Of a stretch of 64,000 nt of DNA, positions 1-64,000 are shown in pieces. This DNA comes from a virus (Duplodnaviria; Caudoviricetes), in the IMG/VR virus record IMGVR_UViG_3300028485_000001, positions 1-64,000 of that record. One strand, written 5' to 3'. How positions within the stretch are numbered: the first letter of the stretch is position 1; every line of letters starts with the position of its first letter. The notes beneath the pieces are model-generated. The model did not search any database. It was not told the origin of the DNA and saw only the letters and a list, made by a program, of their open reading frames with translations. Both the position numbers and the translations under genes were made by a program.

Positions 1-1
1 G

Positions 2-193
2 GACCCAGGCGCGTACCTGCGCAGCATCAACGGGAGCGGCTACAAGCCGTACAAGAACCCTGAGAACCAGGACGCCTACGACGAGCCGCTACTGGCCCCG
101 CCGGAGAAGGTCCACACCGGGGCGCGTGCTCCCGTCCCCGACCACACGTTCTTCGACACGTTCACCGACGAAGACCTCAAGGCCAGCTTCTAA
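2..193 (+). CDS. Partial hypothetical protein (5' end outside window)
   Basis: Open frame from base 2 to TAA at 191-193 with GC-rich third positions. Confidence 0.55.
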   Translation, partial: DPGAYLRSINGSGYKPYKNPENQDAYDEPLLAPPEKVHTGARAPVPDHTFFDTFTDEDLKASF

Positions 194-270
194 CCCACGA
201 GGGCCCGCACCGTGAACCACCACCGCGCGGGCCCTAACCCCCACCCTGAACCACCAGGAAGAAGGCCACC

Positions 271-810
271 ATGAACGCTACCCCCGAACCGAGCAGCGCG
301 AGCATCTTTCCCCCGCCCGCGACCCCACGGGACGAGTTGCCCCGCACCTACCTCCCGCTCTTCGAGCCCCGCGCTGAAGAAGAGGTCAAGTTCTTCTCCC
401 CCAACCCGACGATCCCCTCCGGGTCCCACTCCGACCGGAAGCGTCGCCGCCCCAAGCGCCCTCAGGTCGAAGCCAAGCGCAAGGGCGTCCGACGCCGTGA
501 GACCGTCCTGTACCGCTACTACGACGCCGAGGACGTCCTCCTGTACGTCGGCATCAGCGCGAACATGCCTGCCCGCCTGGGCTCGCACGAGACCGACTCC
601 ACATGGATGGACTTTGCCGCCCGGTCCACGTTGGAACACTTCGGAGACCGCGCCGACGCGGAGAAGGCGGAGCAGGCCGCGATCGAGGCGGACCGGCCGC
701 TGTTCAACATCCTCCACAACGATCGGCCGGACCGTGTCCGCCGCCTGGTGGACTACCTCATCGACCGGGACCGCCGGGATCTGCTCGTCCCGCTGATCTC
801 GCGCGGTTGA
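271..810 (+). CDS. GIY-YIG nuclease family protein
   Basis: LYRYYD..LLYVGIS..R...H..E..AI..P.FN pattern. Confidence 0.8.
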   Translation: MNATPEPSSASIFPPPATPRDELPRTYLPLFEPRAEEEVKFFSPNPTIPSGSHSDRKRRRPKRPQVEAKRKGVRRRETVLYRYYDAEDVLLYVGISANMPARLGSHETDSTWMDFAARSTLEHFGDRADAEKAEQAAIEADRPLFNILHNDRPDRVRRLVDYLIDRDRRDLLVPLISRG

Positions 811-874
811 CCCCCCCGGGCCCGTCGGGTGATCTCCGGCGGGCCCATCAGCGACCATGAACACAGGAGGAACC

Positions 875-1372
875 ATGGACCAGCGCCCGATCCTGTTCAT
901 CGACGTCGACGGACCCCTCAACCCCTACGACCGCTCCAACCGGTCCGCGCACCGCGCCGGGTACGCGCGCCGCAAGATCGAAGAGTTCAAGGTGTTCCTG
1001 AACCCCACCCACGGGCCCGCACTCATGGAGCTGCCGTTCGAGCTGGTGTGGGGCACCACCTGGGAACGGTCCGCGAACCGACAGATCGGCCCCCGCATTG
1101 GCCTCCCAGAGCTGCCCGTGTGCGGATTCCCCGACAATGGCGTCTCCCCGTCCGGCCTCTACTTCAAGACGCCGTTCATCGTGGAGTACGCCAACGGACG
1201 CCCGTTCGCGTGGATAGACGACGAGATCACCGACACCGACCGCGAGTGGGTCGCTCAGCGGCACAACGGCCCGGCTCTGCTGCACTGGGTTGACCCTGCG
1301 GTCGGGTTGGAGGCGTCGGACTTCGAGGCGTTGGCGGAGTGGGCGGGAGAGCTGGACAAGGCCGCAGCCTGA
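875..1372 (+). CDS. HAD-family phosphatase (Swiss Army Knife RNA-repair-like HAD)
   Basis: FIDVDGPLN, WGTTW and FAWIDD motifs; AGGAGG RBS at 865-870. Confidence 0.8.
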   Translation: MDQRPILFIDVDGPLNPYDRSNRSAHRAGYARRKIEEFKVFLNPTHGPALMELPFELVWGTTWERSANRQIGPRIGLPELPVCGFPDNGVSPSGLYFKTPFIVEYANGRPFAWIDDEITDTDREWVAQRHNGPALLHWVDPAVGLEASDFEALAEWAGELDKAAA

Positions 1373-1436
1373 CCCCCCGGGGCCTGCCGGACCACCCGGC
1401 GGGCCCCGCCCAGCGACACTAGACACAGGAGGCAGC

Positions 1437-1691
1437 ATGGACATCATCGGCCAGATCGACGCCACCCTCGAAGCGTGGGAACGCGGCCCCGACGCCGCGA
1501 GGTGGACACCCGCCGGGGTCTCCACGGGCCCCCTGCCTTTCAGTGATGCGTCATGGCGGCACGTCGCGATCTGCCGCGACTGCACATCCGAGGGCAGGTT
1601 CACCACCGCGGAAGTGCGCGACGAGTGGATTCGTGAGCACGAGCGGCGCGGGTGGCGTCATCGGGACTGGCGGACCCTCTCGTTCAGCTAG
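1437..1691 (+). CDS. Hypothetical protein
   Basis: AGGAGG RBS before ATG; DAARWTP and CRDC motifs. Confidence 0.65.
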   Translation: MDIIGQIDATLEAWERGPDAARWTPAGVSTGPLPFSDASWRHVAICRDCTSEGRFTTAEVRDEWIREHERRGWRHRDWRTLSFS

Positions 1692-1701
1692 GCCGCCCAG
1701 G

Positions 1702-1752
1702 GGTTGCCCACTAGGTTGCCCACAGCGCTTGTGGGCAACCTAGTGGGCAACC
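1702..1752. repeat. Perfect 23-bp inverted repeat built of four GGTTGCCCAC units
   Basis: GGTTGCCCAC-TA-GGTTGCCCAC-A / GCGCT / T-GTGGGCAACC-TA-GTGGGCAACC. Confidence 0.95.
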
Positions 1753-1784
1753 TGAAAGAGATCCTTACAAGTTCAGGAGACGAC

Positions 1785-2048
1785 ATGACCACTGAGCCCG
1801 CCACCCCATTCACACGGCCCCTGATCACCACCGAAGAAGCCGAACGACTCAGCGAGGCCCTGGAGAAGGTCGGCCGCGACCTCAGCCAGACACTCGCGGA
1901 CGCGGCGACCGCCATGGGGGAGGCCCTGTGGATCGACTGGGAAGGGCTGGAAGCTGGCCTCGCCCCGCTGCGCATCAACCCGGCACTGCCCCGCCTCGAC
2001 ATGCGCGGCGTCATGGTCCACGGGTACGTGCCGCACGGGGAGGCGTGA
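1785..2048 (+). CDS. Hypothetical protein
   Basis: AGGAG RBS; coupled to next gene by TGATG. Confidence 0.7.
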   Translation: MTTEPATPFTRPLITTEEAERLSEALEKVGRDLSQTLADAATAMGEALWIDWEGLEAGLAPLRINPALPRLDMRGVMVHGYVPHGEA

Positions 2049-2308
2049 TGGACAGCAAGCCGATGCCGTTCGTCGGCGGACCCTGGGACGGCGAGGAGAT
2101 CCCCGTGGACATCGCGCCCAACGGCGGCCTCCCCGACCGGTGGGACTTCATCGAGACCCGCATCGAGGACTACAACCTCGCCGCCGGGCCGCACGGTCGC
2201 CTCAACCCCGTGACCCCTGGCCGCATCCAGATCCGCCACGAGTACTGGCTGACCAACGAACCCGACGGTAGGCCCGTGTACGCCCACCAAGACGAGCAGG
2301 AGTGGTGA
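2048..2308 (+). CDS. Hypothetical protein with GGPxDG motif
   Basis: PFVGGPWDG; overlapping start. Confidence 0.7.
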   Translation: MDSKPMPFVGGPWDGEEIPVDIAPNGGLPDRWDFIETRIEDYNLAAGPHGRLNPVTPGRIQIRHEYWLTNEPDGRPVYAHQDEQEW

Positions 2309-2338
2309 CAGGGCGCCCGACCCGCACGGGCGCTCATC

Positions 2339-2647
2339 TCACGTTTTCCTGCGACTGTTCAGGATGATTCCCAGTCGACCGCCAAGCTCCAGCCCGCCCT
2401 CAGGCGTCAGCTCGGCAACGAACCCACGCCCTTCGGCCTCGCGAATCCCCGCTATGTACTTCTCGGAGTCATCCTCCCGGAGCGTCAATACTTCAGCCTG
2501 GATGCGGTCGTAGAACTCCTCCTTGTCGATGAGGGCATCCGGCTGCCACCGGTAGCCACTCGCCAAGAGGGGGTAGCTGAAGTCGATGTCTCGGCCGCCC
2601 CTGTCCCACAAGGCAACTTCTCGTTCTGAGAGTTCGTCTGCGCTCAT
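2339..2647 (-). CDS. Hypothetical acidic protein
   Basis: ORF convergent with the upstream operon; start codon uncertain. Confidence 0.6.
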   Translation of the reverse strand: MSADELSEREVALWDRGGRDIDFSYPLLASGYRWQPDALIDKEEFYDRIQAEVLTLREDDSEKYIAGIREAEGRGFVAELTPEGGLELGGRLGIILNSRRKT

Positions 2648-2759
2648 GCCGCCCATCTTCCCGCGCCCCTCGTCCGCCCGGGGCAAGCCCGCGGCCAAGC
2701 CTGTGGCCGGAAGCGGCCACCCGCCCTCACTGCCCCGCCCGCAGCCCTACGCTCCCCGC

Positions 2760-3263
2760 GTGGACCTCACCCTCACCGAAGCGTGGACCCTCTGGTGGTC
2801 AGGCCAGCAACTCACCGAACACAGCATCCACGGCATGTCCGTGCTCTGGGCGGCGCGAACAGGGAAGCTCCTGGCCTTCCTCGCGGGGACGACGATCGTG
2901 CTCGACATCGTCGGCTCGGAGCGCATCATCCGCTGGGGCGAAAGCATCGTGGAAGCGTCACTGATTCGACGAACCCTTCTCGCCTGCCTCCCGGTGACAG
3001 TTCTCAGCTACCCCCTCTCTATGGCCCTAGGCGCAGGAGATGCCATCCAGGCAGCGTGGCCAACCATCGGCGGATGGCTTATGGCCGTCGCCTTCCACGC
3101 CGTGGCTGGAGCTGCCGGAGGAGCACTTTTGGTTAACTACGGACATCGGATCGCCATCAACTTCGGGCGCCTGCTTGCCCGCCCCCGGTTCGAACGCTGG
3201 CTGCGCATCATCGCCGTCCCGCTGTTCTTCATCGGCTTCGCCTTGGACTACCTGGCGTCATGA
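2760..3263 (+). CDS. Membrane protein
   Basis: About four hydrophobic segments; GTG start inferred. Confidence 0.65.
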   Translation: MDLTLTEAWTLWWSGQQLTEHSIHGMSVLWAARTGKLLAFLAGTTIVLDIVGSERIIRWGESIVEASLIRRTLLACLPVTVLSYPLSMALGAGDAIQAAWPTIGGWLMAVAFHAVAGAAGGALLVNYGHRIAINFGRLLARPRFERWLRIIAVPLFFIGFALDYLAS

Positions 3264-3693
3264 GCCCACCGCCCCATCGCGGGCCACGTCTCGTCGAGGT
3301 CGTCCACCGCCTCGAACCCGGCCCGCTCAAAGAACGCGACGCGCCCCTCGACCCCGTCGCTCTCGTCCGGGAACAGGAACACCCACGGCACTCCCGCCTC
3401 CCGCGCGACGCCCACGAACGCGTCCAGCAGCCCCGTGCCGAGACCCTGCCGCCTCCACGACGCGTCCACCACCACGGACAGGACGTACCCGTGCGGAGGC
3501 GGCACCGGGGCGCCGGGGCCCGTGTACGCCCCGTCGAGGATCCCTCGATCCAGCCGACCACGACGCCGGCATCAACGGCGACCAGGGTGAGGACATCCTC
3601 GGAGTACCCCTTCGCGCCGAAGGGCGGGGCCGCGGTGGCGACCAGGGCCGCGATGTCCGGCCCATCCTCGGGCAGGGCGTGGCGGATCAGCAT
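3248..3693 (-). pseudogene. GNAT acetyltransferase split by an apparent 1-nt deletion near 3542-3544
   Basis: N-half MLIRHALPED...GWIEG and C-half VLSVVVDASWRRQGLGTGLL...FFERAGF lie in different frames. Confidence 0.75.
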
Positions 3694-3708
3694 GAGGGCA
3701 GCCGCCTA

Positions 3709-4959
3709 CTACTCGCGATCAGGCAGGGAGATCAGCTCAAGGTTGAACAAGCCCCCCTGGTTCACGCAGTCCTGGGCCAGGTCATGCACCTGTTCGTGGA
3801 AGTCCTCCTCCGACGCGGTCGCCATGACGGTCATGCTGACTGGCACGTATCGACTCAGTGAGTATGCTGCGGGCGCAGGGAGCCAGCCACCGAACTCGGT
3901 GCGGCACAACGTCAGTGGCCCGTCACCATCCCATTCAATGCCGACGCGAACCTCGTACTCGCGATCACCACTGCCTTCGGCGGTCGCCCGAACCAAGGCC
4001 ATCAAGTCGGCGACTGCGCACTCAACGCCCGACCCCCGCACCTCCCCGCCCTCGTGGGAGCTCTTCGCGTCTATCGGGCGCCCTCCGATCGCGGTGGCCA
4101 CAGTGACCGCTCCGTCGTGGTGGACACTCACCCACGCCTGCTTCCACTGGGATCGCTCATCGGTGGCGGTGTTCGTCGCCACCCAGCGACGCAGGCCTGG
4201 CCGCGGGTTGTCGCATTCGACGTTCTCTATCGGATGGTTGTCCTGGCTGGATGCATAGGTGAGCGTCAGTCTCCGAGCGCGAGCAAGTACCGGGCGCACC
4301 TCCTCGCGGTCGGCCCGGTGTAGCAGCCGCGGAATTCGCGGTTGGGCAACAGCGATGAGCCACGCCCGTTCCTTAGTGTTGAGGCCGTCCGCGGTCTCCT
4401 GGTACAGCGAGTCGAGAGCTTCACTCGCGTGGCGGCGTTCCTCGAATCGCGCCCGGTACATCGCCTCGATCTGATGCTCCCTCATCCAGACGGTGTCGGC
4501 GTCATTGCGGATAGGAGCCCCGAAGAACTGGTTGCGGTAGATCAAGTGTGGCCCTGCGACGCTTGCGGGCACCTCAACCGCAACGGCTCGCCCTTCGGCC
4601 TCGGAGCCGAGCTGGTGGACACGCAGGTTGAAAACGGGTGGGGAGATCGCCGAGATGGCGGCGCTGTGCAGCGTGCGTTCATGGTTCTCATCAAAGACGC
4701 CGACATCCACGCGTTCGGTTGCTACCTTCTGGGTCTCGTCGACTCCGTAGACGATGAGCCCACCGCCGCTGTTGGCCATCGCGGCGACGTCTTTGGGGAA
4801 GTCGGACTGAGTCAGGTTTTTCGCTGGGATCAGCTTTTCCTTCCAGTCCAGGTCGGCCATCTCGTGTACGCCGGCCTCGATGGCCGCGTCCAGCATGTCG
4901 ATCGACAGCGGCCCTGGGGGGAGGCCAAGAGCTCGGTGCAGGGCAGTGAAGGAGGTCAT
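3709..4959 (-). CDS. Schlafen/AlbA_2 domain protein
   Basis: E..DLDWKE...KDVAAMANSGGGLIVYGVDE; TACCAT-N6-ATG upstream. Confidence 0.85.
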   Translation of the reverse strand: MTSFTALHRALGLPPGPLSIDMLDAAIEAGVHEMADLDWKEKLIPAKNLTQSDFPKDVAAMANSGGGLIVYGVDETQKVATERVDVGVFDENHERTLHSAAISAISPPVFNLRVHQLGSEAEGRAVAVEVPASVAGPHLIYRNQFFGAPIRNDADTVWMREHQIEAMYRARFEERRHASEALDSLYQETADGLNTKERAWLIAVAQPRIPRLLHRADREEVRPVLARARRLTLTYASSQDNHPIENVECDNPRPGLRRWVATNTATDERSQWKQAWVSVHHDGAVTVATAIGGRPIDAKSSHEGGEVRGSGVECAVADLMALVRATAEGSGDREYEVRVGIEWDGDGPLTLCRTEFGGWLPAPAAYSLSRYVPVSMTVMATASEEDFHEQVHDLAQDCVNQGGLFNLELISLPDRE

Positions 4960-5064
4960 GAGCAGATGGTACGAATGCCCCACGACACGGCTCACCGAGT
5001 GTTGAGCTTTGTCCTGTCCGCATCCGGCCACCCCCACCACCGCGCCAGCGGGTACACCACGGGG

Positions 5065-5280
5065 ATGAGCGAACTCGTGTTCTTCAAGTCGTCGTACAGC
5101 CAGCCTCAGAACTGCGTTGAGGTGGCGTTCCGCAAGTCCAGCTACAGCGCGACCGCGAACGACTGCGTGGAGGTCGCGGACCTGCCTGCGGGCACAGCCA
5201 TCCGCGACTCCAAGCACCCGCACGAGGGCCACTTGGACATCCCGCGCGGGGAGTGGGCGGCGTTCCTGCGCGCCACCTGA
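5065..5280 (+). CDS. DUF397 protein with duplicated N-terminal motif
   Basis: FKSSYS..NCVEVA twice, then IRDSK.P..W.AFL. Confidence 0.9.
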   Translation: MSELVFFKSSYSQPQNCVEVAFRKSSYSATANDCVEVADLPAGTAIRDSKHPHEGHLDIPRGEWAAFLRAT

Positions 5281-5290
5281 CGCGCCGAGG

Positions 5291-5524
5291 TCACCCCTCC
5301 GCGTCCTGGTACACGTACACCGCGTCCGAGCGTCCCACCGGGCCGTCCACCAGGTCATAGACGTGCGTGCGCACCACCACCGGGCCGCCCGACCACGCGT
5401 CGCTCCCCGCGGCGTGCTCCGGGTAGGCGACACGGGCAGGCAGACGACCCGCGACCAAGACGACCGGCAGGTGATCGCCGTCGTGCGGGCCGTCCAGGTG
5501 CAACACCCACTGCCCAGTGATCAC
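5291..5524 (-). CDS. Hypothetical protein
   Basis: LDGPHDG motif; overlaps upstream stop. Confidence 0.65.
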   Translation of the reverse strand: MITGQWVLHLDGPHDGDHLPVVLVAGRLPARVAYPEHAAGSDAWSGGPVVVRTHVYDLVDGPVGRSDAVYVYQDAEG

Positions 5525-5898
5525 GCCCCATCATGCCCGGCGTCGGGCCACAGCTCTTCGGCGGAGATGTACAGCAGAGCGTCCTCGCGGTCGCGTCTCA
5601 GCACGTACCGGTACTGCCCCGGTACGTGCATCAGCGCCCCGAAGTCCGTCACCGTGGGCTCGCGACCTACCACCATGAGTTCAGGTGGGAGACGACCGTC
5701 AGCCAGAAGCTCCACCATCTCCGTCCGCCCGGCCCACGGGCCGCCCGCGAACGGCACTGGCCGGTAGCGTGCGTCGCGGGCCTCCTCCAGAGCCAAGTCG
5801 CGGGCCTCCCTCTCGGCGCGGGTCAGCTGCTCCTCCCGGCGCTGTGCGCGGATTCGGCGGATCTCCCGCGTGCTCTCGCTCAGATGGTCGTACCCCAT
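5521..5898 (-). CDS. Hypothetical protein with GGPxxG motif
   Basis: PFAGGPWAG; GAGGAG RBS. Confidence 0.7.
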   Translation of the reverse strand: MGYDHLSESTREIRRIRAQRREEQLTRAEREARDLALEEARDARYRPVPFAGGPWAGRTEMVELLADGRLPPELMVVGREPTVTDFGALMHVPGQYRYVLRRDREDALLYISAEELWPDAGHDGA

Positions 5899-5923
5899 GC
5901 TGGTCTCCTCCTCGTCGGCTCCA

Positions 5924-6064
5924 TCATGTCTTTTCCGTCATCTGCCGGAGCTTCTCGACGTACTCGCGGTACCGGTCACGGTCACGCTCGTACATGGCCT
6001 CGACCTCGTCGAGGCCGGCCTGTTCCTCGGGTGTCGCGAGCGGGTCGCGGGAGTGGTCGGGCAT
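5924..6064 (-). CDS. Small hypothetical protein (46 aa, MPDHSRDPL...)
   Basis: Hand-translated; GAGAGGAG RBS. Confidence 0.6.
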   Translation of the reverse strand: MPDHSRDPLATPEEQAGLDEVEAMYERDRDRYREYVEKLRQMTEKT

Positions 6065-6171
6065 CGGGGTCTCCTCTCTCCGGTGCCACCATCCTGACCG
6101 CCCGGCCCGGTCGGGACTGTCTAAAATTAGCGTTTACGAAGTGGCGCCGGTCACGTCGCATTGGGCCTTCC

Positions 6172-6624
6172 TCAAGCGCCGGCGGCGATGATCAAGGCGG
6201 CGACGAACAGCCAGGCGACGTGCCAGCTCAGGTCGAGAGCGTATGCGCCGGTACCGAGGGACGGGTTGTCGTCGCGCCCGGGGCGGGGAGAGCCGAGACG
6301 GTAGAAGCCCGCCAGCCCAAGCCTCTCAGCGAGTCGCGCCAGGGTTGTGCGGCGGTCCGCCCAGTAGTGGCTAGCAGCGTCCACGGCCAGACCGAGCACG
6401 AGCATCCCGGGGTGGACGTCAGTTCCGGTCAGCAGCAGCGGCAGCAGGAAGATCAACTTCGTGACGACGAGCGAGGCGACGTGGCGGGCGCACGCGGCGC
6501 GAGCGGACCACCCCGAGCCGCCCTTCCCGGCGGACTGGCGGGACGTCTGCACCCAGTGATCGCCGACCTGATGCGCGGCGAACAGGGCGGCGAAGATCGC
6601 GGCGAACACGCCAGCGTCGATCAT
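6172..6624 (-). CDS. DUF3307-like membrane protein
   Basis: HQVGDHWVQT...K, DAASHYWADRR and D..WH motifs. Confidence 0.7.
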   Translation of the reverse strand: MIDAGVFAAIFAALFAAHQVGDHWVQTSRQSAGKGGSGWSARAACARHVASLVVTKLIFLLPLLLTGTDVHPGMLVLGLAVDAASHYWADRRTTLARLAERLGLAGFYRLGSPRPGRDDNPSLGTGAYALDLSWHVAWLFVAALIIAAGA

Positions 6625-6768
6625 GGGGGCTCCTCGGTCGGGTAACCCCATGCTCTGCGGCAGCAGCCGCGGGCTCTGTTTAGACCTGAACGCTCGCGAT
6701 GTGGGCTGGCACACTCGGGACCCCGGCGCCGCGAACTAGACTGGACACACCAACCGGAGGAGGCCGCT

Positions 6769-6933
6769 GTGCAGCGCTGGGAGTACCGCATCGAGGAAAT
6801 CCCCGGCGGACCGCACCAGGGCGACCTCCGCAACTGGGGCGCCGACGGGTGGGAACTCGTCGCCGAGACCGTCATCGGCGAGCAGCACGGGCGCCCGCTG
6901 GTGCGGTCCGTCCTCAAACGCGAACGCGACTGA
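6769..6933 (+). CDS. DUF4177-like small protein (54 aa)
   Basis: Hand-translated WEYRI...WGADGWELV; GGAGG RBS. Confidence 0.7.
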   Translation: MQRWEYRIEEIPGGPHQGDLRNWGADGWELVAETVIGEQHGRPLVRSVLKRERD

Positions 6934-6943
6934 CCGTGACCGT

Positions 6944-7157
6944 TAGACGGGTAGACGCCCCGTGGTGTCTAAGAGGCTGCCAGATGCGTCTAGGCGGCCG
7001 TAGCCAGCGGGAACAGTGAATGCCTCCGCCTCCGCCCCCAAGGCCGTCTACGGGCGTCTGAGAACACGAAAACCCCAGCAAACGCTGGGGTTTCGCCATG
7101 TCTACGAGGTCGTCTACGGGGCGCCCGGCCAGACAGCGACCAGACACCCCGCAGACA
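6944..7157. repeat. Cluster of 11 YGTCTR/YAGACR hexamers
   Basis: Copies at 6944, 6952, 6966, 6987, 7045, 7055, 7099, 7111, 7130, 7141, 7152. Confidence 0.75.
7070..7093 (-). terminator. Intrinsic terminator downstream of traB
   Basis: AAACCCCAGC-AAAC-GCTGGGGTTT; T-run follows on the minus strand. Confidence 0.75.
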
Positions 7158-7158
7158 C

Positions 7159-9318
7159 TCACCCCGTGTAACGGGCAGCGGCCTCCTCCAGGTCCTCACG
7201 GCGGTACCCGCGCACCTGGGTTCCCTCGTGGTCGGTGTAGCGACCGGCCTTCGCGCCCGCGTCTTTCAGGGCGTTCTGGGTGTCCAACAGGTCCATCTCC
7301 ACCGCCGACGCGACCACCTCACCACGCACCCCGCGGGCACCATTGGAGAGCAACAGAGCCGCCGCCAGGACAGGCGGCAGGTCACTGCCCCCGGTCGCTC
7401 CACGCGGGGCCTCTGCGGCCTCCCCGGGCACCTCCGTGCGTGGCCGGTACGACCACACAGCACCGCCCGGGACGGTGGCCACCGCAGAGTCCGAGGACAG
7501 GTCCCATACCTGGATCGGAGGCTGCGACGGGCCCCGGCCAGCGATGCTCAAAACGGCGTATCCGCCCAACTCCAACTCGTGGGACTTCCAGTCCGACCCG
7601 AGGACCTGGTTGTTCTCGTTGCGGCCAGCCGTCTTCAACACCACCCTGTCCTGCATCACCCCATTGAGCTGCGACGGAATGCCCGAGCCCAGAAGTGGCT
7701 TCTGCGTCGCCCACTTCAGGTCAATGGCCCGCGAACGACCCATCGTCGCCAGCGGCTGGAGCGGCCCGAGAAGGTTGAGGTGGTCCGCGGGATCCTTTGC
7801 AGAGGTGTCGTGCATCGCGACGATCTCCGCGCCCTCATCGACGATTGCGACGATCCGCGGCCGGTCCTTCGTGGGAGTCCACGTCGACACGCCTTGCTCC
7901 TGCATGATCTGCGACCGATCATGGGACTCGGCATTCAGCTCCCGCAGCACACCGAGGATGTCCTCAGGGGTGATGGCGATGCGGATCTTGCCGCGCCACA
8001 GGGCGGATTCCTCACCCTTCGGGTCGATGTAGACGACCATGGTCGGCTCGGTGGCCTGGAGTGCTTCGGCGATGAGCACCCTCACCAGCACCGACTTGCC
8101 CGCTCCGGACGTCCCCGCGATGAGCATCCGCCCCTTCGGGAGCACCACGGGCTGCCCCGTTTCGGTGTCCAGGCCGATGCCCTTGCACCCGGGACGCCAC
8201 ACCATGTCCCGGGACGGCGTCCTGGTACGGATCCTGAGCACCGCCTGATCCCCGTAGTCGCCTTCGGACAGGTCAGAGCGCACGTCCCGGGGGACGCTGA
8301 GAGCCGCGCGGACGACGGGCATCTTCTTCTCCAGCCACTCCGGGTTCGCCTTCCCCGACAGGGTCATCACCACCCGAATGCCGAGTGCGTCCACCGTCGG
8401 CGTCCCCGGGACGACCCCCTCCAGGCCCCGGCCCGCCGTGTGCTCCTCCCACCCGGCAAGACGCGACAGGAGACGGTTCTCCGCATCCGTCGCACCCACC
8501 ACCACCGACCCCGGGACGACCCCCCGGGATGCAGACGACACGACCGCAGCAGATCCGCCCAGCTCACCAGGCGGAACGAGGGGGGACGCAGCCTCCGTCG
8601 CGCTCACCGTCCCCTCAGCGACCGCGATCGCGTGACCCTGGATCGCCAGCCACACCCACGCCGCCGGCCACGCCAGCAGCGGCCACCACATCCCAGCGCC
8701 GATCAGCGCAGCAACCGGGCCGAGAGCGACCACTCCGGGGATCGCGGCCTGCTTCGCGAGCCTGCCGCCCCGGGCCTTGAAGGTGAGCGCGTCCATCTTC
8801 ATCGCCGACGGGGCCTTGTTCTCCAGCTCCCGGAGTTCCTCGGTGAGGAGTTTGACCTGTGCTTCGTCGCGGCGGATGCGCGCCTTGTCGAGCTTCTTCG
8901 CAACGGCGGCGCGTTCCCGGCGGATCTCCGAACGGGCCTCCTCCACGATCTCGGCGTACAGCTCGGGGTCCTGGACGTAGGCTTCGGCGGTCCGCCAGCG
9001 CCGCGACCACGCGAGGAGGGCGTAGGTGTGTGAGGCTCCCAGCGATGCCCTGAGCCGGGCGTTGACGTCGTCCAGGAGAGCGCGTTTGGGGGTGACGGCG
9101 TCGGCGGGGGTGTCAACGGGGACGATGACGCCTTCGGTGGGCGTCCCGTCCGTCCCGTGGCCTGACCTGGGAGCGTCCCCCTCCGTCCCGTCTGGCGTTT
9201 CCTCTTTCGTCCTCCCTTCCCGGGGGAGGGGCGTCCCGGGGGACGCCTCATAGACGACACCCATCGGGATCCCGTCCGTGTACGCGTCCATCTCGTCTGT
9301 CTCGTGCTTGTGTGCCAT
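7159..9318 (-). CDS. traB: FtsK/SpoIIIE-family DNA translocase, TraB-like conjugal transfer protein
   Basis: N-terminal TM segments; Walker A GTSGAGKS; Walker B AIVDE; GRSRAI...ATQ; C-terminal helical DNA-binding-like tail. Confidence 0.8.
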   Translation of the reverse strand: MAHKHETDEMDAYTDGIPMGVVYEASPGTPLPREGRTKEETPDGTEGDAPRSGHGTDGTPTEGVIVPVDTPADAVTPKRALLDDVNARLRASLGASHTYALLAWSRRWRTAEAYVQDPELYAEIVEEARSEIRRERAAVAKKLDKARIRRDEAQVKLLTEELRELENKAPSAMKMDALTFKARGGRLAKQAAIPGVVALGPVAALIGAGMWWPLLAWPAAWVWLAIQGHAIAVAEGTVSATEAASPLVPPGELGGSAAVVSSASRGVVPGSVVVGATDAENRLLSRLAGWEEHTAGRGLEGVVPGTPTVDALGIRVVMTLSGKANPEWLEKKMPVVRAALSVPRDVRSDLSEGDYGDQAVLRIRTRTPSRDMVWRPGCKGIGLDTETGQPVVLPKGRMLIAGTSGAGKSVLVRVLIAEALQATEPTMVVYIDPKGEESALWRGKIRIAITPEDILGVLRELNAESHDRSQIMQEQGVSTWTPTKDRPRIVAIVDEGAEIVAMHDTSAKDPADHLNLLGPLQPLATMGRSRAIDLKWATQKPLLGSGIPSQLNGVMQDRVVLKTAGRNENNQVLGSDWKSHELELGGYAVLSIAGRGPSQPPIQVWDLSSDSAVATVPGGAVWSYRPRTEVPGEAAEAPRGATGGSDLPPVLAAALLLSNGARGVRGEVVASAVEMDLLDTQNALKDAGAKAGRYTDHEGTQVRGYRREDLEEAAARYTG

Positions 9319-9388
9319 GATCAGTGAGTCCTTACGAGTATGGGCAACCAGGGCCGCCGAGGTGCTTTCTCGGCGGCCCGCTGTTGTT

Positions 9389-9832
9389 CTAGGTGATCGC
9401 GCCGCCGATAATCCCGGCAACGAACGTCGCGCCCATGGAGTGCAACCAGTCGATGAAGCCGGTCACCACACCCGAGCCCGAGCCCTTGGCAGCGATCGGG
9501 GTGATGGTCAGGGCAGCGATCGCCACGGGGTTGTACGTGTGGTCGTAGCGCAGGTCCACAAGGGTGATCACGAACCCGACGATGCACAGCACCGACCAGA
9601 TCACCCCGGTGGGCAGAGGCTCCCCGACCCAGCCTCCGAATGCCCCCGCGATTCCGCCGATGAAGGTTCCATTAGCCCAGTTGGAGATCGTCGAGGACAT
9701 GGGGGACTCGTAGAGCAGCATGCTCCCCGCCGCGCCGACCAGGAGGGCGATCAGTCCCGCCCGGCGTCCCTTCAGTTTCTTGTTGAGCCAGAACGCCCAC
9801 GCGAACATGCAGATGGCGAGGAACCCGTACAT
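9389..9832 (-). CDS. Membrane protein, Spd-like
   Basis: Multiple TM helices; directly upstream of traB. Confidence 0.65.
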   Translation of the reverse strand: MYGFLAICMFAWAFWLNKKLKGRRAGLIALLVGAAGSMLLYESPMSSTISNWANGTFIGGIAGAFGGWVGEPLPTGVIWSVLCIVGFVITLVDLRYDHTYNPVAIAALTITPIAAKGSGSGVVTGFIDWLHSMGATFVAGIIGGAIT

Positions 9833-10020
9833 CAGGCGTCCCCCCGCTTCCGACCGGCGAGGTAGTGGCGAACCACCATGACAGCCCCCCACACAACGGT
9901 GATCGCGGCGATCGGGACGAGGATGATCTCGGGGGCCCCGAACATCGCCAGGATGGCGACGGCGGCGCAGGCGAACACCACAGGAATCAGCTTGCTGGTG
10001 GGTATCGGACGTTCAGACAT
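9832..10020 (-). CDS. Small membrane protein
   Basis: Two TM helices; GAAGGAG RBS. Confidence 0.7.
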   Translation of the reverse strand: MSERPIPTSKLIPVVFACAAVAILAMFGAPEIILVPIAAITVVWGAVMVVRHYLAGRKRGDA

Positions 10021-10165
10021 GGGTGGCTCCTTCGAGTAGGTGCTTCCAAGGTGTGGAGGGATCCGGCCACGCTCACCCGTGTGCTCGTGCGCCTGTCCCG
10101 TCCTCGACCGGTGTGACCACCCACCCGGCGAGCGGGGAAGTCGTCACACCCCCGAGGGGGCGACC

Positions 10166-10194
10166 CCCCCGGGACGCATCGCGCGTCCCGGGGG
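10166..10194. repeat. 12-bp stem-loop made of the GGGACGC motif
   Basis: CCCCCGGGACGC-ATCGC-GCGTCCCGGGGG. Confidence 0.7.
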
Positions 10195-10201
10195 AGAGGT
10201 G

Positions 10202-11506
10202 CTACTTGGTGCGCTTCAGCGCCGACATGTCCAGGCCCTGCTTCTCGGCCTTCTCGCGCCAGCGACGGATCGTCGGCGCAGCCACCTTCAGCTCCGCAGC
10301 AGCGCCACGCACCGACGCCTTCTCGCCAGCAGTGGCGATGTACGTCACCAGCTCCCGAACCTGCGGATCCATGACGGGCTGATCTCCCACGGGACGTCCC
10401 CGGGACACTCCCTGGTCAGAGCCGAACCCGAGGAGTGAGAGGTGGTCAGTCGCGTCCCCCGTGGGCGAGGCAGGACGGGGGAGGGACGACAGGTCGTTCG
10501 GAACATCGCCAGCACCCAACGCGAACGACGCAGGGCGGGACGCGTTGATCCTCTGGATCAGCTCCTGGCGGGCCAGTTCCACCTTCGCCGCTTCCTCCTC
10601 CATCGCCCGACGCTGCTCCCCGCGACGCCGGATGTCCGCGAGCTTCTGCTGGTGCTCGGCCTTGGCCTTGGCCTCGTCGACCCGCAACTCCTTCTCGGCC
10701 TTCTCCTCGATGTACGCCGCGTCCTCCTCCAGGCGAGCCAGCTCAACCCGGCGCTCGTGCGACAACTCAGTGGACAGCTCCGCGTCTTGGCGGGCCTGCT
10801 CCTCGGCAGCCAGACGGGCGGCCTCAGCCGCGGCTTCCGCCCGCTCCGCCTCGGCGCGCTCACGCTCCTCGGCGGCCTCTTCCTCCTTGCGCTTCGCCTC
10901 GGCGCGGGTGTCCGCCTCGTTGCGGCGGATCGTCACCAGCAGCGCCCAGAGCGCCTTCGACAGCAGCGGCGTCGCAGCGAACAGCAGCGCGCCGGACCAG
11001 CCGACGTGCACGACGATCGCGGCTGACGCCAACGCAGCGGCAGCCCACCCGAGAGCGGACGCCTGACGGGCTACCGACGGCACGAGCAGCGCCAGAACCA
11101 CCGACGCGACCATGACCAGGTCGAACAGCACACCCAGGGGGAGGCTGATGTACAGCGGGACGGGCAGGACGTGCGCGACCGCCCACGCAGCCCACGGCAG
11201 AGCGAACAGGGTCGGCAGAGCAGCCGCTGCGCCGAGCGCCCGGGGGAGCCACGACGGGGGCTCGCTGGCAGCGGGCGGGGCGCCCGCGGCGGCCTCAGCG
11301 GCATCGCGCGGAACCGGAACGGTGCGCTTCACCAGGAGCCGCCGCACGCGCTCCACGGTTGGAGCGAGGCGGCCCGAGCGGTGGAGCAGCAGCAGAATCC
11401 CTACTGCAACGGCGATCACTCCCGCTGTGGCAGCCCACGGAAGCCAGGGGAGGATGGCCTCCAGCAGGGTTGTGTCCTGCTGATTCTCTGTTGGTACGGT
11501 GTTCAT
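10202..11506 (-). CDS. Spd-like protein (TM bundle, coiled coil, C-terminal HTH)
   Basis: About five TM helices; Glu/Ala/Arg coiled coil; SVRGAAAELKVAAPTIRRW HTH. Confidence 0.65.
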   Translation of the reverse strand: MNTVPTENQQDTTLLEAILPWLPWAATAGVIAVAVGILLLLHRSGRLAPTVERVRRLLVKRTVPVPRDAAEAAAGAPPAASEPPSWLPRALGAAAALPTLFALPWAAWAVAHVLPVPLYISLPLGVLFDLVMVASVVLALLVPSVARQASALGWAAAALASAAIVVHVGWSGALLFAATPLLSKALWALLVTIRRNEADTRAEAKRKEEEAAEERERAEAERAEAAAEAARLAAEEQARQDAELSTELSHERRVELARLEEDAAYIEEKAEKELRVDEAKAKAEHQQKLADIRRRGEQRRAMEEEAAKVELARQELIQRINASRPASFALGAGDVPNDLSSLPRPASPTGDATDHLSLLGFGSDQGVSRGRPVGDQPVMDPQVRELVTYIATAGEKASVRGAAAELKVAAPTIRRWREKAEKQGLDMSALKRTK

Positions 11507-11579
11507 ATCCGGTCTCCTAGGGATCGGAGGCCCGCCCTGTCCTCACCGACGGGGGCGGGCCGTCTTGGTTTCGGGGTGG

Positions 11580-11738
11580 TCAGCCGTTGCCGAAGTTCAT
11601 GCTGATGCCGCCGCGCACGGTGCCGAGCTTGAGGTCCACGGGACCGGTGAGCTCTTCGACCGTGCCGTCCTCGTAGGTGATGACGGTGACGTCGTCGATC
11701 ATCCGAACGGACTCGACGGGCTTGTCCTGCTTGGCCAT
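11580..11738 (-). CDS. Small hypothetical protein (52 aa, MAKQDKPV...)
   Basis: Hand-translated; GAAGGAG RBS. Confidence 0.65.
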   Translation of the reverse strand: MAKQDKPVESVRMIDDVTVITYEDGTVEELTGPVDLKLGTVRGGISMNFGNG

Positions 11739-11763
11739 GAGGGCTCCTTCGGGGGGTGGTGGG

Positions 11764-11925
11764 TTACTTCTCGCGGGCGTCGAGCTTGCTCATGAACGAC
11801 TGCTGCTCGGACCGGTCCATGTCGGACTCCATGAGGTAGTGCGCGAGCAGCTTCGCGGCCTCGTCGGTGTCGCCCGCCGCGTTCGCGGCCTTGATCTTCT
11901 TCGCGGTGTCGTCCTTGAATCCCAT
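11764..11925 (-). CDS. Small hypothetical protein (MGFKDDTAKK...)
   Basis: GAAGGAG RBS. Confidence 0.7.
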   Translation of the reverse strand: MGFKDDTAKKIKAANAAGDTDEAAKLLAHYLMESDMDRSEQQSFMSKLDAREK

Positions 11926-12008
11926 GTCGGCTCCTTCGGGGGTTGGCGGACCGTGCTGGTCCCCGAGCCGCCCAGCAGGACGGGCCAGGCGACAGAGGGG
12001 CCGCACGG

Positions 12009-12296
12009 TCAGCGACTGAAATCCGGGACCGGCGGATACGGAGGGAGCAGCACCGGCCGTCGGTACGGTGCCACCTGGCGGCGCAGCTCCCGGCACACGT
12101 CCTCGACCGTGCGACCGCTGTCCGCGATGACCGCGGCGGTGATGCGGGCGGTGTGCACGGCGACCAGGGCTGCGCGTTCGGCGTCAGCCCCGTCGAGGGC
12201 CCGCTCGATTCCGGCGTCGTCCTGGCGGTGGGCGGCGCGGACCAGAGCGATCGCGCGGAGGGCCGCGTCCACGTCGGGGGCGTCAGCGGCGCTCAT
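12009..12296 (-). CDS. Hypothetical protein
   Basis: Operonic overlap with the upstream small ORF. Confidence 0.6.
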   Translation of the reverse strand: MSAADAPDVDAALRAIALVRAAHRQDDAGIERALDGADAERAALVAVHTARITAAVIADSGRTVEDVCRELRRQVAPYRRPVLLPPYPPVPDFSR

Positions 12297-12418
12297 CAGT
12301 GCCGCCCCTCGGCGTCAGCGGCCATGACGGCGTAGACGACCGCGATGATCGAGACGGCGACGCTGAGGCCGAGGATCACACCGAAGGGGTTCGCGAGGAC
12401 GAAGTCGATGAGGGTCAT
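12296..12418 (-). CDS. Small membrane peptide (40 aa)
   Basis: Hand-translated MTLIDFVLANPFGVILGLSVAV...; overlaps both neighbours. Confidence 0.55.
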   Translation of the reverse strand: MTLIDFVLANPFGVILGLSVAVSIIAVVYAVMAADAEGRH

Positions 12419-12630
12419 CGTCGGGCCTCCCCGGGGGTCAGGCCGGCGTCGCGGACGTTGCGGTCGTTGAGGGTGAGGGGCTGGCGGCGGATCGTCGCCG
12501 CGGACACCACGAGGGCGACCATGGCGACGGTGAGAGCGACCGCCTCGACGGGGGAGAGGTGGGAGAGCGCGAGGCGCAAAGCCTCAAGCGCGGGGGAGAC
12601 GGTCAAGCCGTCAGGGATTAGGCTGTTCAC
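12415..12630 (-). CDS. Small membrane protein
   Basis: AGGAG RBS; one TM helix. Confidence 0.55.
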   Translation of the reverse strand: MNSLIPDGLTVSPALEALRLALSHLSPVEAVALTVAMVALVVSAATIRRQPLTLNDRNVRDAGLTPGEARR

Positions 12631-12696
12631 AGCTCGGCTCCTGGTAGGTCAGGTGTCGGGATGGGCCCTGTCCGGCGGTCGAATCGCCGTGATGGG

Positions 12697-12743
12697 GCCG
12701 TGTCATGAAAAAAGTCTGTTCTTAAGACTTCATCCAGGACGGC
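12697..12743. other. Candidate attP-like imperfect inverted repeat
   Basis: GCCGT..ATGAA..AAGTC / GACTT..CAT..ACGGC, AT-rich, about 40 bp upstream of the integrase start. Confidence 0.4.
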
Positions 12744-12772
12744 ATGAAGAGATAGTACCGCACTTCTGCGGC

Positions 12773-12787
12773 TACCATAAGCCCATG
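12773..12787 (+). promoter_or_regulatory. Leaderless-type -10 for the integrase
   Basis: TACCAT-N6-ATG and no RBS. Confidence 0.6.
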
Positions 12788-14344
12788 GCGACTGAACCCC
12801 CATCCTCCCGCGCCCTTGACTTGATGTCCGGCCGCGCCTGGCTATATGCCCGTGTCAGCAAAGACCTGCGCGAAGGCTCCTCCTGCGACCAGCAGCTCAC
12901 CATCGGCCGCCGAGAGTGCGACCGCGAGGGCGTGCCCGTCGCAGGCGAGTACCGGGACGACGACATTTCCGCATCCCAGTACGCCAAGCGCGCCCGCGCC
13001 GACTGGGACCGTCTCATGGAGGATCTGAAACGCGACGGGCAACCAGGGGACAGGCTGTGGGGATGGGAGATCAGCCGCCTTGCCCGCGAACGCGGCACCT
13101 GGTCCCAAACAGTTCGGCTGCTCCAGGACCTCGGGATGTTCCTGTGGGTGGGTGGGAAGATCTACGACCCGCAGAACCCACAGGACATGTTCTTCCTGGA
13201 CATCATGCTCGCCAAAGCGGTCGCCGAGGTTGGCGACACTCGCCAGCGCATCCTTCGGGACGTGGCCGCGCGCGCAGAGGCTGGTGGCGCGTCAGGGCGC
13301 CCCGGGTATGGGTTCGAGCACGTCTACGACCCGAAGACTGGATCTTTCCTGGAGCGTCGACCGAAGCCGGACGAAGCGGAGATCGTCGCGGAGATGGCTG
13401 ATCGGCTTCTCGCTGGGGACGGCCTGGAGACCATCGCTAGGGACCTGAACACACGCAAGATGCCCAACTCGATCGAGTACATCGCTGGCCAGCGGATGCC
13501 TGATGGTAAAACGTCGCGCGGGTGGACGGCGGCGACCGTCCGAAGCATGCTCATGCGCTCCTCGATCATGGGCAAACGCTCCTGGAAGGGCCGTCTCATT
13601 GCTGAAGGCGGGTGGGAGGGCATCGTCTCCGAGGAAGACTGGTACGAGCTTCAGCGGCGCCTCAAGAGCAGGTCCGGCCAGGTCCGGGACGGAAGGGCGT
13701 CTCACGAACTGTCGGGGATCGGGACCTGTGGGGCGCGCGTCGATCGCGCCGAGGGCGGCGAGGGCGGCGAGGAGCCCACGCTGGTGCGGTGCGGGTGCCG
13801 TGTGTACGCGGAGTCGTCGAAGCGCGGCAGGGTGTACCGGTGCCGAGGCCGGTACGCGGGGGATGAGTCCGGGCACGTGTCCCGCAAGGCGGACCTCATC
13901 GAGGAGCAGGCGACGGGCCTGCTCATGGAGCACTTCTCCCGCCCAGATATCAAGGCCGCGCTTCTGTCGCCCCCGGATGAGAGCGGAGATGCGGCACGGG
14001 CCCGCTCGGAGGTGAAGCGCCTGGAGCGGGAGCTGGAGGGCCTGTACGAGGACGTGCGGGCTCGCCGGGTGTCGCGCCAACTCGCCGCGGCGGATGAAGA
14101 GGGCATCCGCGCGGAGCTGCGACGCCTGGAGGGGCAAGTGCGTCCGCAGACCATCGACCCGATGCTGATCGCTCTGGCGCAGAATCCGCGGGCGGCGTGG
14201 TCGGGGTGGAGTGTGGAGCAGCGGCGGAGGGCGTGGAGGTCGGCTGTGGCGCGTCTGGATGTGCTCCCGGTGGGGCGTGTGGGGCGCCGACCGGTGCCTG
14301 TGGAGGAGTCGATCGAGATCGACTTTGTGGGCCTGGTGGTGTGA
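12785..14344 (+). CDS. int: Large serine recombinase (integrase)
   Basis: YARVS catalytic motif; RE.SR..R; recombinase domain; Cys-containing ribbon; coiled coil. Confidence 0.95.
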   Translation: MATEPPSSRALDLMSGRAWLYARVSKDLREGSSCDQQLTIGRRECDREGVPVAGEYRDDDISASQYAKRARADWDRLMEDLKRDGQPGDRLWGWEISRLARERGTWSQTVRLLQDLGMFLWVGGKIYDPQNPQDMFFLDIMLAKAVAEVGDTRQRILRDVAARAEAGGASGRPGYGFEHVYDPKTGSFLERRPKPDEAEIVAEMADRLLAGDGLETIARDLNTRKMPNSIEYIAGQRMPDGKTSRGWTAATVRSMLMRSSIMGKRSWKGRLIAEGGWEGIVSEEDWYELQRRLKSRSGQVRDGRASHELSGIGTCGARVDRAEGGEGGEEPTLVRCGCRVYAESSKRGRVYRCRGRYAGDESGHVSRKADLIEEQATGLLMEHFSRPDIKAALLSPPDESGDAARARSEVKRLERELEGLYEDVRARRVSRQLAAADEEGIRAELRRLEGQVRPQTIDPMLIALAQNPRAAWSGWSVEQRRRAWRSAVARLDVLPVGRVGRRPVPVEESIEIDFVGLVV

Positions 14345-14348
14345 ATGG

Positions 14349-14386
14349 ACAGAGACGCCCCAGCCAGACGGCTGGGGCGTCTCTGT
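14349..14386. terminator. 17-bp perfect hairpin between convergent genes
   Basis: ACAGAGACGCCCCAGCC-AGAC-GGCTGGGGCGTCTCTGT. Confidence 0.85.
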
Positions 14387-14390
14387 GTCC

Positions 14391-14699
14391 TCATGCCCTG
14401 CGTCGGGCGAGGCACTTCGGGATGATGCCCGGGTGGGCGAGCGCGGAGGCGAGGGGTCCGAGTACGCCGACGGGGTCGCGTCGGGCCTGTTCGAGGGTGC
14501 AGTCGAGGCCGAACCCGATGATGAGCATGGCCAGCGCCTCGTCGCTGAGTTCGAGGGCTGCGTGCTGTGCGGTTTGTGAGGTCGGGGTGCCGGTGCAGAG
14601 GTACCAGGTGAGGTCTGTGGTGGTCTCGCAGAGCGAGGTCGGGGAGTCGAGGAGATCCAGTACCTCCACGGAGAATCGGATCATCGGCTGATCGGGCAT
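14391..14699 (-). CDS. Hypothetical protein
   Basis: ORF between integrase and repressor; weak RBS. Confidence 0.5.
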   Translation of the reverse strand: MPDQPMIRFSVEVLDLLDSPTSLCETTTDLTWYLCTGTPTSQTAQHAALELSDEALAMLIIGFGLDCTLEQARRDPVGVLGPLASALAHPGIIPKCLARRRA

Positions 14700-14944
14700 G
14701 GGAGACCGTCCTGGCGCGGTAGGAGGGCCCCGGGGGAGGGGGTCGGGGTTAGCCGGGTGGCTGAAACTGGACAATATGTGACGTGCGGCACAAAGGTAAA
14801 GTCTTTGACCGTGCACCGAAGGTAAAGTTTTGCCTGGTCACGCGATTAGAGCGCACGATTTCGTCATGGCGGCATGCCGAGACGGCGATGCATCAAACAC
14901 CGCTGTTGTCCTGCTGGTTGAGACGCGCCGAGCATCGGTTCGGT

Positions 14945-15460
14945 TCACATCGCCGCAATCGCTGCCATCGCGCGTAGGCGCCGGACCACGTCCTCCAGGG
15001 GTGTGTCTGCTTCTGCGGGCAGCCGGATGTCTAGCTCCTCACCGTCCTCGACGTAGTGGTAGTGCCACTGGCCGTCGTCGCGGGGCCATCCCTCCAGGGT
15101 CTCGCCTGCGCGTAGGGGTGGCGCCCCTCGTAGGCGGAGAGTCGGCTCGGCTTCTTCTATGGCAGGCCGGGTTCCGCGCGGTACGAGGAGCGGCCCCTCC
15201 AGGGGCGGTGTAGGCGGGGATGAGCCGTCGAGCATGGATCGGATGGTGCCAGCGGGGTACTGGTACGCGCGGTCAAGTTCAAGCAGGGTGCCCGTGCTGA
15301 AGCGATGATCAGCGCCGCTCTCGATGCGTTGCAGGTTCTTGTAGTTGACCCCGGTGGCGCGTGAGAACGCGCTCAGGTTCTTGTATTCGGGGCTGATCTC
15401 TACGCGCCGCTCGGTGAGGGCGTCTCCTATCTCACGCCTCGTATCGTCACTCTCTGTCAC
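14945..15460 (-). CDS. XRE-family HTH immunity repressor
   Basis: LSAFSRATGVNYKNLQRIESG; divergent from the Cro-like gene. Confidence 0.8.
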   Translation of the reverse strand: MTESDDTRREIGDALTERRVEISPEYKNLSAFSRATGVNYKNLQRIESGADHRFSTGTLLELDRAYQYPAGTIRSMLDGSSPPTPPLEGPLLVPRGTRPAIEEAEPTLRLRGAPPLRAGETLEGWPRDDGQWHYHYVEDGEELDIRLPAEADTPLEDVVRRLRAMAAIAAM

Positions 15461-15501
15461 GTCATCACTCCGTCTCGCTGTAGGGGCCTAGCTGATTATG
15501 C

Positions 15502-15683
15502 GGACTCACTAGGACTCACGCAAGGAGTCTAGGACCGCTGTGCCCAAAGGGATAGGAAACCCTACCCCTAGGGGCATCTGAGTCCAGGAAGCTTTGCTTT
15601 GCACGGACTGCAAGTCCGAAAAAGTCCTATCAAGTCTGCACGTGCACTTGCGCATTCGGACTCTGAGTCCTAGTGTGTCTCAC
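15502..15683. promoter_or_regulatory. Lysis/lysogeny switch: GGACT-N3-AGTCC operators and early promoter
   Basis: Palindromes at 15605-15617 and 15658-15670; TTGCGC(15648)-17 nt-TAGTGT(15671)-7 nt-ATG. Confidence 0.75.
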
Positions 15684-15974
15684 ATGCCAGTCACACAGAC
15701 GGTGGATCACAACGGATCCGCAATCAGGGACTTCCGCACCATCCGAGGGATGAGCTGTGCAGAGCTGGCCGACAAGGTCGGCATCCACGAGCAGACCCTC
15801 CGCAACATCGAGCTCTACGACTCCGCGAGCAGACCGGACCGCCCCAAGGGGTGCTCCGAGGTCGTTCTCGAACGCATCGCGACCGCGCTGGGAGTCCGTG
15901 CTCAGTCCATCTCCCGCAGCCCTGCCGGGCCGATCCTGTGCCCGGCCTGCGTCGACGGCGAGGAGGCGGCATGA
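15684..15974 (+). CDS. Cro-like HTH protein
   Basis: IRDFRTIRGMSCAELADKVGIHEQTLRNIE. Confidence 0.85.
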   Translation: MPVTQTVDHNGSAIRDFRTIRGMSCAELADKVGIHEQTLRNIELYDSASRPDRPKGCSEVVLERIATALGVRAQSISRSPAGPILCPACVDGEEAA

Positions 15975-16207
15975 CCTCCCAGGGGGAAGCTCGCCGCCTC
16001 ATCGCTGATCTCGCTGCTGCCACAGGGGTCTCTGAGAAGGACCTCACCGAGTGGCTGACGTCGCCCCCCACGAATCCGGGGTGGTCCCCCGAGGACACGC
16101 TCTTCGCTCGGCTGGAGTCGCTGCGGTCCGGGCCGATGCCCGATCACGTGGCGCGGGAGTTGCGCCGGATGTTCCACGCCGACGACCGCCAAGCCCCCGC
16201 GGCCTAA
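15971..16207 (+). CDS. Hypothetical protein
   Basis: GGAGG RBS; ATGA overlap. Confidence 0.7.
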   Translation: MTSQGEARRLIADLAAATGVSEKDLTEWLTSPPTNPGWSPEDTLFARLESLRSGPMPDHVARELRRMFHADDRQAPAA

Positions 16208-16287
16208 CCCCCTGAGACGCAAGATGCCCCCGCCAGGAGCTGACCCCGGCGAGGGCGACGGCACCACCACTGAAAGGAAGAAGTGCC

Positions 16288-16590
16288 ATGGGACACATTA
16301 CCCGCACGGACACCCACCTCCCACCCCACCTGTACGCGTCGGACATCAGCGTCACCGACACCGGGGTTCACATCGAGTTCGCGGCTGGTCTGCACATCAC
16401 GACCCTGCACATGAGCGGCGACACCGCTGATCTCCTCAAGGACATCGACACGATCGAGGTCGCCCTGGCTGAGGCCCGCCGCCGTCTGGAGCAGCGGGCC
16501 GCCTACGCCGAGTACGGCGTTCCGGCGCCCCGTCCGGCCTCCGAGGTCGAGTTCATCATCGGCGTTGACTGGACGCAGGTGTCGTCGTGA
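16288..16590 (+). CDS. Hypothetical protein
   Basis: AAGGA RBS; early operon. Confidence 0.7.
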   Translation: MGHITRTDTHLPPHLYASDISVTDTGVHIEFAAGLHITTLHMSGDTADLLKDIDTIEVALAEARRRLEQRAAYAEYGVPAPRPASEVEFIIGVDWTQVSS

Positions 16591-16811
16591 CCGCCGAAGC
16601 CGCTGCCGCTGAGGCCCGCCGCCGGGTCCGCGAGTACCGCTACCACTCGACTCTCCCCGCGTCCGTGTCCGCGCGTGTGTGGCGGATGGACGACGACCAG
16701 TTGGGGTTCACGCACACCCGTTGCGGCCTGTGGTTCGGCCCGTACATCGACCCGCAGCAGACCACGGAGCGCGCGGTCGCGCACGACAAGAACTGTGAGG
16801 CAGGCCGATGA
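16587..16811 (+). CDS. Hypothetical protein
   Basis: GTGA overlap; HxxC...H..C motif. Confidence 0.65.
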   Translation: MTAEAAAAEARRRVREYRYHSTLPASVSARVWRMDDDQLGFTHTRCGLWFGPYIDPQQTTERAVAHDKNCEAGR

Positions 16812-17410
16812 CCCTCGACACCCGCATGTACGTGCACGACCCCATCGACCACAAGGCGCTGTTCGACCACTGCAACACCCTCATCGGCGCCGTGAGCCCC
16901 GTGTCCACCGACAGCCAGGACGAGACGTGGCGCAAGGGCGAGAGCTTCGTGGAGCCCGGCAACCCGTGGTCGATCCGCAACCGCCTCGGGCAGGGGTTCT
17001 GCGCCCTGCTGGACATCAGCTACCGCCCCAACGCGCCGCTTCGCACCGACGAGCAGGCCGCTGAGCACGACGACGAGATCTGCGATGAGGACTGCGGCGG
17101 CGACTGGCACCCGCCCGCCTGCTGGATCGAGGTCTCCCTGGACACCGCCTACGGCTACCGGGGCGACAACGGCGAAGGCTGCGGCGACCTGCACGCCCGC
17201 CTCGTCGGGGAGCTGGGCCTGTGGCTGGACGGACAGGGCATCGGCTGGTCGTGGATGAACGAGTTCACGGGTGAGGTCCACGGCGGCGGGTCCCGCTACC
17301 GGGAGCTGGTCGGGCTGGCGTCTGGCGGGTTCGAGGCCACGGCGTGGTTCCAGACGACTGTTCTGCCCGCGATCGAGCGCGACCTCCGTGGAGGTGCCTC
17401 CGATGAATGA
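16808..17410 (+). CDS. Hypothetical protein
   Basis: ATGA overlap; typical codon usage. Confidence 0.75.
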   Translation: MTLDTRMYVHDPIDHKALFDHCNTLIGAVSPVSTDSQDETWRKGESFVEPGNPWSIRNRLGQGFCALLDISYRPNAPLRTDEQAAEHDDEICDEDCGGDWHPPACWIEVSLDTAYGYRGDNGEGCGDLHARLVGELGLWLDGQGIGWSWMNEFTGEVHGGGSRYRELVGLASGGFEATAWFQTTVLPAIERDLRGGASDE

Positions 17411-17717
17411 CGACACGTTCACCAAGTTCATGACCGACCTGTGGGGCGGTGGTGACCCGAACGCGGACCTGTGGGAGATCGCGATGGCGGACAACGACCC
17501 GGTGTTCTCCGACCCGGACCCGCGCATGGAAGCCCGCTGTGAGCGGTCCATGGGCGACCTGCTGGCTGATCCCCCGTTCGGTGAGGCCACGGCTGACGCA
17601 GAAGACCGGCAGGGCGTGTGGTGGGAATCCGCGCCCGCTGCCCTACCCGACCGCGACGCGATCCGCGCCGACCACCCGTTCCCGATCGACTTCAAGCCTG
17701 GCGAGGAAACCTTCTGA
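17403..17717 (+). CDS. Hypothetical acidic protein
   Basis: GGAGG RBS. Confidence 0.7.
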   Translation: MNDDTFTKFMTDLWGGGDPNADLWEIAMADNDPVFSDPDPRMEARCERSMGDLLADPPFGEATADAEDRQGVWWESAPAALPDRDAIRADHPFPIDFKPGEETF

Positions 17718-18382
17718 TGACCGAGACCACCACCCCCGGCGTCATCCACGCCAAGCTCATCGACCTCATGACCACCATCGGGTCCATCGGCAAGAACGGC
17801 TTCAACCAGCACCACAAGTTCAAGTTCCGGGGCATCGACGACGTCATGAAGGAGGTCCACGCCGCACAGCTCAAAGTGGGCGTGACCATCCTTCCGACCG
17901 TCCTGTCCCGCGAGGTGACCGCCGCCGGGAAGATGACCGTCACCTCCCTCGAAGTCCAGTACCGGTTCACTGCGATCGAGGACGGCTCCCACGTCGACAT
18001 CGTCGTGTGGGGCGAAGCCGCTGACACCCAGGACAAGTCCACCTCCAAGGCCATGTCCATGGCCCTGAAGTACGGGCTGATCCAGGCGCTGATGATCCCC
18101 ACCGAGGACATCGCGGACGGCGACACGGACTCTCCGGTCGTAGACCGCTCCCAGTCCGCGCCGTCGCGCACTCCGGTCGTGACCCCGCAGGAACGCGAGT
18201 TCGTGTCGCAGATGAACGGCCGCATCGACCAGGCCGCAACCACGGACGAACTCAACCAGCTGTGGGCACAGATGAAAGCCGCGACCGAGGACGGGCTTAC
18301 CACCGGGTCCGCCGAGGAGCTGTCAGAGCACATGAAGCAGCGCGCCCGCCAGATCGCCGCCCCCGCCAACAGCGCCGCCTAG
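17717..18382 (+). CDS. erf: ERF-family single-strand annealing protein
   Basis: KNG.N...FKFRGIDD and GEAADTQDKSTSKAMSMALKY. Confidence 0.85.
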   Translation: MTETTTPGVIHAKLIDLMTTIGSIGKNGFNQHHKFKFRGIDDVMKEVHAAQLKVGVTILPTVLSREVTAAGKMTVTSLEVQYRFTAIEDGSHVDIVVWGEAADTQDKSTSKAMSMALKYGLIQALMIPTEDIADGDTDSPVVDRSQSAPSRTPVVTPQEREFVSQMNGRIDQAATTDELNQLWAQMKAATEDGLTTGSAEELSEHMKQRARQIAAPANSAA

Positions 18383-18391
18383 GAGGACGCC

Positions 18392-19123
18392 ATGACGAAC
18401 CATGCCTTGCGTGTGGCAGCCCTGCGGGTGCTGTCCGACGCCATCACCACCGAGGCGCGCAACGTCCGCGCCGAAGCCGAAACCGAGTTCGCACGCCTGC
18501 GCACCGACAACGGGGTCAAGTCGCTGACGGTGACCCTGCCCGACGGGACCGAGGTCGGCACGGTCGCGATCAAGACCGGGGCCCGCGAGGTCTCGTGGGA
18601 CGACGAGGCGGTGCGCGCGTTCGCCGCTGAGGTCGCCCCCACCGAGGTCACCGAAACCGTGGACCCTGCCGTGCTGGAGGACCCCACCGTTCGCCAGTTC
18701 CTGCGGGAGCACAAGCCCGACGCGTTCACCACGTCGGTGCGCCCCGCGTTCCTCAAGTCCCTCAAGCCCGACGACGACGGGTGCGTGGTCAACCCGGCCT
18801 CGGGGGAGCTGGTCAAGGTCGCTGAGGTGACCACGGGCAAGCCGACCGGGAAGTTCGCGTACACCCCCACCAAGGACGCCGCCGCCCGTGTGGTCGCGGC
18901 GTGGCAGGCGGGGGAGCTGGGGGAGATCGGCGGTCCGCTCGCGCACGCGGTCGCCCCGGCCTCGGCGCAGGAGTGGCCGGAGCCTAAGGCCCCCGAGGCC
19001 AAGCCCACCCCTGAGGATCTGCCGACGTTCACCCCCACCGTCGAGGGACCGTTCGGCGTTGGCTACTCCGACGGACTGTTCGGTGACCTGCTGTCCGACA
19101 CCCACCAGGGAGGGCCGTTCTGA
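18392..19123 (+). CDS. Hypothetical protein (recombination module)
   Basis: AGGAGG RBS. Confidence 0.75.
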   Translation: MTNHALRVAALRVLSDAITTEARNVRAEAETEFARLRTDNGVKSLTVTLPDGTEVGTVAIKTGAREVSWDDEAVRAFAAEVAPTEVTETVDPAVLEDPTVRQFLREHKPDAFTTSVRPAFLKSLKPDDDGCVVNPASGELVKVAEVTTGKPTGKFAYTPTKDAAARVVAAWQAGELGEIGGPLAHAVAPASAQEWPEPKAPEAKPTPEDLPTFTPTVEGPFGVGYSDGLFGDLLSDTHQGGPF

Positions 19124-19473
19124 TGAGTGAACTGGCACAGACGTTCGTGTCCCTCGCGGACCTGTCCCGCGAGCTGGCTCCGGCCGTCAACAAGCTCCGT
19201 GAGTTGGACGAGATGCGGGTGCACTCCGAAGCGGACTTCAAGTCGAAGTTCGCGCGGGCGTTCCGTGAGGCATCCGGGTCGGTGGAGGACCGCAAGCAGC
19301 AGGCGTGGCTGGAAGCTGACGGCCTGTGGCGGACGTGGTCGCTGGCTGAGTCGGCGGTGAAGATGCAGCAGGCGCACATCAAGGCCCTGCACACCCGCGT
19401 GGACGTGGGTCGGTCGATCTTCTCCGCTCAGCGCGCGGAGATGGCGTTCGTGTCCTCGACGGGCGGTGCGTGA
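19123..19473 (+). CDS. Hypothetical coiled-coil protein
   Basis: TGATG overlap. Confidence 0.7.
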   Translation: MSELAQTFVSLADLSRELAPAVNKLRELDEMRVHSEADFKSKFARAFREASGSVEDRKQQAWLEADGLWRTWSLAESAVKMQQAHIKALHTRVDVGRSIFSAQRAEMAFVSSTGGA

Positions 19474-19712
19474 TGAGGCCGTCCCCGCAGGACATGGTGC
19501 GTTTGCTCCGCCGACGCCCGATCCAACTGGTGCCCGCGGACCCTCCGATGCCCGCGCCGCAGGTGCGCACGGACAGCCCATGCGGGTTCTGCGGCCATGA
19601 CTACGACGGCCACGGCACCCGGTACTCGACGTTCGGTGGCTCCCACGAGTGGGTGCGCCGCCACCCCCGATCGCACGACACCCCGCTGCACCCGATGGGG
19701 GGCGACCGGTGA
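19470..19712 (+). CDS. Hypothetical protein
   Basis: Overlap; CGFCGH motif. Confidence 0.6.
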   Translation: MMRPSPQDMVRLLRRRPIQLVPADPPMPAPQVRTDSPCGFCGHDYDGHGTRYSTFGGSHEWVRRHPRSHDTPLHPMGGDR

Positions 19713-19927
19713 CCGCTCATGCGCTGTGTCCCCTCTGCGCTCGCACACTCCCTGTCCGCACCGACGAAAGGCTGCCCCGCCACTGGAAGTCGGAGCGCGA
19801 CACCCGGGCCCGCCTGACCGGCGAACCCCAGTGCAAAGGCTCGGAGCTGTACACCCTCCAGTGGCCCACGTACCGCATCGGCAGCCGCACCGTCCGCATC
19901 AAGCGCCCCCGAAGGAGCAAGCGATGA
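19709..19927 (+). CDS. Hypothetical zinc-ribbon-like protein
   Basis: CPLC...H...C. Confidence 0.6.
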   Translation: MTAHALCPLCARTLPVRTDERLPRHWKSERDTRARLTGEPQCKGSELYTLQWPTYRIGSRTVRIKRPRRSKR

Positions 19928-20538
19928 CCACGACCCCCGAGACCGCCGTGTACGAAACCCCTGAGGAACTGGTCGAGGAGATCGAGCGGCTGCGCGGCCA
20001 GGCCGAAGCCCTCAAGGCACGGGTGTACGACGCCGATCAGGCGAAGGATCAGGCCAACAAGGATGCCGATGCCTGGCACCTGGCCTACGACACGCTGTGC
20101 TCCGATCTCGCATACGAGATGGGCATGGACTCGCCGTCGATCGCTGGCGACCACCAGGTGAAGGCACGCGTCAAGGAGCTGGTCGCCGAGTCCGCCCGGT
20201 CGTACTCCCAGGGCGTCGAGGACATGCGGGAGAAGGCCGCTCGGGTCGTGACCCGACACCGCGAGTCGCCGGAGACGGTACTGCTTGCGGCTGAGATCCG
20301 CGACGTGCCGCTGTCCGACCCCCACGGCGGCGAGGAGGCGTTCCCCGGGTCGATCGCTGCCGCCGAAGCCGCGCTCGACGGGGCCCCCGCCGTGTCCGCC
20401 CGCTGGACGAAGACCGTCGTGGTCGACGAGACGGGCGCGTGGGTGCTGTGCACCACCACCGACGGGCGCGACATCGCGCTCCGCCTCACAGGCGGGGAAC
20501 CCGCGGAGCTGACCGCCGCGCTGACCGACACCCCGTAG
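19924..20538 (+). CDS. Hypothetical coiled-coil protein
   Basis: AAGGAG RBS. Confidence 0.7.
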   Translation: MTTTPETAVYETPEELVEEIERLRGQAEALKARVYDADQAKDQANKDADAWHLAYDTLCSDLAYEMGMDSPSIAGDHQVKARVKELVAESARSYSQGVEDMREKAARVVTRHRESPETVLLAAEIRDVPLSDPHGGEEAFPGSIAAAEAALDGAPAVSARWTKTVVVDETGAWVLCTTTDGRDIALRLTGGEPAELTAALTDTP

Positions 20539-20601
20539 ACCACCCCCCTGGGCCCGCCTTGCGGGGGCGAGGCGGGCCCACCCCACACGCAGGAGCACAG
20601 C

Positions 20602-21129
20602 ATGGACAAGCCCAAGGTCATCGGATTGGACCTCTCACTCACCTCAACCGGCATCGCTTTCGCCAACGGATCCACCACCGTCATCAAGGGCGCCGCCCAC
20701 CACGGCGACTGGCGGCTCTGCCGGATCCGCGATGCCGTGGCATACGCCATCGAAACCGAGCGCCCCGACCTCGTCGTCATCGAGGACCTGCCCACCCACG
20801 CGAAGAGCGCCGGGCTCACCGGAATGGTCCACGGGGCCGTCCGGTCCCTGCTCGTCGCCCGCGAAGTTCCCTACGCCCTGATCTCGCCCGCCACCCTCAA
20901 GGCCTACGCCACCGGCAAGGGCAACGCAGACAAGGCCGGGATGCTGTGGGCCGCGTACAGGTGGGGGTCGGCCGAGTTCGCCGACGACAAGGGCGGCGAC
21001 CAGCGCGACGCCTGGTGGCTGCGCATCGCCGGACTCCAGTGGCTCGGCAGCCCCGAGTTCGAGCTGCCTGCCGCTCAGGTCGCCCGCCTCGACAAGGCCA
21101 AGTGGCCGGAGATGGAGGTGGCCCGGTGA
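20602..21129 (+). CDS. RuvC-like Holliday junction resolvase
   Basis: VIGLDLSLTSTG, VVIED, LKAYATGKGNADK and D..DA. Confidence 0.85.
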   Translation: MDKPKVIGLDLSLTSTGIAFANGSTTVIKGAAHHGDWRLCRIRDAVAYAIETERPDLVVIEDLPTHAKSAGLTGMVHGAVRSLLVAREVPYALISPATLKAYATGKGNADKAGMLWAAYRWGSAEFADDKGGDQRDAWWLRIAGLQWLGSPEFELPAAQVARLDKAKWPEMEVAR

Positions 21130-21440
21130 AGCGCATCCGCACCGAACCCAAGGGTGCACCTCTCGTTGCGGACGCCTCCCACCTGCACTGGCAGACGTTC
21201 GGCCGATGCGCCGACGAGCCCCTGGAGCTGTTCTTCGGGAAGCCCGGGGAACGCAAGGCCGACCGGGAGATCCGCGAAGAAGAAGCCAAGGCCATCTGTG
21301 GATCCTGCACCGTGCGCACCACCTGCCTGGACTACGCACTCGAACCCGTCGGCCAGCACGGCGTGTGGGGCGGCATGACCGCCGACGAGCGCATCGCCGA
21401 GCGACGCAACCGCCAGCGGCGCGTCAAGGAGGTCGCGTGA
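21126..21440 (+). CDS. WhiB-family transcription factor
   Basis: C...LFF...AKAICGSC.V...C..YAL...GVWGG. Confidence 0.9.
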   Translation: MKRIRTEPKGAPLVADASHLHWQTFGRCADEPLELFFGKPGERKADREIREEEAKAICGSCTVRTTCLDYALEPVGQHGVWGGMTADERIAERRNRQRRVKEVA

Positions 21441-22246
21441 TGTTCCCCCACGGGACCCGCGCCGGATACACCTACGGATGTCGGCAGTCGTGCTGTCGGG
21501 CAGCGGCCACCGCTGACGAGAACCGACGATCACGCCTCGCTGCCTACGGCCGCCCCACCACCAACCTCGTCGACGCTGAGCCCGTCCGACAGCACGTCCT
21601 ACGGCTCAAAGCCGCTGGGTTCTCCGTCAAAGCGCTCGCCGAGCACACCGGAGTCGGACAGGCCAACATCCAGCGCTTGGTGTACGGGTACCCCTCGGCC
21701 AACCGAAAGCCCGCCAAGCGAATTCGCCCTGAGACCGCAGCCGCTCTGCTGGCCGCTCGCGCAGACATGGACAGCTTGCCCGGATTCGCTCTGATCGACT
21801 CTGCTGGCACCCGTCGGCGGGCCATGTCCCTTGCGCTGCTCGGGCATTCGCTGAGCTGGCAGGGGGCTCAAGTTGGTTACCGCAAGGAGCACTACCTGCG
21901 AGCTGTTGTTGCTGGCCCCACGGTGACGGCTGCGTTCGCTTGCAAGGTCCGTGGTCTCTATGACGCCTGGTGGGACCGCCCGTCGGAGTCGCCGCGAGCG
22001 GTGTGGGTGCGTCAGTGGGCTGAGCGCTCGGGTGCGCTGCCGCCAGCGGCCTGGGACGACGACTTGATCGATCTCCCGGAAGCCGACCTTCAAGCCGAGC
22101 TGTCCCGCCGTGTGGATGCGATGGACGACGCCGAGTTGCGTCGCTGCTCCAGCGCGTACAAGTCCGACGGGGACAGGACTCCGCTGATCTCCGCTGGTGC
22201 CCGTGAGTGGCGCCGACGTCTCGAATCCGACCGCGCCGCCGCCTGA
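21440..22246 (+). CDS. Phage HTH DNA-binding protein
   Basis: HGT.AGY..GC..C N-terminus; HTH LAEHTGVGQANIQRL. Confidence 0.7.
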   Translation: MFPHGTRAGYTYGCRQSCCRAAATADENRRSRLAAYGRPTTNLVDAEPVRQHVLRLKAAGFSVKALAEHTGVGQANIQRLVYGYPSANRKPAKRIRPETAAALLAARADMDSLPGFALIDSAGTRRRAMSLALLGHSLSWQGAQVGYRKEHYLRAVVAGPTVTAAFACKVRGLYDAWWDRPSESPRAVWVRQWAERSGALPPAAWDDDLIDLPEADLQAELSRRVDAMDDAELRRCSSAYKSDGDRTPLISAGAREWRRRLESDRAAA

Positions 22247-22314
22247 CCCTGTACCGCCCGCCGTGGCTGCTGACCTGCTCCGGTCACGGCGGGCCCCAAG
22301 CCGAAGGAGACCCC

Positions 22315-22602
22315 ATGAAGTACCGCCTCAAGCCCCGCGACGTCGAAGCCGCCCAGTGGTCCATCGACCGTCCTGGTGACGTCATCGGAATGCTCGCGAA
22401 CTGCGGCCTGGACTGGGAGCGAGACGGCGACAACCTGACCGTCGTGTGCATGGACAACACCCGCTTCCCCATGGCCCCCACGTGCTGGGTGGTGGTCGAC
22501 GAGGAAGAGGCCGGCGAAGAGGTCAAGGTCTACGCCGACGCCCGGTTCCGCGACCTGTTCGAGGCGCGCATCACGCGCGGCGCCACGCCCCTCGTGGGCT
22601 GA
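22315..22602 (+). CDS. Hypothetical protein
   Basis: GAAGGAG RBS; Y..KP..VEA.QW pattern. Confidence 0.75.
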   Translation: MKYRLKPRDVEAAQWSIDRPGDVIGMLANCGLDWERDGDNLTVVCMDNTRFPMAPTCWVVVDEEEAGEEVKVYADARFRDLFEARITRGATPLVG

Positions 22603-22669
22603 CCCCGTTCCGCCCGCCGTGCCTATGGCGATCCGAAGACACGGCGGGCCCACCCCCCAAGGAGGGGAC

Positions 22670-22945
22670 ATGGACTTCAACGACTACAGCCAGATGCTCT
22701 ACCCGGCGCCAACGCCGCCCTCTTTTACCGTTCGTCGGCAGCAGCGCTGGGTCATCCCCCAGTTCGCGACCCGGGGCACCACTTTGTGGACGCTCCAGCA
22801 GGCGATCACCGAAGCCAAAGCCGCCTACCACAGATCCTCGGAGCAGACGGGTGGGCCGACCGCCGAAGACGCCATCACCGCCCGCATGGAAGGCGACGAC
22901 CTGGTGGTCGCCTTCGAGTCGAGCAGCGGGGTGAGTGCGGAATGA
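22670..22945 (+). CDS. Hypothetical protein
   Basis: AAGGAGG RBS. Confidence 0.7.
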   Translation: MDFNDYSQMLYPAPTPPSFTVRRQQRWVIPQFATRGTTLWTLQQAITEAKAAYHRSSEQTGGPTAEDAITARMEGDDLVVAFESSSGVSAE

Positions 22946-23298
22946 ACCACGCCCATCGCTACCTCGCCCAGCTCGCCAACGCCATCACCGACTGGGACGC
23001 CGCTCTCATTCGCCAGGCCGTGCTCGTCACCGCGCACCTGAACGGTGGTCGGGTGTCTGCGAACGACTTCCGCGACTACCTCCCCGAGGTCGCCCAGGGC
23101 TCGGTCGGGTTGATCATCCGGCAGCTCCCCACGCCCAAGCACGGCGCGCTCGTCCGCAAGGCCACCGTCCAGGGCCACCCGATCACCGTCCCCTCAACTG
23201 CCGAGTCCACGCACGGCAAGCCCCTCCAGGTGTGGGAGCTGACGCCCGCTGGGTGGGATGCGGCGAAGGCGCTCATGGAAGGGCAGGTGGCGGCATGA
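22942..23298 (+). CDS. Hypothetical protein (possible winged helix)
   Basis: ATGA overlap. Confidence 0.7.
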   Translation: MNHAHRYLAQLANAITDWDAALIRQAVLVTAHLNGGRVSANDFRDYLPEVAQGSVGLIIRQLPTPKHGALVRKATVQGHPITVPSTAESTHGKPLQVWELTPAGWDAAKALMEGQVAA

Positions 23299-23480
23299 CT
23301 CACGACTACGACCCGTTCCGCGCCCCCGCGACCACCAGCCAGTACGACCCCGACGCCGAACACGACCAGGCGGTTCGGGAGAAGTTCGCCGCCGAACTCG
23401 CGGTCATGTTGGACGAGCACGGCCAGGACTACGCGGCGACGTTGGTCCGAGGAAACCCCACCGACGGGCAGTGGCCATGA
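23295..23480 (+). CDS. Hypothetical protein
   Basis: ATGA overlap. Confidence 0.6.
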   Translation: MTHDYDPFRAPATTSQYDPDAEHDQAVREKFAAELAVMLDEHGQDYAATLVRGNPTDGQWP

Positions 23481-23527
23481 GGCACGCCGAAAAGCCCGCA
23501 CAGCGGCGGGCTGATGCGAGCGGCCAG

Positions 23528-23749
23528 CTACTTCCTCGCGGGTTCGATCCCGTTGTCACGCGCCACCTTGCGCACGTAGGCCGCAGTGAACGGGCTCGCG
23601 TTCACGACCTCTGTGGGCTTCACGCCGGCGCGCAGGGCGGTCAGCACGATCCCGATGGTTTCGTCGCGTGCTTCCTTGTGGGCCTTCTCGGTGCGGCGGT
23701 ACTTGCGGGTGCTGCCCTCAAGGGCTTGGAGAGCTTCGTCCTTGTCCAT
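23528..23749 (-). CDS. Small DNA-binding repressor-like protein (73 aa)
   Basis: ALRAGVKPTEVVNASPFTAAYVRKVARDNG HTH-like; TACTCT-N7-ATG. Confidence 0.75.
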   Translation of the reverse strand: MDKDEALQALEGSTRKYRRTEKAHKEARDETIGIVLTALRAGVKPTEVVNASPFTAAYVRKVARDNGIEPARK

Positions 23750-23838
23750 GCGCAACAGAGTAGCGCAACGGGCTTGCGCTAGTCCATGGCGATCGCTACT
23801 GTGATGCGTAACGGAGAAGCGCAACACAGAAGCGCAAC
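23750..23838. promoter_or_regulatory. Divergent promoter with paired GCGCAAC direct repeats
   Basis: GCGCAAC at 23750/23763 and 23819/23832; TTGCGC(23774)-17 nt-TACTGT(23797). Confidence 0.75.
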
Positions 23839-23861
23839 TAGAGATCGTTCTGAGGAGCCAC

Positions 23862-24062
23862 ATGACCGACCACGAAGGATGCCGCGAGGAAGTCCGATCC
23901 GGGATGGCTGCACTGGGGATCGAGGCGACCGTCAGCACCGCTGAGCCGATCATCGTCGGCCGCTACCCCGCCCACGGCCACATCTGCCCGCACGGCACCA
24001 CCTACTGGGTCGAGCCGACCAGTGAGCAGATCGCCCAGTGGCGCCGCGACGGCGTCCGCTGA
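23862..24062 (+). CDS. Hypothetical protein
   Basis: GAGGAG RBS. Confidence 0.7.
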   Translation: MTDHEGCREEVRSGMAALGIEATVSTAEPIIVGRYPAHGHICPHGTTYWVEPTSEQIAQWRRDGVR

Positions 24063-24106
24063 CCACCCCCGCAGGGCAGCAGCCCAGCCGAACGAAGGAG
24101 ATCCGC

Positions 24107-24313
24107 ATGAGCAAGCCCGTCCGCGTCGAGCTGATCGTCGAACACGACACCGCCGACACCATCACCGACATCGTCGAGATCGACCGCGCCGAGTGGGACG
24201 AGATGACCCCCACCGAGCGCGAGAAGTGGTGCACCCAGGAAGCCGAGGAGCTGCGCGCCAACGTGTGCAGCAGCGGCTTCCAGGTCCTCGACGGCATCGA
24301 CATCGACACCTGA
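24107..24313 (+). CDS. Hypothetical protein
   Basis: GAAGGAG RBS. Confidence 0.75.
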   Translation: MSKPVRVELIVEHDTADTITDIVEIDRAEWDEMTPTEREKWCTQEAEELRANVCSSGFQVLDGIDIDT

Positions 24314-24353
24314 CCACCCAAGCAAGACAGCCCAACCGAACGAAGGAGTTCGC

Positions 24354-24635
24354 ATGGCCACCCTCACCGCCGCGCAGACCGCCGTCCTCGCCGACGTCCG
24401 CCTCCGCCTCGACGCCGCCGGGCTCACCGACCACCAGATCACCCCGCCCACCACCACCGCCCGCTGGACCGCCCACGACACCCGCTGGGGCACCACCGTC
24501 TACGAGGAGATCCCCGACCGGCCCGGTCACGCGTACTGCGTCCTCGCGGGCGACGAGCCCGTCGACGACCCCCAGCCCGAGGACGCCGCGCACATCAGCG
24601 ACCTGGAGCGGATGGGTTTCGTCCGCGCCGCCTGA
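24354..24635 (+). CDS. Hypothetical protein
   Basis: GAAGGAG RBS. Confidence 0.75.
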   Translation: MATLTAAQTAVLADVRLRLDAAGLTDHQITPPTTTARWTAHDTRWGTTVYEEIPDRPGHAYCVLAGDEPVDDPQPEDAAHISDLERMGFVRAA

Positions 24636-24720
24636 CCCCACAGCCCACGCCGCCCTACGGGGGCGCACCGGATCACGACCGGACGCGGGCACGCAGAACC
24701 ACCGACCGAAGGAGACGCGC

Positions 24721-24984
24721 ATGGACCTCCCGCACACCTACAACGACGCCGACGGCAACACCCTCAGCGTCGACGCCGAACGCATCACCCTCATCGACGC
24801 CTACCGCATGAGCGACGAGATGACCTCCCCCAAGGGCGAGGACGCTGTCGATCTCGCCGAGGCCATCCTCGCCTCCGGGGCTCCGGACCACGTCGTCATC
24901 GCCAAGGCGGACCTCGCCGACGGAATGCGCGCCGCCCTGCGAGCCAAGGCCACTCCGGCTAACGACGTCGAGGCCGCGAAGTGA
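24721..24984 (+). CDS. Hypothetical protein (paralog of 25644-26039)
   Basis: LPHTYND...G.DAVDLA.A.L. Confidence 0.75.
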   Translation: MDLPHTYNDADGNTLSVDAERITLIDAYRMSDEMTSPKGEDAVDLAEAILASGAPDHVVIAKADLADGMRAALRAKATPANDVEAAK

Positions 24985-25160
24985 AGGCCCGTCGCCTCCG
25001 CCGACGGATGACCCTCCTCGACCACGGCCACCAGTTCCGCATCACCGCAATCCGTCGGAGCTTCTGGCGTCGCACCGTGGCCGCTCGGGGGTTCTACGTC
25101 CCCTCCGGAGCGCCCGGCACCTACGTCCTCAGCCCGAAGCACGACGTGGAGACCCAATGA
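24981..25160 (+). CDS. Small basic hypothetical protein (59 aa)
   Basis: Hand-translated MKARRLRRRM...; GTGA overlap. Confidence 0.55.
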   Translation: MKARRLRRRMTLLDHGHQFRITAIRRSFWRRTVAARGFYVPSGAPGTYVLSPKHDVETQ

Positions 25161-25207
25161 ACCCCTACGAGATCCAGCCCGACCACGAAGACGCCTAGGA
25201 GGCGCAC

Positions 25208-25576
25208 ATGAGCACCACGACCACCGACACCCGCTGTTGGACCCTCAAGCACGCCAGCGGCCCCGACATCGGCGACTACTACGACGACGGCGAGGGTGCC
25301 CTCCACTTCCCCACCCCCGAGGCCGCCATCGCATGGCGCAACGACCAGGGCGACGGCGACACCGAACCCGCCCGGTTCCCGTTCATCTGCCACGCCATCA
25401 CCTGCGCCACCCCCGGGTGCGGCTACCGGCACGAGCAGGACTCCGACGACGCCACCGTCACCCACTTCCCCAGCCGGGAGGAAGGCGTGAGGTGGGCGCT
25501 GGCCACTGGCTGGGGCGCCAGCCCGAACGGCCCGATCTGTTCCGGATGCGTCGAAGACGCCCGCCCTACCCCGTGA
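25208..25576 (+). CDS. Hypothetical Cys-containing protein
   Basis: AGGAGG RBS; CxxxxC and CxxC. Confidence 0.7.
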   Translation: MSTTTTDTRCWTLKHASGPDIGDYYDDGEGALHFPTPEAAIAWRNDQGDGDTEPARFPFICHAITCATPGCGYRHEQDSDDATVTHFPSREEGVRWALATGWGASPNGPICSGCVEDARPTP

Positions 25577-25643
25577 CACAGCAGAGGACCGGGGCGTATA
25601 CGCCGCCCCGGTCCCGCACCCACCGTACCGAATGGAGACACCC

Positions 25644-26039
25644 GTGGAACTCCCGTACCGCTACACCGACGAGGACGCCGAGCTTGAAGTCTCCGCGACG
25701 GAGATCTCCCTCTACGAAGAGTCGGAACCGCGCGCATCACGGATCAACGCCCCCACCGGCCCTGACGCGGTCGACCTGGCCCGCGCGGTCCTCGACGCCG
25801 CCGGAAACACCGGGCACGAGGTCGTTGACAGCGCCGAACTGGCCGACACCGACCGCGAGCTCCGCATCGCCCGCCAGCAGGTCACCGACCTCCGCGACAA
25901 GGTGCGGGAGTTGGAGGGTGCGGTCCACGACCTCCGCGAGCGGGCCGCCGACCTGGTCGAGACCTCCGGTGACGCAACCGGCCTCGAAGCGATCGCCCAC
26001 CGCGTCCGCAACCTGCCGCTGACCACCACCAACGCCTAG
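25644..26039 (+). CDS. Hypothetical protein (paralog of 24721-24984 plus coiled coil)
   Basis: LPYRYTD...GPDAVDLARAVL. Confidence 0.75.
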   Translation: MELPYRYTDEDAELEVSATEISLYEESEPRASRINAPTGPDAVDLARAVLDAAGNTGHEVVDSAELADTDRELRIARQQVTDLRDKVRELEGAVHDLRERAADLVETSGDATGLEAIAHRVRNLPLTTTNA

Positions 26040-26048
26040 GAGACACCC

Positions 26049-26474
26049 GTGAGCACCGACCCGTTTGCCACCTGGCCCACCACCGAGGCCGGCACCGCCG
26101 ACCAGCTCGCCCGGTTCTACACCACCCGAGCGATGTGGCACTACGGCGCCGCCGAATCCAGCCACGACCGGCCCGTCCAGGAGCTCAAGGCCGCAACCGG
26201 CGCGTTCGTCGACGGACACACCATCGCGCACCTGCTGCGGGAATGGGCCAAGACCGACCCCGAGCGCGCCAACAAGGCCACCCGCGAGCTCCTGGAGGCC
26301 TACGAGCTGATGCCGGCGCCCCTGCACGACCTCCAGGAGTGGCTGACCGAGTACGGCGTCGCCCCGGACGAGGTGGTCAGCTCTGGCGTCCAGGCCGCCA
26401 AGGAGAGGCACCGCCAGGACGACGAGGCCCGCGCCGCTGCCCGCACGCCCCTCACCGCCGACACCGACGCCTAG
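26049..26474 (+). CDS. Hypothetical protein
   Basis: AGGAG RBS. Confidence 0.7.
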   Translation: MSTDPFATWPTTEAGTADQLARFYTTRAMWHYGAAESSHDRPVQELKAATGAFVDGHTIAHLLREWAKTDPERANKATRELLEAYELMPAPLHDLQEWLTEYGVAPDEVVSSGVQAAKERHRQDDEARAAARTPLTADTDA

Positions 26475-26482
26475 GAGAGAAC

Positions 26483-26809
26483 GTGAGCACCAAGACCGCC
26501 GCCACCCGCACCCTCACCGTCGCGCAGATGCGCGCCGAAGCCCGCGCCCGGTACGGCCCCGACATCCGCACCTGGGCCTACCAGTGCCCCGCCTGCGGCC
26601 ACGTCGCGACCGGCCCCGACATCGTCGAGTTCATCGCGAAGAACCCGGCGGCACTGCTCGGGGTCCACGGCACCCCCATCGACGCCGGTCAGGCCCTGGC
26701 CCAGCACTGCATCAACTGCTTCGCGGCTGCCTGCGACGCCGGAACCACCGTCGTCACCACCCCCGAAGGTCAGAACATCCGCATCTTCGAGCTGGCACCC
26801 ACCCCCTGA
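26483..26809 (+). CDS. Hypothetical zinc-finger protein
   Basis: W...CPACGHV...C..C. Confidence 0.7.
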   Translation: MSTKTAATRTLTVAQMRAEARARYGPDIRTWAYQCPACGHVATGPDIVEFIAKNPAALLGVHGTPIDAGQALAQHCINCFAAACDAGTTVVTTPEGQNIRIFELAPTP

Positions 26810-26906
26810 CCCCCAGCCCGACCGGACCCACAGGGCAGCCGGGGACCGCGAGCAGGCCGCGGACGGGCGCCAGAACAGACCAGGACGAGACCCCCCAGGA
26901 GGGCAC

Positions 26907-27725
26907 ATGGACAACGAAGACCAGGTCAGCCAGCAGATGGAACGCCTCACCGTCGCCGCACAGAACGTGATCACCCACTGGTCCGACACCCAGGTGCGCG
27001 GCCACCTCAAGGAGCACCCCGACTTCGTCGAGCACAGCCTCACGCTCATCGAGGACACGGCCCGCACCGTGCGCGCCGCCGTCAAGAAGGAGCGTCCCGA
27101 CTGCGGCAACGTCGCCAGCGGGGAGCCCGAGAAGGACTTCGACAACCAGGTCGACGCCTACCGGGCGCACACCTGCGACTGCGACTACTGCTACCAGCAG
27201 GAGGCCGAACCCGTCGCCGAGCCCATCTTCGAGTCCTTCGGTGCCCCCGCGCCGGAGTGGGAGCTTGGGCAGCCCTACGCCGGATGCAGCCGGAACGACC
27301 TCATCTACCTCCTCGGACTGGCTAAGGACGAAGCCACCGAGACCACCAACACGATCATCGCTGCCGCCGAAGCCGCCGCCAGCTCGGGCCCTGACGCCGC
27401 GGTCGCGATTATCGCCCAGTACGTCCTCGACAACGGAAACGTCCGCGAACCCACCGAAGCCACCGACGAACAGCTGGCCGCGCTGACCGCCTACCCCCAC
27501 GGCCCCGACGGGCGCTTCAAGGAAGCGCTCAACCTCTGGCGCGTGACGTGGGACTTCACCACCACCGGCTGCTCCAGCGCCCCCTCCGAGGACGATGTCA
27601 CCACAGCCTCAGAGGTCATCCGCACTTCCATCCGCGTCGGCATCGAGCAGGAGCACATCCTCCAAGCCGCACGCGACGCCGGCGAAGCCCTCCGATCCGA
27701 CATCGCCCACTTCCTGCCGAACTGA
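26907..27725 (+). CDS. Hypothetical protein
   Basis: AGGAGG RBS. Confidence 0.7.
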   Translation: MDNEDQVSQQMERLTVAAQNVITHWSDTQVRGHLKEHPDFVEHSLTLIEDTARTVRAAVKKERPDCGNVASGEPEKDFDNQVDAYRAHTCDCDYCYQQEAEPVAEPIFESFGAPAPEWELGQPYAGCSRNDLIYLLGLAKDEATETTNTIIAAAEAAASSGPDAAVAIIAQYVLDNGNVREPTEATDEQLAALTAYPHGPDGRFKEALNLWRVTWDFTTTGCSSAPSEDDVTTASEVIRTSIRVGIEQEHILQAARDAGEALRSDIAHFLPN

Positions 27726-27735
27726 AGGACCCGAA

Positions 27736-28488
27736 ATGACCAGACAGCAAATCGAAACCATGCACCAGATCAGCGACATCATGGACGCCGTCATCAACCA
27801 GATTCGCGCCCGCCAGAACCACACGCCCACCGGCGAACTCGACGGCGACATGACCATCGAAGCCCTTCCCAGCTGGTACGGCGACACCACCTTCCGCTCC
27901 AAGCTCGAAGCTGACTGGGCCGCCACCCTCGACACGTTCGGCATCGCCTGGGAGTACGAGCCCGAGACCATCACCCTCCCCTCTGGCACCGTGTACATCC
28001 CCGACTTCTGGCTGCCCCAGATCGGCACATGGCTGGAAGTCAAGGGCCCCGGCGTTCCCCGAATCGAGAAGGCCCACGAACTCGCCGCGGCCCGGGCCTG
28101 CTACTGCCAGGGGCGGTGCTCCTGCACCCATCACGGCGGCGAACTCGTCCTGATCGGACACATCCCGACCCCGCTCCAGCACCGCGACGACGACCGCTAC
28201 TGGTCGGACTACTGGGAGCGCCGCCGTCACGACAACGAGCGCAAGCGCACCCCCGGCCACCTGGCATGGACAGTCGCCCACGGACCCGAGGCGTACATGG
28301 CTACCTGCCAGCGATGCGGAGTCACCGGGTGGGCGCCGTTGCGCTATCCGGGCTGTAGGGCCTGCCGTAAGCGCTTCGACAACACCCCCGTGTACCGGTC
28401 CGGAGCGAAGGAGCTGTTCTTCGTGAACTCCGACGGACTTCCGCGACCAGAGGCGTCCGTTCCTGCTCCGGCGCCCGCCACCGCTTGA
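27736..28488 (+). CDS. PD-(D/E)XK nuclease
   Basis: FRSKLEADWA...WEYEP...YIPDFWLP....EVKG. Confidence 0.8.
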   Translation: MTRQQIETMHQISDIMDAVINQIRARQNHTPTGELDGDMTIEALPSWYGDTTFRSKLEADWAATLDTFGIAWEYEPETITLPSGTVYIPDFWLPQIGTWLEVKGPGVPRIEKAHELAAARACYCQGRCSCTHHGGELVLIGHIPTPLQHRDDDRYWSDYWERRRHDNERKRTPGHLAWTVAHGPEAYMATCQRCGVTGWAPLRYPGCRACRKRFDNTPVYRSGAKELFFVNSDGLPRPEASVPAPAPATA

Positions 28489-28520
28489 CCCACCAACGAC
28501 CACTACCAACCGGGGGAGCC

Positions 28521-29543
28521 ATGGGGGTGCGCCTGATGGTCGAGATCTACGACCACTGGAGCGACTTCGGGCTGACGTCCGGCGAACGCAGCGACCTGCT
28601 CGTCATCGCCGAGAACGCCAACGACAAGACCCGAGAGACGTTCGGCAGCATCCACGCGCCGTACATCCTCCACCGCGCCGGCGACAAGTCTCCGGCCGCG
28701 TGGAAGAACACCATCGGCAAGCTCATGAAGAAGGCGGCACTGGAGTACGCGGTCGAGGGTGGCAGGGAGGTTCGCGGTCACCCCGGCCAGACAGCCCGCT
28801 ACCGGATCCCGCACCTGTGCCCGCTGCGTGATCACGACGGCTTGTGGGGTCAGTGCAAGCGGACCGAAGAATGGGTCACCCCTCAGGTGACCCATTCGGA
28901 CCTAGGTAGTGATCGGACCGACGGAATGGGTCACTTCCCAGATGACCCATCCGACGGAATGGGTCACCTGACAGATGCGGAATGGGTCACCTCTCAGGTG
29001 ACCCCTACCCCTCCTACCCCTCTTACTACTTCCGCCGAAGCGGAAGCAGGGGACGCCGGGACTCTCTTCGACGTCGACAAGCCCAAGCCGAAACCGAAGA
29101 AGGCGCCCAAGCCCCCGACGTCCGCTCAGATCGAAGCCCGCAAGATCGCCAGCGGCTACATGAAGAAGTACGGCAACGGCTCCAGCCAGACCGAGACGGC
29201 CGTCCGCAAGATCGTCGAGACAACCATCAACAACGGAACCGACCGCGACACCGTCGCCTGGTCCGTGGACGCCATTGGGCGCACCGGAAAGTCCATCACC
29301 TCCTGGCGACTCACCGACACCATCGCCGACGTCCGCGCCCGCCGCGGTGACACCCCCGGCTCCATGGCGTCCCGCCGGACCGCCGCTGAGTGCTCGGAGC
29401 ACTCCATGCCACTGGCGTGCTCCGCGTGCCTGGGCGACATCCGCGCCGGCGACGACGAGGTGCCCCGCCGCCTCCTTTCCACCTATGGCTCCGAGGTCCG
29501 CTGGGACCTCGCCGAACGACTCAACAAGGGAGAAGCCGCCTGA
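28521..29543 (+). CDS. Putative replication initiator
   Basis: Directly upstream of DnaB; internal iteron repeats. Confidence 0.7.
   Translation: MGVRLMVEIYDHWSDFGLTSGERSDLLVIAENANDKTRETFGSIHAPYILHRAGDKSPAAWKNTIGKLMKKAALEYAVEGGREVRGHPGQTARYRIPHLCPLRDHDGLWGQCKRTEEWVTPQVTHSDLGSDRTDGMGHFPDDPSDGMGHLTDAEWVTSQVTPTPPTPLTTSAEAEAGDAGTLFDVDKPKPKPKKAPKPPTSAQIEARKIASGYMKKYGNGSSQTETAVRKIVETTINNGTDRDTVAWSVDAIGRTGKSITSWRLTDTIADVRARRGDTPGSMASRRTAAECSEHSMPLACSACLGDIRAGDDEVPRRLLSTYGSEVRWDLAERLNKGEAA
28869..29005. repeat. Four GAATGGGTCAC iteron units (putative origin)
   Basis: Starts at 28869, 28924, 28957 and 28980; the first is a perfect 12-bp palindrome. Confidence 0.85.
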
Positions 29544-30907
29544 TGACGGTTCACGACATCACCCCCCGCATTCCGCAGGACGACTCGACTCCGCCGCACG
29601 ACGTCGGTGCCGAGCAGATCGTCCTCGGCGCGGCCATCCTCGACTCCCGGGTCCTGCGGGACCTGGGCGACCTGATCACCCCGATGGACCTGTACCGACC
29701 CGCGCACCAGGTCATCTTGGAGACCGTCATGGGCATGGCGGACCTGGGTTTGCCGATCGAGCCGGTGGCGGTGCACCGGGAGCTGGTGAAGCGCAAGCAG
29801 GCCACCGCGGTCGGCGGCGCACCGTACCTGTACGAGCTTGTGGACAAGGTCCCGACGGTACAGAACGCGACCTGGTACGCGAAGGTCGTCGCGGACCTGT
29901 CGTTCCAGAGGCGCCTGATCGAGGCGGGCACGCGGATCGCTCAGATCGGCTGGGAGGGCGAGGGCGAGCCGACCGTCCTTGCAGAGGTCGCCGACGAGGC
30001 TCTGCGGTCTGCGGTTGCCGCCGGCGCGACGGGGGAGCCGGACACACAGCTCCTCGGAGACGACGCGGAGTTCATCGACGCGCTGGAGAAGCCGCTGTCG
30101 ACGGAGAACATGGTGCCCGCTCCCTATGTCGACCTTGGCGAGCGGATCGGCGGAGGGTTCAAGCCGGGGCAGCTGATCTGCATCGCCGGTCGGACCGGTG
30201 GCGGCAAGTCCGTGGTGGGTCTGGACATCGCCCGACACGCGGGGATCCGCCATCGGATGCCAACCCTGTACATCAGCCTGGAGATGCCCGCTGACCAGAT
30301 CCGGGAGCGCATCTACGCCGCCGAGGCGAAGGTCCCGGGGAAGCGCATCACCGACCACGAGCTCACGGACGAGGACTGGTCGAAGATCGCAAAGGTGCGG
30401 CCCGCGATCAACGCCGCGCCGATCTGGGTGGCTGCGCCGGCGCAGTGCACGCTCAACATGGTCAGGCAGCGCCTTCAGGCGATGGAGCGCAAGGGCCACA
30501 AGCCGCGGCTCCTGGTGGTCGACCACGTGGGCCTGATGTCCTCGACCGGGAAGAACGAGTCCCGCTACACCGAGGTCAGTGCCTACGCCCGCGGGTTGAA
30601 GCTGATCGCGATGGAGTTCAAGATCCCCGTGGTCATGCTCTGCCAGGTGAACAGGTCGGTGGGCCAGCGCCCGGACGCGATCCCGCGGGTGTCGGACCTG
30701 CGCGACTCCGGCGAGCTGGAGCAGTCCTCCGACCTGGTGGCGATGGTGCACCTGCCGGACTACGACGTGAAGGACAAGGCCGAGGGGCACGAACGCGCCG
30801 GCGAGGTCGACCTGTACCTCGCGAAGAACCGCAGTGGTCCGACCGCTGTCGTGACGCTGTCGGCTCAGTTGCACTACTCGCGCTTCGCCGACATGGCGCA
30901 GGGGTGA
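29543..30907 (+). CDS. dnaB: DnaB-like replicative helicase
   Basis: AGRTGGGKS, SLEM, VVDH, Q..R, LRDSGELEQ..D and AKNRSGP. Confidence 0.95.
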   Translation: MTVHDITPRIPQDDSTPPHDVGAEQIVLGAAILDSRVLRDLGDLITPMDLYRPAHQVILETVMGMADLGLPIEPVAVHRELVKRKQATAVGGAPYLYELVDKVPTVQNATWYAKVVADLSFQRRLIEAGTRIAQIGWEGEGEPTVLAEVADEALRSAVAAGATGEPDTQLLGDDAEFIDALEKPLSTENMVPAPYVDLGERIGGGFKPGQLICIAGRTGGGKSVVGLDIARHAGIRHRMPTLYISLEMPADQIRERIYAAEAKVPGKRITDHELTDEDWSKIAKVRPAINAAPIWVAAPAQCTLNMVRQRLQAMERKGHKPRLLVVDHVGLMSSTGKNESRYTEVSAYARGLKLIAMEFKIPVVMLCQVNRSVGQRPDAIPRVSDLRDSGELEQSSDLVAMVHLPDYDVKDKAEGHERAGEVDLYLAKNRSGPTAVVTLSAQLHYSRFADMAQG

Positions 30908-32022
30908 TGGGGATGCCCCTGACGATCGGCTCCCTCTGCTCTGGCTATGAGGGCCTGGGCATGTCTGTCCAGTCCGTCCTCGACGCCGAACTCGCGTGGG
31001 TCGCGGACCCCGATCCGGGCGCGGCGAAGATCCTCGCCCACCACCACCCCGACGTGCCCAACCTCGGCGACATCACTCAGACCGACTGGTCGACCGTGCC
31101 CCCCGTCGACATCTTGACCGCCGGGTTCCCGTGCCAGGACATCAGCAACGCCGGCAAGCGCGCCGGGATCGAAGGAGAACGAAGTGGGATCTGGTCGAAC
31201 GTCGCCGACGCCATTCGCGTACTACGACCCCGAGTCGTCTTCCTGGAGAACGTCTCAGCCGTCGTTGTTCGGGGGCTCGACCGAGTTGTCTCCGACCTGG
31301 CCGCGGTCGGGTATGACGCGAGCTGGATGTGCCTACGAGCTTCCGACGTCGGCGCTCCGCACCGTCGAGAGCGCTGGTTCTGCGTCGCCTGGCCTGCCGA
31401 CGCCGCGGGCCCGCGACTCGAAGGGGCGGGGGTTCTCGGACGGGTTGCCGAACGTCGTGGAGGACTTGCTGCCGACGCCGACCACCTCGGAGGCCACTGG
31501 GGCGGGGGCGCCGGATGGGAACCGCAACGACACGCTGCGGGCGCGGGTGCGGCTCTTGCCCACGCCGACGGCGACGCCCTACGGCAACAACCAGTCGCCG
31601 TCGGCGGGCGCGGCGGTGCGTCCGTCACTGAACTCCCTGGCAGCGGATGGGGCACTCTTGCCGACCCCACGGGCGTCGGACACGGGCACCCCCGGCCGCC
31701 GGGCCTCGGAGGGGTTCCGGCCGCCACTGTCGGAAGTGATCTTGCGTGGGGCGCGTACTCAGGGGCGATCCGCCGCTGGGAGCACGTCACCGGACGTCCT
31801 GCCCCTGTTCCCACTGAGCCCGGACGAAACGGACAGCCCCGCCTGAGCCCCGTCTTCGTCGAGTGGTTGATGGGTCTGCCCTTGGGATGGGTGACGGCGC
31901 CGGAGATCGGGCTCACCCGAACCCGGCAGCTTCACGCCTTGGGCAACGGCGTGGTCCCGCAGCAGGGGTCTCACGCTCTCCGTCTCCTCCTGGAGCGCGT
32001 GACCGCCGACGTGGCCGCATAG
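30907..32022 (+). CDS. DNA cytosine-5 methyltransferase
   Basis: LCSGYEG, GFPCQD, ENV, HRRERWF, EWLMGLP and GNGV. Confidence 0.92.
   Translation: MGMPLTIGSLCSGYEGLGMSVQSVLDAELAWVADPDPGAAKILAHHHPDVPNLGDITQTDWSTVPPVDILTAGFPCQDISNAGKRAGIEGERSGIWSNVADAIRVLRPRVVFLENVSAVVVRGLDRVVSDLAAVGYDASWMCLRASDVGAPHRRERWFCVAWPADAAGPRLEGAGVLGRVAERRGGLAADADHLGGHWGGGAGWEPQRHAAGAGAALAHADGDALRQQPVAVGGRGGASVTELPGSGWGTLADPTGVGHGHPRPPGLGGVPAATVGSDLAWGAYSGAIRRWEHVTGRPAPVPTEPGRNGQPRLSPVFVEWLMGLPLGWVTAPEIGLTRTRQLHALGNGVVPQQGSHALRLLLERVTADVAA
31184..31846 (+). CDS. Nested alternative-frame ORF inside the methyltransferase with four LPTP repeats
   Basis: AGGAG at 31173-31177 before GTG; YDPESSSWRTSQ...WPRSGM; LPTP-x-A-x-D-like repeats. 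Confidence 0.65.
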   Translation: MGSGRTSPTPFAYYDPESSSWRTSQPSLFGGSTELSPTWPRSGMTRAGCAYELPTSALRTVESAGSASPGLPTPRARDSKGRGFSDGLPNVVEDLLPTPTTSEATGAGAPDGNRNDTLRARVRLLPTPTATPYGNNQSPSAGAAVRPSLNSLAADGALLPTPRASDTGTPGRRASEGFRPPLSEVILRGARTQGRSAAGSTSPDVLPLFPLSPDETDSPA

Positions 32023-32026
32023 GTGC

Positions 32027-32053
32027 GCCCCGCCAGCTGGTATCTGGCGGGGC
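32027..32053 (+). terminator. Hairpin after the methyltransferase
   Basis: GCCCCGCCAG-N7-CTGGCGGGGC. Confidence 0.65.
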
Positions 32054-32176
32054 ACGCCCCCGATCCTCTCATGCGCCCGCACAGCGCACGCTGACGCCCG
32101 TACAGGACTGTCAGCACCCCGAGTCACACTCAAGTTTCCTGAGCGCCTGACGCTCACTACAGCCCCGGGAGGGGAC

Positions 32177-32515
32177 ATGTCCGACACCGACCTCCTACGA
32201 GAAGCCGCCGCGAGAGTGCGCGAGACCGCCACCGCTGCCGCTCCCGGCCCGTGGCACATGGACGAGGGCCAGCGCATCTATGCCGAGGATGGCGCCTACG
32301 TCACGTCGCCGTGGACGAACGACGAGCGAGACGACGACCTCGACCACATCGCCCTGTGGCACCCCGGGGTTGCGCTCGCCGTCGCCGACCTGCTCGACAG
32401 CGAAGCCACCCACCACGTCGACGACCCCTCGTTCGAGCGCGACACCGACCCGCTGTGCGACACGTGGCCGCACGCGGTCCGGATCGCCCGCGCCCTGGTC
32501 GGGGAGGGGGAGTGA
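32177..32515 (+). CDS. Hypothetical protein
   Basis: GGAGG RBS; TPGPW-like and HIA.W.P patterns of small phage proteins. Confidence 0.75.
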   Translation: MSDTDLLREAAARVRETATAAAPGPWHMDEGQRIYAEDGAYVTSPWTNDERDDDLDHIALWHPGVALAVADLLDSEATHHVDDPSFERDTDPLCDTWPHAVRIARALVGEGE

Positions 32516-32709
32516 AGGCCTCCGTCATCCGCCACGGCGGCCACACCCACCGGCTCGCCCCCGCCAAAGAAGACCCCGACCGCGGATACGCGACCCGGCG
32601 CACCCGCACCCTCTGCCGTATCCCGCTCGACGACACCATGCCGCCGTCGCCCGCAGGCACAGCCGTGACCTGCCCGCGATGCAAGCGGCTCAGCCCGAAG
32701 GAGAACTGA
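32512..32709 (+). CDS. Small zinc-binding protein
   Basis: H...TLC...VTCPRC. Confidence 0.65.
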   Translation: MKASVIRHGGHTHRLAPAKEDPDRGYATRRTRTLCRIPLDDTMPPSPAGTAVTCPRCKRLSPKEN

Positions 32710-33146
32710 TGGACCTGCAAGAGGCGACCCAGCTCGCCGCCCAAGCCCACGCCGGACAGGTTGACAAAGCCGGACGCCCCTACAGCGAGCACGTGTTCGC
32801 GGTTCGCGACCTGCTCGCACCCCACGGTCCGCACGCCCAGATGGCCGGGGTCCTGCACGACACCCTCGAAGACACCGACCTCACCGCCGACGACCTGCGC
32901 GCCCACGGATGCCCCGAAGAGGTAATCCGCGCCGTGGAAGCCGTCACCAAGCAGGCGGGGGAGACCTACGAGGACGCCGTGCACCGAGCGGCGGCCGACC
33001 CGCTGGGGCGGCTGGTGAAGCTTGCCGACAACGCCCACAACTCCGACGAGGGCCGACTCGCTCTGCTCCCGATGGAGAAGGCGGACCGGCTGCGAGTCAA
33101 GTACGCGCGGGCACGCATCCTGCTCAACGCCACCCAGGAGTCCTGA
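32709..33146 (+). CDS. HD-domain protein, RelA/SpoT hydrolase (Mesh1/SAH)-like
   Basis: AH.GQ.DKAG.PY..H, LHDTLEDT and VKLAD..HN. Confidence 0.85.
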   Translation: MDLQEATQLAAQAHAGQVDKAGRPYSEHVFAVRDLLAPHGPHAQMAGVLHDTLEDTDLTADDLRAHGCPEEVIRAVEAVTKQAGETYEDAVHRAAADPLGRLVKLADNAHNSDEGRLALLPMEKADRLRVKYARARILLNATQES

Positions 33147-33147
33147 C

Positions 33148-33300
33148 ATGGCACTGCCGCCCGTCCCGAATGCCTGCATCGCCTGCGGTGTGAGCGCATG
33201 GCATCACGCCTCAGCAGGCCACGCCTACCAAGCGCCAACCCCAGGCGAGCGATCCGCCCGGATGGACTCCTGGATCAACCTCAACTCGAAGGAGAACTGA
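33148..33300 (+). CDS. Small hypothetical protein
   Basis: AGGAG RBS; CIACG..H. Confidence 0.55.
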   Translation: MALPPVPNACIACGVSAWHHASAGHAYQAPTPGERSARMDSWINLNSKEN

Positions 33301-33301
33301 C

Positions 33302-33838
33302 ATGGCCAAGCTCGTGTTCCTCGACACCGAAACCACCGGCCTCAACCCCGAACTCCACGATGTGTGGGAGATCGCCGTCATCACCAACGACGGCGAGGAA
33401 CACCGCTGGACCGTTCGCCCCGATCTCACCCACGCCGACCCGAACGCGCTGAAGATCGGCGGGTACTACGAGCGGGCGCGACTCAACTCCCTCGGGCCTG
33501 ATGCCGAGAACGTCGCTGGGCAGCTCGCCCGCCTCCTCGACAGCGCGACGGTCGTCGGTTCCAACCCCTCGTTCGATCAGGCGTTCCTCACCCGGTGGCT
33601 GCGCAAGTACGGCCAGTGCTGGACGGCGCACTACCGCACCGTCGACATCGTCACGCTCGGGCACGGCTACCTGGTGGGGTGCGAGCCCGGGTACAGCCCC
33701 GCCGAGCACATGCCTCCGGCCACGCACGACGTCTGCCGCGCTTTCGGTATCGACCCGGGCGGCTACGACCGGCACACCGCCCTCGGGGACGCGCGCATGG
33801 TCCGCGACCTGTACACCGCCATCACCAAGGAGTCCTGA
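33302..33838 (+). CDS. DnaQ-like DEDDh 3'-5' exonuclease
   Basis: FLDTETTG, N..FD..FL and HTALGDA. Confidence 0.9.
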   Translation: MAKLVFLDTETTGLNPELHDVWEIAVITNDGEEHRWTVRPDLTHADPNALKIGGYYERARLNSLGPDAENVAGQLARLLDSATVVGSNPSFDQAFLTRWLRKYGQCWTAHYRTVDIVTLGHGYLVGCEPGYSPAEHMPPATHDVCRAFGIDPGGYDRHTALGDARMVRDLYTAITKES

Positions 33839-34026
33839 TGGCCGCTGCCGTCCGTGTCCTAGCCGCTCTTGCTTTCGCCGGGATCGCCCTGGCCGTCGTC
33901 GGGGCGATCCACTCGGTCATCGGCGGGACGTGGTCGCTGCTCCTGTGGCAGCTCATCGCTGCCTTGTGGCCCGTGTCCGTCCTGATCTTCGTCCACCGCA
34001 TGCACCAGAACACCAAGGAGAACTGA
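33838..34026 (+). CDS. Small membrane protein
   Basis: Two TM helices. Confidence 0.65.
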   Translation: MAAAVRVLAALAFAGIALAVVGAIHSVIGGTWSLLLWQLIAALWPVSVLIFVHRMHQNTKEN

Positions 34027-34027
34027 C

Positions 34028-34177
34028 ATGGCCCTGCCCAGCATCACCGTGACCGCGCGTCTCGTCGACGTCCCTGAGATCAAGTGGAGCCAGTCCGGGA
34101 CTGCCGTGGCGAAGTTGCGCCTCGTGTCGAACGAGCGCCGCCTCAACAAGCAGACCAACGAGTGGGGCGGGAGCTAG
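34028..34177 (+). pseudogene. ssb: Truncated SSB (49 aa N-terminal fragment)
   Basis: MALPSITVTARLVDVPEIKWSQSGTAVAKLRLVSNERR...NEW then a premature stop. Confidence 0.8.
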
Positions 34178-34326
34178 GAGCGGCCAGGAATCTCCAAGTC
34201 CAAGGCGGTTTCGAGCAGGTGGACGATCTCGGAGTTGAGCGACCGTCGGTCCTCCTTGGCCCGGTCGGTGAGCCGGTCGTGGAGGTCTTCGGGCAGGCGG
34301 AGAGTGATTCGCGTTGCGGATTCCAT
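34174..34326 (-). CDS. Arc-family ribbon-helix-helix protein (50 aa)
   Basis: Hand-translated RITLRLPEDLHDRL...RRSLNSEIVHLL; TACCAT-N6-ATG. Confidence 0.85.
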   Translation of the reverse strand: MESATRITLRLPEDLHDRLTDRAKEDRRSLNSEIVHLLETALDLEIPGRS

Positions 34327-34327
34327 G

Positions 34328-34378
34328 CCACCATGGTAACGCCCCCATGGTGGTATAGTGGTGTCATCGTGACACCAC
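34328..34378. promoter_or_regulatory. Two 9-bp inverted repeats and a TATAGT -10 between Arc and HNH
   Basis: CCACCATGG-N8-CCATGGTGG (34328-34353); GTGGTGTCA-TCG-TGACACCAC (34358-34378). Confidence 0.75.
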
Positions 34379-34392
34379 TCGGGGGGCGAACT

Positions 34393-34974
34393 ATGGCAAA
34401 CGAGGACCCGTGCTTAGTCGAGGGGTGCGAACGATCGCCCGAGAAGCGTGGCTGGTGCAACAGGCACTACAAACGCTGGCGACGGTGGGGTGACCCTCTC
34501 GGCAGTTTCCAGCCCAAGCCAGTCGAAGAACGCTTTTGGGCCAAGGTCAACAAGAACGGCGCCATGCCCGCTCAGGGCATCGCACCAGGGGCCTGCTGGG
34601 AGTGGACCGGAGCGATCACTTCTTGGGGGTACGGCCAGTTTCGCCCGGATTACCCCGACTACAAGGTCTGTTCTGTAGTGCACCGCTACTCCTACGAGCT
34701 TCATGTCGGCCCCATCCCTAACGGCTTCCAGGTCGATCACCTGTGCCGAAACCGGAAGTGCGTCAACCCGAGTCACCTGGAAGCCGTTACGCAACTGGAG
34801 AACATCCGTCGGGGTTTCAGCCAGGCCACCATCAATCGGCTCAGGACTCACTGCCCTAAGAGGCACCCATATTCCGCAGCGAACACCTACATTGCGCCCA
34901 AGGGCGGTCGGTACTGCCGGGAGTGCGCGCGTCAGCGATCCAGATTTGCCCATCAAAAGAGGAAGTCAGCATGA
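34393..34974 (+). CDS. HNH homing endonuclease (zinc-binding)
   Basis: CWEWTG..GYGQF, HR.SYE, VDHLCRNRKCVNPSHLE, N..RG and THC..H...R.CREC. Confidence 0.92.
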   Translation: MANEDPCLVEGCERSPEKRGWCNRHYKRWRRWGDPLGSFQPKPVEERFWAKVNKNGAMPAQGIAPGACWEWTGAITSWGYGQFRPDYPDYKVCSVVHRYSYELHVGPIPNGFQVDHLCRNRKCVNPSHLEAVTQLENIRRGFSQATINRLRTHCPKRHPYSAANTYIAPKGGRYCRECARQRSRFAHQKRKSA

Positions 34975-35462
34975 CCCTGCCCACCGTGACCCACACCTAC
35001 CGTCTCGCCGCCGACCCCGAGGTCAAGTTCCTCGACGATGGCAAGCCCATGGTTCGCCTGAGGCTGGCAGCGAACGCGAACCGTAAGAACGACGCTGGCC
35101 AGTGGGAGAAGACCGACGAGCTGTTCATCACCACGACTGCGTTCGGTGACCAGGCTCAGGCCATCGCTGACGCGAATCTGTCGGTGGGGCAGGAGGTGAT
35201 CGTGTCGGGTCGTCTGCGTACCCGGTCGTGGGAGCAGGACGGGCAGAAGCGGTCTGCGATCGAGATGCGGTTGGACGCGATCGGCCCGAAGATCAGCGTT
35301 CCCCGCCAGCAGCAGGGCGGCGTGGGCGGCGGTTTCGGCGGCGGTCAGTCGCAGCGGTCCTACGGCCAGCAGGGCGGCGGGTTCTCCGGCGGGCAGCAGC
35401 AGGGCGACCCGTGGGGGCAGAGCGGACAGTCCGGGTTCAACGAAGACCAGCCGCCGTTCTAG
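34971..35462 (+). CDS. ssb: Single-stranded DNA-binding protein
   Basis: OB fold (RL.ADPE...G..V.V.GRL..RSWE); Gly/Gln tail ending DQPPF. Confidence 0.92.
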   Translation: MTLPTVTHTYRLAADPEVKFLDDGKPMVRLRLAANANRKNDAGQWEKTDELFITTTAFGDQAQAIADANLSVGQEVIVSGRLRTRSWEQDGQKRSAIEMRLDAIGPKISVPRQQQGGVGGGFGGGQSQRSYGQQGGGFSGGQQQGDPWGQSGQSGFNEDQPPF

Positions 35463-35471
35463 GAGGTCATC

Positions 35472-35846
35472 ATGCCCATCCGCCCCGAGAACAAGCACAG
35501 GTACCCCAAGAACTGGCCGGACATCTCCCACCGAATCCGCTTCGACCGCGCACAGGGCCGCTGCGAGTGCACCGGCCAGTGCGGGCGCGGCACCCACGAG
35601 GGGCGCTGCCCCAACCGACACGGGGGCGACGCTTATGGCACCGGCTCCAAGGTCGTGCTCACCACGATGCACCTGGACCACACCCCGGAGAACTGCGACG
35701 ACAGCAATCTCCTCGCGGGCTGCCAGGGCTGCCACCTGCACTACGACAAGGACCACCACGCACAGACCGCGCGGGCCACTCGCGAAGCGGCGCGGCTCGC
35801 CGCTGGGGAAGTACCACTGTTCGAGCTGGACGAAGCGATCCCATGA
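35472..35846 (+). CDS. HNH-like zinc-binding phage protein
   Basis: YP.NW..IS..IR...RCE...VLT..HLDH.PENC...NL...CQ.CHL.YD. Confidence 0.75.
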   Translation: MPIRPENKHRYPKNWPDISHRIRFDRAQGRCECTGQCGRGTHEGRCPNRHGGDAYGTGSKVVLTTMHLDHTPENCDDSNLLAGCQGCHLHYDKDHHAQTARATREAARLAAGEVPLFELDEAIP

Positions 35847-36058
35847 CCGCGCTTCGTGGTTTGGACGGAGTGGGTCGGATGTACGCGGTCGTGTGCGCCA
35901 TGTGCGGCACAGACCACCGTCCCCGGCTCACCCCGCGCACCGCATCGGACGCCCGCCATCTGGCCCGGAAGGACGGGTGGCGGGCACCCACCAGCAAGGC
36001 CAAGCGAGGCCGGGGCGATCTGTGCCCCGACTGCCGGACGAAGGAGAACCATGTCTAA
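35843..36058 (+). CDS. Small zinc-finger protein
   Basis: C..C...GW...DLCPDC. Confidence 0.65.
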   Translation: MTALRGLDGVGRMYAVVCAMCGTDHRPRLTPRTASDARHLARKDGWRAPTSKAKRGRGDLCPDCRTKENHV

Positions 36059-36386
36059 CCAGCGGGCCTATGAGGCCGTGTACGCGTACATCGACAGCAT
36101 CGGCATCGCCCTACCCACGGACGCCGCCCGCCGCAACGCCATGATCTGGACGGCCGTGCAAGCAGCCCTCGAAGCAGACGAGCAGACCGAAGCGGTGAAC
36201 ACCGTGGCGCGCATTCGGCAGATCCACCAGCCCGACCCGAACCCACGCAGCGGATGGAACGCCGACGACAGTGCCCCTTCCGAATACGGCACCATCGAAC
36301 GCGCCTGCCGCGAGTGCGGGGCTACCGACATGGCGGTGCCGTGGCCCTGCCCGACCCTGCGCGCGCTGGGAGGCGACGATGCCTGA
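36051..36386 (+). CDS. Hypothetical protein
   Basis: C..C...WPCPT. Confidence 0.7.
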   Translation: MSNQRAYEAVYAYIDSIGIALPTDAARRNAMIWTAVQAALEADEQTEAVNTVARIRQIHQPDPNPRSGWNADDSAPSEYGTIERACRECGATDMAVPWPCPTLRALGGDDA

Positions 36387-36972
36387 CACCCTGACCCGCC
36401 TCGCGGACGCCCTGCACGCTGAGCTGTGCCGACAGCACGACGTGCAGCCCGAGGGGCACAGCCTCACCGGGGACTACGCGGCGCTGGGAGATGATGCGGC
36501 CAAGCTCGCGGAGATAGCGCAGCCGTACCTCGACGCCGCATGGGAAGCAGGCCGCAAGCACGGGCTACGGCAGGCGCGGAAGCCCCACGACGGGCGGGTG
36601 AAGCAGCTCGAAGAGGAGATCGAGGGCGCGCTCGCGCTGGAGGAAGCCACCGGGCGTGCGTGGGCGCTCCAGTGTCTCCGAGTGCGGGACCTCGAAGAAC
36701 AGGTCCGAGACCTCGAAGCAGAGGTGGAGCGACTGCAACTCGAAGCCAAGGGTGCCGACTGCGCGCGGGAGCTCGCGCAGCAGCGGGAGCAGGATGCGCG
36801 GTGGCTGCTCGATCGCGCCACCGAGTTCGTCGTCCACGGCCCGCGCGGACCGGTTGTCGTGCGATGCGGCGAGTTCTCCAACTGGACCACGGCGAGTCAC
36901 CAGAGCGGCCGGGAGGAGCATCCCGACCGTGCCGCGGCCCTGGCGCGGGCGCGGGAGATCGCGGGGGAGTGA
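36379..36972 (+). CDS. Hypothetical coiled-coil protein
   Basis: GGAGG RBS. Confidence 0.7.
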   Translation: MPDTLTRLADALHAELCRQHDVQPEGHSLTGDYAALGDDAAKLAEIAQPYLDAAWEAGRKHGLRQARKPHDGRVKQLEEEIEGALALEEATGRAWALQCLRVRDLEEQVRDLEAEVERLQLEAKGADCARELAQQREQDARWLLDRATEFVVHGPRGPVVVRCGEFSNWTTASHQSGREEHPDRAAALARAREIAGE

Positions 36973-37015
36973 CGAAGGGCGGCCCGCTCCCGCCCCTCCC
37001 ACGAGAAGATGAGAC

Positions 37016-37681
37016 ATGGAAACTCACCAACTTGTGATATCCGGCATTCAGATCGCCGTGACCATCGTCGCCCTGTTCGCCCCTTGGATTGCGGCTCGTG
37101 CCGTCTACAAGAAGCTGGAGCCAGAGCTTCGGCTTCTTCATCTGCAAGGCGAGCAGCTTGAGGCAGAGGAGCGAGAGCGCAGAAAGACGAAGACTCTTGG
37201 GGTCACTGCTCACATCTGGCAGATGCCCTACGACACAGGCTGTGACAGCTATAACACGGCGGACCAGTACTTCCGAATCATGATGAGTGAACTGCTTCCC
37301 CAGTGCGATCATGCCGAGAAAGCTTTAGTGGTGGAGGTTCGCAACACAGGGGAAGCGCCGGTCGCTCAAGTTCTTGTCAGCGCTGGCTCACGGAACGCGG
37401 AGTCCTCCTTGCGCGGGCCTGACTACGATGAACTGCGGAACTCAGCTTGCGACCCTCGTGTTTCTGACGTCAGAATTCCTCCCCTTGGCAAGGTCGCTTT
37501 TGCCTTCGAGAGTCTCGAAGCACACCGTGATGCGGAGCAAGTAGCAGTCCACTTCACCGACGAAAGCGGCTACAGGTGGACCAAGGATCTTCACGGAGTA
37601 GTGGCTCAAGAACACAGCACGGCGGCTGAACGTTCGCCGTGGCACAAGCGAATGATTCCCCGTGTGACATGGGATCGGTGA
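37016..37681 (+). CDS. Membrane-anchored accessory protein with atypical (lower-GC) codon usage
   Basis: N-terminal TM helix; many A/T third positions. Confidence 0.7.
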   Translation: METHQLVISGIQIAVTIVALFAPWIAARAVYKKLEPELRLLHLQGEQLEAEERERRKTKTLGVTAHIWQMPYDTGCDSYNTADQYFRIMMSELLPQCDHAEKALVVEVRNTGEAPVAQVLVSAGSRNAESSLRGPDYDELRNSACDPRVSDVRIPPLGKVAFAFESLEAHRDAEQVAVHFTDESGYRWTKDLHGVVAQEHSTAAERSPWHKRMIPRVTWDR

Positions 37682-37744
37682 TGTGCTTCCGTCATGAGAC
37701 CTGGTCGAACAGGGGTACCATCCCCGAAAGCCAAGGGAGGGCTC

Positions 37745-37855
37745 GTGATCATCGCTCTACGCATCCTCGGCACCGAGGTGTTCGGGTTCTCCGACGGTTC
37801 GCACACTCACCTGGAGACCGACTACCGGGACACCAGCGAGGAAGTCCAGGTGTGA
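37745..37855 (+). CDS. Small ORF (36 aa)
   Basis: AGGGAGG RBS; overlaps next gene. Confidence 0.45.
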   Translation: MIIALRILGTEVFGFSDGSHTHLETDYRDTSEEVQV

Positions 37856-38049
37856 GCACAGTGGGTACAGCGCTTCGGATCGTCGCCTTCGCGATTCTTA
37901 TCGTGCCGATCATGGTGCACATGGAGGGGCCTGCCCAATGGGGTGCGGCTGCTGCTCTCTTCCTGGCACTCGCGGGCGTGGGAGCTTACGTGGACCGGTG
38001 GGTCGCACGAAAGAAGGGCCACCAGACAGAGCCAAGGGAGGCACCGTGA
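37852..38049 (+). CDS. Small membrane protein
   Basis: Two TM helices. Confidence 0.6.
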   Translation: MSTVGTALRIVAFAILIVPIMVHMEGPAQWGAAAALFLALAGVGAYVDRWVARKKGHQTEPREAP

Positions 38050-38219
38050 GCGCGAAAGCGGCCTACTGGCAGCACGGCGAGAAGGTCGAAGAGCTCTTCG
38101 CTGACCACGAAGCGGCTCACGGACACATGATTGACCTGTGGGCCGAGGGTGAGTGCTCACCCGTCGCTGTCGTCCATGAGGACGGCACTCGCCAGGAGTG
38201 GGGGACCCGTGACCGCTGA
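38046..38219 (+). CDS. Small hypothetical protein
   Basis: GGGAGG RBS. Confidence 0.6.
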   Translation: MSAKAAYWQHGEKVEELFADHEAAHGHMIDLWAEGECSPVAVVHEDGTRQEWGTRDR

Positions 38220-38940
38220 GATCGGCGCGCAGACCACCCCCGCTCAGCAGCTCGACGCGATTGAGCAGCAGGCCGACGAGGAGATCCAGGCGATCATCAC
38301 TGCTGCGGTCGCGGCTGGCCTGTCGGGCGCGGCGATCCTCGCGGTGTTGGCGGCGCTCACGAGCGCGGTGTCAGCGGCGGCTCAGCGGGGGTTCACGGTG
38401 GGCGCTCAGATCGTCCTACAGGGGTCGGCGGGCAGGCGTGCACGGATGCGTCAGCTCACCGTGGAGCCGCTGCCTACGTCGATTGAGGCGGACGTCCGGG
38501 CGGTCGTGGAGGACGTCGCGAGGCGCATTGATGCCGCCATCGCGGGGGAAGCGCCCGACACCCAGACCGCGCCCGTCACGCCGTCGCCTGCGGCCGTGGA
38601 GTTGGTCCGGTTCCGGCGGCGGGTGACCGGGCTCGCGATCACGAAGATCCACCAAGCGACCAGCTCCGCCACCTACTCCTACGCCCGCTGGTTGGGAGTG
38701 GATCTGGTGTGGGTGACCCGCCGCGACGGCAGGGCGTGTGCGGTGTGCACGACCATGAACGGGCGGCGCGCGGCGGCGGGGGAGCGGTTCGAGTTGCCTC
38801 GTGGTCGCGGCATCCCCCGAACACTCTGGGCGGGGTTCCAGGGATTGCCCCCGGCGCACCCTCGGTGCAGGTGTAGGCCAATTCCGAGGGCATCACAGAA
38901 CGGGCAGGGGCCGCCATCACTTTCCCAGGTGGAAAAGTGA
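38209..38940 (+). CDS. MuF/SPP1 gp7-like head morphogenesis domain protein
   Basis: W.TRRDGRACAVC..MNG...PPAHPRCRC. Confidence 0.75.
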   Translation: MTAEIGAQTTPAQQLDAIEQQADEEIQAIITAAVAAGLSGAAILAVLAALTSAVSAAAQRGFTVGAQIVLQGSAGRRARMRQLTVEPLPTSIEADVRAVVEDVARRIDAAIAGEAPDTQTAPVTPSPAAVELVRFRRRVTGLAITKIHQATSSATYSYARWLGVDLVWVTRRDGRACAVCTTMNGRRAAAGERFELPRGRGIPRTLWAGFQGLPPAHPRCRCRPIPRASQNGQGPPSLSQVEK

Positions 38941-39080
38941 TGTTCTGCCTGTTCAGCGCCCTGCACGAGAGTCAGTTGACATGACGAGAGGGCCCGCATC
39001 CCCCGATGGCAGGCCCTCCCCATTCCCCCGTAGAAGCTTCGCTCCCACTGGTCACATAGTACGCCGACCGGGGAGATTCC

Positions 39081-39881
39081 ATGACGTACCACCTGCTGTG
39101 CCGATGCTGCGACTCCGAGATGGACTTCGGCGTCGTCTGCCAGACGTGTGTGGGCGGGATGATGGCGGACCTGAGGGCGCTGTGGGCTACGGGCGACCTG
39201 CACGGGCTCGACGTGGACCTCGACATCGCGATCGCGAAGCAGAGCCGCTTCGGTGGCGGTGGAGGCGGGCGCGGCGGCGGCGACGAAATCCCCATGCTCA
39301 TCGATGACAAGGCGTCCGACGTGCGAATCTACCTGCGTTCGATGCTGTCCACCTGGTGCCGAGTCATCCTCGACCAGAGCGGCGGAACACCGCCTGCGGA
39401 CACCATCCCCGCCATGGCGCAGTGGCTCCACGGGCAGGGCGTCATCATCCGGTCCGCCGAGTGGGGCGACGAGTGCGTCACCCAGATCCGGTACACGGTG
39501 CGGGAGGTGCGCAGGTGTGTGGACCGGCCAGCGGAACGCATCTACGCGGGGGAGTGCCCGGACTGCGGAGGGAAGATCTACGGGCTCGCGGGGGCGCCGA
39601 GGGCGTGGTGCCGCACGGACGGGTGCGACGGGGAGATCGAAGACCCCGAAGCGCGGCGGGACGCGGCAGTCAAGGCGGCTGTGGCAGCAGCACCGGAACG
39701 ACTCGTGACCGCAGCTGAGGCGTCCATGGCGTCGCGCGCGCTCGGGAAGCAGATCAGCGACAGGTACGTCCGGAAGCTCGCCGCTGAGGGGAAGATCGTG
39801 GCCGTGCCCGGGTCGAAGCCGGCGAAGTATCCCCTCGGGCAGATCATGGCTTTCCTCGATCGGAAGAAGACGGCGGCTTGA
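39081..39881 (+). CDS. Zinc-ribbon/HTH protein, possible late-gene regulator
   Basis: DRP...Y.G.CP.C...C...C and C-terminal HTH-like segment; last gene of the early arm. Confidence 0.65.
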   Translation: MTYHLLCRCCDSEMDFGVVCQTCVGGMMADLRALWATGDLHGLDVDLDIAIAKQSRFGGGGGGRGGGDEIPMLIDDKASDVRIYLRSMLSTWCRVILDQSGGTPPADTIPAMAQWLHGQGVIIRSAEWGDECVTQIRYTVREVRRCVDRPAERIYAGECPDCGGKIYGLAGAPRAWCRTDGCDGEIEDPEARRDAAVKAAVAAAPERLVTAAEASMASRALGKQISDRYVRKLAAEGKIVAVPGSKPAKYPLGQIMAFLDRKKTAA

Positions 39882-39894
39882 GGGCATGACGAAT

Positions 39895-39918
39895 CGCCCC
39901 CTCCTTCGGGAGGGGGCG
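39895..39918. terminator. Bidirectional terminator with TTCG loop
   Basis: CGCCCCCTCC-TTCG-GGAGGGGGCG between the convergent arms. Confidence 0.9.
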
Positions 39919-39930
39919 TCGTTGTGTTCG

Positions 39931-40284
39931 TCAGGCGGCGAGGTCGTGCTTCGCGACCGGGGACACCTGCGAGCGGGTCTGGTGCGCCAGCAGGGCCACG
40001 ATCAGCGCGTTGATGGACGCCACTAGGGTCGCGTCCAGGTCGAGCCCGTAGTAGCCGAGCAGGGGCGCGACCGTGGTCACGACGGCGGTGAACGCGGCCG
40101 GGGTGACGGGTCGGACCATGACGGCCTGGACCGCGCCGAACACAGCGCCGAGGCAGGCGACGATCAGCGGGACGGCGGCTTCGGTCAGGTGGGGTACGGA
40201 CAGGGCTACTCCGACGAGGAGCGCGGCCTGGACGATGGACAGGATCTCGACCGGTTCGCGGCCGAACAAGGTCAGGGGCTTCAT
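39931..40284 (-). CDS. Holin
   Basis: FGREP N-terminus; TM helices; R.QVSP C-terminus; follows endolysin. Confidence 0.8.
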   Translation of the reverse strand: MKPLTLFGREPVEILSIVQAALLVGVALSVPHLTEAAVPLIVACLGAVFGAVQAVMVRPVTPAAFTAVVTTVAPLLGYYGLDLDATLVASINALIVALLAHQTRSQVSPVAKHDLAA

Positions 40285-40332
40285 GGGTCTCTCTTCGCGG
40301 TGGGTGGGGTTACAGCCAGGACCAGCCGTTGC

Positions 40333-41199
40333 TCACGTGATCACCGCCTCCCAGGCGGCCTTCCAGGTCGCGGCCCCGATCAGGCCGTCGACGCTGAGCC
40401 GCTTCTCCGACTGGAAGGTGCGGGCGACGAGCTTGGTCTGGTCCCCGTACAGGCCGTCCACGGTGATGACCCACCCGCGGTCACGCATCCGCTGCTGCCA
40501 GCGCTTGAGGTCGGCGCGGTGGGAGTAGTAGCCGGACACGCTGTAGGCCGGGCCGCTCTTGGGTCCGAAGTAGTGGCCGGACCGGAGCGGGAACGCGGGC
40601 GCCTTGCTTGTGGGCGGCTTGGGCTTCGGCGCGGGCGCCGGGGTCGGCTTGGTGGGCTTGGGGGCGCTCGGGGTGTCGCCCCCCCACTTCGCGGCCTTGC
40701 GGAACGTGCCGTCCTTCACCATCTTGTAGGCGCGGTCGCCGGGGCAGCTCGTGGCGATGAAGTCGCGGTGGCCGAGGACCTTCCCGCTGATCGACGACGC
40801 GGGTTCCATGAGCCACTCGCGGAGCTGGCGGACGGCGTTGATCTGCGCGTCCGTGACCTTGTCCTTGGGGCCCGTCATCAGCGTCACGCTGTAGTAGGTG
40901 CTGTTCCCACCGGGCTGGGCGGCCTGCGTCTTGAACAGGCCGCGCCCTTCCATGACGTAGCCGTGGCTGCAACATCCCCAGCTGTACCCGATGTCGGCCC
41001 AGCCGCGGGAGGGCCCGGTGTGGAAGCCGCGGGTTCTCTTCCAGTAGGCGACGCACGCGCTGTGGGCCTTGCTGGCGAGGTTCTGGTCTGAGCTGTCGTA
41101 GTGGATGACGAGCCCGGACTTGGGGTTCGCGGACGACGCGGGGCTGTTCTTGGACCAGCCGAAGTCGCTGCGCCACTGGAGCTTGTCGGGTTCGGGCAT
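40333..41199 (-). CDS. Endolysin: amidase_2 plus peptidoglycan-binding domain
   Basis: VIHY, GWADIGY, EGRG, HRD..TSCPG; VDG.YG..T....FQ....VDG..G..TW. Confidence 0.92.
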   Translation of the reverse strand: MPEPDKLQWRSDFGWSKNSPASSANPKSGLVIHYDSSDQNLASKAHSACVAYWKRTRGFHTGPSRGWADIGYSWGCCSHGYVMEGRGLFKTQAAQPGGNSTYYSVTLMTGPKDKVTDAQINAVRQLREWLMEPASSISGKVLGHRDFIATSCPGDRAYKMVKDGTFRKAAKWGGDTPSAPKPTKPTPAPAPKPKPPTSKAPAFPLRSGHYFGPKSGPAYSVSGYYSHRADLKRWQQRMRDRGWVITVDGLYGDQTKLVARTFQSEKRLSVDGLIGAATWKAAWEAVIT

Positions 41200-41220
41200 G
41201 GTGCCTCCTGGCATGCGAAA

Positions 41221-41239
41221 GCCCCGGCAGAACCGGGGC
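41221..41239 (-). terminator. Hairpin just upstream of the endolysin
   Basis: GCCCCGG-N5-CCGGGGC followed by TTTC on the minus strand. Confidence 0.6.
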
Positions 41240-41257
41240 AAATGTGGAGAAATCGGG

Positions 41258-41560
41258 TTAGGGCTTCGCGCGCGCCCGGTGCTTGGGGCGGCGCACCTTG
41301 CGGTGCAGCACCCACCCGCTCGCGAGCACCACGGTGGCAGCCCCGTACACGAGTAGCCGCGCCACCTCGTGCATGAAGAAGTCGCCCGCCCACACACGGA
41401 CGGCGACCAGGGCGGAGATCAGCACCACGGCGGCCAGGGCCGCCATGACGACCCGCCCGCCCGGGTTGGTCCACCAGCGCACCCCCATGGCGTAGTCGAG
41501 GGTGAAGCCAAGCGCCAGCAGCGCCAGCAAGGTCACGGCCACGTTTCCTGCCTCATACAT
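41258..41560 (-). CDS. Membrane protein (holin-like)
   Basis: Three TM helices; WW.NP.GR. Confidence 0.7.
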   Translation of the reverse strand: MYEAGNVAVTLLALLALGFTLDYAMGVRWWTNPGGRVVMAALAAVVLISALVAVRVWAGDFFMHEVARLLVYGAATVVLASGWVLHRKVRRPKHRARAKP

Positions 41561-41777
41561 CAGCCCCTCCCTCGCCCGTCAGGGCTTGCCAGATCATCGG
41601 GCCGAAGTTGTTCTCGGTGCGCTGTCGTCGGAGTCGGGCGACGATGTCGCGCACCTGCTTGTCTACTTCTGCGGTCCGGGCGGTGTCGGCGTCTGCGTCC
41701 TCTCGTGCCTGTGCGAGGTCGGCGCGGGACACAGGCGGAGGGTCGAATCGGTGGCGGAGCTTGCGGCACCACTTCAT
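41553..41777 (-). CDS. Hypothetical protein
   Basis: RR...N.FGPMI motif; overlaps neighbours. Confidence 0.65.
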   Translation of the reverse strand: MKWCRKLRHRFDPPPVSRADLAQAREDADADTARTAEVDKQVRDIVARLRRQRTENNFGPMIWQALTGEGGADV

Positions 41778-42073
41778 GCGTCGTCCTCCCCCGGGCCCTC
41801 TTTGGCGATGCGGCGGATCTCCTCCAGGACGTGCGCGGATGTCCGCCCGATCTCAACGAACTCGCCTAGTTGCTCGCCTTTCCGGCGGCTGTCCGCTCGT
41901 GCTTCGTCGAGGAGTGCTTTGAGCTCCGCGATGCGTTCGTCCCGGCCTGCGAGGAGTTTCGCGACTGTCCCCGATGGCATGAGGCGGCCGGTGAAGACGA
42001 GGACGGCGACGAAGCTGAGGAGTCCTAGGGCGCCGCCGGTTGGGCCTGTGAGTAGCTCAGGCAGCGCGTCCAA
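41774..42073 (-). CDS. Membrane/coiled-coil protein (lysis region)
   Basis: One TM helix plus coiled coil. Confidence 0.7.
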   Translation of the reverse strand: MDALPELLTGPTGGALGLLSFVAVLVFTGRLMPSGTVAKLLAGRDERIAELKALLDEARADSRRKGEQLGEFVEIGRTSAHVLEEIRRIAKEGPGEDDA

Positions 42074-42083
42074 TCGGTTCTCC

Positions 42084-42281
42084 TTACTCTCCGGGCTGGA
42101 GCGGCGGGGGCGGGGGTTCGTTCGAGTAGTCGTCGCCCTCGCCGGGGGGCGTGTCCGGGGACGGGTCCGGCAGTGCGGGCCCGGGGTCGGACGGAGCAGG
42201 GTCCGGGGTGGGGTCGGTCGGCGGAAGGACGATGGTCGGCGGGTTCTCCGGCGGTGTGGGGTCGTGCGGTTCAGTGGTCAC
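42084..42281 (-). CDS. Proline-rich small protein
   Basis: AGGAGG RBS before GTG; P/D/T-rich. Confidence 0.55.
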   Translation of the reverse strand: MTTEPHDPTPPENPPTIVLPPTDPTPDPAPSDPGPALPDPSPDTPPGEGDDYSNEPPPPPLQPGE

Positions 42282-42289
42282 GGGTCCTC

Positions 42290-44245
42290 CTACAGGAGTG
42301 GTTCGACGGTGATGTGGTTCGGCAGGGACAGGTCGAAGTACGCGACGCTGCCGGAGGTGATGCGGTAGTTGGGTGTGAGCGTGTACGTGGCGTTCCCGTT
42401 GAGTAGGAACGTGTCCGCGAACATGGTCTGTTGCGACGACCCGAACCCGGCGCCAGCCGAGCGGATGAACGCGCACCGTTTCAGCGACGCCGCCATGGTC
42501 CCGCCGGTCGACAGCCGGAAGCCCACCGCCAGCGAGGACGCGTCAGAGGCGTTGTTGAGACCGGACAGGGCGATGGTGATACGGGTCCGGCCCGACCACG
42601 ACGTCTTGAACGTGAAGGCGGCCCAGGTGCCAGACGGGAAGTCGTAGAACGGGGTGCCCACGCTGTACCCGGTGAGCTGGGTGGTGAGTTCGTCCCGGAT
42701 CGGGGAGTGCCGCGCCGCCGCGAAGCTCATCGTGGACGCCAGCTCCACCACGCCATCGGCGGGGTCGCGGGTGTCCGTCTGCATGTTCCACTGCTGCTGG
42801 AACATGTGCCGGGCGCCGCTGTACGTCATGCGCGTGTACGGCCGCTCAGGGCGGGCGCCCTCGGTGTGCAGCATCGCCCGCTTGCCGCGCTCCGGCCCCT
42901 CCCCTGACGCCCACGCCGGGCCCTGGACGGACGTGGCGGCGATGTCGGAGGCGTAGCGCTGCGTGAAGATGTACCCCGACCCTTGCGTGTCGCTGGGATC
43001 GGCGGCGGGCGGGGGCGTCAGCAGGATCGACGAGTGGTCCGGGAGCGCACGGATCCGCACCTCCGACCCCGACCCCGATGACCACGTTCCGGACGCGTCA
43101 CCGGAGGTCACCGAAAGGGTGGAGCTGGGCTGAGCGGCCGAGTTCGCGGCCGAGCGGAGGAGCAGGTACGCCGTGGTGTCGGTGGCCGTGCCACGCACCA
43201 TCGGTTTGCCGTCGGCGGTCTGTCCGGAGCTGTCCAGGGCGAAGATCACCTGGGTGGCCGTGGCTGCGAATCCAGCGAGCGGCGATGACGGATCACCGAT
43301 GTTGGATGCCGCGAGGAAGTTCGCCTGGTCCGCGGTCGCGCCGAGGCCAGCCTGCATCGTGCCGACTCGGACCCGGTTGACGACCCCGTTCGGGACCGCC
43401 TCGATGGCGCCCGTCGGCCCTGGCGCTGTACCGATGGAGAACCGGCTGCCGGTGATCTCGCTGGCGACGATGTCTCCGGAGAACACGGCGTTGCCTGCGC
43501 TGTCCACGGCGAAGATGAGTTCGTTGTCCTCGTTGTAGCCCCTGAGCCCGTCTTCGTCGATCTCGACCCGGGCGGCCCCGGGGATGCCTGCGATGAGGGT
43601 GGTAGCGAGCACGAGGACCGCTTCGAGCTTGTCGGCTTCCACGGCCCCCGCCTGGATGTGGACGGCTTCGATGCTGTCGGCTTCGAGGTCGATCCCGGAT
43701 GTCTGCAACGGCGTGGCCGCGACCTCCGCTGACGCCTCACCCTGCACGCCCCCAGTGGTCACGGGGACCATCACGACGTAGTGCGGCACGTAGGGGAGCG
43801 GCACCACGGGGAGCATGCCACCATCACCCGCTCGGCGGATCGACCCGACGTAGGTTGCGGCCGACGGAGTGAAACCGCTGCTCGTGCTGACGTGAACGGC
43901 CATGTGGTCGAAATCGACGGGGATCGCGGGGTCTCCGTCGAGGAGTCCGTCCCACGTGACACGGAGGCCACCGAGCGACGGGGTCACGGTCGGAGCGGTC
44001 GGCGCGGACACAGGGTCGCCGCCGATGGTGACGGGGCCGACCCGGCCGTCCTTCCACCCCCACTGGCCTCGCAGTGCACCCGTGTCGTCGCGGACCTCGA
44101 TGCTCTGCCCCTCCTCCAGAGAGGAGTTCGCGAGCTGGTTGCCGCGCTGGCCGCGCTTGAGGGTCGTCACCTCAGCACGGAGCTTCCCGACCTCGCGGGC
44201 GTACTCAGCGATCGCGCGGCGAGTCTCAGCGTCCACGTCACGCAC
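42290..44245 (-). CDS. Minor tail protein
   Basis: Position; P.APT.P...G...V.WDG domain; beta-rich sequence. Confidence 0.75.
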   Translation of the reverse strand: MRDVDAETRRAIAEYAREVGKLRAEVTTLKRGQRGNQLANSSLEEGQSIEVRDDTGALRGQWGWKDGRVGPVTIGGDPVSAPTAPTVTPSLGGLRVTWDGLLDGDPAIPVDFDHMAVHVSTSSGFTPSAATYVGSIRRAGDGGMLPVVPLPYVPHYVVMVPVTTGGVQGEASAEVAATPLQTSGIDLEADSIEAVHIQAGAVEADKLEAVLVLATTLIAGIPGAARVEIDEDGLRGYNEDNELIFAVDSAGNAVFSGDIVASEITGSRFSIGTAPGPTGAIEAVPNGVVNRVRVGTMQAGLGATADQANFLAASNIGDPSSPLAGFAATATQVIFALDSSGQTADGKPMVRGTATDTTAYLLLRSAANSAAQPSSTLSVTSGDASGTWSSGSGSEVRIRALPDHSSILLTPPPAADPSDTQGSGYIFTQRYASDIAATSVQGPAWASGEGPERGKRAMLHTEGARPERPYTRMTYSGARHMFQQQWNMQTDTRDPADGVVELASTMSFAAARHSPIRDELTTQLTGYSVGTPFYDFPSGTWAAFTFKTSWSGRTRITIALSGLNNASDASSLAVGFRLSTGGTMAASLKRCAFIRSAGAGFGSSQQTMFADTFLLNGNATYTLTPNYRITSGSVAYFDLSLPNHITVEPLL

Positions 44246-45515
44246 CTCCGGGGTAGTCGAATCGGTCGGACCGGCGGCACGTCACGGTGACCTCGCCTGT
44301 CTCAGGGCTGGTGTCGAGGGCGGTGATGCGCACCCACAGGCGGGTCGGCATCCACCCCGTGTGGGTCTGCACGAGCACATCGTCGCCCACGGCGAAAGTG
44401 CCGATGGCGGCGTTGGGGTGGTCTCGGACAGTGAAGCCCAAGATGTCCACGACCTGCGACCAGCGGCGAAGCTCTTCCTCAGCGGCGGCTTTGCATTCGG
44501 CGACGGTGGCCAGGTCGGGGCGATCGACGCTCTTGCCTCGGAGGAGGCGGCCGTCCCTCTTGCTGACGGTGGAGCGGAGTTGCTTGCTGCCTTCGCCGGA
44601 CCCGTACACGGTGATCGAGTTGGCGTAGTCGTCGCCGTCGCGGCGGACCGCTACGAGTTCGCTGATGTTCGCGCCCTCGATGAACACCTCGCGGGTGAGG
44701 CGTTTGCCGAGTCGTGGGTAGCCGAAGTGGATGTGGCGCACGACGTGCTCACGCGAGCTGTCGGCCCAGCGGAGGGATTCGAGCCAGTCGAACGGCGTCT
44801 GCGTCGCCAACGTGGTGACTTTCTGGCCGATCTCTACGTCGTCCCACCAGGGAATTTTGTACTCCCAGTACACCTGTTTGCCAGTTGCCGCTACGGGCTT
44901 CTTGTCCTTGCCGGGGTTCCAGATCTTGTCGATGGGGACGGGCGTGGACGCGACGTCCTTCGCGGGGCCGAGCGTGCCGTCGTCTTTGAGGGCGCGGGTG
45001 TTGTGCCACGCGCCGAGACGGTACGGGGTGGTGGTGTCGTCGAGGGTGACGCCGAGGTCGCCGTCGGGTTGGCCTTGAAGCCACGCCCACAGGCCCCGGA
45101 CCACGTCGAGGGGGTCGACTCCGTTCCCGGTGAGGCCGTCGGTCTTCCCGCCGTAGGTGAGGTTGTTGCGGAGCGGCTGACCCTCCAGCCATCCGCTGAC
45201 CCCGGTCATGTCCAGGCTCAGCTTCGGCCCGGTCGCGGTGATGCCCGTGAGGATCCCGCCGCCGCGCAGTTGGCCGGACGCCTCGGCGACGATCATGGTC
45301 TGCCACAGCTCCAGGACCAGGCCGCCGTCGGGGGTTGTGAGCGCCTGGTACTCCGGATCGATGGTCGCGGTCATCCGCCCGGGGCCGGAGAGCGTGGTCG
45401 TCAGGCGCACGTCCGACAGCGGAAGCTCCCGGTGCAGCCACGTGCCCGTGAGGACGTTGAAGGCGTAGTACCGCCACTGCGAAGCCGGGGGGAGGGGTTC
45501 CTGCAAGGGGATCAT
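44238..45515 (-). CDS. Minor tail/hub protein
   Basis: ELPL.DV....LSGPG; G.RLG..F.EGANI. Confidence 0.75.
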   Translation of the reverse strand: MIPLQEPLPPASQWRYYAFNVLTGTWLHRELPLSDVRLTTTLSGPGRMTATIDPEYQALTTPDGGLVLELWQTMIVAEASGQLRGGGILTGITATGPKLSLDMTGVSGWLEGQPLRNNLTYGGKTDGLTGNGVDPLDVVRGLWAWLQGQPDGDLGVTLDDTTTPYRLGAWHNTRALKDDGTLGPAKDVASTPVPIDKIWNPGKDKKPVAATGKQVYWEYKIPWWDDVEIGQKVTTLATQTPFDWLESLRWADSSREHVVRHIHFGYPRLGKRLTREVFIEGANISELVAVRRDGDDYANSITVYGSGEGSKQLRSTVSKRDGRLLRGKSVDRPDLATVAECKAAAEEELRRWSQVVDILGFTVRDHPNAAIGTFAVGDDVLVQTHTGWMPTRLWVRITALDTSPETGEVTVTCRRSDRFDYPGGA

Positions 45516-45523
45516 GAGGCCCC

Positions 45524-46534
45524 CTACAGTTCGGCCTGATCAGCGGCCTGCTCGCGGAATTCCAGGTCGACTGCGAAGTTCGCCCACCCGTCCGCCACGA
45601 GGTGGTTGCCCATCCCGGCGTCCGATTTGGCGTACATGCGCAGGTCGCAGGTCATGCCACGCATCGCGGTCGGCACGTTCATCTGTGCTGCCAGCCCGGC
45701 CGAGCATCTGTACCCATTGGTCGCGCTCGTGCTGTTGAAGTTGAAGGCGCTGGCGGCCGTATAGAGGACGTTGCCACCGGATCCGATCAGGCCGACCCTG
45801 ACCTGCCCGCGCGCGTCGTAGTCACCGCCTGTGCCGCCCGGCATGGGGTACATGACGTTGAGCCAGTCCGCGCGCACCTGCACCTGTGTGGCCCAGTCGG
45901 GGATCGTGACAGTCCAGTCGTGCTGGGGCCACCGCTCGAAGTCGCTGGTGAAGTCAGCTTCGTCGTAGCGCCCGTCTTCGAGGCCCTGGCCGCGCTGGAC
46001 CCGCAGTTCGCGGAGTCGCTTGGGGTTGGCCATCTGGCGGACGTCGGTGATCATCCCGGACGTGATCGTGGCCGTTGAGGAGGGGATGTCGATGCGGGCC
46101 AGGGCGACGCCCGTGGTTCCTGGGGGGACGTCGGTGTTCGTGGAGGTGACGCCCTCGATGACACGGAAGTAGTAGACGGGGTCCGTGGTCACGTCATGCG
46201 ACCACGGGGTCCCCGAAATGTTCGGGTCCTCGACGCGGAGGATGACCAGGTCGGAGCGCCCCCCACTGGATCCGGTGGGGTTGATCGGGATCTCGGCGTC
46301 GCCCACGTTGAACGCGAAGTAGCTGCCCTGGAAAGTCGCCTCCGCCCCGAGGATCGTCGCCCCGCCGGACGTCGCGCGGACGCTCGCACCCGGGACCGCC
46401 AGCGGAAGAATCCGCAGGTGCGCAGAGTCCACCACCCCGTTCCTCGACGCCGTCCCCGACTGAAGCTGAAGGCGGGCGATCCGCGATGACGACTGCGCCC
46501 CCTCTACCGCCCAGGAGTCCATCTCCAAAGCCAT
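45524..46534 (-). CDS. Minor tail protein
   Basis: Position; RSDL.I.RVEDP...LARI.IP...IT...I.D.R..ANP. Confidence 0.75.
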   Translation of the reverse strand: MALEMDSWAVEGAQSSSRIARLQLQSGTASRNGVVDSAHLRILPLAVPGASVRATSGGATILGAEATFQGSYFAFNVGDAEIPINPTGSSGGRSDLVILRVEDPNISGTPWSHDVTTDPVYYFRVIEGVTSTNTDVPPGTTGVALARIDIPSSTATITSGMITDVRQMANPKRLRELRVQRGQGLEDGRYDEADFTSDFERWPQHDWTVTIPDWATQVQVRADWLNVMYPMPGGTGGDYDARGQVRVGLIGSGGNVLYTAASAFNFNSTSATNGYRCSAGLAAQMNVPTAMRGMTCDLRMYAKSDAGMGNHLVADGWANFAVDLEFREQAADQAEL

Positions 46535-46543
46535 GCCGGTCTC

Positions 46544-47434
46544 CTAGGGGGTCTCGTAGGCGTCACGCCATGCGATGGTGCAGGTGGACTGGCCGGAAAG
46601 GTCGGTGCCGCGGTACGCGAGGACGGTCTGGCCGACGGGGAGGCGGAAGTCCGCGAGGCCGGCGCCGAACGCCAGGCCGGCGAACGAGGCGCCGTCGTCG
46701 CGGAGGATGGTTTGTGCCCATGGGCGGGTGTCGATGGTGATGCTGCGGTCCGCGGCGAGCGTTGTGTCGAGGCGGAGACGGCGGCCGGAGCCGACGAGTT
46801 CGATCGAGGGCTGCGCGACGGGGCCTCGGATGGTGATCACTGGCCACGAGGGCTTGTTGCCCGCGTTGACGACGGCGTCCTGTCGGACGCCCTGCGCACC
46901 CCAGGTGATCGGCCAGGTGACAGGCCACGTGATCCCGGTGCCCGCCGCGGTGATCAGAGTGAGGGTGACGGACCGTCCGGCACCGTCGGGGCCGTCGGCG
47001 TAGAAGCAGGAGTCGAAAGTCTGGAAGGTCGCCGTGAGGTCGACGATGCCGTTGTCGCGTTGCCGCTGGGTGGATGGCGTGAGCCGCCTCGGCCTGCCGT
47101 AGGCGATCATCGTGGGCGACCCGGGAAGTCGCATCCGCAGCGGGATCACGGCCCGTGGTGTGGCTCTGGTCGTGCTCGCGTCCCACACGGCGGCGAGAGC
47201 TGACCACGCCGACCGGGAGTCCGCGGCGGTGGTCGTGTCGGTCCACAGGTCGAGGGTGATCGTGCGGCCGTCGTGGTAGTCGATGCCCGCCTGCTCCCCG
47301 TCCGCGCCCGGGGTGGGCTGGTCTCCCAGCCGCATTCCCGGGTCGCCGATGGTGATGTCGTCGGACTGGATCGGCGTGAGGTCGCCGAAGACGACCCCAC
47401 CCAGTTCGTACTGGCGCTCGGAGAGGTCAGCCAT
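46544..47434 (-). CDS. Distal tail (Dit-like) protein
   Basis: Follows tape measure; N.G....WP...I.GP. Confidence 0.75.
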   Translation of the reverse strand: MADLSERQYELGGVVFGDLTPIQSDDITIGDPGMRLGDQPTPGADGEQAGIDYHDGRTITLDLWTDTTTAADSRSAWSALAAVWDASTTRATPRAVIPLRMRLPGSPTMIAYGRPRRLTPSTQRQRDNGIVDLTATFQTFDSCFYADGPDGAGRSVTLTLITAAGTGITWPVTWPITWGAQGVRQDAVVNAGNKPSWPVITIRGPVAQPSIELVGSGRRLRLDTTLAADRSITIDTRPWAQTILRDDGASFAGLAFGAGLADFRLPVGQTVLAYRGTDLSGQSTCTIAWRDAYETP

Positions 47435-50400
47435 CGGCGTACCTCCCGCCCTTGCTGATGACCCGGATCTCGTGGGTCATGGTGTCCGCCATCTCGCGGA
47501 TGCCGTCGTCAGCGGAGTGCAGGTGGAAGGACTGGCTGCCGACGAGAGGAGAAGCAGGAGTGCTGCCGCCCGCCTGTGTCGTGGCCTTGCCTGCGGTGGC
47601 GAGCATCCGCGCTGACTCGGCGTTGGAGTAGACGCGCGCCGGGTCGTCGAAGCGGGCGAGTTCAGGTCCGCGTTCGCCGACGACCGCCCACCCGGAGGCG
47701 ACACCTCCGTCCGCGTATCCGGCGATGTCCCGGATCTGCCGCACCAAGGGCGACATCCCGGACCGTTCGTCCTGTTCGCGGTCCTGTCGGACGATGTCCG
47801 CGATGGACACCAGCCCGCCGGAAGCGAAACCCGCCGCACCCCAGTTCGGGCGGAAGATGGCACCGCCGAAGTACGGGGCGGCGGTGACGTTGTTGCTCTG
47901 GTTCCCGCCGATGCGCCGACCGCCACCGGGTGTGGCGATGAGGTTGACGTGGTCGGTTCCGTACACGGCGACGTCGCCGGGCATGGGCGAGTTGGTGCGC
48001 GGCATCCCGGACGTGTAGTAGTCGCCAGTCCACGCTGTGCGAGCAGCACCACCCAATGCCCGGGATGATCCTGTTTGGGCGAAAAGCCAGGAAATGAACA
48101 TTGCACACCAAGCGGCACCGTTCATCCCGTACCATCCGGTGATGGCGTTCCGGTTGTTGCCGTTCGACTCCGGATAGCGGCCGATGGACGCCTCAGCAAG
48201 CGCGACCACACCCCGCGGACCCCGCGAAGAGTTCTTGTAGTCGTCGGCCATCTTGTCGCCGATGTTGCTGATCAGGCTGTTGACGAGGATGTTCCACTCA
48301 GGTCGAACATCACGCCTGTGGTCATCGACGATGTCCCACGGGTCGGCCCCCGACCCCCGGGAGGACCTGCTGACTCGTCCTCCCGTCGCGAATCCGGGCA
48401 GGTCGCGCTTGTCGATGCGCTTCTGCCTCAGGGCCTCGAAGAAACCGCCGCCGTAGTGGTCCACGACGTGCGTTGGCTCGACAAACTCACCGTCGGAGAG
48501 CATCGCGGGGATGCTGTCGGACGTCGCGGTTCCTGGCCCGAAGACGGCGCCACCCTCGGCGTAGAACGCGGGCGCACCACCGCGCGGGGAGGTGTGCGAC
48601 GAGTTCTGTGTCGGGGTGGTCGTCCACGTGCCGTTCGCGGCGACCCGGATGGCGGTCTGCACCGACGACGGGATGCCGAGGTACTCGTCAGCGAGGTCCT
48701 CGGCCTCGTTCGCGGTGAGGCCCATCTGTCGGGCGACCCGGACGAATTCCTCGCGCCCGCGCGCCGCCGTGGCGGTCTGCTCCTGGATGCTCTCGCCGTT
48801 GAGCCTCGTGGCTTCGGTGTTCGCGATGGTGGTGTCGCGGATCTGGCGCAGAACCGATTCGTTGGCGCGGCCCTGTTCGGTGTTCAGGTCGAGCGTCGCT
48901 CCGTTGGTGGCGATGCTGGCCGTGGCTGCGTCGATGGCGGCTTGGAAGTTCGACTCGGCTTCCACGGCGGACACGTGCGCACCCGTGAGGGCGTCCAAGG
49001 CGGTCTTCAGATCTCTGGCTTGGAACGCGCCTTCGGCCATCGCCGTGTTGACGGCTTCCTGCTGGGCGGCAGTCTCGCCCATCGCCTCGGTCTGGCGGCG
49101 GTACGACTCACCCGCCCCATCGACCGCGTTGGCCTCGTCGGTGATGGCGTCCCGCAGCTCCATGAGCTGAGTCACGGACCCCGACCACTGCTGGTGGGTG
49201 ATCTCGCCCGCGTCATAGGCGGCGTCGAGGGAGGCGATCTGACTGTCAATCGCCCCGGTGACCTCTTCGTAGGCGCCGCCCTGCCGGAGGACAGCGTCGG
49301 TGACCTTGTCGGTCGAGAAGCCCAGTCGCTCAGCGAGCTGCAGGGCTTCGTCCTCCTCCAGATTCTTGACGGCGAGTGCTCGCGCTGATTCGCCGAGGGC
49401 CCCGGCGTCGGCCTGGATGGCGGCGGTGTACGCCTCGGTCTCTTGGCGTGCGCGGGCCTTCGCGGTCGCGAAAGCTCCGAGCGCGATCACGCCCGCGGCG
49501 ATGGCGATGCCCCACGGGCCTCCGAGAGCACCGACCGCACCGGACAGCGCACCGGAGAAGCGTGAGGTGCCGGTGGCTGCGGTGGTGGCGTTGGTGCCGA
49601 CGGTGGACAGGCTGGACGTGTACTCGCGGATGTGTCCCGGGAGTTCGCGCATGGGCTGGATGAGCCCGGTGTTGACCCGCCCGAACAGGCTGAATGCGAC
49701 CTGCGCGGTCTTGGCTGCGATGGCAGCCTGAAGCAGCCACGGGGCTGTCTCGGCGACCATGGAGATCGCTTCCGCGAAGACGGTGAGGCCCTGCGCGTAG
49801 ATGGTGCCGAGCGGGCCGATGGCTACGCCCACGTCGATGGCGGCTCCGGCGATGGCCCCGAACATGGTCGTGAAGGTTGGACCGTTCTGGATGGTCCAGG
49901 CAATGAAGTCGGTGAAGTTCTCGCTCTCGTGGCCCCATGTGGCGAAGCGCGCGGTGGATCGCTCAAGGCCGGGGGCGACGACGGTCCACAGCGGCTCCAT
50001 GTTCATGACGAGGCCAGCGAGCCCGGACGTGAGGTTGCCGATGGAGCGGCCGAAGGTGATGGTGCTGGGGTTGGCCTGACGGGAGACGAAGCTGAAGAAG
50101 CTCGTCCACCGGTCGTTCCCGAGGGCTTCGCGGGCTTCGTCGCCGAGGGTGTTGAGGGCCGACGCGGTACGGTTCGTCGCGGGGGTCAAGGCCCGCAAGC
50201 CCACGTTGGCGACGTCGAGACCGCTGGCGGCAGCCTGAAGGACAGGCCGGTCCGTCTCCGCGCGGAACTGGCGCCACGACGCGGTGAGTCCGCCCATGGA
50301 GTCCTGGAACGAGCGCTGTCCGATGGTGAGGTCACCGGTCGCAGCGTTGGCTTCGCGGATCGCGGGGATCGCTGCGAGAGCGAAACCGGCCGCGCCCACA

Positions 50401-50933
50401 CCAGCCGCAACGAAGCCGGACGCGACCGCGCCCAACCCCCCGGCGAGCGCACCCGCAGCGGGCACGAGCGGGGGGATGAGCGTCCAGATAGCGGCCTGCT
50501 CGGCGGGGGACATGTCCGAGAACGGCTGCTGGCCACCCCTGGAGCCACCGCCGCGTCCGCCCCCGCCCGACGCGGGGGCTTTCGGGGCCGTGGGGGTCTT
50601 CGGGGTAGCGGCGGAGATGGGGCCGCCGCCGCTGGTGGCGACGCGCATGTTGATGACGCGCCCGTCGAGCCTGTCCGCCGCCTTCTCGGCACGAACCAGG
50701 GAGGCAAGCGCGGTGCGGGTGTCCGCTGACACGGTGATGCGCGGGGTGCGGCGGCCGAGGTTGTCGACCTGGCGGCGGAAGGAGTCGAGCTCGGCCTTGG
50801 CCTTCGCGCTGTCGAGCCCGACGGGGATGTCCATGCCCCGGCTGGCGTGCTTCTGGAGTTCGGCGCGCAGCCGGGGTCCGAAGCGCTTGAGGTCGGGCAG
50901 GACGTCGACCCACACTGATCCGGCGTCGGGCAT
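47427..50933 (-). CDS. Tape measure protein with C-terminal CHAP-like domain
   Basis: 1168 aa, Ala/Gly-rich; WCAMFISW...PGDV..HV..GNQ. Confidence 0.92.
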   Translation of the reverse strand: MPDAGSVWVDVLPDLKRFGPRLRAELQKHASRGMDIPVGLDSAKAKAELDSFRRQVDNLGRRTPRITVSADTRTALASLVRAEKAADRLDGRVINMRVATSGGGPISAATPKTPTAPKAPASGGGGRGGGSRGGQQPFSDMSPAEQAAIWTLIPPLVPAAGALAGGLGAVASGFVAAGVGAAGFALAAIPAIREANAATGDLTIGQRSFQDSMGGLTASWRQFRAETDRPVLQAAASGLDVANVGLRALTPATNRTASALNTLGDEAREALGNDRWTSFFSFVSRQANPSTITFGRSIGNLTSGLAGLVMNMEPLWTVVAPGLERSTARFATWGHESENFTDFIAWTIQNGPTFTTMFGAIAGAAIDVGVAIGPLGTIYAQGLTVFAEAISMVAETAPWLLQAAIAAKTAQVAFSLFGRVNTGLIQPMRELPGHIREYTSSLSTVGTNATTAATGTSRFSGALSGAVGALGGPWGIAIAAGVIALGAFATAKARARQETEAYTAAIQADAGALGESARALAVKNLEEDEALQLAERLGFSTDKVTDAVLRQGGAYEEVTGAIDSQIASLDAAYDAGEITHQQWSGSVTQLMELRDAITDEANAVDGAGESYRRQTEAMGETAAQQEAVNTAMAEGAFQARDLKTALDALTGAHVSAVEAESNFQAAIDAATASIATNGATLDLNTEQGRANESVLRQIRDTTIANTEATRLNGESIQEQTATAARGREEFVRVARQMGLTANEAEDLADEYLGIPSSVQTAIRVAANGTWTTTPTQNSSHTSPRGGAPAFYAEGGAVFGPGTATSDSIPAMLSDGEFVEPTHVVDHYGGGFFEALRQKRIDKRDLPGFATGGRVSRSSRGSGADPWDIVDDHRRDVRPEWNILVNSLISNIGDKMADDYKNSSRGPRGVVALAEASIGRYPESNGNNRNAITGWYGMNGAAWCAMFISWLFAQTGSSRALGGAARTAWTGDYYTSGMPRTNSPMPGDVAVYGTDHVNLIATPGGGRRIGGNQSNNVTAAPYFGGAIFRPNWGAAGFASGGLVSIADIVRQDREQDERSGMSPLVRQIRDIAGYADGGVASGWAVVGERGPELARFDDPARVYSNAESARMLATAGKATTQAGGSTPASPLVGSQSFHLHSADDGIREMADTMTHEIRVISKGGRYADG

Positions 50934-50945
50934 GGCGACACCCCC

Positions 50946-51404
50946 TTACTCGGCTGGTGGTGTCTTGACCAACTTCAGGTGCCGCTTCGGTGGCGCGAAC
51001 CGCTCCAGGTATGCCTGTTTGCGCGGGTCAGGGCGACGCGACTGCCGCTCCTGTGCCTTCTCGCCCTTCGCGACGGGCACCGGGTACGGGTTGATGTCGG
51101 GGGGTTCGCCTTTGAGGCGTTCACCGACCCACATGACCCGCATGAGCGCCTGGATGCGCGAGTCGAGCAACGCGAGCTGGTCGTTGGTCTCCGACCATGG
51201 CCGTCCCGGGTCGCGCCCGGTGAGGGCCGCCCGCGTGCGAGGCATGCGCGCCAGGTCGTGGATGACGAGAAGGACCATGCGGCGCATGGTGATCCTCCCG
51301 GCGTAGAAGTCGACCAGGTCGACGGGGTTCGGGCGGTCGAGGAGGTCGAGCTCAACCTCGCGCGGGTGCTCCTCTAGGACGGCGAGGAGCTGCTGCCTTC
51401 CCCC
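50946..51404 (-). CDS. Tail assembly chaperone, -1 frameshift extension
   Basis: Open -1 frame from the GGGGGAA slippery site to the stop at 50946. Confidence 0.75.
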   Translation of the reverse strand, partial: GGRQQLLAVLEEHPREVELDLLDRPNPVDLVDFYAGRITMRRMVLLVIHDLARMPRTRAALTGRDPGRPWSETNDQLALLDSRIQALMRVMWVGERLKGEPPDINPYPVPVAKGEKAQERQSRRPDPRKQAYLERFAPPKRHLKLVKTPPAE

Positions 51405-51745
51405 CGGGTGGCCCCAGCCATGTCGTCGAAGTACTGGATGACGCGCCCGATTTCACGGCTGCTGCGGTCGAGGAAGTCGTTGAGCTGCTTCGGGTCCGCG
51501 AGTGCGCCGCTCATCCACGTCTCGATGTCACCGATGGCGAACGCCTTGTTCGCCGAGTACGGCCACTCCGCGAGCGGCTTGAACGTGAACGTCGCGTCGT
51601 CGGCCATGACGAACGTGGCGTCCTGCTCCATCGCTTCGGACACCTGCGCGGCCTTGTTGTCAGGCAGGTCGGCGACAGCGATCGCGTTCGGTGCGGGCGC
51701 GGCCACGGTGGGCTTCTTCGCGGCGGGCTTTCGGGCAGCGGTCAT
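51374..51745 (-). CDS. Tail assembly chaperone
   Basis: Between major tail and tape measure; slippery site near 3' end. Confidence 0.8.
   Translation of the reverse strand: MTAARKPAAKKPTVAAPAPNAIAVADLPDNKAAQVSEAMEQDATFVMADDATFTFKPLAEWPYSANKAFAIGDIETWMSGALADPKQLNDFLDRSSREIGRVIQYFDDMAGATRGEGSSSSPS
51398..51405 (-). other. Programmed -1 ribosomal frameshift site
   Basis: CGG GGG GAA, matching the GGGGGAA site used by actinophage chaperones. Confidence 0.75.
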
Positions 51746-51829
51746 GGCGGTCTCCTCGTGTTCACGCAGGTTTGCGCAGGTGGTTGTGGGTGGATGGGCG
51801 CACCTGCGCGGACGCCCACCCACCGGTCT

Positions 51830-52648
51830 CTAGGCGGTGACGGTCACCGCGAGGGTGTCGGCCACACCTCGGTACGACGCGGTGATGGTCGCGGACCCGG
51901 CGCCGACGCCGGTGACGGTGCCGTCGGCGTCGACGGTGGCGATGAGGGGCGCGGAGGTGTCCCATTCGGCGGTCGCACTGACGTCGTCGGTGGTCTCGTT
52001 GTAGAAGGTCGCCTCGGCGGTGAGCTGCGTGGTCGCGGACACGGCGACGGTCGCGGTGCCCTCGACAGCGAGGGACTCCACTGGGAGCCACATGCCGTCA
52101 CTGAGGAAGTACCTGTTGAACATGAGGCCGTCCGACGCCTCGTACACGGTCCACGTCAGACCCGATGCGGTCACGTTCTCCGCGTTCTTGGACCGCTCGG
52201 CGCGGGTCGTGACCTCCGCGATGGCGGCGACGGTGCGCTCGTGGTTGACCCCGTCGAAGGTGTCCACGGCGAGCATGTACTTGCGCTGGCCGGTGGGCCG
52301 GTACACGGGGTAGGTGAGGATGCCGCCGGGCAGTTCCTCCATCGCACTGAGGTCGATGTTGTCGTACAGGGCCTGCGTGTACGGGTTGACCTCCCACATG
52401 GGGGTCGTGAAGGTCTTCGTCACCCCGGTGATGTCGGTGCGCACGGGGCTCTTGTAGCCCAGCGGGCGCTTCTCGTTGCGCTCTTCCTCATACGCCTCGG
52501 TGAGCCCTGCGGGGTCGATGGCTCCGAGGTCCCACCACTCGGGGCCGAAAGCGTCGAGGCCCTCCGGGAGCGCGCTGCCGAGCGGCGCCACGTAGCACTT
52601 ACCGCCGTCAGTTCCGTAGGCCCTGATGGCATTGACGTTGTCCGCCAT
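51830..52648 (-). CDS. Major tail protein with C-terminal Ig-like domain
   Basis: LG.I...GL.E; C-terminal V.V..T.QLTA...W..S.P.IATV..G.VTGV..G.ATITA. Confidence 0.85.
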   Translation of the reverse strand: MADNVNAIRAYGTDGGKCYVAPLGSALPEGLDAFGPEWWDLGAIDPAGLTEAYEEERNEKRPLGYKSPVRTDITGVTKTFTTPMWEVNPYTQALYDNIDLSAMEELPGGILTYPVYRPTGQRKYMLAVDTFDGVNHERTVAAIAEVTTRAERSKNAENVTASGLTWTVYEASDGLMFNRYFLSDGMWLPVESLAVEGTATVAVSATTQLTAEATFYNETTDDVSATAEWDTSAPLIATVDADGTVTGVGAGSATITASYRGVADTLAVTVTA

Positions 52649-52730
52649 GTCCCCTCCTGGGGTGGTCAGCCCTGGTGCGGGCATGGGAAAACCCCGGCAC
52701 CAGAAGGCGTCGGGGCTGGGTGTGTTCGGG

Positions 52731-53189
52731 TCAGGTGACCCGGAAGGGGCGCAGGTACAGCTCGCCGGTGAAGGCCAAGCCGATGAGGTTGGTGTTGTCG
52801 TCGCGGAACGGGGAGGGGTTGGACTGGTTGCGGACGCATCCGATGGTGGCCGGACCGCCCGGTGTGTACGTGGTCGGAGGCAGGGTGATGGTCTGCCCGG
52901 TCATGGCGGCGAAGTGGGCGCTGACGTGTCCGGCGAGGTCGATCGCTCCCGGTCTCCCGGTGGGCTCGTCCACGCGGATGATGCACTGGATGCGGGCGAT
53001 GTCGTGCACCCTGCGGTCAGCGGGCGGTGACGGGAGGCGCACGAACTGCACGATGGGCAGCAGCCCGGCGAACGAGTCGGGTTCGGGGAGTTCGGAGCAC
53101 ACCATGCCGACGGCGTCGCCGAGGCGCTGGCGGTGCCAGGTGATCGCGACGAGTTCAGCGTCCGGGTAGAGGATGACGGGCAGGGCCAC
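52731..53189 (-). CDS. Tail terminator
   Basis: YPDAE; position before the major tail gene. Confidence 0.7.
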   Translation of the reverse strand: MALPVILYPDAELVAITWHRQRLGDAVGMVCSELPEPDSFAGLLPIVQFVRLPSPPADRRVHDIARIQCIIRVDEPTGRPGAIDLAGHVSAHFAAMTGQTITLPPTTYTPGGPATIGCVRNQSNPSPFRDDNTNLIGLAFTGELYLRPFRVT

Positions 53190-53197
53190 GATGCCCC

Positions 53198-53473
53198 CTA
53201 CTGGCGCTTGGGTGGCCGCCAGGACGACGGCGGGGCCTTGCTGTCGAGGTAGGAGGCGACGCGTTCCTTCTCCTCCTCAGGGACGCGGGGCGCGTTCGAG
53301 TCCACGACCTCCACGACGCTGGCGAGGATGGTCACGTTGATCCCGGCCGGGTAGCCCGGCGCGGACATGGTCCGGATGCCGTCGTCCACGGCGATCGCCA
53401 GCGGCTTGCCGTCGAGGGTGACTCGCTGCTCTTCGCCGTAGCGTTCCACCCGGATGACGGGAAGGTCAGGCAT
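53198..53473 (-). CDS. Hypothetical protein
   Basis: Operonic in the head-tail region. Confidence 0.65.
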   Translation of the reverse strand: MPDLPVIRVERYGEEQRVTLDGKPLAIAVDDGIRTMSAPGYPAGINVTILASVVEVVDSNAPRVPEEEKERVASYLDSKAPPSSWRPPKRQ

Positions 53474-53732
53474 CGGCGTCCTTTTCCGTCTTCGCGGGCG
53501 TGGGCCGCTTCGGGAGTGGCTTCGGAGCCTCCTGCTTCGGGGCGGGCTTGGCCTTGGGCTTCGCGGCCTCAGCGATCTTCACGGCCTCAGCGGGATCGAC
53601 CTTGACGATCTTGCCCTTGCCGTCAGCGACGATCCCCGCCGCTTCCGTGCTGGACACGTACACGGTCTCTCCCTGGACGCGCTTGGTGCCGTCGGGGGCC
53701 TTGTGCGGGTAGCCGATTCGGACGTGCGGCAT
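53466..53732 (-). CDS. Hypothetical protein, Lys/Pro-rich tail
   Basis: GAGGAG RBS. Confidence 0.65.
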   Translation of the reverse strand: MPHVRIGYPHKAPDGTKRVQGETVYVSSTEAAGIVADGKGKIVKVDPAEAVKIAEAAKPKAKPAPKQEAPKPLPKRPTPAKTEKDADA

Positions 53733-53740
53733 GGTTCTCC

Positions 53741-54139
53741 TCAGGTGTGTGTGGTGCCGCGCGCCGCCAACTCCAGCGCCTCGGCGAGGTTGTTCGTGGG
53801 GGCCGTACCGGGGTGCATCACTGAATGCACAGGGTGAGCAGTCCCGGGCCACCAGAGCGCCTTCTTATTGCGGGGCGTACCGGGCTTAGGGATTTGGTGC
53901 GGACGCGTGCCATCTTCAATCCACCACGACTTGCGGTCGCGTGCGATGACCCGCCACCCGTGAGGCTGGAGGCGTTCTGTGTCGATCGAAGACACGTAGT
54001 CGCCGGTGTCGATGGGGCCACGGCCGCGCGCCATCGCCTGCACACGGCGGGCACGGTCACGGATGTCGTCGTCCACGGGACCCCACGAGCCCAAACGGTT
54101 GATGGTCGCCTGGTTGAGCTGGACGCGTCCCACGGTCAC
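53741..54139 (-). CDS. HK97 gp10-like head-tail protein
   Basis: P.DTG.Y..SI and IE.GT.PH.I...V.HPGT. Confidence 0.8.
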   Translation of the reverse strand: MTVGRVQLNQATINRLGSWGPVDDDIRDRARRVQAMARGRGPIDTGDYVSSIDTERLQPHGWRVIARDRKSWWIEDGTRPHQIPKPGTPRNKKALWWPGTAHPVHSVMHPGTAPTNNLAEALELAARGTTHT

Positions 54140-54540
54140 CCCTCGATCCAGTCAGCCTTGAGGATCTTGTGACCCAATCCGCCCTCATCTGGAAGGACGA
54201 ACGGATCGCCGTTGACCTGCCAAATCTGGTCAATGCCTTCACGAGCCGGGCGGATGGGAGGAACGATTTCCACGCCGTCAGTGGCCGTCACGTCCACATC
54301 GGGATCGTCTAGCAGCACTTGGACGGACTGTGAGCGCTGCTCTCTGCCGCCCCGCCTGTCCTCCTTAGTGGCTAGCGAAGCACCCAGCGTGGCGGAGTCC
54401 GGTTGTGCACAGGCGTCGAACGGGCCCGTGCGGACCGCGTTCTTCCAATCCTTGGTGCTGCGCGACCGGTTCCCGTGCGCGTCCTCCACGATCGGCGGAC
54501 GCAGCACCCACACCTGGTGCGTGATGATCGGCAGGGCCAC
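54136..54540 (-). CDS. Head-tail stopper/adaptor
   Basis: D..GN...W; D.......WQV.G.P. Confidence 0.7.
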   Translation of the reverse strand: MALPIITHQVWVLRPPIVEDAHGNRSRSTKDWKNAVRTGPFDACAQPDSATLGASLATKEDRRGGREQRSQSVQVLLDDPDVDVTATDGVEIVPPIRPAREGIDQIWQVNGDPFVLPDEGGLGHKILKADWIEG

Positions 54541-54541
54541 G

Positions 54542-54943
54542 TCACACCACCCGAGGATGCGCGGGGATCAGACCCTCCACACGGAGGATGGACACGGCCT
54601 GCGACGAGTACGTCTCCTCCACGACCGCGCCTGTGGTCGGCGAGGTTGCGTAGGTCTTGGACACCTTGTCGACCTTGACCGACGCGAGCTTCCCGCCGGG
54701 CTCAGCAGGCGTGTTCGACCCCTTGGGCTTGAACTGCGCCTGCGCGCAGACCGCGTCCCGCAGGGCGTCGATGACCTTCTGCTCAGTGGGCCTGCCGTTG
54801 CCGTCGACCGCGTACACGGCACCGATCAGCAGACCGTCGATGGAGAGAGAGGCGTCCCGCAGCGCCACAGTCGCACCCGCGGGCGGGTCGACCACGCCGA
54901 GCCAGTCGGCGAGCTCGGCCGGGGTTGCGTACACGGGAGCCAC
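54542..54943 (-). CDS. Head-tail connector
   Basis: YAT..EL..W; L..A...ID; AVC.QA. Confidence 0.75.
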   Translation of the reverse strand: MAPVYATPAELADWLGVVDPPAGATVALRDASLSIDGLLIGAVYAVDGNGRPTEQKVIDALRDAVCAQAQFKPKGSNTPAEPGGKLASVKVDKVSKTYATSPTTGAVVEETYSSQAVSILRVEGLIPAHPRVV

Positions 54944-54953
54944 GGGACACCTC

Positions 54954-55523
54954 CTACTCGTCGTCGGCCAGGGCGACCAGCTCGGCCTTGGTGAGATCAG
55001 CGGCTTCGGCTTCGGACAGGTCCGTGGTCTGAGCGATGTAGGTGACCCACGTGGCCTTGTCGTCGGCCTTGCCGGGGCGCTTCGGGGCAGGCTCGGAGGG
55101 CCCCTGGGAGACTTCGGTGTCGCCCTCTATGGCAGCCGGCTCTTGGCTAGCGTCACCCTGGCCGGAGGCTTCGGTCACCTTGGAGCCCTGCTCCTCTTCG
55201 ACCTCATGGGGGGCTTCCTCGGCGGCAGCCTCTCGGTTGACCTCGTGCTCCGTGGCCTTGTCCACCAGATCCTGGTGAGTCAGCCCCTCCGCGACCTCCG
55301 GATCAAGACCCAGAACCCGCGAGGCGTAACCCACCCACTCCGCACGGGACGCGCCGTCGGCGGGGCGCTCCGGGGCGGAATCCCCGTAAAGAGACCCGTC
55401 TTCGTTGACGCGGAGCACGTGCCCCTTGACCACCCTCTGCTGGATTCCCGAGGGGAGGGGCAGGTCCATCTGCCAGATGGCCCCGCCCTCCCCTCGGAAC
55501 CAGCCCGTTTCGTGGGCTTCCAT
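54954..55523 (-). CDS. Hypothetical acidic virion-region protein
   Basis: Two repeated K..WV.Y-type motifs. Confidence 0.7.
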   Translation of the reverse strand: MEAHETGWFRGEGGAIWQMDLPLPSGIQQRVVKGHVLRVNEDGSLYGDSAPERPADGASRAEWVGYASRVLGLDPEVAEGLTHQDLVDKATEHEVNREAAAEEAPHEVEEEQGSKVTEASGQGDASQEPAAIEGDTEVSQGPSEPAPKRPGKADDKATWVTYIAQTTDLSEAEAADLTKAELVALADDE

Positions 55524-55894
55524 CAGACCGCCTTCGGTACCCGCAGGGCGGTCACGGTGCCCGACGTCGCCGAGGACGTGAACCGCAGCGTGCCGTCGCC
55601 GTGGAGGAACCGACCCGACTCGACCGGGCCGATGTAACGCACGGTCTCAGCGGCGACCGACACAGCCAGGTCGCCCTGGCCAGCCGCGACCGCGGGCGGG
55701 TTCTCCCCGGCGAGCAGGGTGAACGTGAGCGCGACGGTCTCGTGGGTGTTCTCCACCCGCAGCACCAGCCCCTCAGGGTCAGCGCGGACGATGCGCATGT
55801 CGTTCGTCGGCGCGGCCACGAGCGTGGTGCCCGCGGGCTGCACCGTGGACCCGTTCGCGACGAGGTTGGTGTAGGACACATCAGTGGTTGCCAT
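55523..55894 (-). CDS. Putative capsid decoration protein
   Basis: Directly after the major capsid gene; beta-rich. Confidence 0.55.
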   Translation of the reverse strand: MATTDVSYTNLVANGSTVQPAGTTLVAAPTNDMRIVRADPEGLVLRVENTHETVALTFTLLAGENPPAVAAGQGDLAVSVAAETVRYIGPVESGRFLHGDGTLRFTSSATSGTVTALRVPKAV

Positions 55895-55907
55895 GGTGGG
55901 ACTCCTC

Positions 55908-56744
55908 TCAGGCGGACGGGTCGAACACGACGGTGGCCAGGGCTTCGGGGCGGATGAGCTTCGCCCCGTACACGTGCAGGCCACGGACCGCGTCCGCGAA
56001 CCGGGTCTGGCTGCGGAAAGCCTCGGTGTTGACGATCTGCTCAGCGAAAGTGATCGCCATCGGGTGACCAGCGGTGATGACCCGGTGGTCCGCCGTGGGG
56101 TTCGGGGCGTTGTTGGTCTTGTGGATGCTGAAACCCGCAGCGCGACCCACGAGGCCGTTGCGCAGGGTCTCGTTCGACCCGGAGTCACCGAGGCTGGTGA
56201 AACGCGCGTCCTTCTGCAGCAGGCCGTGGAAGCCGGGGGTGGCCGTCACCCACCGCATCTCCTCGGGCACGTCGGCCTCGTCGAGCTTCACACCCAGGTC
56301 CACGAGGGTGTCGTAGGCCTCCCCGGGGGCGTCGATGACGCGGGTTCCCAGGGCGTTCGCGCTGTTCACGCCCGTGTACAGGCCCGCGATGAAGCGGTCG
56401 GAGACATCACGCAGACCGTAAGCGGCCTCCGCCATCGCCTCCGGGGTGACCACACCCCTGGCCTGCGCCTTGTCGACGTCGTCGAGGGTGAACGCCCAGT
56501 ACTTCTCCTGGTCGATGGGCAGCGTCCGCTGCGCGTCGCTCAGCTCCTCGTAGGTGATGTCGGTGTTGCGCTCGTAGTCGCGGACAGTCGGGCGGGAGAT
56601 CGACGTGATCCGCACGGTGTCACCCGCAGCCTGGATCTCCCCCTCGTAGTTGCGGTTGCACAGAGATCCGTAGACGTGCGCGGTCTTCAGCGACTGCATG
56701 AGCAGCGCCGACCAGATCTCCGGGATGAACCGGGTCACGGCCAT
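55908..56744 (-). CDS. Major capsid protein (P22 coat-like)
   Basis: FIPEIWS...NR.YEG.I...GDTV.I; F.DAV.GLHVYG.K. Confidence 0.9.
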   Translation of the reverse strand: MAVTRFIPEIWSALLMQSLKTAHVYGSLCNRNYEGEIQAAGDTVRITSISRPTVRDYERNTDITYEELSDAQRTLPIDQEKYWAFTLDDVDKAQARGVVTPEAMAEAAYGLRDVSDRFIAGLYTGVNSANALGTRVIDAPGEAYDTLVDLGVKLDEADVPEEMRWVTATPGFHGLLQKDARFTSLGDSGSNETLRNGLVGRAAGFSIHKTNNAPNPTADHRVITAGHPMAITFAEQIVNTEAFRSQTRFADAVRGLHVYGAKLIRPEALATVVFDPSA

Positions 56745-56771
56745 GATGGTGGGTCCTCACTGTTGGGAGCC

Positions 56772-57611
56772 CTAGAGGAGGTGGTTCAGGCGCCCGTCAG
56801 CGTGCGCCTTCGCGATCTCGTCCGGGGACATGGATTCGAGCTGCTCACGTGTGATCGGCTTGGAGCCGCCGGGGGAGTTGAACTCGCCGCCGGAACGCTT
56901 GGGAGCAGGGGGCTTGGGCGGATCCGCTGGCGCGGGCGCCTTCGCCTTGAAGCGGTCGTTGGCTTCCACCTGGTCGGTGATGGCCTTGCTCAGCCGGTCG
57001 TTGAAGTCCGCGGCGGTGGGGTCCAGCCCCTCTGCGGCGCGCATGAACGAACGGGAGTCGAGCAGTAGGTCGGCGCGCGCTTCGTGTGCGCCTGCCGCGT
57101 GGTACACCGCGAGTTCGACCTGGCCGCGCCGCGCTTCCGCCTGGGAGGCTGCGAGCTTCCGGGTGAGTTCGTCGGGGTCGGGAGGGGTGTCTTCCTGCTT
57201 GAGGCCCAGCGCCTTGGCGATGGCGTCCATCTGTGCCTGCTGGCGCTTCTCGGAGGCGTCGAGCTTGTCCTCCAGCTCCTTCGCGGTGGTCCGCCTCTCG
57301 GCGGCCTCCTCGCGGAGCTTCTTGACGTAGTCCTCACCGAAGGTCTTGGGCTCCGGGCCCTTGCCCTTCGACTCGGCGTCGCCCTTGGACTCCTGGGGCA
57401 GGTGGTCGCCACTGGGAGCCGCCGGGGGCTGAGCGCTGCCGCCGTCTCCGCCCTGTGGAGTGCCGCCGGGGGCCGGGTCGCCGTCGGGGGCGCTCGGCTT
57501 GGGGTCGGGGTTCGGGTCGCCTTCGCCGGATCCACCCGCGATCAGGTGGATCGGTCGGCCGTCCTTGCGGTAGCCGATGAGGGACCCGGGGGTAGAGGTC
57601 GAATGCATCAT
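56772..57611 (-). CDS. Capsid scaffolding protein
   Basis: YV..LR.E.A..R coiled coil; between portal and capsid; N-terminal GYRKDGRPIHLIAGG. Confidence 0.85.
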   Translation of the reverse strand: MMHSTSTPGSLIGYRKDGRPIHLIAGGSGEGDPNPDPKPSAPDGDPAPGGTPQGGDGGSAQPPAAPSGDHLPQESKGDAESKGKGPEPKTFGEDYVKKLREEAAERRTTAKELEDKLDASEKRQQAQMDAIAKALGLKQEDTPPDPDELTRKLAASQAEARRGQVELAVYHAAGAHEARADLLLDSRSFMRAAEGLDPTAADFNDRLSKAITDQVEANDRFKAKAPAPADPPKPPAPKRSGGEFNSPGGSKPITREQLESMSPDEIAKAHADGRLNHLL

Positions 57612-59257
57612 GAGGAGCCCTCCCGGGGCTTCTTGGTGGAATCCGGCTCCTGGCCGGACGTGGATCCACCCGCCACCACACGGGGGCGGGAAGTCTGATC
57701 GCCGTGTTCCTCGGCATTGGCGGCGTCACCGGACACCATGAGCTGCGCCCACGCGTCGCCTTGCCGGGCCAGCTCCTGGTCCTCGGCGGACAGGCGCACC
57801 AGCTCGGCCTTGACGTCGGTCTCGGACGCGTTCGGGCCCAAGAACATCTGCACCAACGTCTCCCGCGACGCCATACGCGCATCAGCCATGAGCTTCACGG
57901 TCTCCGCGATCTGCCGCGTGTCGCGGGTCGCCGCATCCGGGAACATCACCTGCGGACGCTGCGGAACGAGCCCCTGCGCGTCGAAGATCTCCACGTCCAG
58001 GTGCAGGAGCGCCTCGGAGAGCTGGGCGATGCCGGGCCGCCAGTACAGGACCTTGTCGCCGCGAGTCGCCAGGGAGCGTTCCTTGCGCGAGTTGATCTCC
58101 GTCGCGGTCGCGGGTCCGCCGTCGGCGTCCATGGCCAACGATTCGAGGCTGTACCCGGCGCTGCGGACGATCTGCTTCGTCAGCGCCTGCGCCGTCGCCT
58201 CATGCTCGGCGTACCGGATCGCGAACTGCACCTGCTCGATCCGACCCGAGGTGCCGTCATCCACGGGGATGTTCAGCGGCGAGAACAACTCCTGCTCGGA
58301 GTTGAATGCCGCGCCCTGGCCGCGGCCCTGCGAGCGCAGATACGACTGCGGAACCACCAGGCGGGCCTTGCCCAAGCGGATGTCGCGCATCCACGACGAC
58401 CACGTCTCATCAAGGGCATCCAGCTCCCCCTCACACCCGGCGATGTCCGCCCGGCCAAGATTCGCGGCCTGCGGCAGATGCCTCCACACCCGGTTCGGGC
58501 GCATGTTCGGGATGTACGCCGCCGTCAACGGCACCGCGCCGGACAAGGCGACGTGGTCGCCGTCCGTCAGCAGATCAGCGAGCGCTCGGGTGTCGTCCAC
58601 CTCCGTCAGCGGGACCGTCATACCGAGGTCGTCACGGGTCCCACGGTGCAGACTGTGGCGGATGAAACCCCGCTCGTGGCGCTCCAGATGGCGGAACACC
58701 GTCCCCTGGTCCTCCACGACCACCCGGTGGAACGTCACCGCACGCAGACGGTCATACGACCACTCCGGGATCGCGGCATCGGCGTGCACAGCGGCGATCC
58801 ACGGCCGGTCAGCCACATCCTCATCCCACACCGTGCGCAGGAACACCCCACCGAGGGCGCCACCGAGCTCCGCACCCTCGCGCAGGCCGGCGAGCATCGA
58901 GTCGTCCATGTACTCGGCCAGGCGCTCATCCGTGGCCTTGTGGCCGGTGGTGATCCGCGGCGGCGACGAGAACAGCAAGGACGCGCCGACGCCGGCGATG
59001 TCAGAGGCGAGGGGGATGTGCAGGCGTGCGGGCCGCTGCTCAGCGGGAGTGTCCGTGCCCCAGAACCACCGGTAGATCGAGTGCGCGATCCTGCCGCGGC
59101 CGGGGTTGTGGTTGTCGGAGAACCCGGGGGAGCGCCCGTGCGCGCCCCCGTACACGGCGGCGAGGTCGTCGGGGTCACCGGAGTACCAGGCAGACCAGAT
59201 GGCCTGCCGGTCGAGGATGGGACGCAGGTTCTCCGGGGGCCACTGGGTGACGGACAC
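57608..59257 (-). CDS. Portal protein
   Basis: WPP N-terminus; WYSGD...L; LH.P.A.DI; position after terL. Confidence 0.9.
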   Translation of the reverse strand: MSVTQWPPENLRPILDRQAIWSAWYSGDPDDLAAVYGGAHGRSPGFSDNHNPGRGRIAHSIYRWFWGTDTPAEQRPARLHIPLASDIAGVGASLLFSSPPRITTGHKATDERLAEYMDDSMLAGLREGAELGGALGGVFLRTVWDEDVADRPWIAAVHADAAIPEWSYDRLRAVTFHRVVVEDQGTVFRHLERHERGFIRHSLHRGTRDDLGMTVPLTEVDDTRALADLLTDGDHVALSGAVPLTAAYIPNMRPNRVWRHLPQAANLGRADIAGCEGELDALDETWSSWMRDIRLGKARLVVPQSYLRSQGRGQGAAFNSEQELFSPLNIPVDDGTSGRIEQVQFAIRYAEHEATAQALTKQIVRSAGYSLESLAMDADGGPATATEINSRKERSLATRGDKVLYWRPGIAQLSEALLHLDVEIFDAQGLVPQRPQVMFPDAATRDTRQIAETVKLMADARMASRETLVQMFLGPNASETDVKAELVRLSAEDQELARQGDAWAQLMVSGDAANAEEHGDQTSRPRVVAGGSTSGQEPDSTKKPREGSS

Positions 59258-59339
59258 GAAACCCCCTCAGTTCACGGTGTGTAGTTGTATGAGCAGGGAC
59301 GACAGAACACCGCAGTCGGTGATGGTCACGGAACGCAAA

Positions 59340-59365
59340 CAAGGCGGGGTGGTGGCCCCGCCTTG
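59340..59365 (-). terminator. Hairpin between terL and portal
   Basis: CAAGGCGGGG-N6-CCCCGCCTTG; TTTGCGTT follows on the minus strand. Confidence 0.7.
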
Positions 59366-59375
59366 CTCGAATGCT

Positions 59376-61634
59376 TCAGATGGTCAGGTCATGGACGGGA
59401 TCACGCAGGTCCCACCGCCACTCGTGATACGTCGTCTTGATCCCGTAACGGAGGGAATCGCAGTTGTGGACGAGCACTCCGCTCGCGAAATACTCCGGGC
59501 AGTCAGCGACCGTGATGTTCCAAACGGGATGACGCCCTGGCACTTCGGTCACGGCGAGCACACGAACGCCCGCAATACCGAGTTCGGCTGTACTTGTTGG
59601 CATGGAACGTGTCCCCGCAGAAACCGCACTCCCGAGGGACGTCATCGACACCAGAGGCTCGGCGCCACGCTGATTTGCAGGCGTTCGAGCAGAACCGATC
59701 CTCCGGGCCTCGGGATCGGGTGCTGTAGTTCGTTGAACACTGGTCGCAGGTCTTGGTGATGGCCTCGCGGCCTTCCCAAGTCCGCTTCCCGTGTTCGGAG
59801 TGCCATGCCCGTCCGGCGTCAGAACGGTGCCACGCGGAGGCCAGTGGTCGAACGCTGTCCAAGTGGGCGAGCCGCCACGGGGTTCGGTAGTCGGTGAGCC
59901 TGGCGTGGTGTGCCAGGTGTTCGTCTGCGGTGATGCACACGAGGTTGCCCGGGGCGTTGTTGTTGTGGTCTCCGTCGGAGTGGTGGATGTGATGGCCCTC
60001 AGGAATGGATTTCCCGTGAGTGTGCATCCAGATCTCTTCGTGGAGACGCTTGACGCCTCGCTGGCGGTCTCCGATTCCGGGCGTGTAGTAACGCTGCTCG
60101 GAAAGGCCCTTGGCGTCTGGGTATCGGCGGAACTTGACTCCGTTGAAAACGATGACTTCGACACGCTTTCCCATGCCACCATTTTATCCGCGTACCGGAG
60201 TGAATCCAGACGAATCCACCCTTCCCCGTCAACCCAGACAGGATGATTCCCGGTCCCGATGAACTCCCGCCCATTCGACAGCTCAACCCGTAAAACCTTC
60301 GCTGAGGCGCTAGAAAGCCCGGAATCGTCCACGGCCTTCCAGCCATCCCGAGTCAGCACCCGGTCGCCAGGGCGAACGTCCTCGATGGGACGCTCTCCGC
60401 CTTCAGTCAAGACCGGAGTCCCAGCGACGAAGCAGGCATGGTCAGCTTCCTTGACCGGGGCGTCCTCGCCCTTCGCCGTGGCCTTCTCGTCCCACGAGTA
60501 CGACGGCATCTCATCGATCAGGTGCGTGCACGAGGCGTGGATCTTCAACTGGCCACCAGCGAGCAACGACGACACCAGCCGGATCCCATCCGCGACGCTG
60601 TTGTCCCCCTTGCGAGGATCCAGGCCGTCATCGTGGAGCTGCGTCCACATCGACGCCGCGGACGGGTCGATGACCGTCCACTCGGGATGCACACCCACGC
60701 CCCCCGTGCCCGGGACAGGCACGTTGCCGAGCCACTCCCGCAGGTACTCCGAGTACAGGACGTCGGTCAACTGGCGCTTCTTCGCCCGCGCGTCCCAACG
60801 CCACTCCGACGTGGCGTAAAGGATCCCGTCCGAGCCGAGGCCGAGCAGGGTCGCGTGGAAAGGATTCACGGTGCCGTAGTCAATTCCCAAGGCCACCCAA
60901 CGGCGGATCACCGGCAGGTCCGACACGATGTGCCAGTCCGGATCCCACACGTCGAACACGCTGCCTTCGCCAGCGATCCATTCCCCGGAAATAAAACGGC
61001 GATGCCAAAGACCCACATACTGGGCTTTCAGCCGCTCAGCGAACCCCTCCGGCAACCCCGGATTGTCGTCCAGGGTGAAATGCCAGTGCCGCATCCCGAT
61101 TTCGTCGGCGCGCAGTAGGTAGTCGCGGCGCAGCCAGTGTGCCGGAGCATCCGGGTTTGTCGTGGCCAGGAGCTTCGCGCCCTCGACGCGCAGCCGGGAC
61201 AGCATCATCGCCCAGAACCCCTGCGGGAGCAGAGTCGCCTCGTCGGCGTAGGCCAGGCAGATCGTCGACCCGCGAATCCGACCCTCGGAGCGGGCGTCGT
61301 TCGCACCCACCAGGTGCACCGTCCGCCCCAAGATCGACGCCGTCGTGCTGCCCTTGGTGTGGTGGATGTGCTTGGTCAGGTCACCGAACAGCCGCTCATC
61401 CTGCAACACGTCGATCAAGTTCCGCTCGATCGTCTGCAACGTGCGGCCGCACATGACGATCAGGCCAGTACGAGGAGCGCGCGCCACCAGGATGAGAAAC
61501 GCCAACAGCGACGCGACGGTCTTGCCCGACGCGACCGCACCTGACCACAACGCGATCTGAGGAGTCTCCAGAGCACCAGCGATCGACCGAACTTGGATCG
61601 GCGACATAACCGGAGAGAGCCGAGACAGATCCAC
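59376..61634 (-). CDS. terL: Terminase large subunit (PBSX-like) with intein
   Basis: GAVASGKT, YADE, TTNP, GIDYG..NP; spliced junction restores DHA-CDSLRY. Confidence 0.95.
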   Translation of the reverse strand: MDLSRLSPVMSPIQVRSIAGALETPQIALWSGAVASGKTVASLLAFLILVARAPRTGLIVMCGRTLQTIERNLIDVLQDERLFGDLTKHIHHTKGSTTASILGRTVHLVGANDARSEGRIRGSTICLAYADEATLLPQGFWAMMLSRLRVEGAKLLATTNPDAPAHWLRRDYLLRADEIGMRHWHFTLDDNPGLPEGFAERLKAQYVGLWHRRFISGEWIAGEGSVFDVWDPDWHIVSDLPVIRRWVALGIDYGTVNPFHATLLGLGSDGILYATSEWRWDARAKKRQLTDVLYSEYLREWLGNVPVPGTGGVGVHPEWTVIDPSAASMWTQLHDDGLDPRKGDNSVADGIRLVSSLLAGGQLKIHASCTHLIDEMPSYSWDEKATAKGEDAPVKEADHACFVAGTPVLTEGGERPIEDVRPGDRVLTRDGWKAVDDSGLSSASAKVLRVELSNGREFIGTGNHPVWVDGEGWIRLDSLRYADKMVAWESVSKSSFSTESSSADTQTPRAFPSSVTTRPESETASEASSVSTKRSGCTLTGNPFLRAITSTTPTETTTTTPRATSCASPQTNTWHTTPGSPTTEPRGGSPTWTAFDHWPPRGTVLTPDGHGTPNTGSGLGKAARPSPRPATSVQRTTAPDPEARRIGSARTPANQRGAEPLVSMTSLGSAVSAGTRSMPTSTAELGIAGVRVLAVTEVPGRHPVWNITVADCPEYFASGVLVHNCDSLRYGIKTTYHEWRWDLRDPVHDLTI
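59503..60174 (-). CDS. HNH endonuclease with zinc fingers, out of frame inside the intein
   Basis: LHEEIW...IPEGHHIHHSDGDHNNNAPGNL; CDQC..FCSNAC; CGFC..YCGRSC. Confidence 0.85.
   Translation of the reverse strand: MGKRVEVIVFNGVKFRRYPDAKGLSEQRYYTPGIGDRQRGVKRLHEEIWMHTHGKSIPEGHHIHHSDGDHNNNAPGNLVCITADEHLAHHARLTDYRTPWRLAHLDSVRPLASAWHRSDAGRAWHSEHGKRTWEGREAITKTCDQCSTNYSTRSRGPEDRFCSNACKSAWRRASGVDDVPRECGFCGDTFHANKYSRTRYCGRSCARRDRSARASSRLEHHGR
60172..60186 (-). promoter_or_regulatory. Leaderless-type -10 for the nested HNH
   Basis: TAAAAT-GGTGGC-ATG on the minus strand. Confidence 0.6.
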
Positions 61635-61655
61635 CCGCCCACCCCCTCCCCGCGG

Positions 61656-62183
61656 TCATCCGTCGGACGGGGCGGACTCGACACCGTCCAAGGTCTGCGC
61701 GGCTTCGGAGAACACCGAACCGAGCCGGTCGAGCATGGACGCCGCATCCGAGGACGCCCCAGTAGTGTCGACCGCCGCGATCTTCAGATGCTTGTCGAGG
61801 GCCACCGCCGACGCGGTCATCAGGTTGCGGAGGTCACCCGTCGGCGCCCGTTCGAGCACGGCCTCGTTGTAGGTGTTCTCTTTGCCGCCGAACGAGAAGA
61901 CGAGGTGCGGGTCGTCCATCTGGTCCAAGAGCTGATGGGCTTTGCGGAGGTACTTCTCGGAGACCTCAGCTCGCAACGCGGCGAGGTCGGCCTGACGCGC
62001 ACGCGTGGCCTTTTCAGTACCCTCGCGCGACCATGCGTCGGTGATGCCGTTCTCCTTGGCGACCTTGCGGACCATGTTGTCGCTGACGTCGTGCCGCGCG
62101 GCTATGGCTCGTGTAGACCCGACTTTGGCTTGGATGTCAGCGAGGATCGCGGCGCGCTTCTCATCACTGATCCGTCTGACCAC
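61656..62183 (-). CDS. terS: Terminase small subunit
   Basis: N-terminal HTH TRAIAARHDVS..VRKVA; directly upstream of terL. Confidence 0.8.
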   Translation of the reverse strand: MVRRISDEKRAAILADIQAKVGSTRAIAARHDVSDNMVRKVAKENGITDAWSREGTEKATRARQADLAALRAEVSEKYLRKAHQLLDQMDDPHLVFSFGGKENTYNEAVLERAPTGDLRNLMTASAVALDKHLKIAAVDTTGASSDAASMLDRLGSVFSEAAQTLDGVESAPSDG

Positions 62184-62271
62184 AATCCGCTCACCTCCTG
62201 CCGTACCGTCTCGCCCTGGTGCACACTGGTGTCCCGTCGCCCGCTCCGACGCCCCCTACCGGAGGTGTGTC

Positions 62272-62670
62272 GTGAGGTCGTTGGTGTGTGCTGCTGTTGT
62301 CGCGTTGGTCGTGTCGGGCTGCTCGGGTGGCGTCCCCGTGGAGGAACCGTCTCCGTCCCCGTCTGAGGCTGTCGTGGAGTCCCCGACAGCGTCCCCGTCG
62401 GTGGAGGTGGACCCGCAGTCCGCGAAGTGGATCTGTGAGGATCTGCGGATGCGGGACGTCTACCTGCAAGCCGATGACCTTGCCCCGCATGAGGAGGGGT
62501 CGGCCTACGTCGCAACGGTAGACGCATGGCTGGGGGCCCTGGAGGAGGACGCGGAACCGGCGTTGCGGGAGATCGCGGAGGCGGCGGTTGATGCTGAGGG
62601 TGCGGCGGAGGAGATGATCGCGTGGTGTCAGGAGAACACTGAGCCGATCAATCCGACGTCGCCGTGGTGA
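62272..62670 (+). CDS. Lipoprotein
   Basis: GGAGG RBS; signal peptide with lipobox VSGC; Pro/Ser linker. Confidence 0.75.
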   Translation: MRSLVCAAVVALVVSGCSGGVPVEEPSPSPSEAVVESPTASPSVEVDPQSAKWICEDLRMRDVYLQADDLAPHEEGSAYVATVDAWLGALEEDAEPALREIAEAAVDAEGAAEEMIAWCQENTEPINPTSPW

Positions 62671-62722
62671 GTCGCCCGGCCGCGCGCTACCCCCTGTGGC
62701 GGCGGCCGGGACGTGTGTGGGG

Positions 62723-62893
62723 TCAGATGTGGGCGTCCTGGTAGAGGCTGGCGAGGTTGATCCACGTCTGCGCGACCTCGTTGTACTGGGACATCTTCGC
62801 GAGGTCGGTCTCACCCTCGGCGTACTGGAGGAGGCGGGCGGCGTTGGCCATGCATCCCTCGTAGGTGGGTAGCTGAGCCTGCGGGTCTGCCAT
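62723..62893 (-). CDS. Small hypothetical protein (56 aa)
   Basis: Hand-translated MADPQAQLPTY...; GGAG RBS. Confidence 0.65.
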   Translation of the reverse strand: MADPQAQLPTYEGCMANAARLLQYAEGETDLAKMSQYNEVAQTWINLASLYQDAHI

Positions 62894-62895
62894 GC

Positions 62896-63090
62896 TCACT
62901 CCTCCACGCTGGGGTTCTCGATCTCGTCGGCGATCGCGCGCAACGCCCCGACGAGCGTGGCGTTGTACTCGTCCGGGGTGTCGGCGGTGAACTCGACTGC
63001 GACGTCCGGGCTGTTGTCCCCGAGCTGGAGGAGGACGCGTCCGGGCGCCTGCGGGTCATCGGTCGTGGGGACGTGCGCGCCGTGCTTCAT
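62896..63090 (-). CDS. Small hypothetical protein
   Basis: Operonic. Confidence 0.6.
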   Translation of the reverse strand: MKHGAHVPTTDDPQAPGRVLLQLGDNSPDVAVEFTADTPDEYNATLVGALRAIADEIENPSVEE

Positions 63091-63557
63091 CCCCGACCGC
63101 CGATCGTGAAGCGCTTCGCGTCCTTGGCCGGGTTGACCATGTCTGGGTCGATCCGCTGGCGGATGTGCATCTTGGACGTCTCGCCCTTGTTCTCTCGCGG
63201 GGCGCGCGGGTGCTTGGGCCAGTCCTGCCCGTCAGCGCACGGCCAGCAGAAGAGCTGATCGAGGTAGTTCTCGTAGGACACCCGGGTGGACCCGCAGTCG
63301 ACACAGCGGTCGGTGCGTCCCTTGTCGCCCGGGGCGGGCACGTCGGGCTCTTCGGGTATCCCCGCGCCGATCGTGAGCCGTCGCGGATAGATCGTGAGCG
63401 TCACCTTGAGCGGGTCGCCATCCGCGAGCGGGTGGATAGTGGGCGCTTCGGCCAGGAGGACTGGGAGGCCGTTGACGGTGGCAGCCCTGACTATGACCAT
63501 GTTGGAGTCGTGGGGGACCTCTTCGTAGAGCTCAACCACGCCTTCGTTTCTGTTCAT
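63087..63557 (-). CDS. Hypothetical protein with zinc ribbon
   Basis: CVDCGS...CWPC. Confidence 0.7.
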   Translation of the reverse strand: MNRNEGVVELYEEVPHDSNMVIVRAATVNGLPVLLAEAPTIHPLADGDPLKVTLTIYPRRLTIGAGIPEEPDVPAPGDKGRTDRCVDCGSTRVSYENYLDQLFCWPCADGQDWPKHPRAPRENKGETSKMHIRQRIDPDMVNPAKDAKRFTIGGRG

Positions 63558-63673
63558 GCTGTCTCCCGAGGGCGTGAGGGCTGAGCCCCGACTGTCCCGC
63601 CCTCACAGGACAGCCGGGACGTGTGTGTCCGGTCCGGGCCTCTTCGGCTATGTGGTGTGCCCGGCCGGACGGT

Positions 63674-64000
63674 CTAAGGGGTCGAGCGCGCGAGCGTCAG
63701 CGCGTCGGCAAGTGGCACGTTCACCCACTCAGGGGTGAGCGTCACCGGATTGTCGCCCCGCCAGTCGATCTCGATGCCGTCCACGAAGATCGCACGGATC
63801 GGGTTGTGGCTGGTCTCGATGTCGATCAGGTCGATCCTGTGATGCTTCCGCAGCTCAGGCAGCAGGTACTTGCGGACGAGCGCCGCGAGGGGGAAGTCCA
63901 CGCCCTGGTCGTCGATGCCGTGTTCTTCGAGGTAGTCCAGCCACTCGTCAGGGGTGGCGCCGTCACCGAAGCCCCACTTGGAGAGCAGGCCGTCCGAGAA
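63674..64000 (-). CDS. Partial hypothetical protein (5' end beyond window)
   Basis: Frame open to the window end (FSDGLLSKWGFGDG...HNPIRA). Confidence 0.65.
   Translation of the reverse strand, partial: FSDGLLSKWGFGDGATPDEWLDYLEEHGIDDQGVDFPLAALVRKYLLPELRKHHRIDLIDIETSHNPIRAIFVDGIEIDWRGDNPVTLTPEWVNVPLADALTLARSTP

Follow-up and report, generated by a model that had tools for sequence, protein, structure and literature searches.

A probable transfer module carried by a temperate phage

The 64,000-nucleotide stretch of viral DNA analysed here (the window) carries, beside an integrase gene, a block of genes which probably represents a phage-borne TraB-clt-Spd system for the transfer of double-stranded DNA, in which circular phage DNA would be pumped under the direction of a clt locus. 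The phage may accordingly spread by conjugation, independently of virus particles; this much is inferred from the analysis of the block.

The DNA comes from a tailed, temperate phage that infects filamentous actinomycetes of the Nocardiopsis/Streptomonospora group. The window includes a full set of siphovirus genes, for portal, TerL, major head, major tail, tape measure, minor tail and endolysin, and the hosts are mycelial Nocardiopsaceae. An earlier, sequence-only reading called the phage complete. The term is slightly too strong, as the break in the 85-kb contig falls within a rep gene that is repeated. The contig also carries plasmid-style replication initiator genes located behind duplicated leader sequences.

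Organization of the operon

GC3-based gene calls and ORF translations define a leftward, tightly packed and translationally coupled operon at 7159-12630 (-) and bear out the earlier description of such an operon adjoining the integrase. The first small ORF (12415-12630, -) encodes a TM protein, which has a 57-aa form in the integrated relative L012, and spans the candidate attP core described below, so that the ORF does not have the same 5′ end in the free form as in the integrated one. Its stop overlaps, as ATGA, the start of a gene translated as a 40-aa single-TM protein (12296-12418, -). These are followed by genes for a 95-aa soluble protein (12009-12296, -), with a 95-aa gene at the equivalent place in L012 and L004, for a small soluble product of about 53 aa known from its translation (11764-11925, -), with a 55-aa gene at the matching position in L012, and for a 52-aa soluble protein (11580-11738, -; GC3 0.94), kept in L012. 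Next come an SpdB-like protein of 434 aa (10202-11506, -) and, from translation, a 62-aa protein with two TM segments (9832-10020, -) whose gene is coupled to the following one and has positional counterparts of 58-63 aa in L005, L012, L013 and L014. The following gene encodes a 147-aa four-TM protein (9389-9832, -) and lies directly upstream of that of a TraB-like FtsK/SpoIIIE dsDNA translocase of 719 aa (7159-9318, -). The operon thus encodes four small membrane proteins, where several had been noted earlier. A conserved 54-aa gene (6769-6933, +), found in L004, L005, L012, L013 and L014, is convergent with the translocase gene and borders the repeat array that separates them.

A kil-kor GntR regulator, a Nudix protein (Pif) and ParA are typical of plasmids and AICEs. 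No significant match to a GntR regulator was obtained across the whole 85-kb contig or among the module proteins, none to ParA across the whole contig, and no Nudix protein was found among the module proteins. NCBIfam gave only sub-threshold P-loop matches with the module proteins, and blastn of the module block against cultured phages found nothing. A defence system was considered and rejected, since the PADLOC matches are at the level of the P-loop only.

The TraB-like ATPase

The start of the ATPase was placed at M35 of the long ORF, giving a protein of 719 aa, the same length as the database copy P0001. It matches Pfam FtsK_SpoIIIE (PF01580; 1.7e-11) and phrog_17958, "FtsK/SpoIIIE-like" (1.6e-45), and includes both the Walker A (GTSGAGKS) and Walker B (IVAIVDE) motifs of the motor. 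An AlphaFold model predicts a disordered N-terminus, long helices, TM helices, the FtsK motor and a C-terminal winged helix, in this order, which is that of the domains of TraB. The hydrophobic segment detected N-terminal to the motor by Kyte-Doolittle analysis is covered by helices that the model places near residues 172-235 (numbering of the 719-aa form), and TM segments are also predicted in the phage homologues. The earlier identification of an FtsK/SpoIIIE ATPase with a TM anchor is therefore upheld by Pfam, PHROG and the hydrophobic helices.

Foldseek aligned the model with the motor domains of TcpA and FtsK (E 1e-15). The best match in PLSDB, among 21 matching plasmid records, is Tra of pIJ101 (37% identity, E 1e-51), and identity with homologues from Nocardiopsis transfer operons is 39-42%. 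The C-terminal domain of 82 aa is modelled with a pLDDT of 88 and an H-H-H-beta-beta-H layout; its top PDB matches are all winged helices, but are generic (E 0.015-0.2). Orthologues of the ATPase carry MarR_2 or HTH_24 Pfam hits, and 16 phage homologues keep the winged helix, the RGY motif of its wing being invariant. Sequence and predicted fold place the ATPase in the Tra/TraB family of plasmids.

The SpdB-like protein and the four-TM partner

The 434-aa protein corresponds to the TM-coiled coil-HTH protein noticed earlier: its TM helices fall at about residues 22-40 and 95-195 and are followed by a coiled coil (about 196-325) and, at the C-terminus, an HTH. Comparison by hhalign of its family (A2) with the SpdB family of pIJ101 (A3) gave a probability of 76% and an E value of 2.4e-5 over 73 columns covering TM2-TM4. 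Its nearest Atlas clusters, SpdB_N and DUF2637, are leads only. A precomputed PF27080 (SpdB_N) hit is present on seven orthologues of the 434-aa protein and none on the copy in the window, for which our own Pfam search, with a set that did not include PF27080, returned no match. HTH_SpdB_C (PF27079) occurs on no orthologue and the HH match ends after the TM domain. Together these weak but consistent similarities suggest that the membrane domain is related to SpdB_N.

The gene for the 147-aa four-TM protein accompanies that of the ATPase in 30 of 45 related loci, and its product is 54% identical to a 149-aa protein encoded at the equivalent position in the plasmid-like Nocardiopsis elements L097 and L098. 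It is present in 8 of the 151 sampled genomes of the family. Searches by tblastn with the 147-aa and 434-aa proteins found nothing in the phage and plasmid collections. KilB of pIJ101 was rejected as a counterpart of the 147-aa protein, BLASTP revealing no similarity.

A candidate clt locus

Directly 3′ of the ATPase gene, at 6943-7156 (-), is a clt-like array in which a motif of 7-8 bp, GGTGTCTG/TAGACGCC, occurs 11 times; the complement of GGTGTCTG reads (T/C)AGAC(G/A)CC. Three copies in the GTCT orientation, at 11-bp spacing, are followed by six in the AGAC orientation and then by two in the GTCT orientation. TAGAC occurs seven times in the array for 0.13 expected (about 50-fold local enrichment), and 4 of the 24 copies of AGACRCC in the window fall within it. 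The array was located by reading the spacer sequence; because its copies are degenerate, an unbiased 8-mer cluster search of the whole contig did not flag it. In six related loci (seven orthologous loci in alignment A4) the motif cores are invariant while the spacers have diverged.

The matching position in the more distant phage L016 and in L097 and L098 is filled by element-specific repeats, which have different motifs and share the form GGTGNNNN. In soil phages of about 60 kb the ATPase gene is not directly followed by an array; theirs is found between the gene for the SpdB-like protein and the small TM genes. A perfect 10-bp hairpin, AAACCCCAGC-GTTT-GCTGGGGTTT, followed by a T run, is located in the middle of the array (7070-7093, -). 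It is kept in L012 and L013 and is likely to be the terminator of the operon.

Known clt loci are made up of 8-bp repeats, specific to each plasmid, to which the winged helix of TraB binds (PMC4447253, PMC3583192). The array, together with the element-specific motifs at the matching position, fits a clt locus as judged from sequence. It might also serve another DNA-binding protein.

The module is part of the phage

The integrase gene (12785-14344, +) is divergent from the module operon and encodes a large serine integrase of about 519 aa with Resolvase and Recombinase domains (phrog_95, 2.6e-68); its start is probably the ATG at 12785 and not position 12299. Between the two lies a candidate attP core (12542-12576, strand not assigned), an inverted repeat CGCCTCG-N21-CGAGGCG centred on 12559. 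The homology with L012 ends abruptly at window position 12558 (L012:5938), 135 bp from a host gene, so that host DNA meets the module in L012 at the position matching 12558/12559, the centre of the inverted repeat. The module is directly across this candidate attP from the integrase, so in lysogens it would form one prophage end and the integrase the other.

From the module onwards, L012 is collinear with this phage through both ends of the contig. In S. salina, about 8 kb without an integrase separate host DNA from the lysis and tail genes, and the module is 2.4 kb from the lysis genes. The adjacency of integrase and module is maintained in two other phage-like contigs with different integrases, and the module is retained across lineages with three different integrases. 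The surroundings of the S. halophila prophage yielded no integrase. When the host flank of L012 was searched for an empty attB in 151 genomes of the family, just a two-gene block was conserved, in varied contexts.

The sequence arrangement supports the conclusion that the module is part of a temperate siphovirus and not of a neighbouring AICE. Of the two possibilities raised by the sequence-only reading, that of an integrase-bearing temperate phage itself carrying a TraB/Spd-type module is supported by the homology to pIJ101 Tra, the Nocardiopsis TraB operons, the SpdB_N relationship and the clt-like array; that of a separate AICE inserted beside the phage is not supported, since in L012 the module borders directly on host genes and is continued by phage DNA collinear across the contig ends. 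An att junction between module and integrase had been named as grounds for separating them. A candidate att site does occur there, but as the phage's own unrecombined attP, and not as an element boundary.

Possible function of the module and alternatives

In the mechanism we favour, the phage genome would become circular after infection or excision and hexamers of the TraB-like protein would load on the repeat array through their winged helix. Assisted by the SpdB-like and small membrane proteins, they would drive the double-stranded DNA of the phage across the septal cross-walls into adjacent compartments of the hypha, and perhaps into other hyphae in contact with it. The outcome would be virion-independent spread and lysogenisation within the mycelial host. 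FtsK genes are also found in phages of non-mycelial hosts (Mycobacterium, Bacillus); hyphal spread cannot, then, account for all phage FtsK genes.

A more elaborate and rather doubtful extension is that of an integrating "conjugative prophage", an AICE-phage hybrid with two routes of spread whose transfer operon is switched on by excision. The operon begins at attP and reads away from it, so that transcription from the integrase-side arm would reach it only once excision has joined both ends of the prophage, in the manner of Tn916. On induction there would be virions and, at the same time, clt-directed pumping of the circular genome into neighbouring or foreign hyphae, including those of adsorption-resistant hosts. 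A promoter scan revealed no sigma-70-type promoter in 6700-13000, and excision-coupled transcription therefore gains no direct support from it.

The pump might, with about the same low probability, act exclusively within one mycelium, as a segregation or spreading device moving an excised or plasmid-like genome across septa into new compartments, hyphal fragments or spores, with no passage to other individuals. The plasmid-style replication initiator genes would suit such a role, as would the failure to find ParA, which a DNA pump could replace in partition; moreover, the Spd proteins of pSVH1 are needed for spreading and not for primary transfer (PMC4447253). Plasmid TraB, however, drives intermycelial transfer as well (PMC4447253), and sequence alone does not separate the two roles.

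Less probable still is that the ATPase serves phage DNA metabolism (resolving or clearing concatemers, or aiding packaging) and that the membrane proteins are unrelated morons. While the Mycobacterium and Bacillus phage genes give this some precedent, the ATPase has TM helices and a predicted site-recognition winged helix, travels with the four-TM partner in the 30 loci mentioned above and with the SpdB-like protein, and has its closest non-phage relatives in plasmid transfer operons; the phage, in addition, has its own terminase. We attach very little weight to a separate AICE, or AICE remnant, beside a prophage, or to an exclusion or defence module expressed from the prophage. Relatives of the module do occur on plasmid and AICE-like elements, and prophage ends such as that occupied by the module are where morons often lie. 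But there is neither a second integrase, nor a rep gene belonging to the module, nor an att site between it and the rest of the phage, and the collinearity of L012, the proximity to lysis genes in S. salina and the retention with three integrases all speak against it.

If the TraB-clt-Spd module functions as its plasmid counterparts do, temperate phages that infect mycelial actinomycetes would gain a second, particle-free mode of spread capable of lysogenising a whole colony. Such a route would bypass receptor-based resistance and make phages and conjugative elements harder to tell apart. With a candidate clt array that is well defined and has different motifs in sister elements, and with a mapped candidate attP next to the operon, the idea is directly testable.

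Comparison with known systems

SpdB2 homologues exist in phiC31 and VWB, for which conjugative-type spread has been suggested before. The idea of a phage with a plasmid-style transfer module is thus not new, other precedents being pZL12 and the FtsK-like genes of Streptomyces phages; what is added here, from sequence, is a candidate clt array next to the ATPase gene and a candidate attP mapped beside the operon.

The Streptomyces plasmid-phage pZL12/phiZL12 (Zhong et al. 2010, J Bacteriol 192:3747; cited in PMC3583192, PMC4487206 and PMC7157519) is reported to be a tailed phage of about 90 kb whose conjugal transfer depends on a major tra gene and adjacent genes. Set beside it by description, the present phage has the gene content of such a plasmid-phage, with virion genes and a predicted tra region on one molecule. 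It differs in that pZL12 is reportedly maintained as a plasmid with ParAB, whereas this phage has a serine integrase, a module beside attP and integrated relatives, and no ParA was found. pZL12 is absent from the top 25 of the 107 phage records that matched and from the 21 matching plasmid records. Cultured Streptomyces phages of the Woodruffvirus/BD cluster (YDN12, TP1604, Abt2graduatex2, Geonosis) encode an FtsK-like translocase with 35-37% identity over the motor domain and share a three-gene layout, [~330 aa]-[~130 aa]-[FtsK-like 682 aa]; in contrast to the present phage, these genes are located at the right end of the genome and carry no annotation beyond FtsK-like.

In the plasmid/AICE-like Nocardiopsis elements L097 and L098 the arrangement matches that of the module, [SpdB-like]-[small TM genes]-[149 aa]-[TraB]-[repeat array], with identities to this phage of 39% for TraB and 33% for the SpdB-like protein, in addition to that of the 149-aa protein given above. 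They comprise GntR, Spd-like, 149-aa TM, TraB, Nudix, ParA and TrwC genes, and so include functions of plasmid maintenance and regulation but no virion genes, and their repeat motifs, CCGTCCAC and GTGAAC, differ from those of the phage. Unlike an AICE, which is a self-contained int-rep-tra element with its own att sites and no virion genes, the module described here is collinear with flanking phage DNA in relatives.

A further close counterpart is the conjugation system Tra/TraB-clt-Spd of Streptomyces plasmids (pIJ101 Tra/SpdB, pSVH1 TraB/SpdB2, pJV1, pWTY27). Both have one FtsK-like motor that is anchored in the membrane and ends in a winged helix, short element-specific repeats nearby, and a coupled operon encoding small membrane proteins together with a multi-TM protein that is SpdB_N-like. 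In contrast to the plasmid systems, the module described here resides in a tailed-phage genome without GntR Kor/TraR and Nudix genes, its SpdB-like protein lacks HTH_SpdB_C, having instead a coiled coil and another HTH, and its repeats are arranged in opposed blocks, not as direct copies only.

Genome context and host group

The IMG/VR virus contig is 85,359 bp long with a G+C content of ~68%, and its first 64 kb form the window. A complete siphovirus set is found there (portal, large terminase, major head, major tail, tape measure, minor tail and endolysin), together with an Erf recombinase, Cro/CI-type regulators and a large serine integrase. The closest homologues of the window proteins are from Streptomonospora and Nocardiopsis, mycelial actinomycetes of the Nocardiopsaceae. 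At its first bases (window 1-243) the contig cuts into a rep-like gene of HTH_36 type, of which only C-terminal sequence remains; this part is paralogous to the end of a 370-aa gene at 84055-85167, and the two contig ends carry a repeat (33-243 resembles 85013-85219). The map is probably circular, with the assembly broken in this repeated rep/leader unit. In the accessory region to the left of the transfer-like module, the product of 3709-5433 (-), 574 aa long, has a Schlafen/AlbA_2 domain (Pfam 1.4e-09); a GNAT fragment and GIY-YIG and HAD-like genes are found nearby.

Organization of the operon

The module is a compact leftward operon running from ~12630 to 7159, as defined by third-position G+C gene calling and translations. 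Four of its products are small membrane proteins (~57-71 aa; 40 aa; 62 aa, two TM segments; 147 aa, four TM segments) and three are small and soluble (95, ~53 and 52 aa). A 434-aa protein combines five hydrophobic helices with a long coiled coil rich in Glu, Ala, Arg and Lys and an HTH at its C-terminus. The last gene (7159-9318) encodes an FtsK/SpoIIIE ATPase, whose real length is 719 aa (database copy P0001). The sequence-only reading had named the ATPase, several small membrane proteins and the TM-coiled coil-HTH protein, and the gene calls and translations bear it out. The heptamer GGGACGC is concentrated here: of 34 copies in the window, 14 fall within 8191-10543 (2.35 kb), where they occupy both strands and lie for the most part in coding DNA. 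L012, L013 and L014, the closest relatives, show the enrichment as well, and it is absent from loci L004, L005 and L015.

The ATPase is TraB-like

Among 72,556 plasmids, the best match of the ATPase is Tra of pIJ101 (37% identity over 415 columns, E 1e-51), followed by proteins of other small Streptomyces conjugative plasmids. Identity to the "FtsK-like DNA translocase" genes of cultured Streptomyces phages (Woodruffvirus/BD cluster) is 35-37%. An AlphaFold model built on 22 homologues (mean pLDDT 76) comprises a disordered N-terminus, long helices (77-167), membrane helices (172-235), a motor (278-614) and a separate C-terminal domain (649-718). Foldseek comparisons group the motor with FtsK and with TcpA, a coupling protein of conjugation (E ~1e-15). 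Modelled alone with 16 phage homologues, the C-terminal domain (pLDDT 88) forms a three-helix bundle with a β-hairpin wing, and its top PDB matches are all winged helices (DnaD-N, TFE-alpha, MarR family), with E values of only 0.015-0.2. In published TraB, the repeats of clt, the cis-acting locus of actinomycete TraB plasmids, are recognized by helix 3 of this winged-helix domain (PMC3583192, PMC4447253). The predicted domain order is that of the published TraB architecture, and we classify the ATPase as TraB-like.

Membrane partners

Of 45 related loci, 30 have the gene for the 147-aa, four-TM protein together with that for the ATPase. The 147-aa protein is 54% identical to the product of a 149-aa gene in the same position in the Nocardiopsis plasmid/AICE-like elements L097 and L098. 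For the 434-aa protein, profile-profile comparison of its family with that of pIJ101 SpdB gave a probability of 76% (E 2.4e-5) across TM2-TM4. Seven of its orthologues carry a precomputed match to Pfam SpdB_N (PF27080), a domain present with PF27079 in pIJ101 SpdB itself. Since the window protein has no recorded match in the Pfam set searched, which did not include the PF27080 profile, we consider the relationship to SpdB likely but weak. The C-terminal half is a coiled coil followed by an HTH and not an SpdB C-terminal domain.

A clt-like repeat array downstream of the ATPase gene

Immediately 3′ of the ATPase gene lies a 225-bp spacer with a repeat array that went unremarked in the sequence-only reading. 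A motif built around GTCT/AGAC is present there 11 times, reading on the minus strand GGTGTCTG or its complement (T/C)AGAC(G/A)CC. Three copies point one way (with 11-bp spacing), six the opposite way and the last two as the first block, and a perfect hairpin, the probable terminator, lies at the middle of the array. TAGAC occurs seven times in the spacer against 0.13 expected from contig density, and four of the 24 AGACRCC sites of the window lie there. When the spacers of seven loci with ATPases 60-80% identical are aligned, the motif cores are invariant and the sequences between them drift. More distant relatives carry different repeats in the same place: GGTGTTCC/GGAACACC in viral contig L016, CCGTCCAC/GGTGGACG in L098 and GTGAAC/GTTCAC in L097. 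In the literature, clt loci are element-specific 8-bp repeats adjoining the translocase gene (PMC4447253; PMC3583192). The array matches this description and is a clean clt candidate with comparative support.

The array is bounded by a 54-aa gene (6769-6933, +) convergent with the TraB-like gene and retained in five of five close loci. The heptamer AGACGCC of the array recurs just past the integrase stop codon (14353-14382) as a pair of inverted copies, which may be only a terminator stem. L016 has, besides its GGTGTTCC repeats, a second array of ~14 GTCTCA/TGAGAC copies (L016:4040-4400), arranged as two blocks, the first forward and the second inverted, within a 422-aa ORF 1 kb downstream of its TraB-like gene.

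The module belongs to the phage

The sequence-only reading had left room for a phage inserted beside a separate AICE, which the related loci do not bear out. In L012, whose ATPase is 79% identical to that of the window, chromosomal-type genes extend to L012:5803 and homology to the contig starts abruptly at L012:5938 (window 12558). Collinearity then continues through the module and 6714-1 straight into contig 85219...75404, thus across both contig ends. L012 is an integrated copy, and the contig is therefore a circular permutation of that prophage, in which integrase and module are joined as expected of an attP that has not recombined. The breakpoint (12558/12559) falls exactly at the centre of an inverted repeat, CGCCTCG-N21-CGAGGCG (12542-12576), which fits a serine-integrase attP and is our candidate for that site. 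An att junction between integrase and module had been named as evidence against a phage-borne module; such a site is present, and we reject it as an element boundary, reading it as the phage's own attP. No syntenic empty attB site was found among 151 genomes.

The locus in S. salina (L004) has the order host genes, module, ATPase, HTH gene, lysis and tail genes, with no integrase between the host genes and the lysis/tail genes. A prophage in S. halophila is collinear with the window structural genes over ~40 kb and has the module at its left edge. Adjacency of integrase and module is kept in two metagenomic phage-like contigs, one with a different serine integrase and one with a tyrosine-type enzyme. 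Together these arrangements place the module, by gene order, as part of the phage. No integrase was found near the S. halophila prophage. This prophage carries two inverted copies of an ATP-dependent DNA ligase gene (G001:C2 65269-66219 and 80319-81269; loci L005/L008), 52% and 58% identical to the contig ligase (68356-69327), which flank the transfer module and rep segment.

Plasmid-like relatives and a proposed role

Nocardiopsis homologues of the ATPase (39-42% identity) sit in plasmid/AICE-style operons. In L098 the order is a divergent GntR gene, small genes, a 455-aa SpdB-like gene, small TM genes, the 149-aa gene, TraB, the repeat array, a Nudix hydrolase, ParA and a TrwC-like gene; the shorter L097 locus has the same layout from the small genes onward. 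Judged by gene order, the phage module corresponds to the core of such an operon and lacks the genes for GntR, Nudix and ParA; neither GntR nor ParA was found on the 85-kb contig.

From this parts list and the conserved linkage of the module to the phage, we propose that TraB-like hexamers would load onto the repeat array of the circular genome and, with the SpdB-like and small membrane proteins, pump dsDNA across septal cross-walls or between hyphae. Rival readings of the same parts are that the module serves segregation only, helps replication or acts in defence. For the transfer reading, the position of the operon suggests a possible control: because it starts at attP, its upstream region changes upon excision, and an integrase-side promoter could limit expression to the circular form. 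A consensus scan found no promoter on that side, where reading by eye gave only a TACTAT -10-like hexamer.

Comparison with known systems

The idea of a phage-borne transfer module has precedents. [quoted passage not shown] Annotators of Streptomyces phages routinely report FtsK-like genes, whose role recent papers leave open (PMC11536984, PMC13587820), and phage Abt2graduatex2 has the same three-gene layout (331 aa, 131 aa, FtsK-like). The layout 400-430 aa with four TM segments, ~150 aa with TM, ~610-aa ATPase is shared by approximately 30 IMG/VR contigs (of the ones examined, eight are ~60 kb). CGGCACA-type repeat arrays occur in at least six of them, the soil phage contigs L019, L020, L021, L023, L035 and L049, with 6-7 copies of CGGCACA/GTGTGCCG; in L019 (63 kb) the array (9170-9380) occupies the spacer between the SpdB-like and 150-aa TM genes. 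This motif resembles the pJV1 clt repeat CCGCACA[C/G][C/G] (PMC3583192). To these systems the present work adds an integrating, serine-integrase lineage in the Nocardiopsaceae, with the module mapped beside a putative attP and a clt candidate backed by comparison.

What the first reader, a model, noticed from the sequence alone, without database searches (positions are those of the whole stretch)
30907..32022. C5 methyltransferase with a nested second ORF spanning its variable region
Seen: the main frame has the catalytic motifs plus IX/X-like ends, but its variable region is low-information. An overlapping 220-aa ORF (31184-31846) has AGGAG 6 nt before its GTG, hidden in the GIEGERS codons. 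It carries an ordered N-terminus (YDPESSSWRTSQ..WPRSGM) and four repeats: LPTPRARD, LLPTPTTSE, LLPTPTATP and LLPTPRASD. Established: M.EcoHK31I uses a second subunit encoded in an alternative frame. Inference: the nested protein is a subunit supplying modular target recognition. Together with the intein, this is a second dual-coding locus in one genome.
Basis: partly seen in the sequence, partly recalled or inferred. Interest (0 to 1): 0.75.

Follow-up and report, generated by a model that had tools for sequence, protein, structure and literature searches.

The report
Methyltransferase gene with nested recognition subunit
This phage cytosine-methyltransferase gene is read in two frames: one gives the catalytic protein, and a nested +1 frame gives the DNA-recognition part as what looks like a separate subunit, a layout shared by thousands of actinobacterial phage genes and, as far as I could find, undescribed.

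Summary
ORF 30907-32022 (alpha, 371 aa) carries C5-methyltransferase motifs I-VIII and IX-X. Between them lie about 115 codons with no protein signal. The nested +1 ORF 31184-31846 (beta, 220 aa) has AAGGAG 6 nt before its GTG.

- Beta is a real coding frame. It matches PHROG 1008 and over 5,000 protein clusters. Its N-terminal 50 residues are homologous to the segment that follows motif VIII in single-frame relatives. GC3 and substitution patterns switch to this frame.
- In 36 of 38 related loci the recognition part starts in the +1 frame, never +2, on top of motifs VI-VIII. Synonymous sites of alpha are fixed there by beta's residues.
- Frame 0 has no stop across the recognition region in 22 window-type loci, where about 28 are expected. 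Alpha is therefore translated through it.
- Beta starts are built from rare alpha codons in three different ways.
- The point of return to frame 0 changed repeatedly among close relatives.

Best reading (about 0.7): a two-chain enzyme, alpha catalytic and beta the recognition domain with four shuffled LPTP cassettes. This resembles M.EcoHK31I in gene layout, with the roles reversed. Binding and activity are untested, because the complex predictor was unavailable. Other first-stage readers of this scan noted the same pattern on other genomes.

The parts
30907..32022 (+). alpha ORF (frame 0, 371 aa): C5 DNA methyltransferase with motifs I-VIII, a low-information linker, then motifs IX-X. Its ATG overlaps the stop of the upstream DnaB-like gene (GTGATG).
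30907..31401 (+). alpha N-terminal catalytic part, aa 1-165: motif I 30934-30960, PCQ 31123-31140, ENV 31246-31254, GYDASW 31309-31326, motif VIII 31357-31374
   Evidence: Pfam PF00145 aa 6-162, E 7.8e-36; motif coordinates; frame-0 GC3 0.87-0.97 up to about 31175
31172..31177 (+). Shine-Dalgarno-like AAGGAG, 6 nt upstream of the beta start, built from rare frame-0 codons (GAA GGA GAA CGA AGT)
31184..31846 (+). beta ORF (+1 frame, 220 aa, GTG start, TGA stop): N-terminal 'WPxSGM' subdomain followed by four LPTP cassettes
31184..31417 (+). dual-coding stretch: the same bases encode alpha motifs V/VI-VIII (frame 0) and the beta N-terminal subdomain up to the first LPTP (+1)
   Evidence: mixed GC3; fixed synonymous sites in relatives, GCC 30/30, GGG 29/29, GAT 18/28; frame-0 third-position substitution rate 0.257 falling to 0.170; hhalign prob 88-95% to the post-motif-VIII segment of single-frame enzymes
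31394..31745 (+). beta cassette array: units starting at 31394 (LPTPRARD), 31466 (LLPTPTTSE), 31553 (LLPTPTATP) and 31655 (LLPTPRASD)
   Evidence: +1-frame GC3 0.80-1.00; unit families shuffled among relatives
31402..31740 (+). alpha linker: frame-0 reading of the cassette array (Arg/Gly/Ala/Pro-rich, no family match), kept free of stop codons
31741..32019 (+). alpha C-terminal part: WGAYSGAIRRWE 31747-31782, motif IX 31840-31890, motif X 31939-31965
   Evidence: PHROG 1008 profile positions 217-325 match alpha aa 267-369; frame-0 GC3 recovers to 0.77-0.87

Best explanation
The locus encodes a two-chain C5 DNA methyltransferase from one stretch of DNA.

- Alpha (frame 0) carries all ten catalytic motifs. 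In place of the variable region it has a long, unconstrained, probably disordered linker.
- Beta (+1 frame) starts at its own ribosome-binding site inside alpha. It is the variable or small-domain part: a beta-hairpin subdomain that normally follows motif VIII, then four short LPTP cassettes.
- The two chains are inferred to assemble so that beta sits between alpha's large domain and its motif IX and reads the DNA target.
- The cassette array is inferred to set the target or targets, possibly several.

Shown: both frames are coding, each is under its own selection, beta is homologous to the variable region, and beta start sites are conserved.

Inferred: separate translation of beta, assembly of the chains, the need for both chains, and the role of the cassettes in specificity.
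For: 1. Beta is homologous to real methyltransferase sequence.
- PHROG 1008 profile positions 64-204 match beta, and positions 217-325 match the alpha C-terminus.
- hhalign places beta aa 7-56 uniquely on residues 174-223 of a single-frame relative, directly after motif VIII (score 41, prob 88-95%). Twenty column-shuffled controls score 9.8 or less.
- In the AlphaFold model of that relative this segment is confident (block-mean pLDDT 79-98). The whole model aligns to M.HhaI (Z 24.7, 258 residues).

2. Coding signals.
- GC3 switches from frame 0 to +1 at about 31180-31400 and back at about 31800.
- Substitutions between close relatives in the cassette region fall 89/57/333 on +1 codon positions 1/2/3.

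3. Overlap.
- In the 36 loci where the two frames overlap, the offset is +1 and never +2.
- Frame-0 synonymous sites are fixed to what beta needs: Ala GCC 30/30, Gly GGG 29/29, Asp GAT 18/28. In the non-overlapping part of alpha these codons make up about 19% of conserved Gly (GGG) and 6% of conserved Asp (GAT) codons.

4. Beta starts.
- Three recurrent ribosome-binding-site and start designs are made of rare frame-0 codons: AAAGGAA..GATG, GGTGATCGAGAATG within ENV, and AGGGGG..AGTG. The window has AAGGAG, 6 nt, then GTG.
- In the profile search the domain begins at residue 1-8 of nearly all of the best 150 predicted proteins.

5. Alpha is read through.
- Frame 0 is open from motif VIII to motif IX in all 33 loci of the window's layout or the partial layout.
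- There are 0 stops in 22 window-type loci. Synonymous resampling expects 28. The third frame has 1-5 stops in each locus.
- The same test on ordinary genes of this window gives 57 observed against 60 expected.

6. Precedent.
- M.AquI and M.EcoHK31I are natural two-chain C5 enzymes. Splits early in the variable region of M.SssI complement each other (PMC3404938, PMC2836561).

7. The return point is labile.
- The point of return to frame 0 differs between well-supported sister lineages.
- One deletion fuses beta to motifs IX-X in L015. This only makes sense if the chains work together.
Against: - There is no direct evidence that beta is made. No sequencing run could be listed, and no proteomic data were available.
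- There is no test of binding, because the complex predictor was unavailable.
- Beta alone folds poorly (pLDDT 62, pTM 0.30), and the LPTP cassettes are low-confidence even in the single-chain relative. Their structure and role are unknown.
- For this window alone, openness of frame 0 is not significant (P about 0.31). The case rests on the family.
- Simple amino-acid identity in the overlap is mostly higher in frame 0 than in +1. Part of the +1 conservation there is a by-product of alpha's motifs.
- A 115-residue junk linker inside an enzyme is unusual.
Confidence: 0.7

Rival explanations
1. One polypeptide is made by two programmed ribosomal frameshifts: +1 after motif VIII near 31390, and -1 before WGAYSG near 31745. 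This would rebuild the canonical order I-VIII, recognition region, IX-X.
For: Joining the frames at these points gives a sequence colinear with single-frame relatives such as L008 and L012. Relatives with only one frame change exist.
Against: - There is no XXXYYYZ heptamer and no homopolymer at either junction.
- The junction sequences and positions differ among relatives.
- +1 conservation, start codons and ribosome-binding sites extend about 70 codons upstream of the first junction.
- Frame 0 is kept open for 90-250 codons, which frameshifting would not need.
- Two shifts in series would be inefficient.
- The frameshifting review PMC5009743 mentions no DNA methyltransferase case.
Confidence: 0.1
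2. The gene is a decaying pseudogene, or an assembly error, with two compensating indels. The open frames are a by-product of high G+C.
For: High-GC DNA gives long shadow ORFs. For this window alone an open frame 0 has P about 0.31.
Against: - The same layout occurs in dozens of independent assemblies, including finished phage genomes.
- The +1 frame is under purifying selection.
- There are 0 stops where 28 are expected in frame 0.
- Beta start sites are conserved.
Confidence: 0.04
3. Beta is made, but the alpha C-terminal part (IX-X) is supplied some other way. It could be a third polypeptide started internally, or a -1 shift could fuse beta to IX-X. The frame-0 linker would then not be part of a working protein.
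For: In some relatives IX-X is in beta's frame. The linker has no conserved sequence.
Against: - Selection against stops in the frame-0 linker is expected only if ribosomes must read through it.
- I saw no in-frame start with a ribosome-binding site in the sequence before 31747 (by eye).
- There is no slippery site.
Confidence: 0.08
4. Only the cassette part of the +1 frame is functional. The conserved beta N-terminus over motifs VI-VIII is a passive shadow of alpha.
For: - Frame-0 identity exceeds +1 identity over motifs VII-VIII.
- In single-frame genes the +1 reading of motifs VII-VIII still gives a weak match to the beta profile (8 bits).
Against: - hhalign shows homology of this very segment to an in-frame, well-folded segment of single-frame enzymes.
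- Frame-0 synonymous sites are fixed for beta residues, and rare codons are used.
- In relatives that carry an insertion between motifs VI and VII, +1 is the better conserved frame (0.58 against 0.38).
- Start codons lie 33-42 codons upstream of WPxSG.
Confidence: 0.08

Closest known systems
M.EcoHK31I (E. coli HK31; two-chain C5 methyltransferase)
   Same: [quoted passage not shown]
   Different: There alpha holds motifs I-VIII, X and the recognition domain, and beta supplies only motif IX. Here alpha holds all ten motifs and beta supplies the whole variable region. No sequence relationship was tested. The requirement for both chains is not shown here.
M.AquI (two-chain C5 methyltransferase)
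   Same: The split lies in the variable region after motif VIII (PMC3404938). Relatives of this locus, such as Arthrobacter phage Andrew gp43/gp44, Gordonia phage Upyo gp54/gp53 and L015, have that division: alpha holds I-VIII, beta the rest.
   Different: In the window motifs IX-X are back in alpha's frame, so beta is nested rather than downstream. In this family the overlap is about 200 nt of doubly conserved coding sequence.
Multispecific C5 methyltransferases of Bacillus phages (SPR, phi3T, rho11s)
   Same: Both have a tandem array of short recognition modules between motifs VIII and IX in a phage enzyme. This description of the Bacillus phage enzymes is from my own knowledge; I read no paper on them here. 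The LPTP units here are likewise tandem, and they occur in many orders and numbers.
   Different: Those are single polypeptides with modules of about 40-50 aa and proven separate targets. Here the units are 25-35 aa, lie on a separate nested chain, are modelled as disordered, and have no known target.
Single-frame actinobacterial C5 methyltransferases (L008, L012, L023 and more than 1,000 database relatives)
   Same: They have the same domain order and the same post-motif-VIII subdomain, LPTP cassettes and C-terminus.
   Different: Everything is in one frame with no overlap. They form a separate clade (100/100) from all overlapped forms.

Membership tests
C5 DNA methyltransferase (Pfam PF00145) | Catalytic motifs I, IV (PCQ), VI (ENV), VIII, IX and X in one protein | tested here: met
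   Pfam E 7.8e-36 over aa 6-162. PHROG 363 and 116 match over aa 3-367.
C5 DNA methyltransferase (Pfam PF00145) | Variable or target-recognition region between motifs VIII and IX on the same polypeptide | tested here: not met
   Frame 0 at 31402-31740 has no family match and no coding signal. The homologous sequence lies in the +1 frame.
M.EcoHK31I-type nested heterodimer | Second chain encoded wholly within the first gene in another frame | tested here: met
   31184-31846 lies inside 30907-32022 at +1.
M.EcoHK31I-type nested heterodimer | Beta supplies motif IX; alpha holds the recognition domain | tested here: not met
   Motif IX (31840-31890) is in alpha. Beta is the variable region.
M.EcoHK31I-type nested heterodimer | Both polypeptides are required for methylation | not testable with these tools
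   The complex predictor was unavailable. This needs an expression assay.
M.AquI-type split enzyme | Alpha holds motifs I-VIII; beta holds the distal variable region plus IX-X | tested here: not met
   In the window IX-X are in alpha's frame. The feature is met in relatives L002, L003 and L015.
Multispecific phage C5 methyltransferase | Several tandem recognition modules, each giving its own target | tested here: inconclusive
   The window has four tandem LPTP units, and relatives have 2-7 units in many orders. No target data exist, and the units are low-confidence in models.
Programmed ribosomal frameshift gene | Slippery site at a conserved junction | tested here: not met
   No heptamer or homopolymer at either junction. 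Junctions vary among relatives.
PHROG 1008 (phage 'DNA methyltransferase') | Profile match | tested here: met
   Beta aa 2-130 match profile positions 64-204, E 2.8e-26. Alpha aa 267-369 match positions 217-325, E 1.3e-38.

The most novel reading that the evidence does not exclude
A very large clade of actinobacterial phage and prophage C5 methyltransferases is obligately two-chain.

- A +1 nested chain carries a shuffled array of short recognition cassettes, which could make the enzyme multispecific.
- Its first subdomain is co-encoded with catalytic motifs VI-VIII on the same bases, an overlap that arose once.
- Single indels or deletions then move cassettes, and even motifs IX-X, from one chain to the other without loss of function.
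- This would give phages a fast way to re-tool anti-restriction methylation.
Probability: 0.45. Interest if true: 0.85.

Novelty: new variant of a known kind. Interest (0 to 1): 0.72.

Why it matters
- It would add a third, and by far the most widespread, natural class of two-chain C5 methyltransferases.
- It is an unusually clear case of long-term dual coding in which both frames encode conserved protein structure.
- These genes are annotated inconsistently. They appear as one gene, as two 'DNA methylase' genes, or as the nested ORF alone called a hypothetical protein. Specificity predictions and methyltransferase catalogues for actinophages are therefore probably wrong for thousands of entries.
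- The cassette array offers a testable model for how phages diversify protection against host restriction.
- The family is a natural system for studying how overlapping genes arise and how domains move between subunits by frame changes.

Tried and rejected
No binding test was made.
- The look-up of sequencing runs on 30907-32022 listed no run. No RNA holder was listed.
- Megablast of window 22000-42000 against the phage collection found no match.
A single-protein query was used instead.
- Neither beta nor its alignment has a Pfam family or a solved-structure sequence match at E<=1.
- Overall entropy of synonymous sites did not differ between the overlap and the rest of alpha (0.543 against 0.541). 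The signal lies in which base is fixed, not in how variable the sites are.
- Sliding-window identity by frame did not by itself separate the +1 frame from the +2 control over most of the overlap.
- I looked for a trace of a duplication origin in single-frame genes, by searching the -1 frame of their subdomain against motifs VI-VIII. Nothing was found.
- Literature searches found no description of this layout in actinophages. The original M.AquI and M.EcoHK31I papers are not held.
- The Atlas look-up of the window's own beta failed. Homologue P0007 returned only unnamed virus and Actinomycetota clusters.
Full report
**What is there**

The window is part of an 85,359-bp virus record. Directly after a DnaB-like helicase gene, an ORF runs from ATG 30907 to TAG 32022. 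I call it alpha; it is 371 aa long.

- Its first 165 residues carry C5 methyltransferase motifs I, IV (PCQ), VI (ENV) and VIII. Its last 90 carry motifs IX and X.
- Pfam PF00145 matches aa 6-162 only (E 7.8e-36).
- About 115 codons in the middle (31402-31740) are Arg/Gly/Ala/Pro-rich and match nothing.

A 220-codon ORF in the +1 frame, 31184-31846, lies wholly inside alpha. I call it beta.

- AAGGAG sits 6 nt before its GTG. It is formed by the rare frame-0 codons GAA GGA GAA CGA AGT.

**The +1 frame is real protein sequence**

- PHROG 1008 ('DNA methyltransferase') matches beta aa 2-130 on profile positions 64-204. It matches alpha aa 267-369 on positions 217-325. One family profile is thus split over two frames.
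- tblastn of beta finds 199 phage records from Mycobacterium, Gordonia, Arthrobacter and Streptomyces hosts.
- The word-indexed search finds 2,252 proteins, none with a Pfam domain and many named 'hypothetical protein'.
- A profile of the first 80 residues finds 12,635 clusters at 50% identity, 5,138 of them at E<=1e-10. The domain begins at residue 1-8 in nearly all of the best 150.
- Within the window, GC3 is 0.87-0.97 in frame 0 up to about 31175. It is mixed from 31177 to 31400. It is 0.80-1.00 in the +1 frame from 31402 to about 31700, and then returns to frame 0.
- Between close relatives, substitutions in the cassette region fall 89/57/333 on +1 codon positions 1/2/3. The +1 frame is under purifying selection, and frame 0 is not constrained at the amino-acid level.

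**Layouts in relatives**

I mapped four query pieces on 43 loci. The pieces were the N-terminal catalytic part, the beta N-terminus, the cassettes and the C-terminus. The loci came from phage records, viral contigs and actinobacterial genomes.

- 24 loci have the window's layout: frame 0, then +1, then back to 0 after the last cassette.
- 9 loci return to frame 0 after the first one or two cassettes (for example DillTech15 gp66).
- 3 loci never return. Beta then carries motifs IX-X, and two 'DNA methylase' genes are annotated in Andrew and Upyo.
- 2 classified loci (L008, L012), plus L023, have everything in one frame.
- In the 36 overlapped loci, the recognition part begins in the +1 frame on top of motifs VI-VIII, with an overlap of 110-230 nt. 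It is never +2.

In a tree of the catalytic part:
- The single-frame genes form one clade (100/100) and all overlapped genes form the other (100/100).
- Inside the overlapped clade the three layouts are interspersed. Well-supported sister pairs of different layout include L034/L017, L018/L042, and L015 against L011/L014/L016.
- In L015 a deletion joins a beta cassette directly to the tail of alpha's last cassette. This moves motifs IX-X onto beta.

**What beta corresponds to**

- In the single-frame enzymes, motif VIII is followed by a segment of the form W..Q..LFG....WP.aG....G..W..P, and then by LPTP units.
- hhalign places beta aa 7-56 on residues 174-223 of L008 and nowhere else (score 41, prob 88-95%). 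Twenty column-shuffled controls score 9.8 or less.
- In the AlphaFold model of L008 (108-sequence alignment, pLDDT 80.6), this segment forms two beta-hairpins with block-mean pLDDT 79-98. The LPTP units are below 50.
- The L008 model aligns to M.HhaI with Z 24.7, rmsd 3.0 and 258 residues.
- Beta is therefore the start of the variable or small domain plus the cassette array.
- Beta folded alone is poor (pLDDT 62, pTM 0.30), though the same four short strands appear.

**Dual coding in the overlap**

- The conserved alpha string D-L-A-x-L-G-Y/F-D-A-x-W and the conserved beta string T-W/L-P-x-S-G-M/S are the same bases.
- In 30 non-redundant relatives the alpha Ala codon is GCC 30/30, which gives beta Pro. 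The Gly codon is GGG 29/29, which gives beta Gly.
- The Leu before them ends in G or T and never C. Asp is GAT 18/28.
- Conserved Gly and Asp codons in the non-overlapping part of alpha are GGG in about 19% and GAT in about 6% of cases.
- Codons ending in A (CTA, CGA, GTA) are common in the overlap.
- Between close pairs, the frame-0 third-position substitution rate falls from 0.257 upstream to 0.170 in the overlap.
- In relatives with an insertion between motifs VI and VII, the +1 frame is the better conserved one (0.58 against 0.38). Over motifs VII-VIII frame 0 is. The two frames share out the constraint.
- A caveat: part of the +1 conservation is a shadow of alpha's motifs. The +1 reading of motifs VII-VIII in single-frame genes still gives a weak match to the beta profile (8 bits).

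**Beta has its own starts**

Upstream of WPxSG every beta frame has a start 33-42 codons away. There are three recurrent designs, each made of rare alpha codons:
- AAA GGA A..GAT G, which gives AAAGGAA and then ATG.
- GTG GTG ATC GAG AAT GT, where ENV is written with AAT. This gives GGTGATC, which by my own knowledge is complementary to the 16S rRNA 3' end, and then ATG.
- AGG GGG ... AGT G, which gives AGGGGG and then GTG.

The window uses AAGGAG, 6 nt, then GTG.

**Alpha is read through the linker**

- Frame 0 is open from motif VIII to motif IX in 33 of 33 loci of the first two layouts, over 35-249 codons.
- I resampled synonymous codons while keeping each beta protein. This predicts 28 stops in 22 window-type loci; none is seen. 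The third frame has 1-5 stops in each.
- The same test on ten ordinary genes of this window gives 57 observed against 60 expected.
- For the window alone, P(open) is 0.31. The argument is therefore a family argument.

**Mechanism**

The best reading is a two-chain enzyme.

- Alpha supplies the large domain and motifs IX-X, tied together by a disordered linker.
- Beta is started internally and supplies the variable region.
- The split point, right after motif VIII, is where natural (M.AquI) and artificial (M.SssI) splits of C5 enzymes work (PMC3404938).
- M.EcoHK31I is the precedent for a nested beta (PMC2836561), but there beta gives motif IX only.
- The LPTP units resemble the T-L/TLTA core of recognition domains. 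That resemblance is from my own knowledge and is an inference.
- The units occur in about 75 different orders among 85 beta proteins.
- A multispecific enzyme is possible but untested.

**Rivals**

- Double frameshifting lacks slippery sites and conserved junctions. It explains neither the upstream +1 conservation nor the open frame 0.
- Pseudogene or sequencing error is excluded by the breadth of the layout and by the selection signals.
- A third polypeptide, or a fusion of beta to IX-X by a -1 shift, is not excluded. It does not predict the lack of stops in the linker.

**Known or new**

- I found no paper describing this layout.
- Database annotation is inconsistent. Darolandstone and DillTech15 have one gene. 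Andrew and Upyo have two. In a syntenic metagenome contig the gene caller called beta and not alpha.
- Other first-stage readers of this scan noted the same pattern on two other genomes. Those notes are unchecked and did not change my reading.

**Verdict**

This is a new variant of the known two-chain C5 methyltransferases. Expression, binding and specificity still have to be shown.

Noticed in passing
window 29389-30904: The DnaB-like gene has only 1 stop in its -1 frame, where synonymous resampling expects 6.9. That frame holds the long ORFs 29275-30294 and 30445-32022. This may be chance or another constrained frame.
   Followed up: no
window 30904-30909: The alpha ATG overlaps the stop of the upstream helicase gene (GTGATG). 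This suggests translational coupling.
   Followed up: no
L045:2188-3357: In a syntenic metagenome contig (DnaB, then the methyltransferase) the gene caller called the nested beta ORF plus two small spurious genes, and did not call alpha at all. This shows how unevenly these loci are annotated.
   Followed up: partly
L015:2650-3130 compared with L011 and L014: A deletion joins a beta cassette (..GRRASE) to the tail of alpha's last cassette (DLMLPAAVQ..), putting motifs IX-X on beta. In the same locus alpha's motif VIII region has changed from RERVFI to RERVSM, so the locus may be decaying.
   Followed up: partly
L024:2429-3472: Cassette-like +1 matches lie both upstream and downstream of a partial catalytic match, and no C-terminal match was found. 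This is an odd or rearranged copy.
   Followed up: no
L008 protein residues 240-350 (model mcc82fb46ed81): The LPTP cassette array of a single-chain relative is modelled with pLDDT below 50, although the alignment holds 108 sequences. The cassettes may fold only on DNA.
   Followed up: no
window 32280-33146: The downstream ORF contains a string that looks like an HD-domain phosphohydrolase (..LHDTLEDT..), by eye only. It was not checked with a family search.
   Followed up: no

Follow-up and report, generated by a model that had tools for sequence, protein, structure and literature searches.

Known inteins with endonucleases outside the host frame

The concept of an intein with an out-of-frame endonuclease is already known and is relevant to the view that inteins arose by "splicing first, endonuclease later". 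The layout was first described in preprints of 2025-26 (bioRxiv 10.1101/2025.01.02.630785; bioRxiv 10.64898/2026.09.14.751524), and such inteins are considered to be rare. In actinophage terL inteins, Endo VII genes are located out of frame (OOF), in "frame 3"; invasion by a free-standing endonuclease gene was proposed as their origin and no expression signals were reported (bioRxiv 10.1101/2025.01.02.630785). Supplementary Table 1 of that preprint holds only "OOF ENDO VII" and one in-frame HNH, that of phage Clown, with no out-of-frame HNH in terL. In cyanobacteria, a dnaX intein has a LAGLIDADG endonuclease encoded out of frame (Gorbalenya 1998; Phillips et al., bioRxiv 10.64898/2026.09.14.751524), for which the latter authors proposed the secondary invasion of a mini-intein while calling broadly distributed out-of-frame cases rare. 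The ShiLan insertion, located in the DNA methylase of a mycobacteriophage, contains a hidden out-of-frame HNH (Arsenault et al. 2025, PMC11855218). In fractured genes, the halves of a split intein flank a free-standing endonuclease gene, where the nucleases are GIY-YIG and Vsr-like, not HNH (Dassa et al. 2009, PMC2677866).

The locus described here is a terL gene in the window, which is the whole stretch of 64,000 nucleotides of viral DNA that was analysed (positions 1 to 64,000 of IMG/VR record IMGVR_UViG_3300028485_000001). In our judgement this gene very probably carries a composite element consisting of a mini-intein and an overlapping, separately made HNH homing gene. A preliminary description of the locus knew of no terminase-intein case of this kind, which was overstated because terL inteins with out-of-frame Endo VII exist (bioRxiv 10.1101/2025.01.02.630785). 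The window intein and these inteins share the large terminase host, class 1 membership, the out-of-frame endonuclease region and the open host frame. However, these are about 265 aa long and carry a short endonuclease of the Endo VII type, whereas the window gene encodes a 223-aa HNH_3 protein with two zinc ribbons, for which Pfam gave HNH_3 alone and no Endonuclease_7 (IPR004211). The window HNH family also extends far beyond actinophages, unlike the OOF Endo VII set, and neither Gordonia phages nor the Mycobacterium OOF Endo VII phages were present among the tblastn matches.

The dnaX intein resembles the window intein in being contiguous, in its overlapping endonuclease ORF under purifying selection and in the relaxed linker of its host frame, but its host gene is cellular and its enzyme is a LAGLIDADG. 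In ShiLan, too, an HNH is encoded in the third frame while the host frame stays open, with leaderless initiation suggested (PMC11855218), but there are no intein splicing domains, the insert stays in the host protein, and ShiLan differs in its HNH family as well as in its host gene. The order of N-intein, endonuclease gene and C-intein is shared with the fractured genes, from which gp41-1 comes (PMC2677866), except that a single open frame runs from one half to the other in the window, across the endonuclease gene. The literature that was searched gave no account of the window HNH family, its breadth or the embedded candidate promoter signal.

The terL intein and the nested HNH gene

The features of the locus are located as follows.

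59376..61634, minus strand: terL precursor ORF of 752 aa, with N-extein, intein and C-extein in a single open frame (Pfam/profile basis: Terminase_6N, Hint_2 and Intein_splicing)
60435..61634, minus strand: N-extein, terL residues 1-400, ending in ...KEADHA, as aligned to the intein-less ToastyFinz terL
59463..60434, minus strand: class-1 intein of 324 aa (Cys1 ... His-Asn, +1 Cys), from CFVAGTPV to VLVHN, then Cys
60165..60434, minus strand: N-terminal splicing domain, about residues 1-90, with blocks A and B (TGNH), from the match to gp41-1 (6QAZ)
60181..60186, minus strand: TAAAAT, a hexamer resembling a -10 element, at -12..-7 relative to the HNH ATG, whose A is 60174; candidate promoter
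59503..60174, minus strand: predicted HNH endonuclease gene (223 aa, stop codon TGA), nested within terL in the -1 frame
59914..60048, minus strand: HNH_3 catalytic core, HNH residues 43-87, from Pfam and alignments
59560..59748, minus strand: two Cys4 zinc ribbons, C143/C146/C162/C166 and C183/C186/C201/C205, from conserved Cys columns
59583..60164, minus strand: stop-free, low-complexity linker covering roughly intein residues 91-284, read through in the terL frame
59463..59582, minus strand: C-terminal splicing domain, with blocks F and G, VLVHN
59503..59582, minus strand: dual-coding stretch, shared by the HNH C-terminal tail with block F and the initial strands of the C-terminal splicing domain
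59376..59462, minus strand: C-extein, CDSLRYGIKTTYHEWRWDLRDPVHDLTI plus stop

Terminase_6N was detected by Pfam in the 752-aa ORF with an E-value of 2.8e-13 and the N-extein shares 48-58% identity with terminases of Streptomyces phages. The intein is inserted at the DHx|CDxLRY point of the C-terminal nuclease motif of terL, which in the window reads DHA and then CDSLRY, and the aligned junction of the terL of Streptomyces phage ToastyFinz, which has no intein, reads ...DDHS|CDALRY. No near-identical record was found when the window terL was searched by megablast against GenBank phages. The window was taken from an 85-kb IMG/VR record of an actinophage or prophage.

Hint_2 was detected in the terL ORF with 34.1 bits (cut-off 28.4). 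In an alignment of 40 intein sequences, Cys1, H64 and N324 were observed to be invariant and T61 nearly so, the last belonging to block B, where TGNH shows the TxxH pattern. The +1 residue is Cys in 81 of the relatives, Ser in 10 others and Thr in a single one. The match of the intein profile to solved mini-inteins is limited to positions 1-100 and 286-324, with gp41-1 (6QAZ) as the best solved relative (E 3.4e-15), matched in both the N and C parts. The linker in between (residues 91-284) is composed of 73% S/T/P/R/G/A and 12% hydrophobic residues, and this span gave no match when the profile was searched against the PDB. These ORF, Pfam and alignment data agree with the preliminary description on the 324-aa terL intein with its blocks A, B, F and G and its insertion site, and the composition bears out the stop-free, Ser/Thr/Pro/Arg-rich filler that it had seen in the middle of the terL frame. 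One open frame spans the insert, so the intein halves are not on separate ORFs as in a fractured gene; a contiguous intein ORF with the endonuclease in another frame is what characterises an out-of-frame endonuclease intein. We infer that the insert is a functional class-1 intein which would restore TerL by protein splicing.

The HNH ORF begins at position 3 of a terL codon and therefore in the -1 frame, as (61634-60174) mod 3 = 2. Pfam HNH_3 was found in the 223-aa product with 42.4 bits (threshold 24.8) and an E-value of 5.6e-11. Residues H62, H64, H65, D67, N72, N73, N77, H86 and H90 were invariant in an alignment of five HNH sequences; in a larger alignment of 30 sequences, H64, H65, N73, N77, H86 and H90 were invariant with H62, D67 and N72 at least 90% conserved. 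The ORF list, the HNH_3 match and the conserved Cys residues confirm the 223-aa protein in a separate frame with two Cys4 motifs and its own ATG and TGA that had been noticed before. At its 3' end the sequence is dual-coding, also as first described: in all nested loci the HNH stop lies downstream of the point where the IntC match begins, and in the window this stop (59503-59505) corresponds to intein residues 310/311, within block F.

The AF2 model of the HNH protein has a pLDDT of 93.8. An exhaustive VIA-align search with this model gave I-HmuI (1U3E) as the top fold match (Z 6.8, rmsd 3.3 over 78 residues), with a Z clearly higher than that of the next row, and I-PpoI, GVE2 and Gme HNH were also among the fold matches. 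The zinc-ribbon part matched a YacG-like fold with a Z of 4.7. Foldseek returned nothing at E <= 0.001 for the model against the PDB, and the HNH alignment, used as a profile against PDB sequences, gave no match. I-HmuI, from an intron of Bacillus phage SPO1, resembles residues 8-95 of the window HNH in its HNH_3 domain and its fold, but it is intron-encoded, the identity is 19%, and NUMOD/HTH DNA-binding modules are found where the window protein has zinc ribbons. The HNH ORF is predicted to encode an I-HmuI-like HNH_3 nuclease with two C-terminal zinc ribbons.

Relatives of the locus and selection on the two frames

A total of about 170 homologous loci were found, of which 114 are nested with a frame offset identical to that of the window, where the classes were assigned with HMMs built on 10 sequences and "nested" means zero stops. 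The nested loci range in GC from 0.28 to 0.66 and are distributed over more than 15 phyla. They include four deposited phage genomes in which the HNH lies beneath the terL CDS of the annotation: Tetrasphaera TJE1, Acinetobacter Highwayman, Clostridium phiCDHM19 (GC 0.31) and a Rhodobacteraceae phage, and the arrangement is also carried by Streptomyces prophages. One census locus has the HNH in the other frame and four have an in-frame HNH_3+NUMOD3 that is only distantly related. About 20 relatives of the window HNH family are split into N-intein, HNH and C-intein, as in Lactobacillus phage CL2. The family also occurs free-standing, directly beside terS or terL, and the N and C termini of these homologues coincide with those of the nested HNH.

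This distribution bears on the possibility that two compensating indels conceal an ordinary in-frame HNH intein. The source is one metagenome-derived viral contig, and this terL site is also occupied elsewhere by canonical in-frame inteins of the HNH_3+NUMOD3 kind. Yet the same offset is found in 114 independent loci, including four separately sequenced phages and isolate genomes, and the HNH ORF is bounded by a start and a stop of its own, with ends that match the free-standing homologues. The chance of such an artefact is negligible in our view, and the compensating indels that the preliminary description had named as a refutation are excluded by the 114 loci.

For the overlapping arrangement we asked how unusual the open terL frame is. 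When the codons of the window HNH ORF were shuffled, the terL frame stayed open in 21% of trials (P = 0.21), and the open frame of the window taken alone is statistically not unusual. In the 31 nested loci with a GC below 0.40, the shuffle probability of an open frame is about 0.01 each. In free-standing homologues, 5.8 stops were counted in the equivalent frame, which is open in 0/15 of them, and the third frame of the nested loci has a mean of 15.8 stops. Across the relatives the case is very strong: the comparison shows that selection keeps stops out of the terL frame, with the same read-through in 114 loci.

Pairwise differences at HNH codon positions 1, 2 and 3 were 0.27, 0.26 and 0.47 respectively. 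The accumulation at position 3 indicates that the HNH frame is the selected one, and identity is 0.62 in the HNH frame but 0.44 in the linker that the terL frame encodes. In the HNH family alignments, the catalytic His/Asn residues are kept, as are the eight Cys residues. An HNH ORF that is a decaying relic without expression, in which terL read-through alone matters, would be expected from homing-cycle theory, where the endonuclease decays after fixation of the element, and degraded copies do exist, such as that of Brochothrix phage BL3 with a zinc-ribbon remnant alone. However, the window HNH is full length with all its catalytic and Cys residues present, substitutions in its frame are biased to position 3, start codons and Shine-Dalgarno (SD) or -10 signals are conserved, and the AF2 model is confident. 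A relic is accordingly very unlikely.

The locus of Exiguobacterium phage EauM-23 gave the impression of a copy carried by an intron at this position of terL, where an Rfam search of the locus found no intron family.

Start sites, candidate expression signals and mobility

ATG, GTG or TTG is present at about profile position 1 in 113 of the 115 nested copies (the 114 loci and the window), and an in-frame stop is located upstream of the HNH start at a median of 7 codons, or 3 codons in the window. An SD core precedes the HNH start in 47% of nested copies compared with a background of 12%. Among 43 non-redundant high-GC loci, TANNNT was observed exactly at -12..-7 in 24 (background 0.3%) and SD in 12 others, with both signals in one only; a promoter is here deduced from conservation among related loci that are phylogenetically non-independent. 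The window signal is TAAAAT-N6-ATG, which lies within the ...RYADKM... codons of the intein. The Asp codon that provides the T of the hexamer was GAT in 21/23 loci, as compared with a GAT share of 23% in the remainder of these terL genes (P = 7e-12). For part of the hexamer, a T at the second position of a hydrophobic codon, constraints on the intein protein could be an alternative cause.

At the window HNH start, neither a Shine-Dalgarno sequence nor a recognisable -35 was found, and a scan of 59300-61800 for E. coli-type sigma-70 promoters gave none. The conserved starts with SD or TANNNT point to independent expression of the HNH, probably from a leaderless mRNA. The proposal in the preliminary description that the nuclease is a separate gene independent of terL gains support from these starts and signals, from the purifying selection and from the free-standing homologues.

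Another route to the HNH would be programmed -1 frameshifting, giving a fusion of N-extein, N-intein and HNH. In its favour, the -1 offset is constant among nested loci, and in TJE1 the HNH frame is open far upstream. The constant offset is nevertheless accounted for by common descent and the need to keep terL in frame, the stop before the HNH start interrupts the frame, and conserved starts with SD or -10 are found instead. Frameshifting was rejected as highly improbable since a canonical slippery heptamer is present in the gap of 12/115 loci and in the window there is none.

HNH identity was observed to have almost no correlation with extein identity (r = 0.20), and some pairs show 82% against 42%. 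The closest Streptomyces phage terL genes are insert-free with an intact DDHS-CDALRY site. Both sporadic spread and a history discordant with that of the host gene are therefore observed for the HNH. The HNH might instead be a packaging accessory nuclease parked in the intein with no homing role. Phage HNH nickases beside terminase genes are widespread, with a packaging role that was proposed and that such terminase-adjacent proteins can serve (PMC3592412), and free-standing relatives of the window HNH are themselves directly beside terS or terL. This reading is unlikely given the patchy spread, with the closest Streptomyces phage terL lacking both intein and HNH, the disagreement of HNH and extein histories, the canonical intein endonuclease position of the gene and a homing endonuclease as its best fold match. 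Packaging and homing roles are not mutually exclusive.

For the favoured composite element, terL would have been invaded by a class-1 mini-intein together with an HNH gene of the free-standing type, which occupies the usual intein endonuclease position but in the -1 frame. Ribosomes in the terL frame would traverse the HNH gene and produce a disordered, Ser/Thr/Pro-rich linker of about 190 aa, around which the N and C halves of the intein may fold so that the whole insert is spliced out and TerL restored. In the high-GC lineage the HNH would most likely be made from a leaderless mRNA starting at its ATG, with TAAAAT as the putative -10, and in low-GC relatives a Shine-Dalgarno site would take the place of the -10. 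The nuclease is presumed to nick or cut intein-less terL near DHx|CD during co-infection or prophage-phage encounters, after which repair would copy the intein and the HNH gene jointly.

We give an even chance to the broader proposition that this is the largest and most widespread family so far observed of inteins with an overlapping and separately expressed endonuclease gene (more than 100 loci in viruses or prophages of more than 15 bacterial/archaeal phyla), in which nested, split and free-standing states have interconverted repeatedly and a forced GAT codon makes a leaderless -10 in high-GC hosts. If true, this -10 would uncouple homing from the late-gene expression of terL, and the family would provide a natural series for the acquisition of endonucleases by inteins and for the origin of split inteins. 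Nested is the majority state of the window family across very different hosts, and the close split and free-standing relatives make the steps of capture, overlap and gene fracture directly comparable. The family is also a clear natural case of overlapping coding maintained over the long term: one frame stays without stops for about 200 codons, solely for translation of the downstream extein, and candidate regulatory signals are written within coding sequence.

Gene callers were observed to be inconsistent at nested loci, where some give the HNH without terL and others terL without the HNH.

Intein and nested HNH frame in the terminase gene

The virus record IMGVR_UViG_3300028485_000001 is 85,359 bp long with a GC content of about 0.68, and the window covers its first 64 kb. 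The genes relevant to the terminase region are as follows.

61656-62183, minus strand: terS-like gene, preceding the 752-aa ORF
59376-61634, minus strand: terL ORF of 752 aa with a Terminase_6N N-terminus and Hint_2/Intein_splicing matches (Pfam)
59503-60174, minus strand: nested HNH ORF of 223 aa, ATG to TGA, inside the intein; 2-base offset, that is, the -1 frame
57608-59257, minus strand: portal gene, following the 752-aa ORF

Residues 1-400 of the 752-aa ORF are 48-58% identical to the large terminases of Streptomyces phages. In intein-less relatives such as Streptomyces phage ToastyFinz, the terL C-terminus reads ...DDHS-CDALRY..., whereas in the window 324 residues lie between ...EADHA and CDSLRY..., starting with CFVAGTPV, containing TGNH and ending with VLVHN. 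By these sequence features the insert is a class-1 intein, and the extein alignment and motifs place it exactly where the preliminary description had put it. That description also held that an HNH ORF with its own ATG and TGA lies in a separate frame and stops inside intein block F; both points were recovered, the 223-aa ORF matching Pfam HNH_3 well over threshold.

The predicted functions are splicing for the intein and nuclease activity for the HNH protein. An AlphaFold2 model of the HNH ORF has a mean pLDDT of 93.8, and in an exhaustive structural search with this model the homing endonuclease I-HmuI ranked first (Z 6.8, 78 residues, rmsd 3.3), while the zinc ribbons resemble YacG-type zinc fingers. 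In HNH alignments the eight zinc-ribbon cysteines and the catalytic His/Asn show no or almost no variation. A role of the HNH protein in packaging (cf. PMC3592412) is a less likely possibility.

Two-frame layout among relatives

In the window alone, a terL frame free of stops is unremarkable: it survives 21% of codon shuffles in this 64%-GC DNA. A tblastn search with the HNH protein found the two-frame layout again: in Tetrasphaera phage TJE1, Acinetobacter phage Highwayman, Clostridium phage phiCDHM19 and a Rhodobacteraceae phage, homologues lie beneath the CDS annotated as terL. Each of these four phages has its HNH shifted by +2 relative to an open terL frame, and a closed third frame, even at a GC of 0.31. 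Streptomyces prophages have the same nested layout, with HNH proteins 60-65% identical to that of the window; in their NCBI annotation the HNH gene is called and terL is uncalled. As an example of gene callers mishandling nested loci, the gene tables of two of these prophages (L005 and L006) give the nested HNH as a normal gene and no terL, leaving a gap of about 1.45 kb.

A census took in 160 further loci, drawn from IMG/VR and GTDB genomes, and classified them with HMMs for the N-intein, C-intein and HNH applied to all three forward frames. Of about 170 loci in all, 114 have a contiguous intein with the HNH in frame +2 (GC 0.28-0.66), the genome-derived ones carrying labels from >15 phyla, CPR bacteria and archaeal MAGs among them. 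Frame +1 was used in one locus. About 20 loci, mostly from Bacillota, are split (N-intein, stop, HNH gene, C-intein) and about 20 are free-standing with intein halves absent nearby. The frame open in nested copies has 5.8 stops on average in free-standing homologues, and the third frame of nested copies has 15.8. Compensating sequencing errors are excluded by this comparative evidence; the suggestion that two indels might hide an in-frame HNH was not borne out, as the same offset recurs across the 114 loci.

Four loci have an in-frame HNH_3+NUMOD3 domain only distantly related to the nested HNH. These (L164, L167, L168 and L173) are canonical inteins, about 425 aa long, that occupy the same site in terL; this site is therefore common to in-frame and out-of-frame HNH inteins.

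Among the actinobacterial relatives of the window, pairwise differences at HNH codon positions 1, 2 and 3 were 0.27, 0.26 and 0.47, and over the same columns the HNH protein was 62% conserved versus 44% for the terL-frame peptide. By this position-3 bias and higher conservation, the HNH frame is under purifying selection; the constraint on the terL frame across this region is mainly to stay open. A profile of 40 nested-type inteins matched solved mini-inteins at positions 1-100 and 286-324 only (best match gp41-1, E 3.4e-15), with no solved-structure match between positions 100 and 286. The linker between the splicing parts in the window has 194 residues, 73% of them S/T/P/R/G/A. At the 3' end, a stretch of about 25 codons is truly dual-coding: it specifies both the tail of the HNH protein and the opening strands of the C-terminal splicing domain.

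Candidate expression signals of the HNH frame

A start codon was observed at the family N-terminus in 113 of 115 nested copies (ATG 92, GTG 19, TTG 2). Nested copies have an in-frame stop upstream of the start, at a median distance of 7 codons; in the window the distance is 3 codons. Of these starts, 47% follow a Shine-Dalgarno core, versus 12% of control positions, and canonical slippery heptamers occur in only 12 of the 115 copies. Among 43 non-redundant high-GC nested loci, which are related by descent, TANNNT was found exactly at -12..-7 of the start codon in 24 (background 0.3%) and a Shine-Dalgarno sequence in its place in 12 others, both signals occurring in only one. The T of the hexamer is supplied by an Asp codon, which is GAT in 21 of 23 of these related loci, compared with 23% GAT for the other Asp codons of these terL genes (P = 7e-12). 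The window has the following element.

60181-60186, minus strand: TAAAAT, the hexamer of TAAAAT-N6-ATG, in which the A of ATG is at 60174

Leaderless actinobacterial genes have, as their standard arrangement, a -10 hexamer at -12..-7 of ATG or GTG. A -35 element is absent at the HNH start, and an E. coli-type scan of the window locus gave no promoter match. The conserved starts, Shine-Dalgarno cores, TANNNT and GAT, together with the leaderless geometry, indicate that transcription and translation of the HNH gene are probably independent of terL.

Proposed mobility and related arrangements

HNH identity is almost uncorrelated with N-extein identity (r = 0.20; some pairs 82% versus 42%), and the nearest phage terL genes are without the insert. 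On the HNH tree (FastTree, unrooted, modest support) the nested state is spread throughout with split and free-standing copies interspersed, requiring at least 21 state changes; one Bacillota-rich clade is mostly split. A free-standing member lies immediately downstream of an intact terL in Pseudomonas phage PAE1. In Lactobacillus phage CL2 (L010, 506-2734) a split intein divides terL with the HNH gene between the halves, and in Brochothrix phage BL3 (L013, 727-2607) a naturally split intein divides terL with only a degraded HNH remnant. Neither deposited annotation mentions an intein.

On the simplest reading, a mini-intein would have taken in a free-standing HNH gene aimed at the 3' region of terL, and the composite would since have spread by homing, occasionally being fractured or separated.

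The HNH proteins of L108 (Sodaliphilus MAG) and L109 (Prevotellaceae MAG) are almost identical (branch lengths 0.10 and 0.05); one of the two loci is nested, with a contiguous intein, and the other is split, which suggests a recent transition between these states. In Exiguobacterium phage vB_EauM-23 (L011, 2201-3174), terL ends ...DKNNHSMAA*, followed by a 212-nt non-coding gap, an HNH-family member and, in a different frame, CDATRYAMEM.... The arrangement resembles an intron-type or fractured insertion at that same site of terL; no Rfam intron family was found at the locus.

An out-of-frame endonuclease in an intein is not new as an idea. Gosselin, Arsenault and Gogarten marked 27 table rows 'OOF ENDO VII', among which the rows listed are all terL inteins, with the endonuclease in intein frame 3 (bioRxiv 10.1101/2025.01.02.630785); with these, the novelty claimed in the preliminary description is overstated. 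Their nuclease is different from the window HNH and shorter, and an out-of-frame HNH is absent from their table. A dnaX intein has an out-of-frame LAGLIDADG (bioRxiv 10.64898/2026.09.14.751524), and a hidden HNH lies in a phage methylase that has no intein (PMC11855218). Because these cases have been reported, the window case is a member of a recently described kind. Full-text searching found no description of the HNH_3/zinc-ribbon family nested in terL inteins; what the present analysis adds is how broad this family is, its series of nested, split and free forms, and the candidate expression signals.

A C5 DNA methyltransferase-like long ORF of the window (30445-32022, plus strand) contains a nested 220-aa ORF in another frame (31184-31846, plus strand) with repeated LLPTP(T/R)A motifs and no Pfam match. 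The contig has here its second conserved two-frame arrangement. Matches to the 220-aa ORF occur in 199 actinophage records, beneath CDSs annotated as DNA methylase; the one in Streptomyces phage Darolandstone is in frame +1 relative to its annotated CDS.
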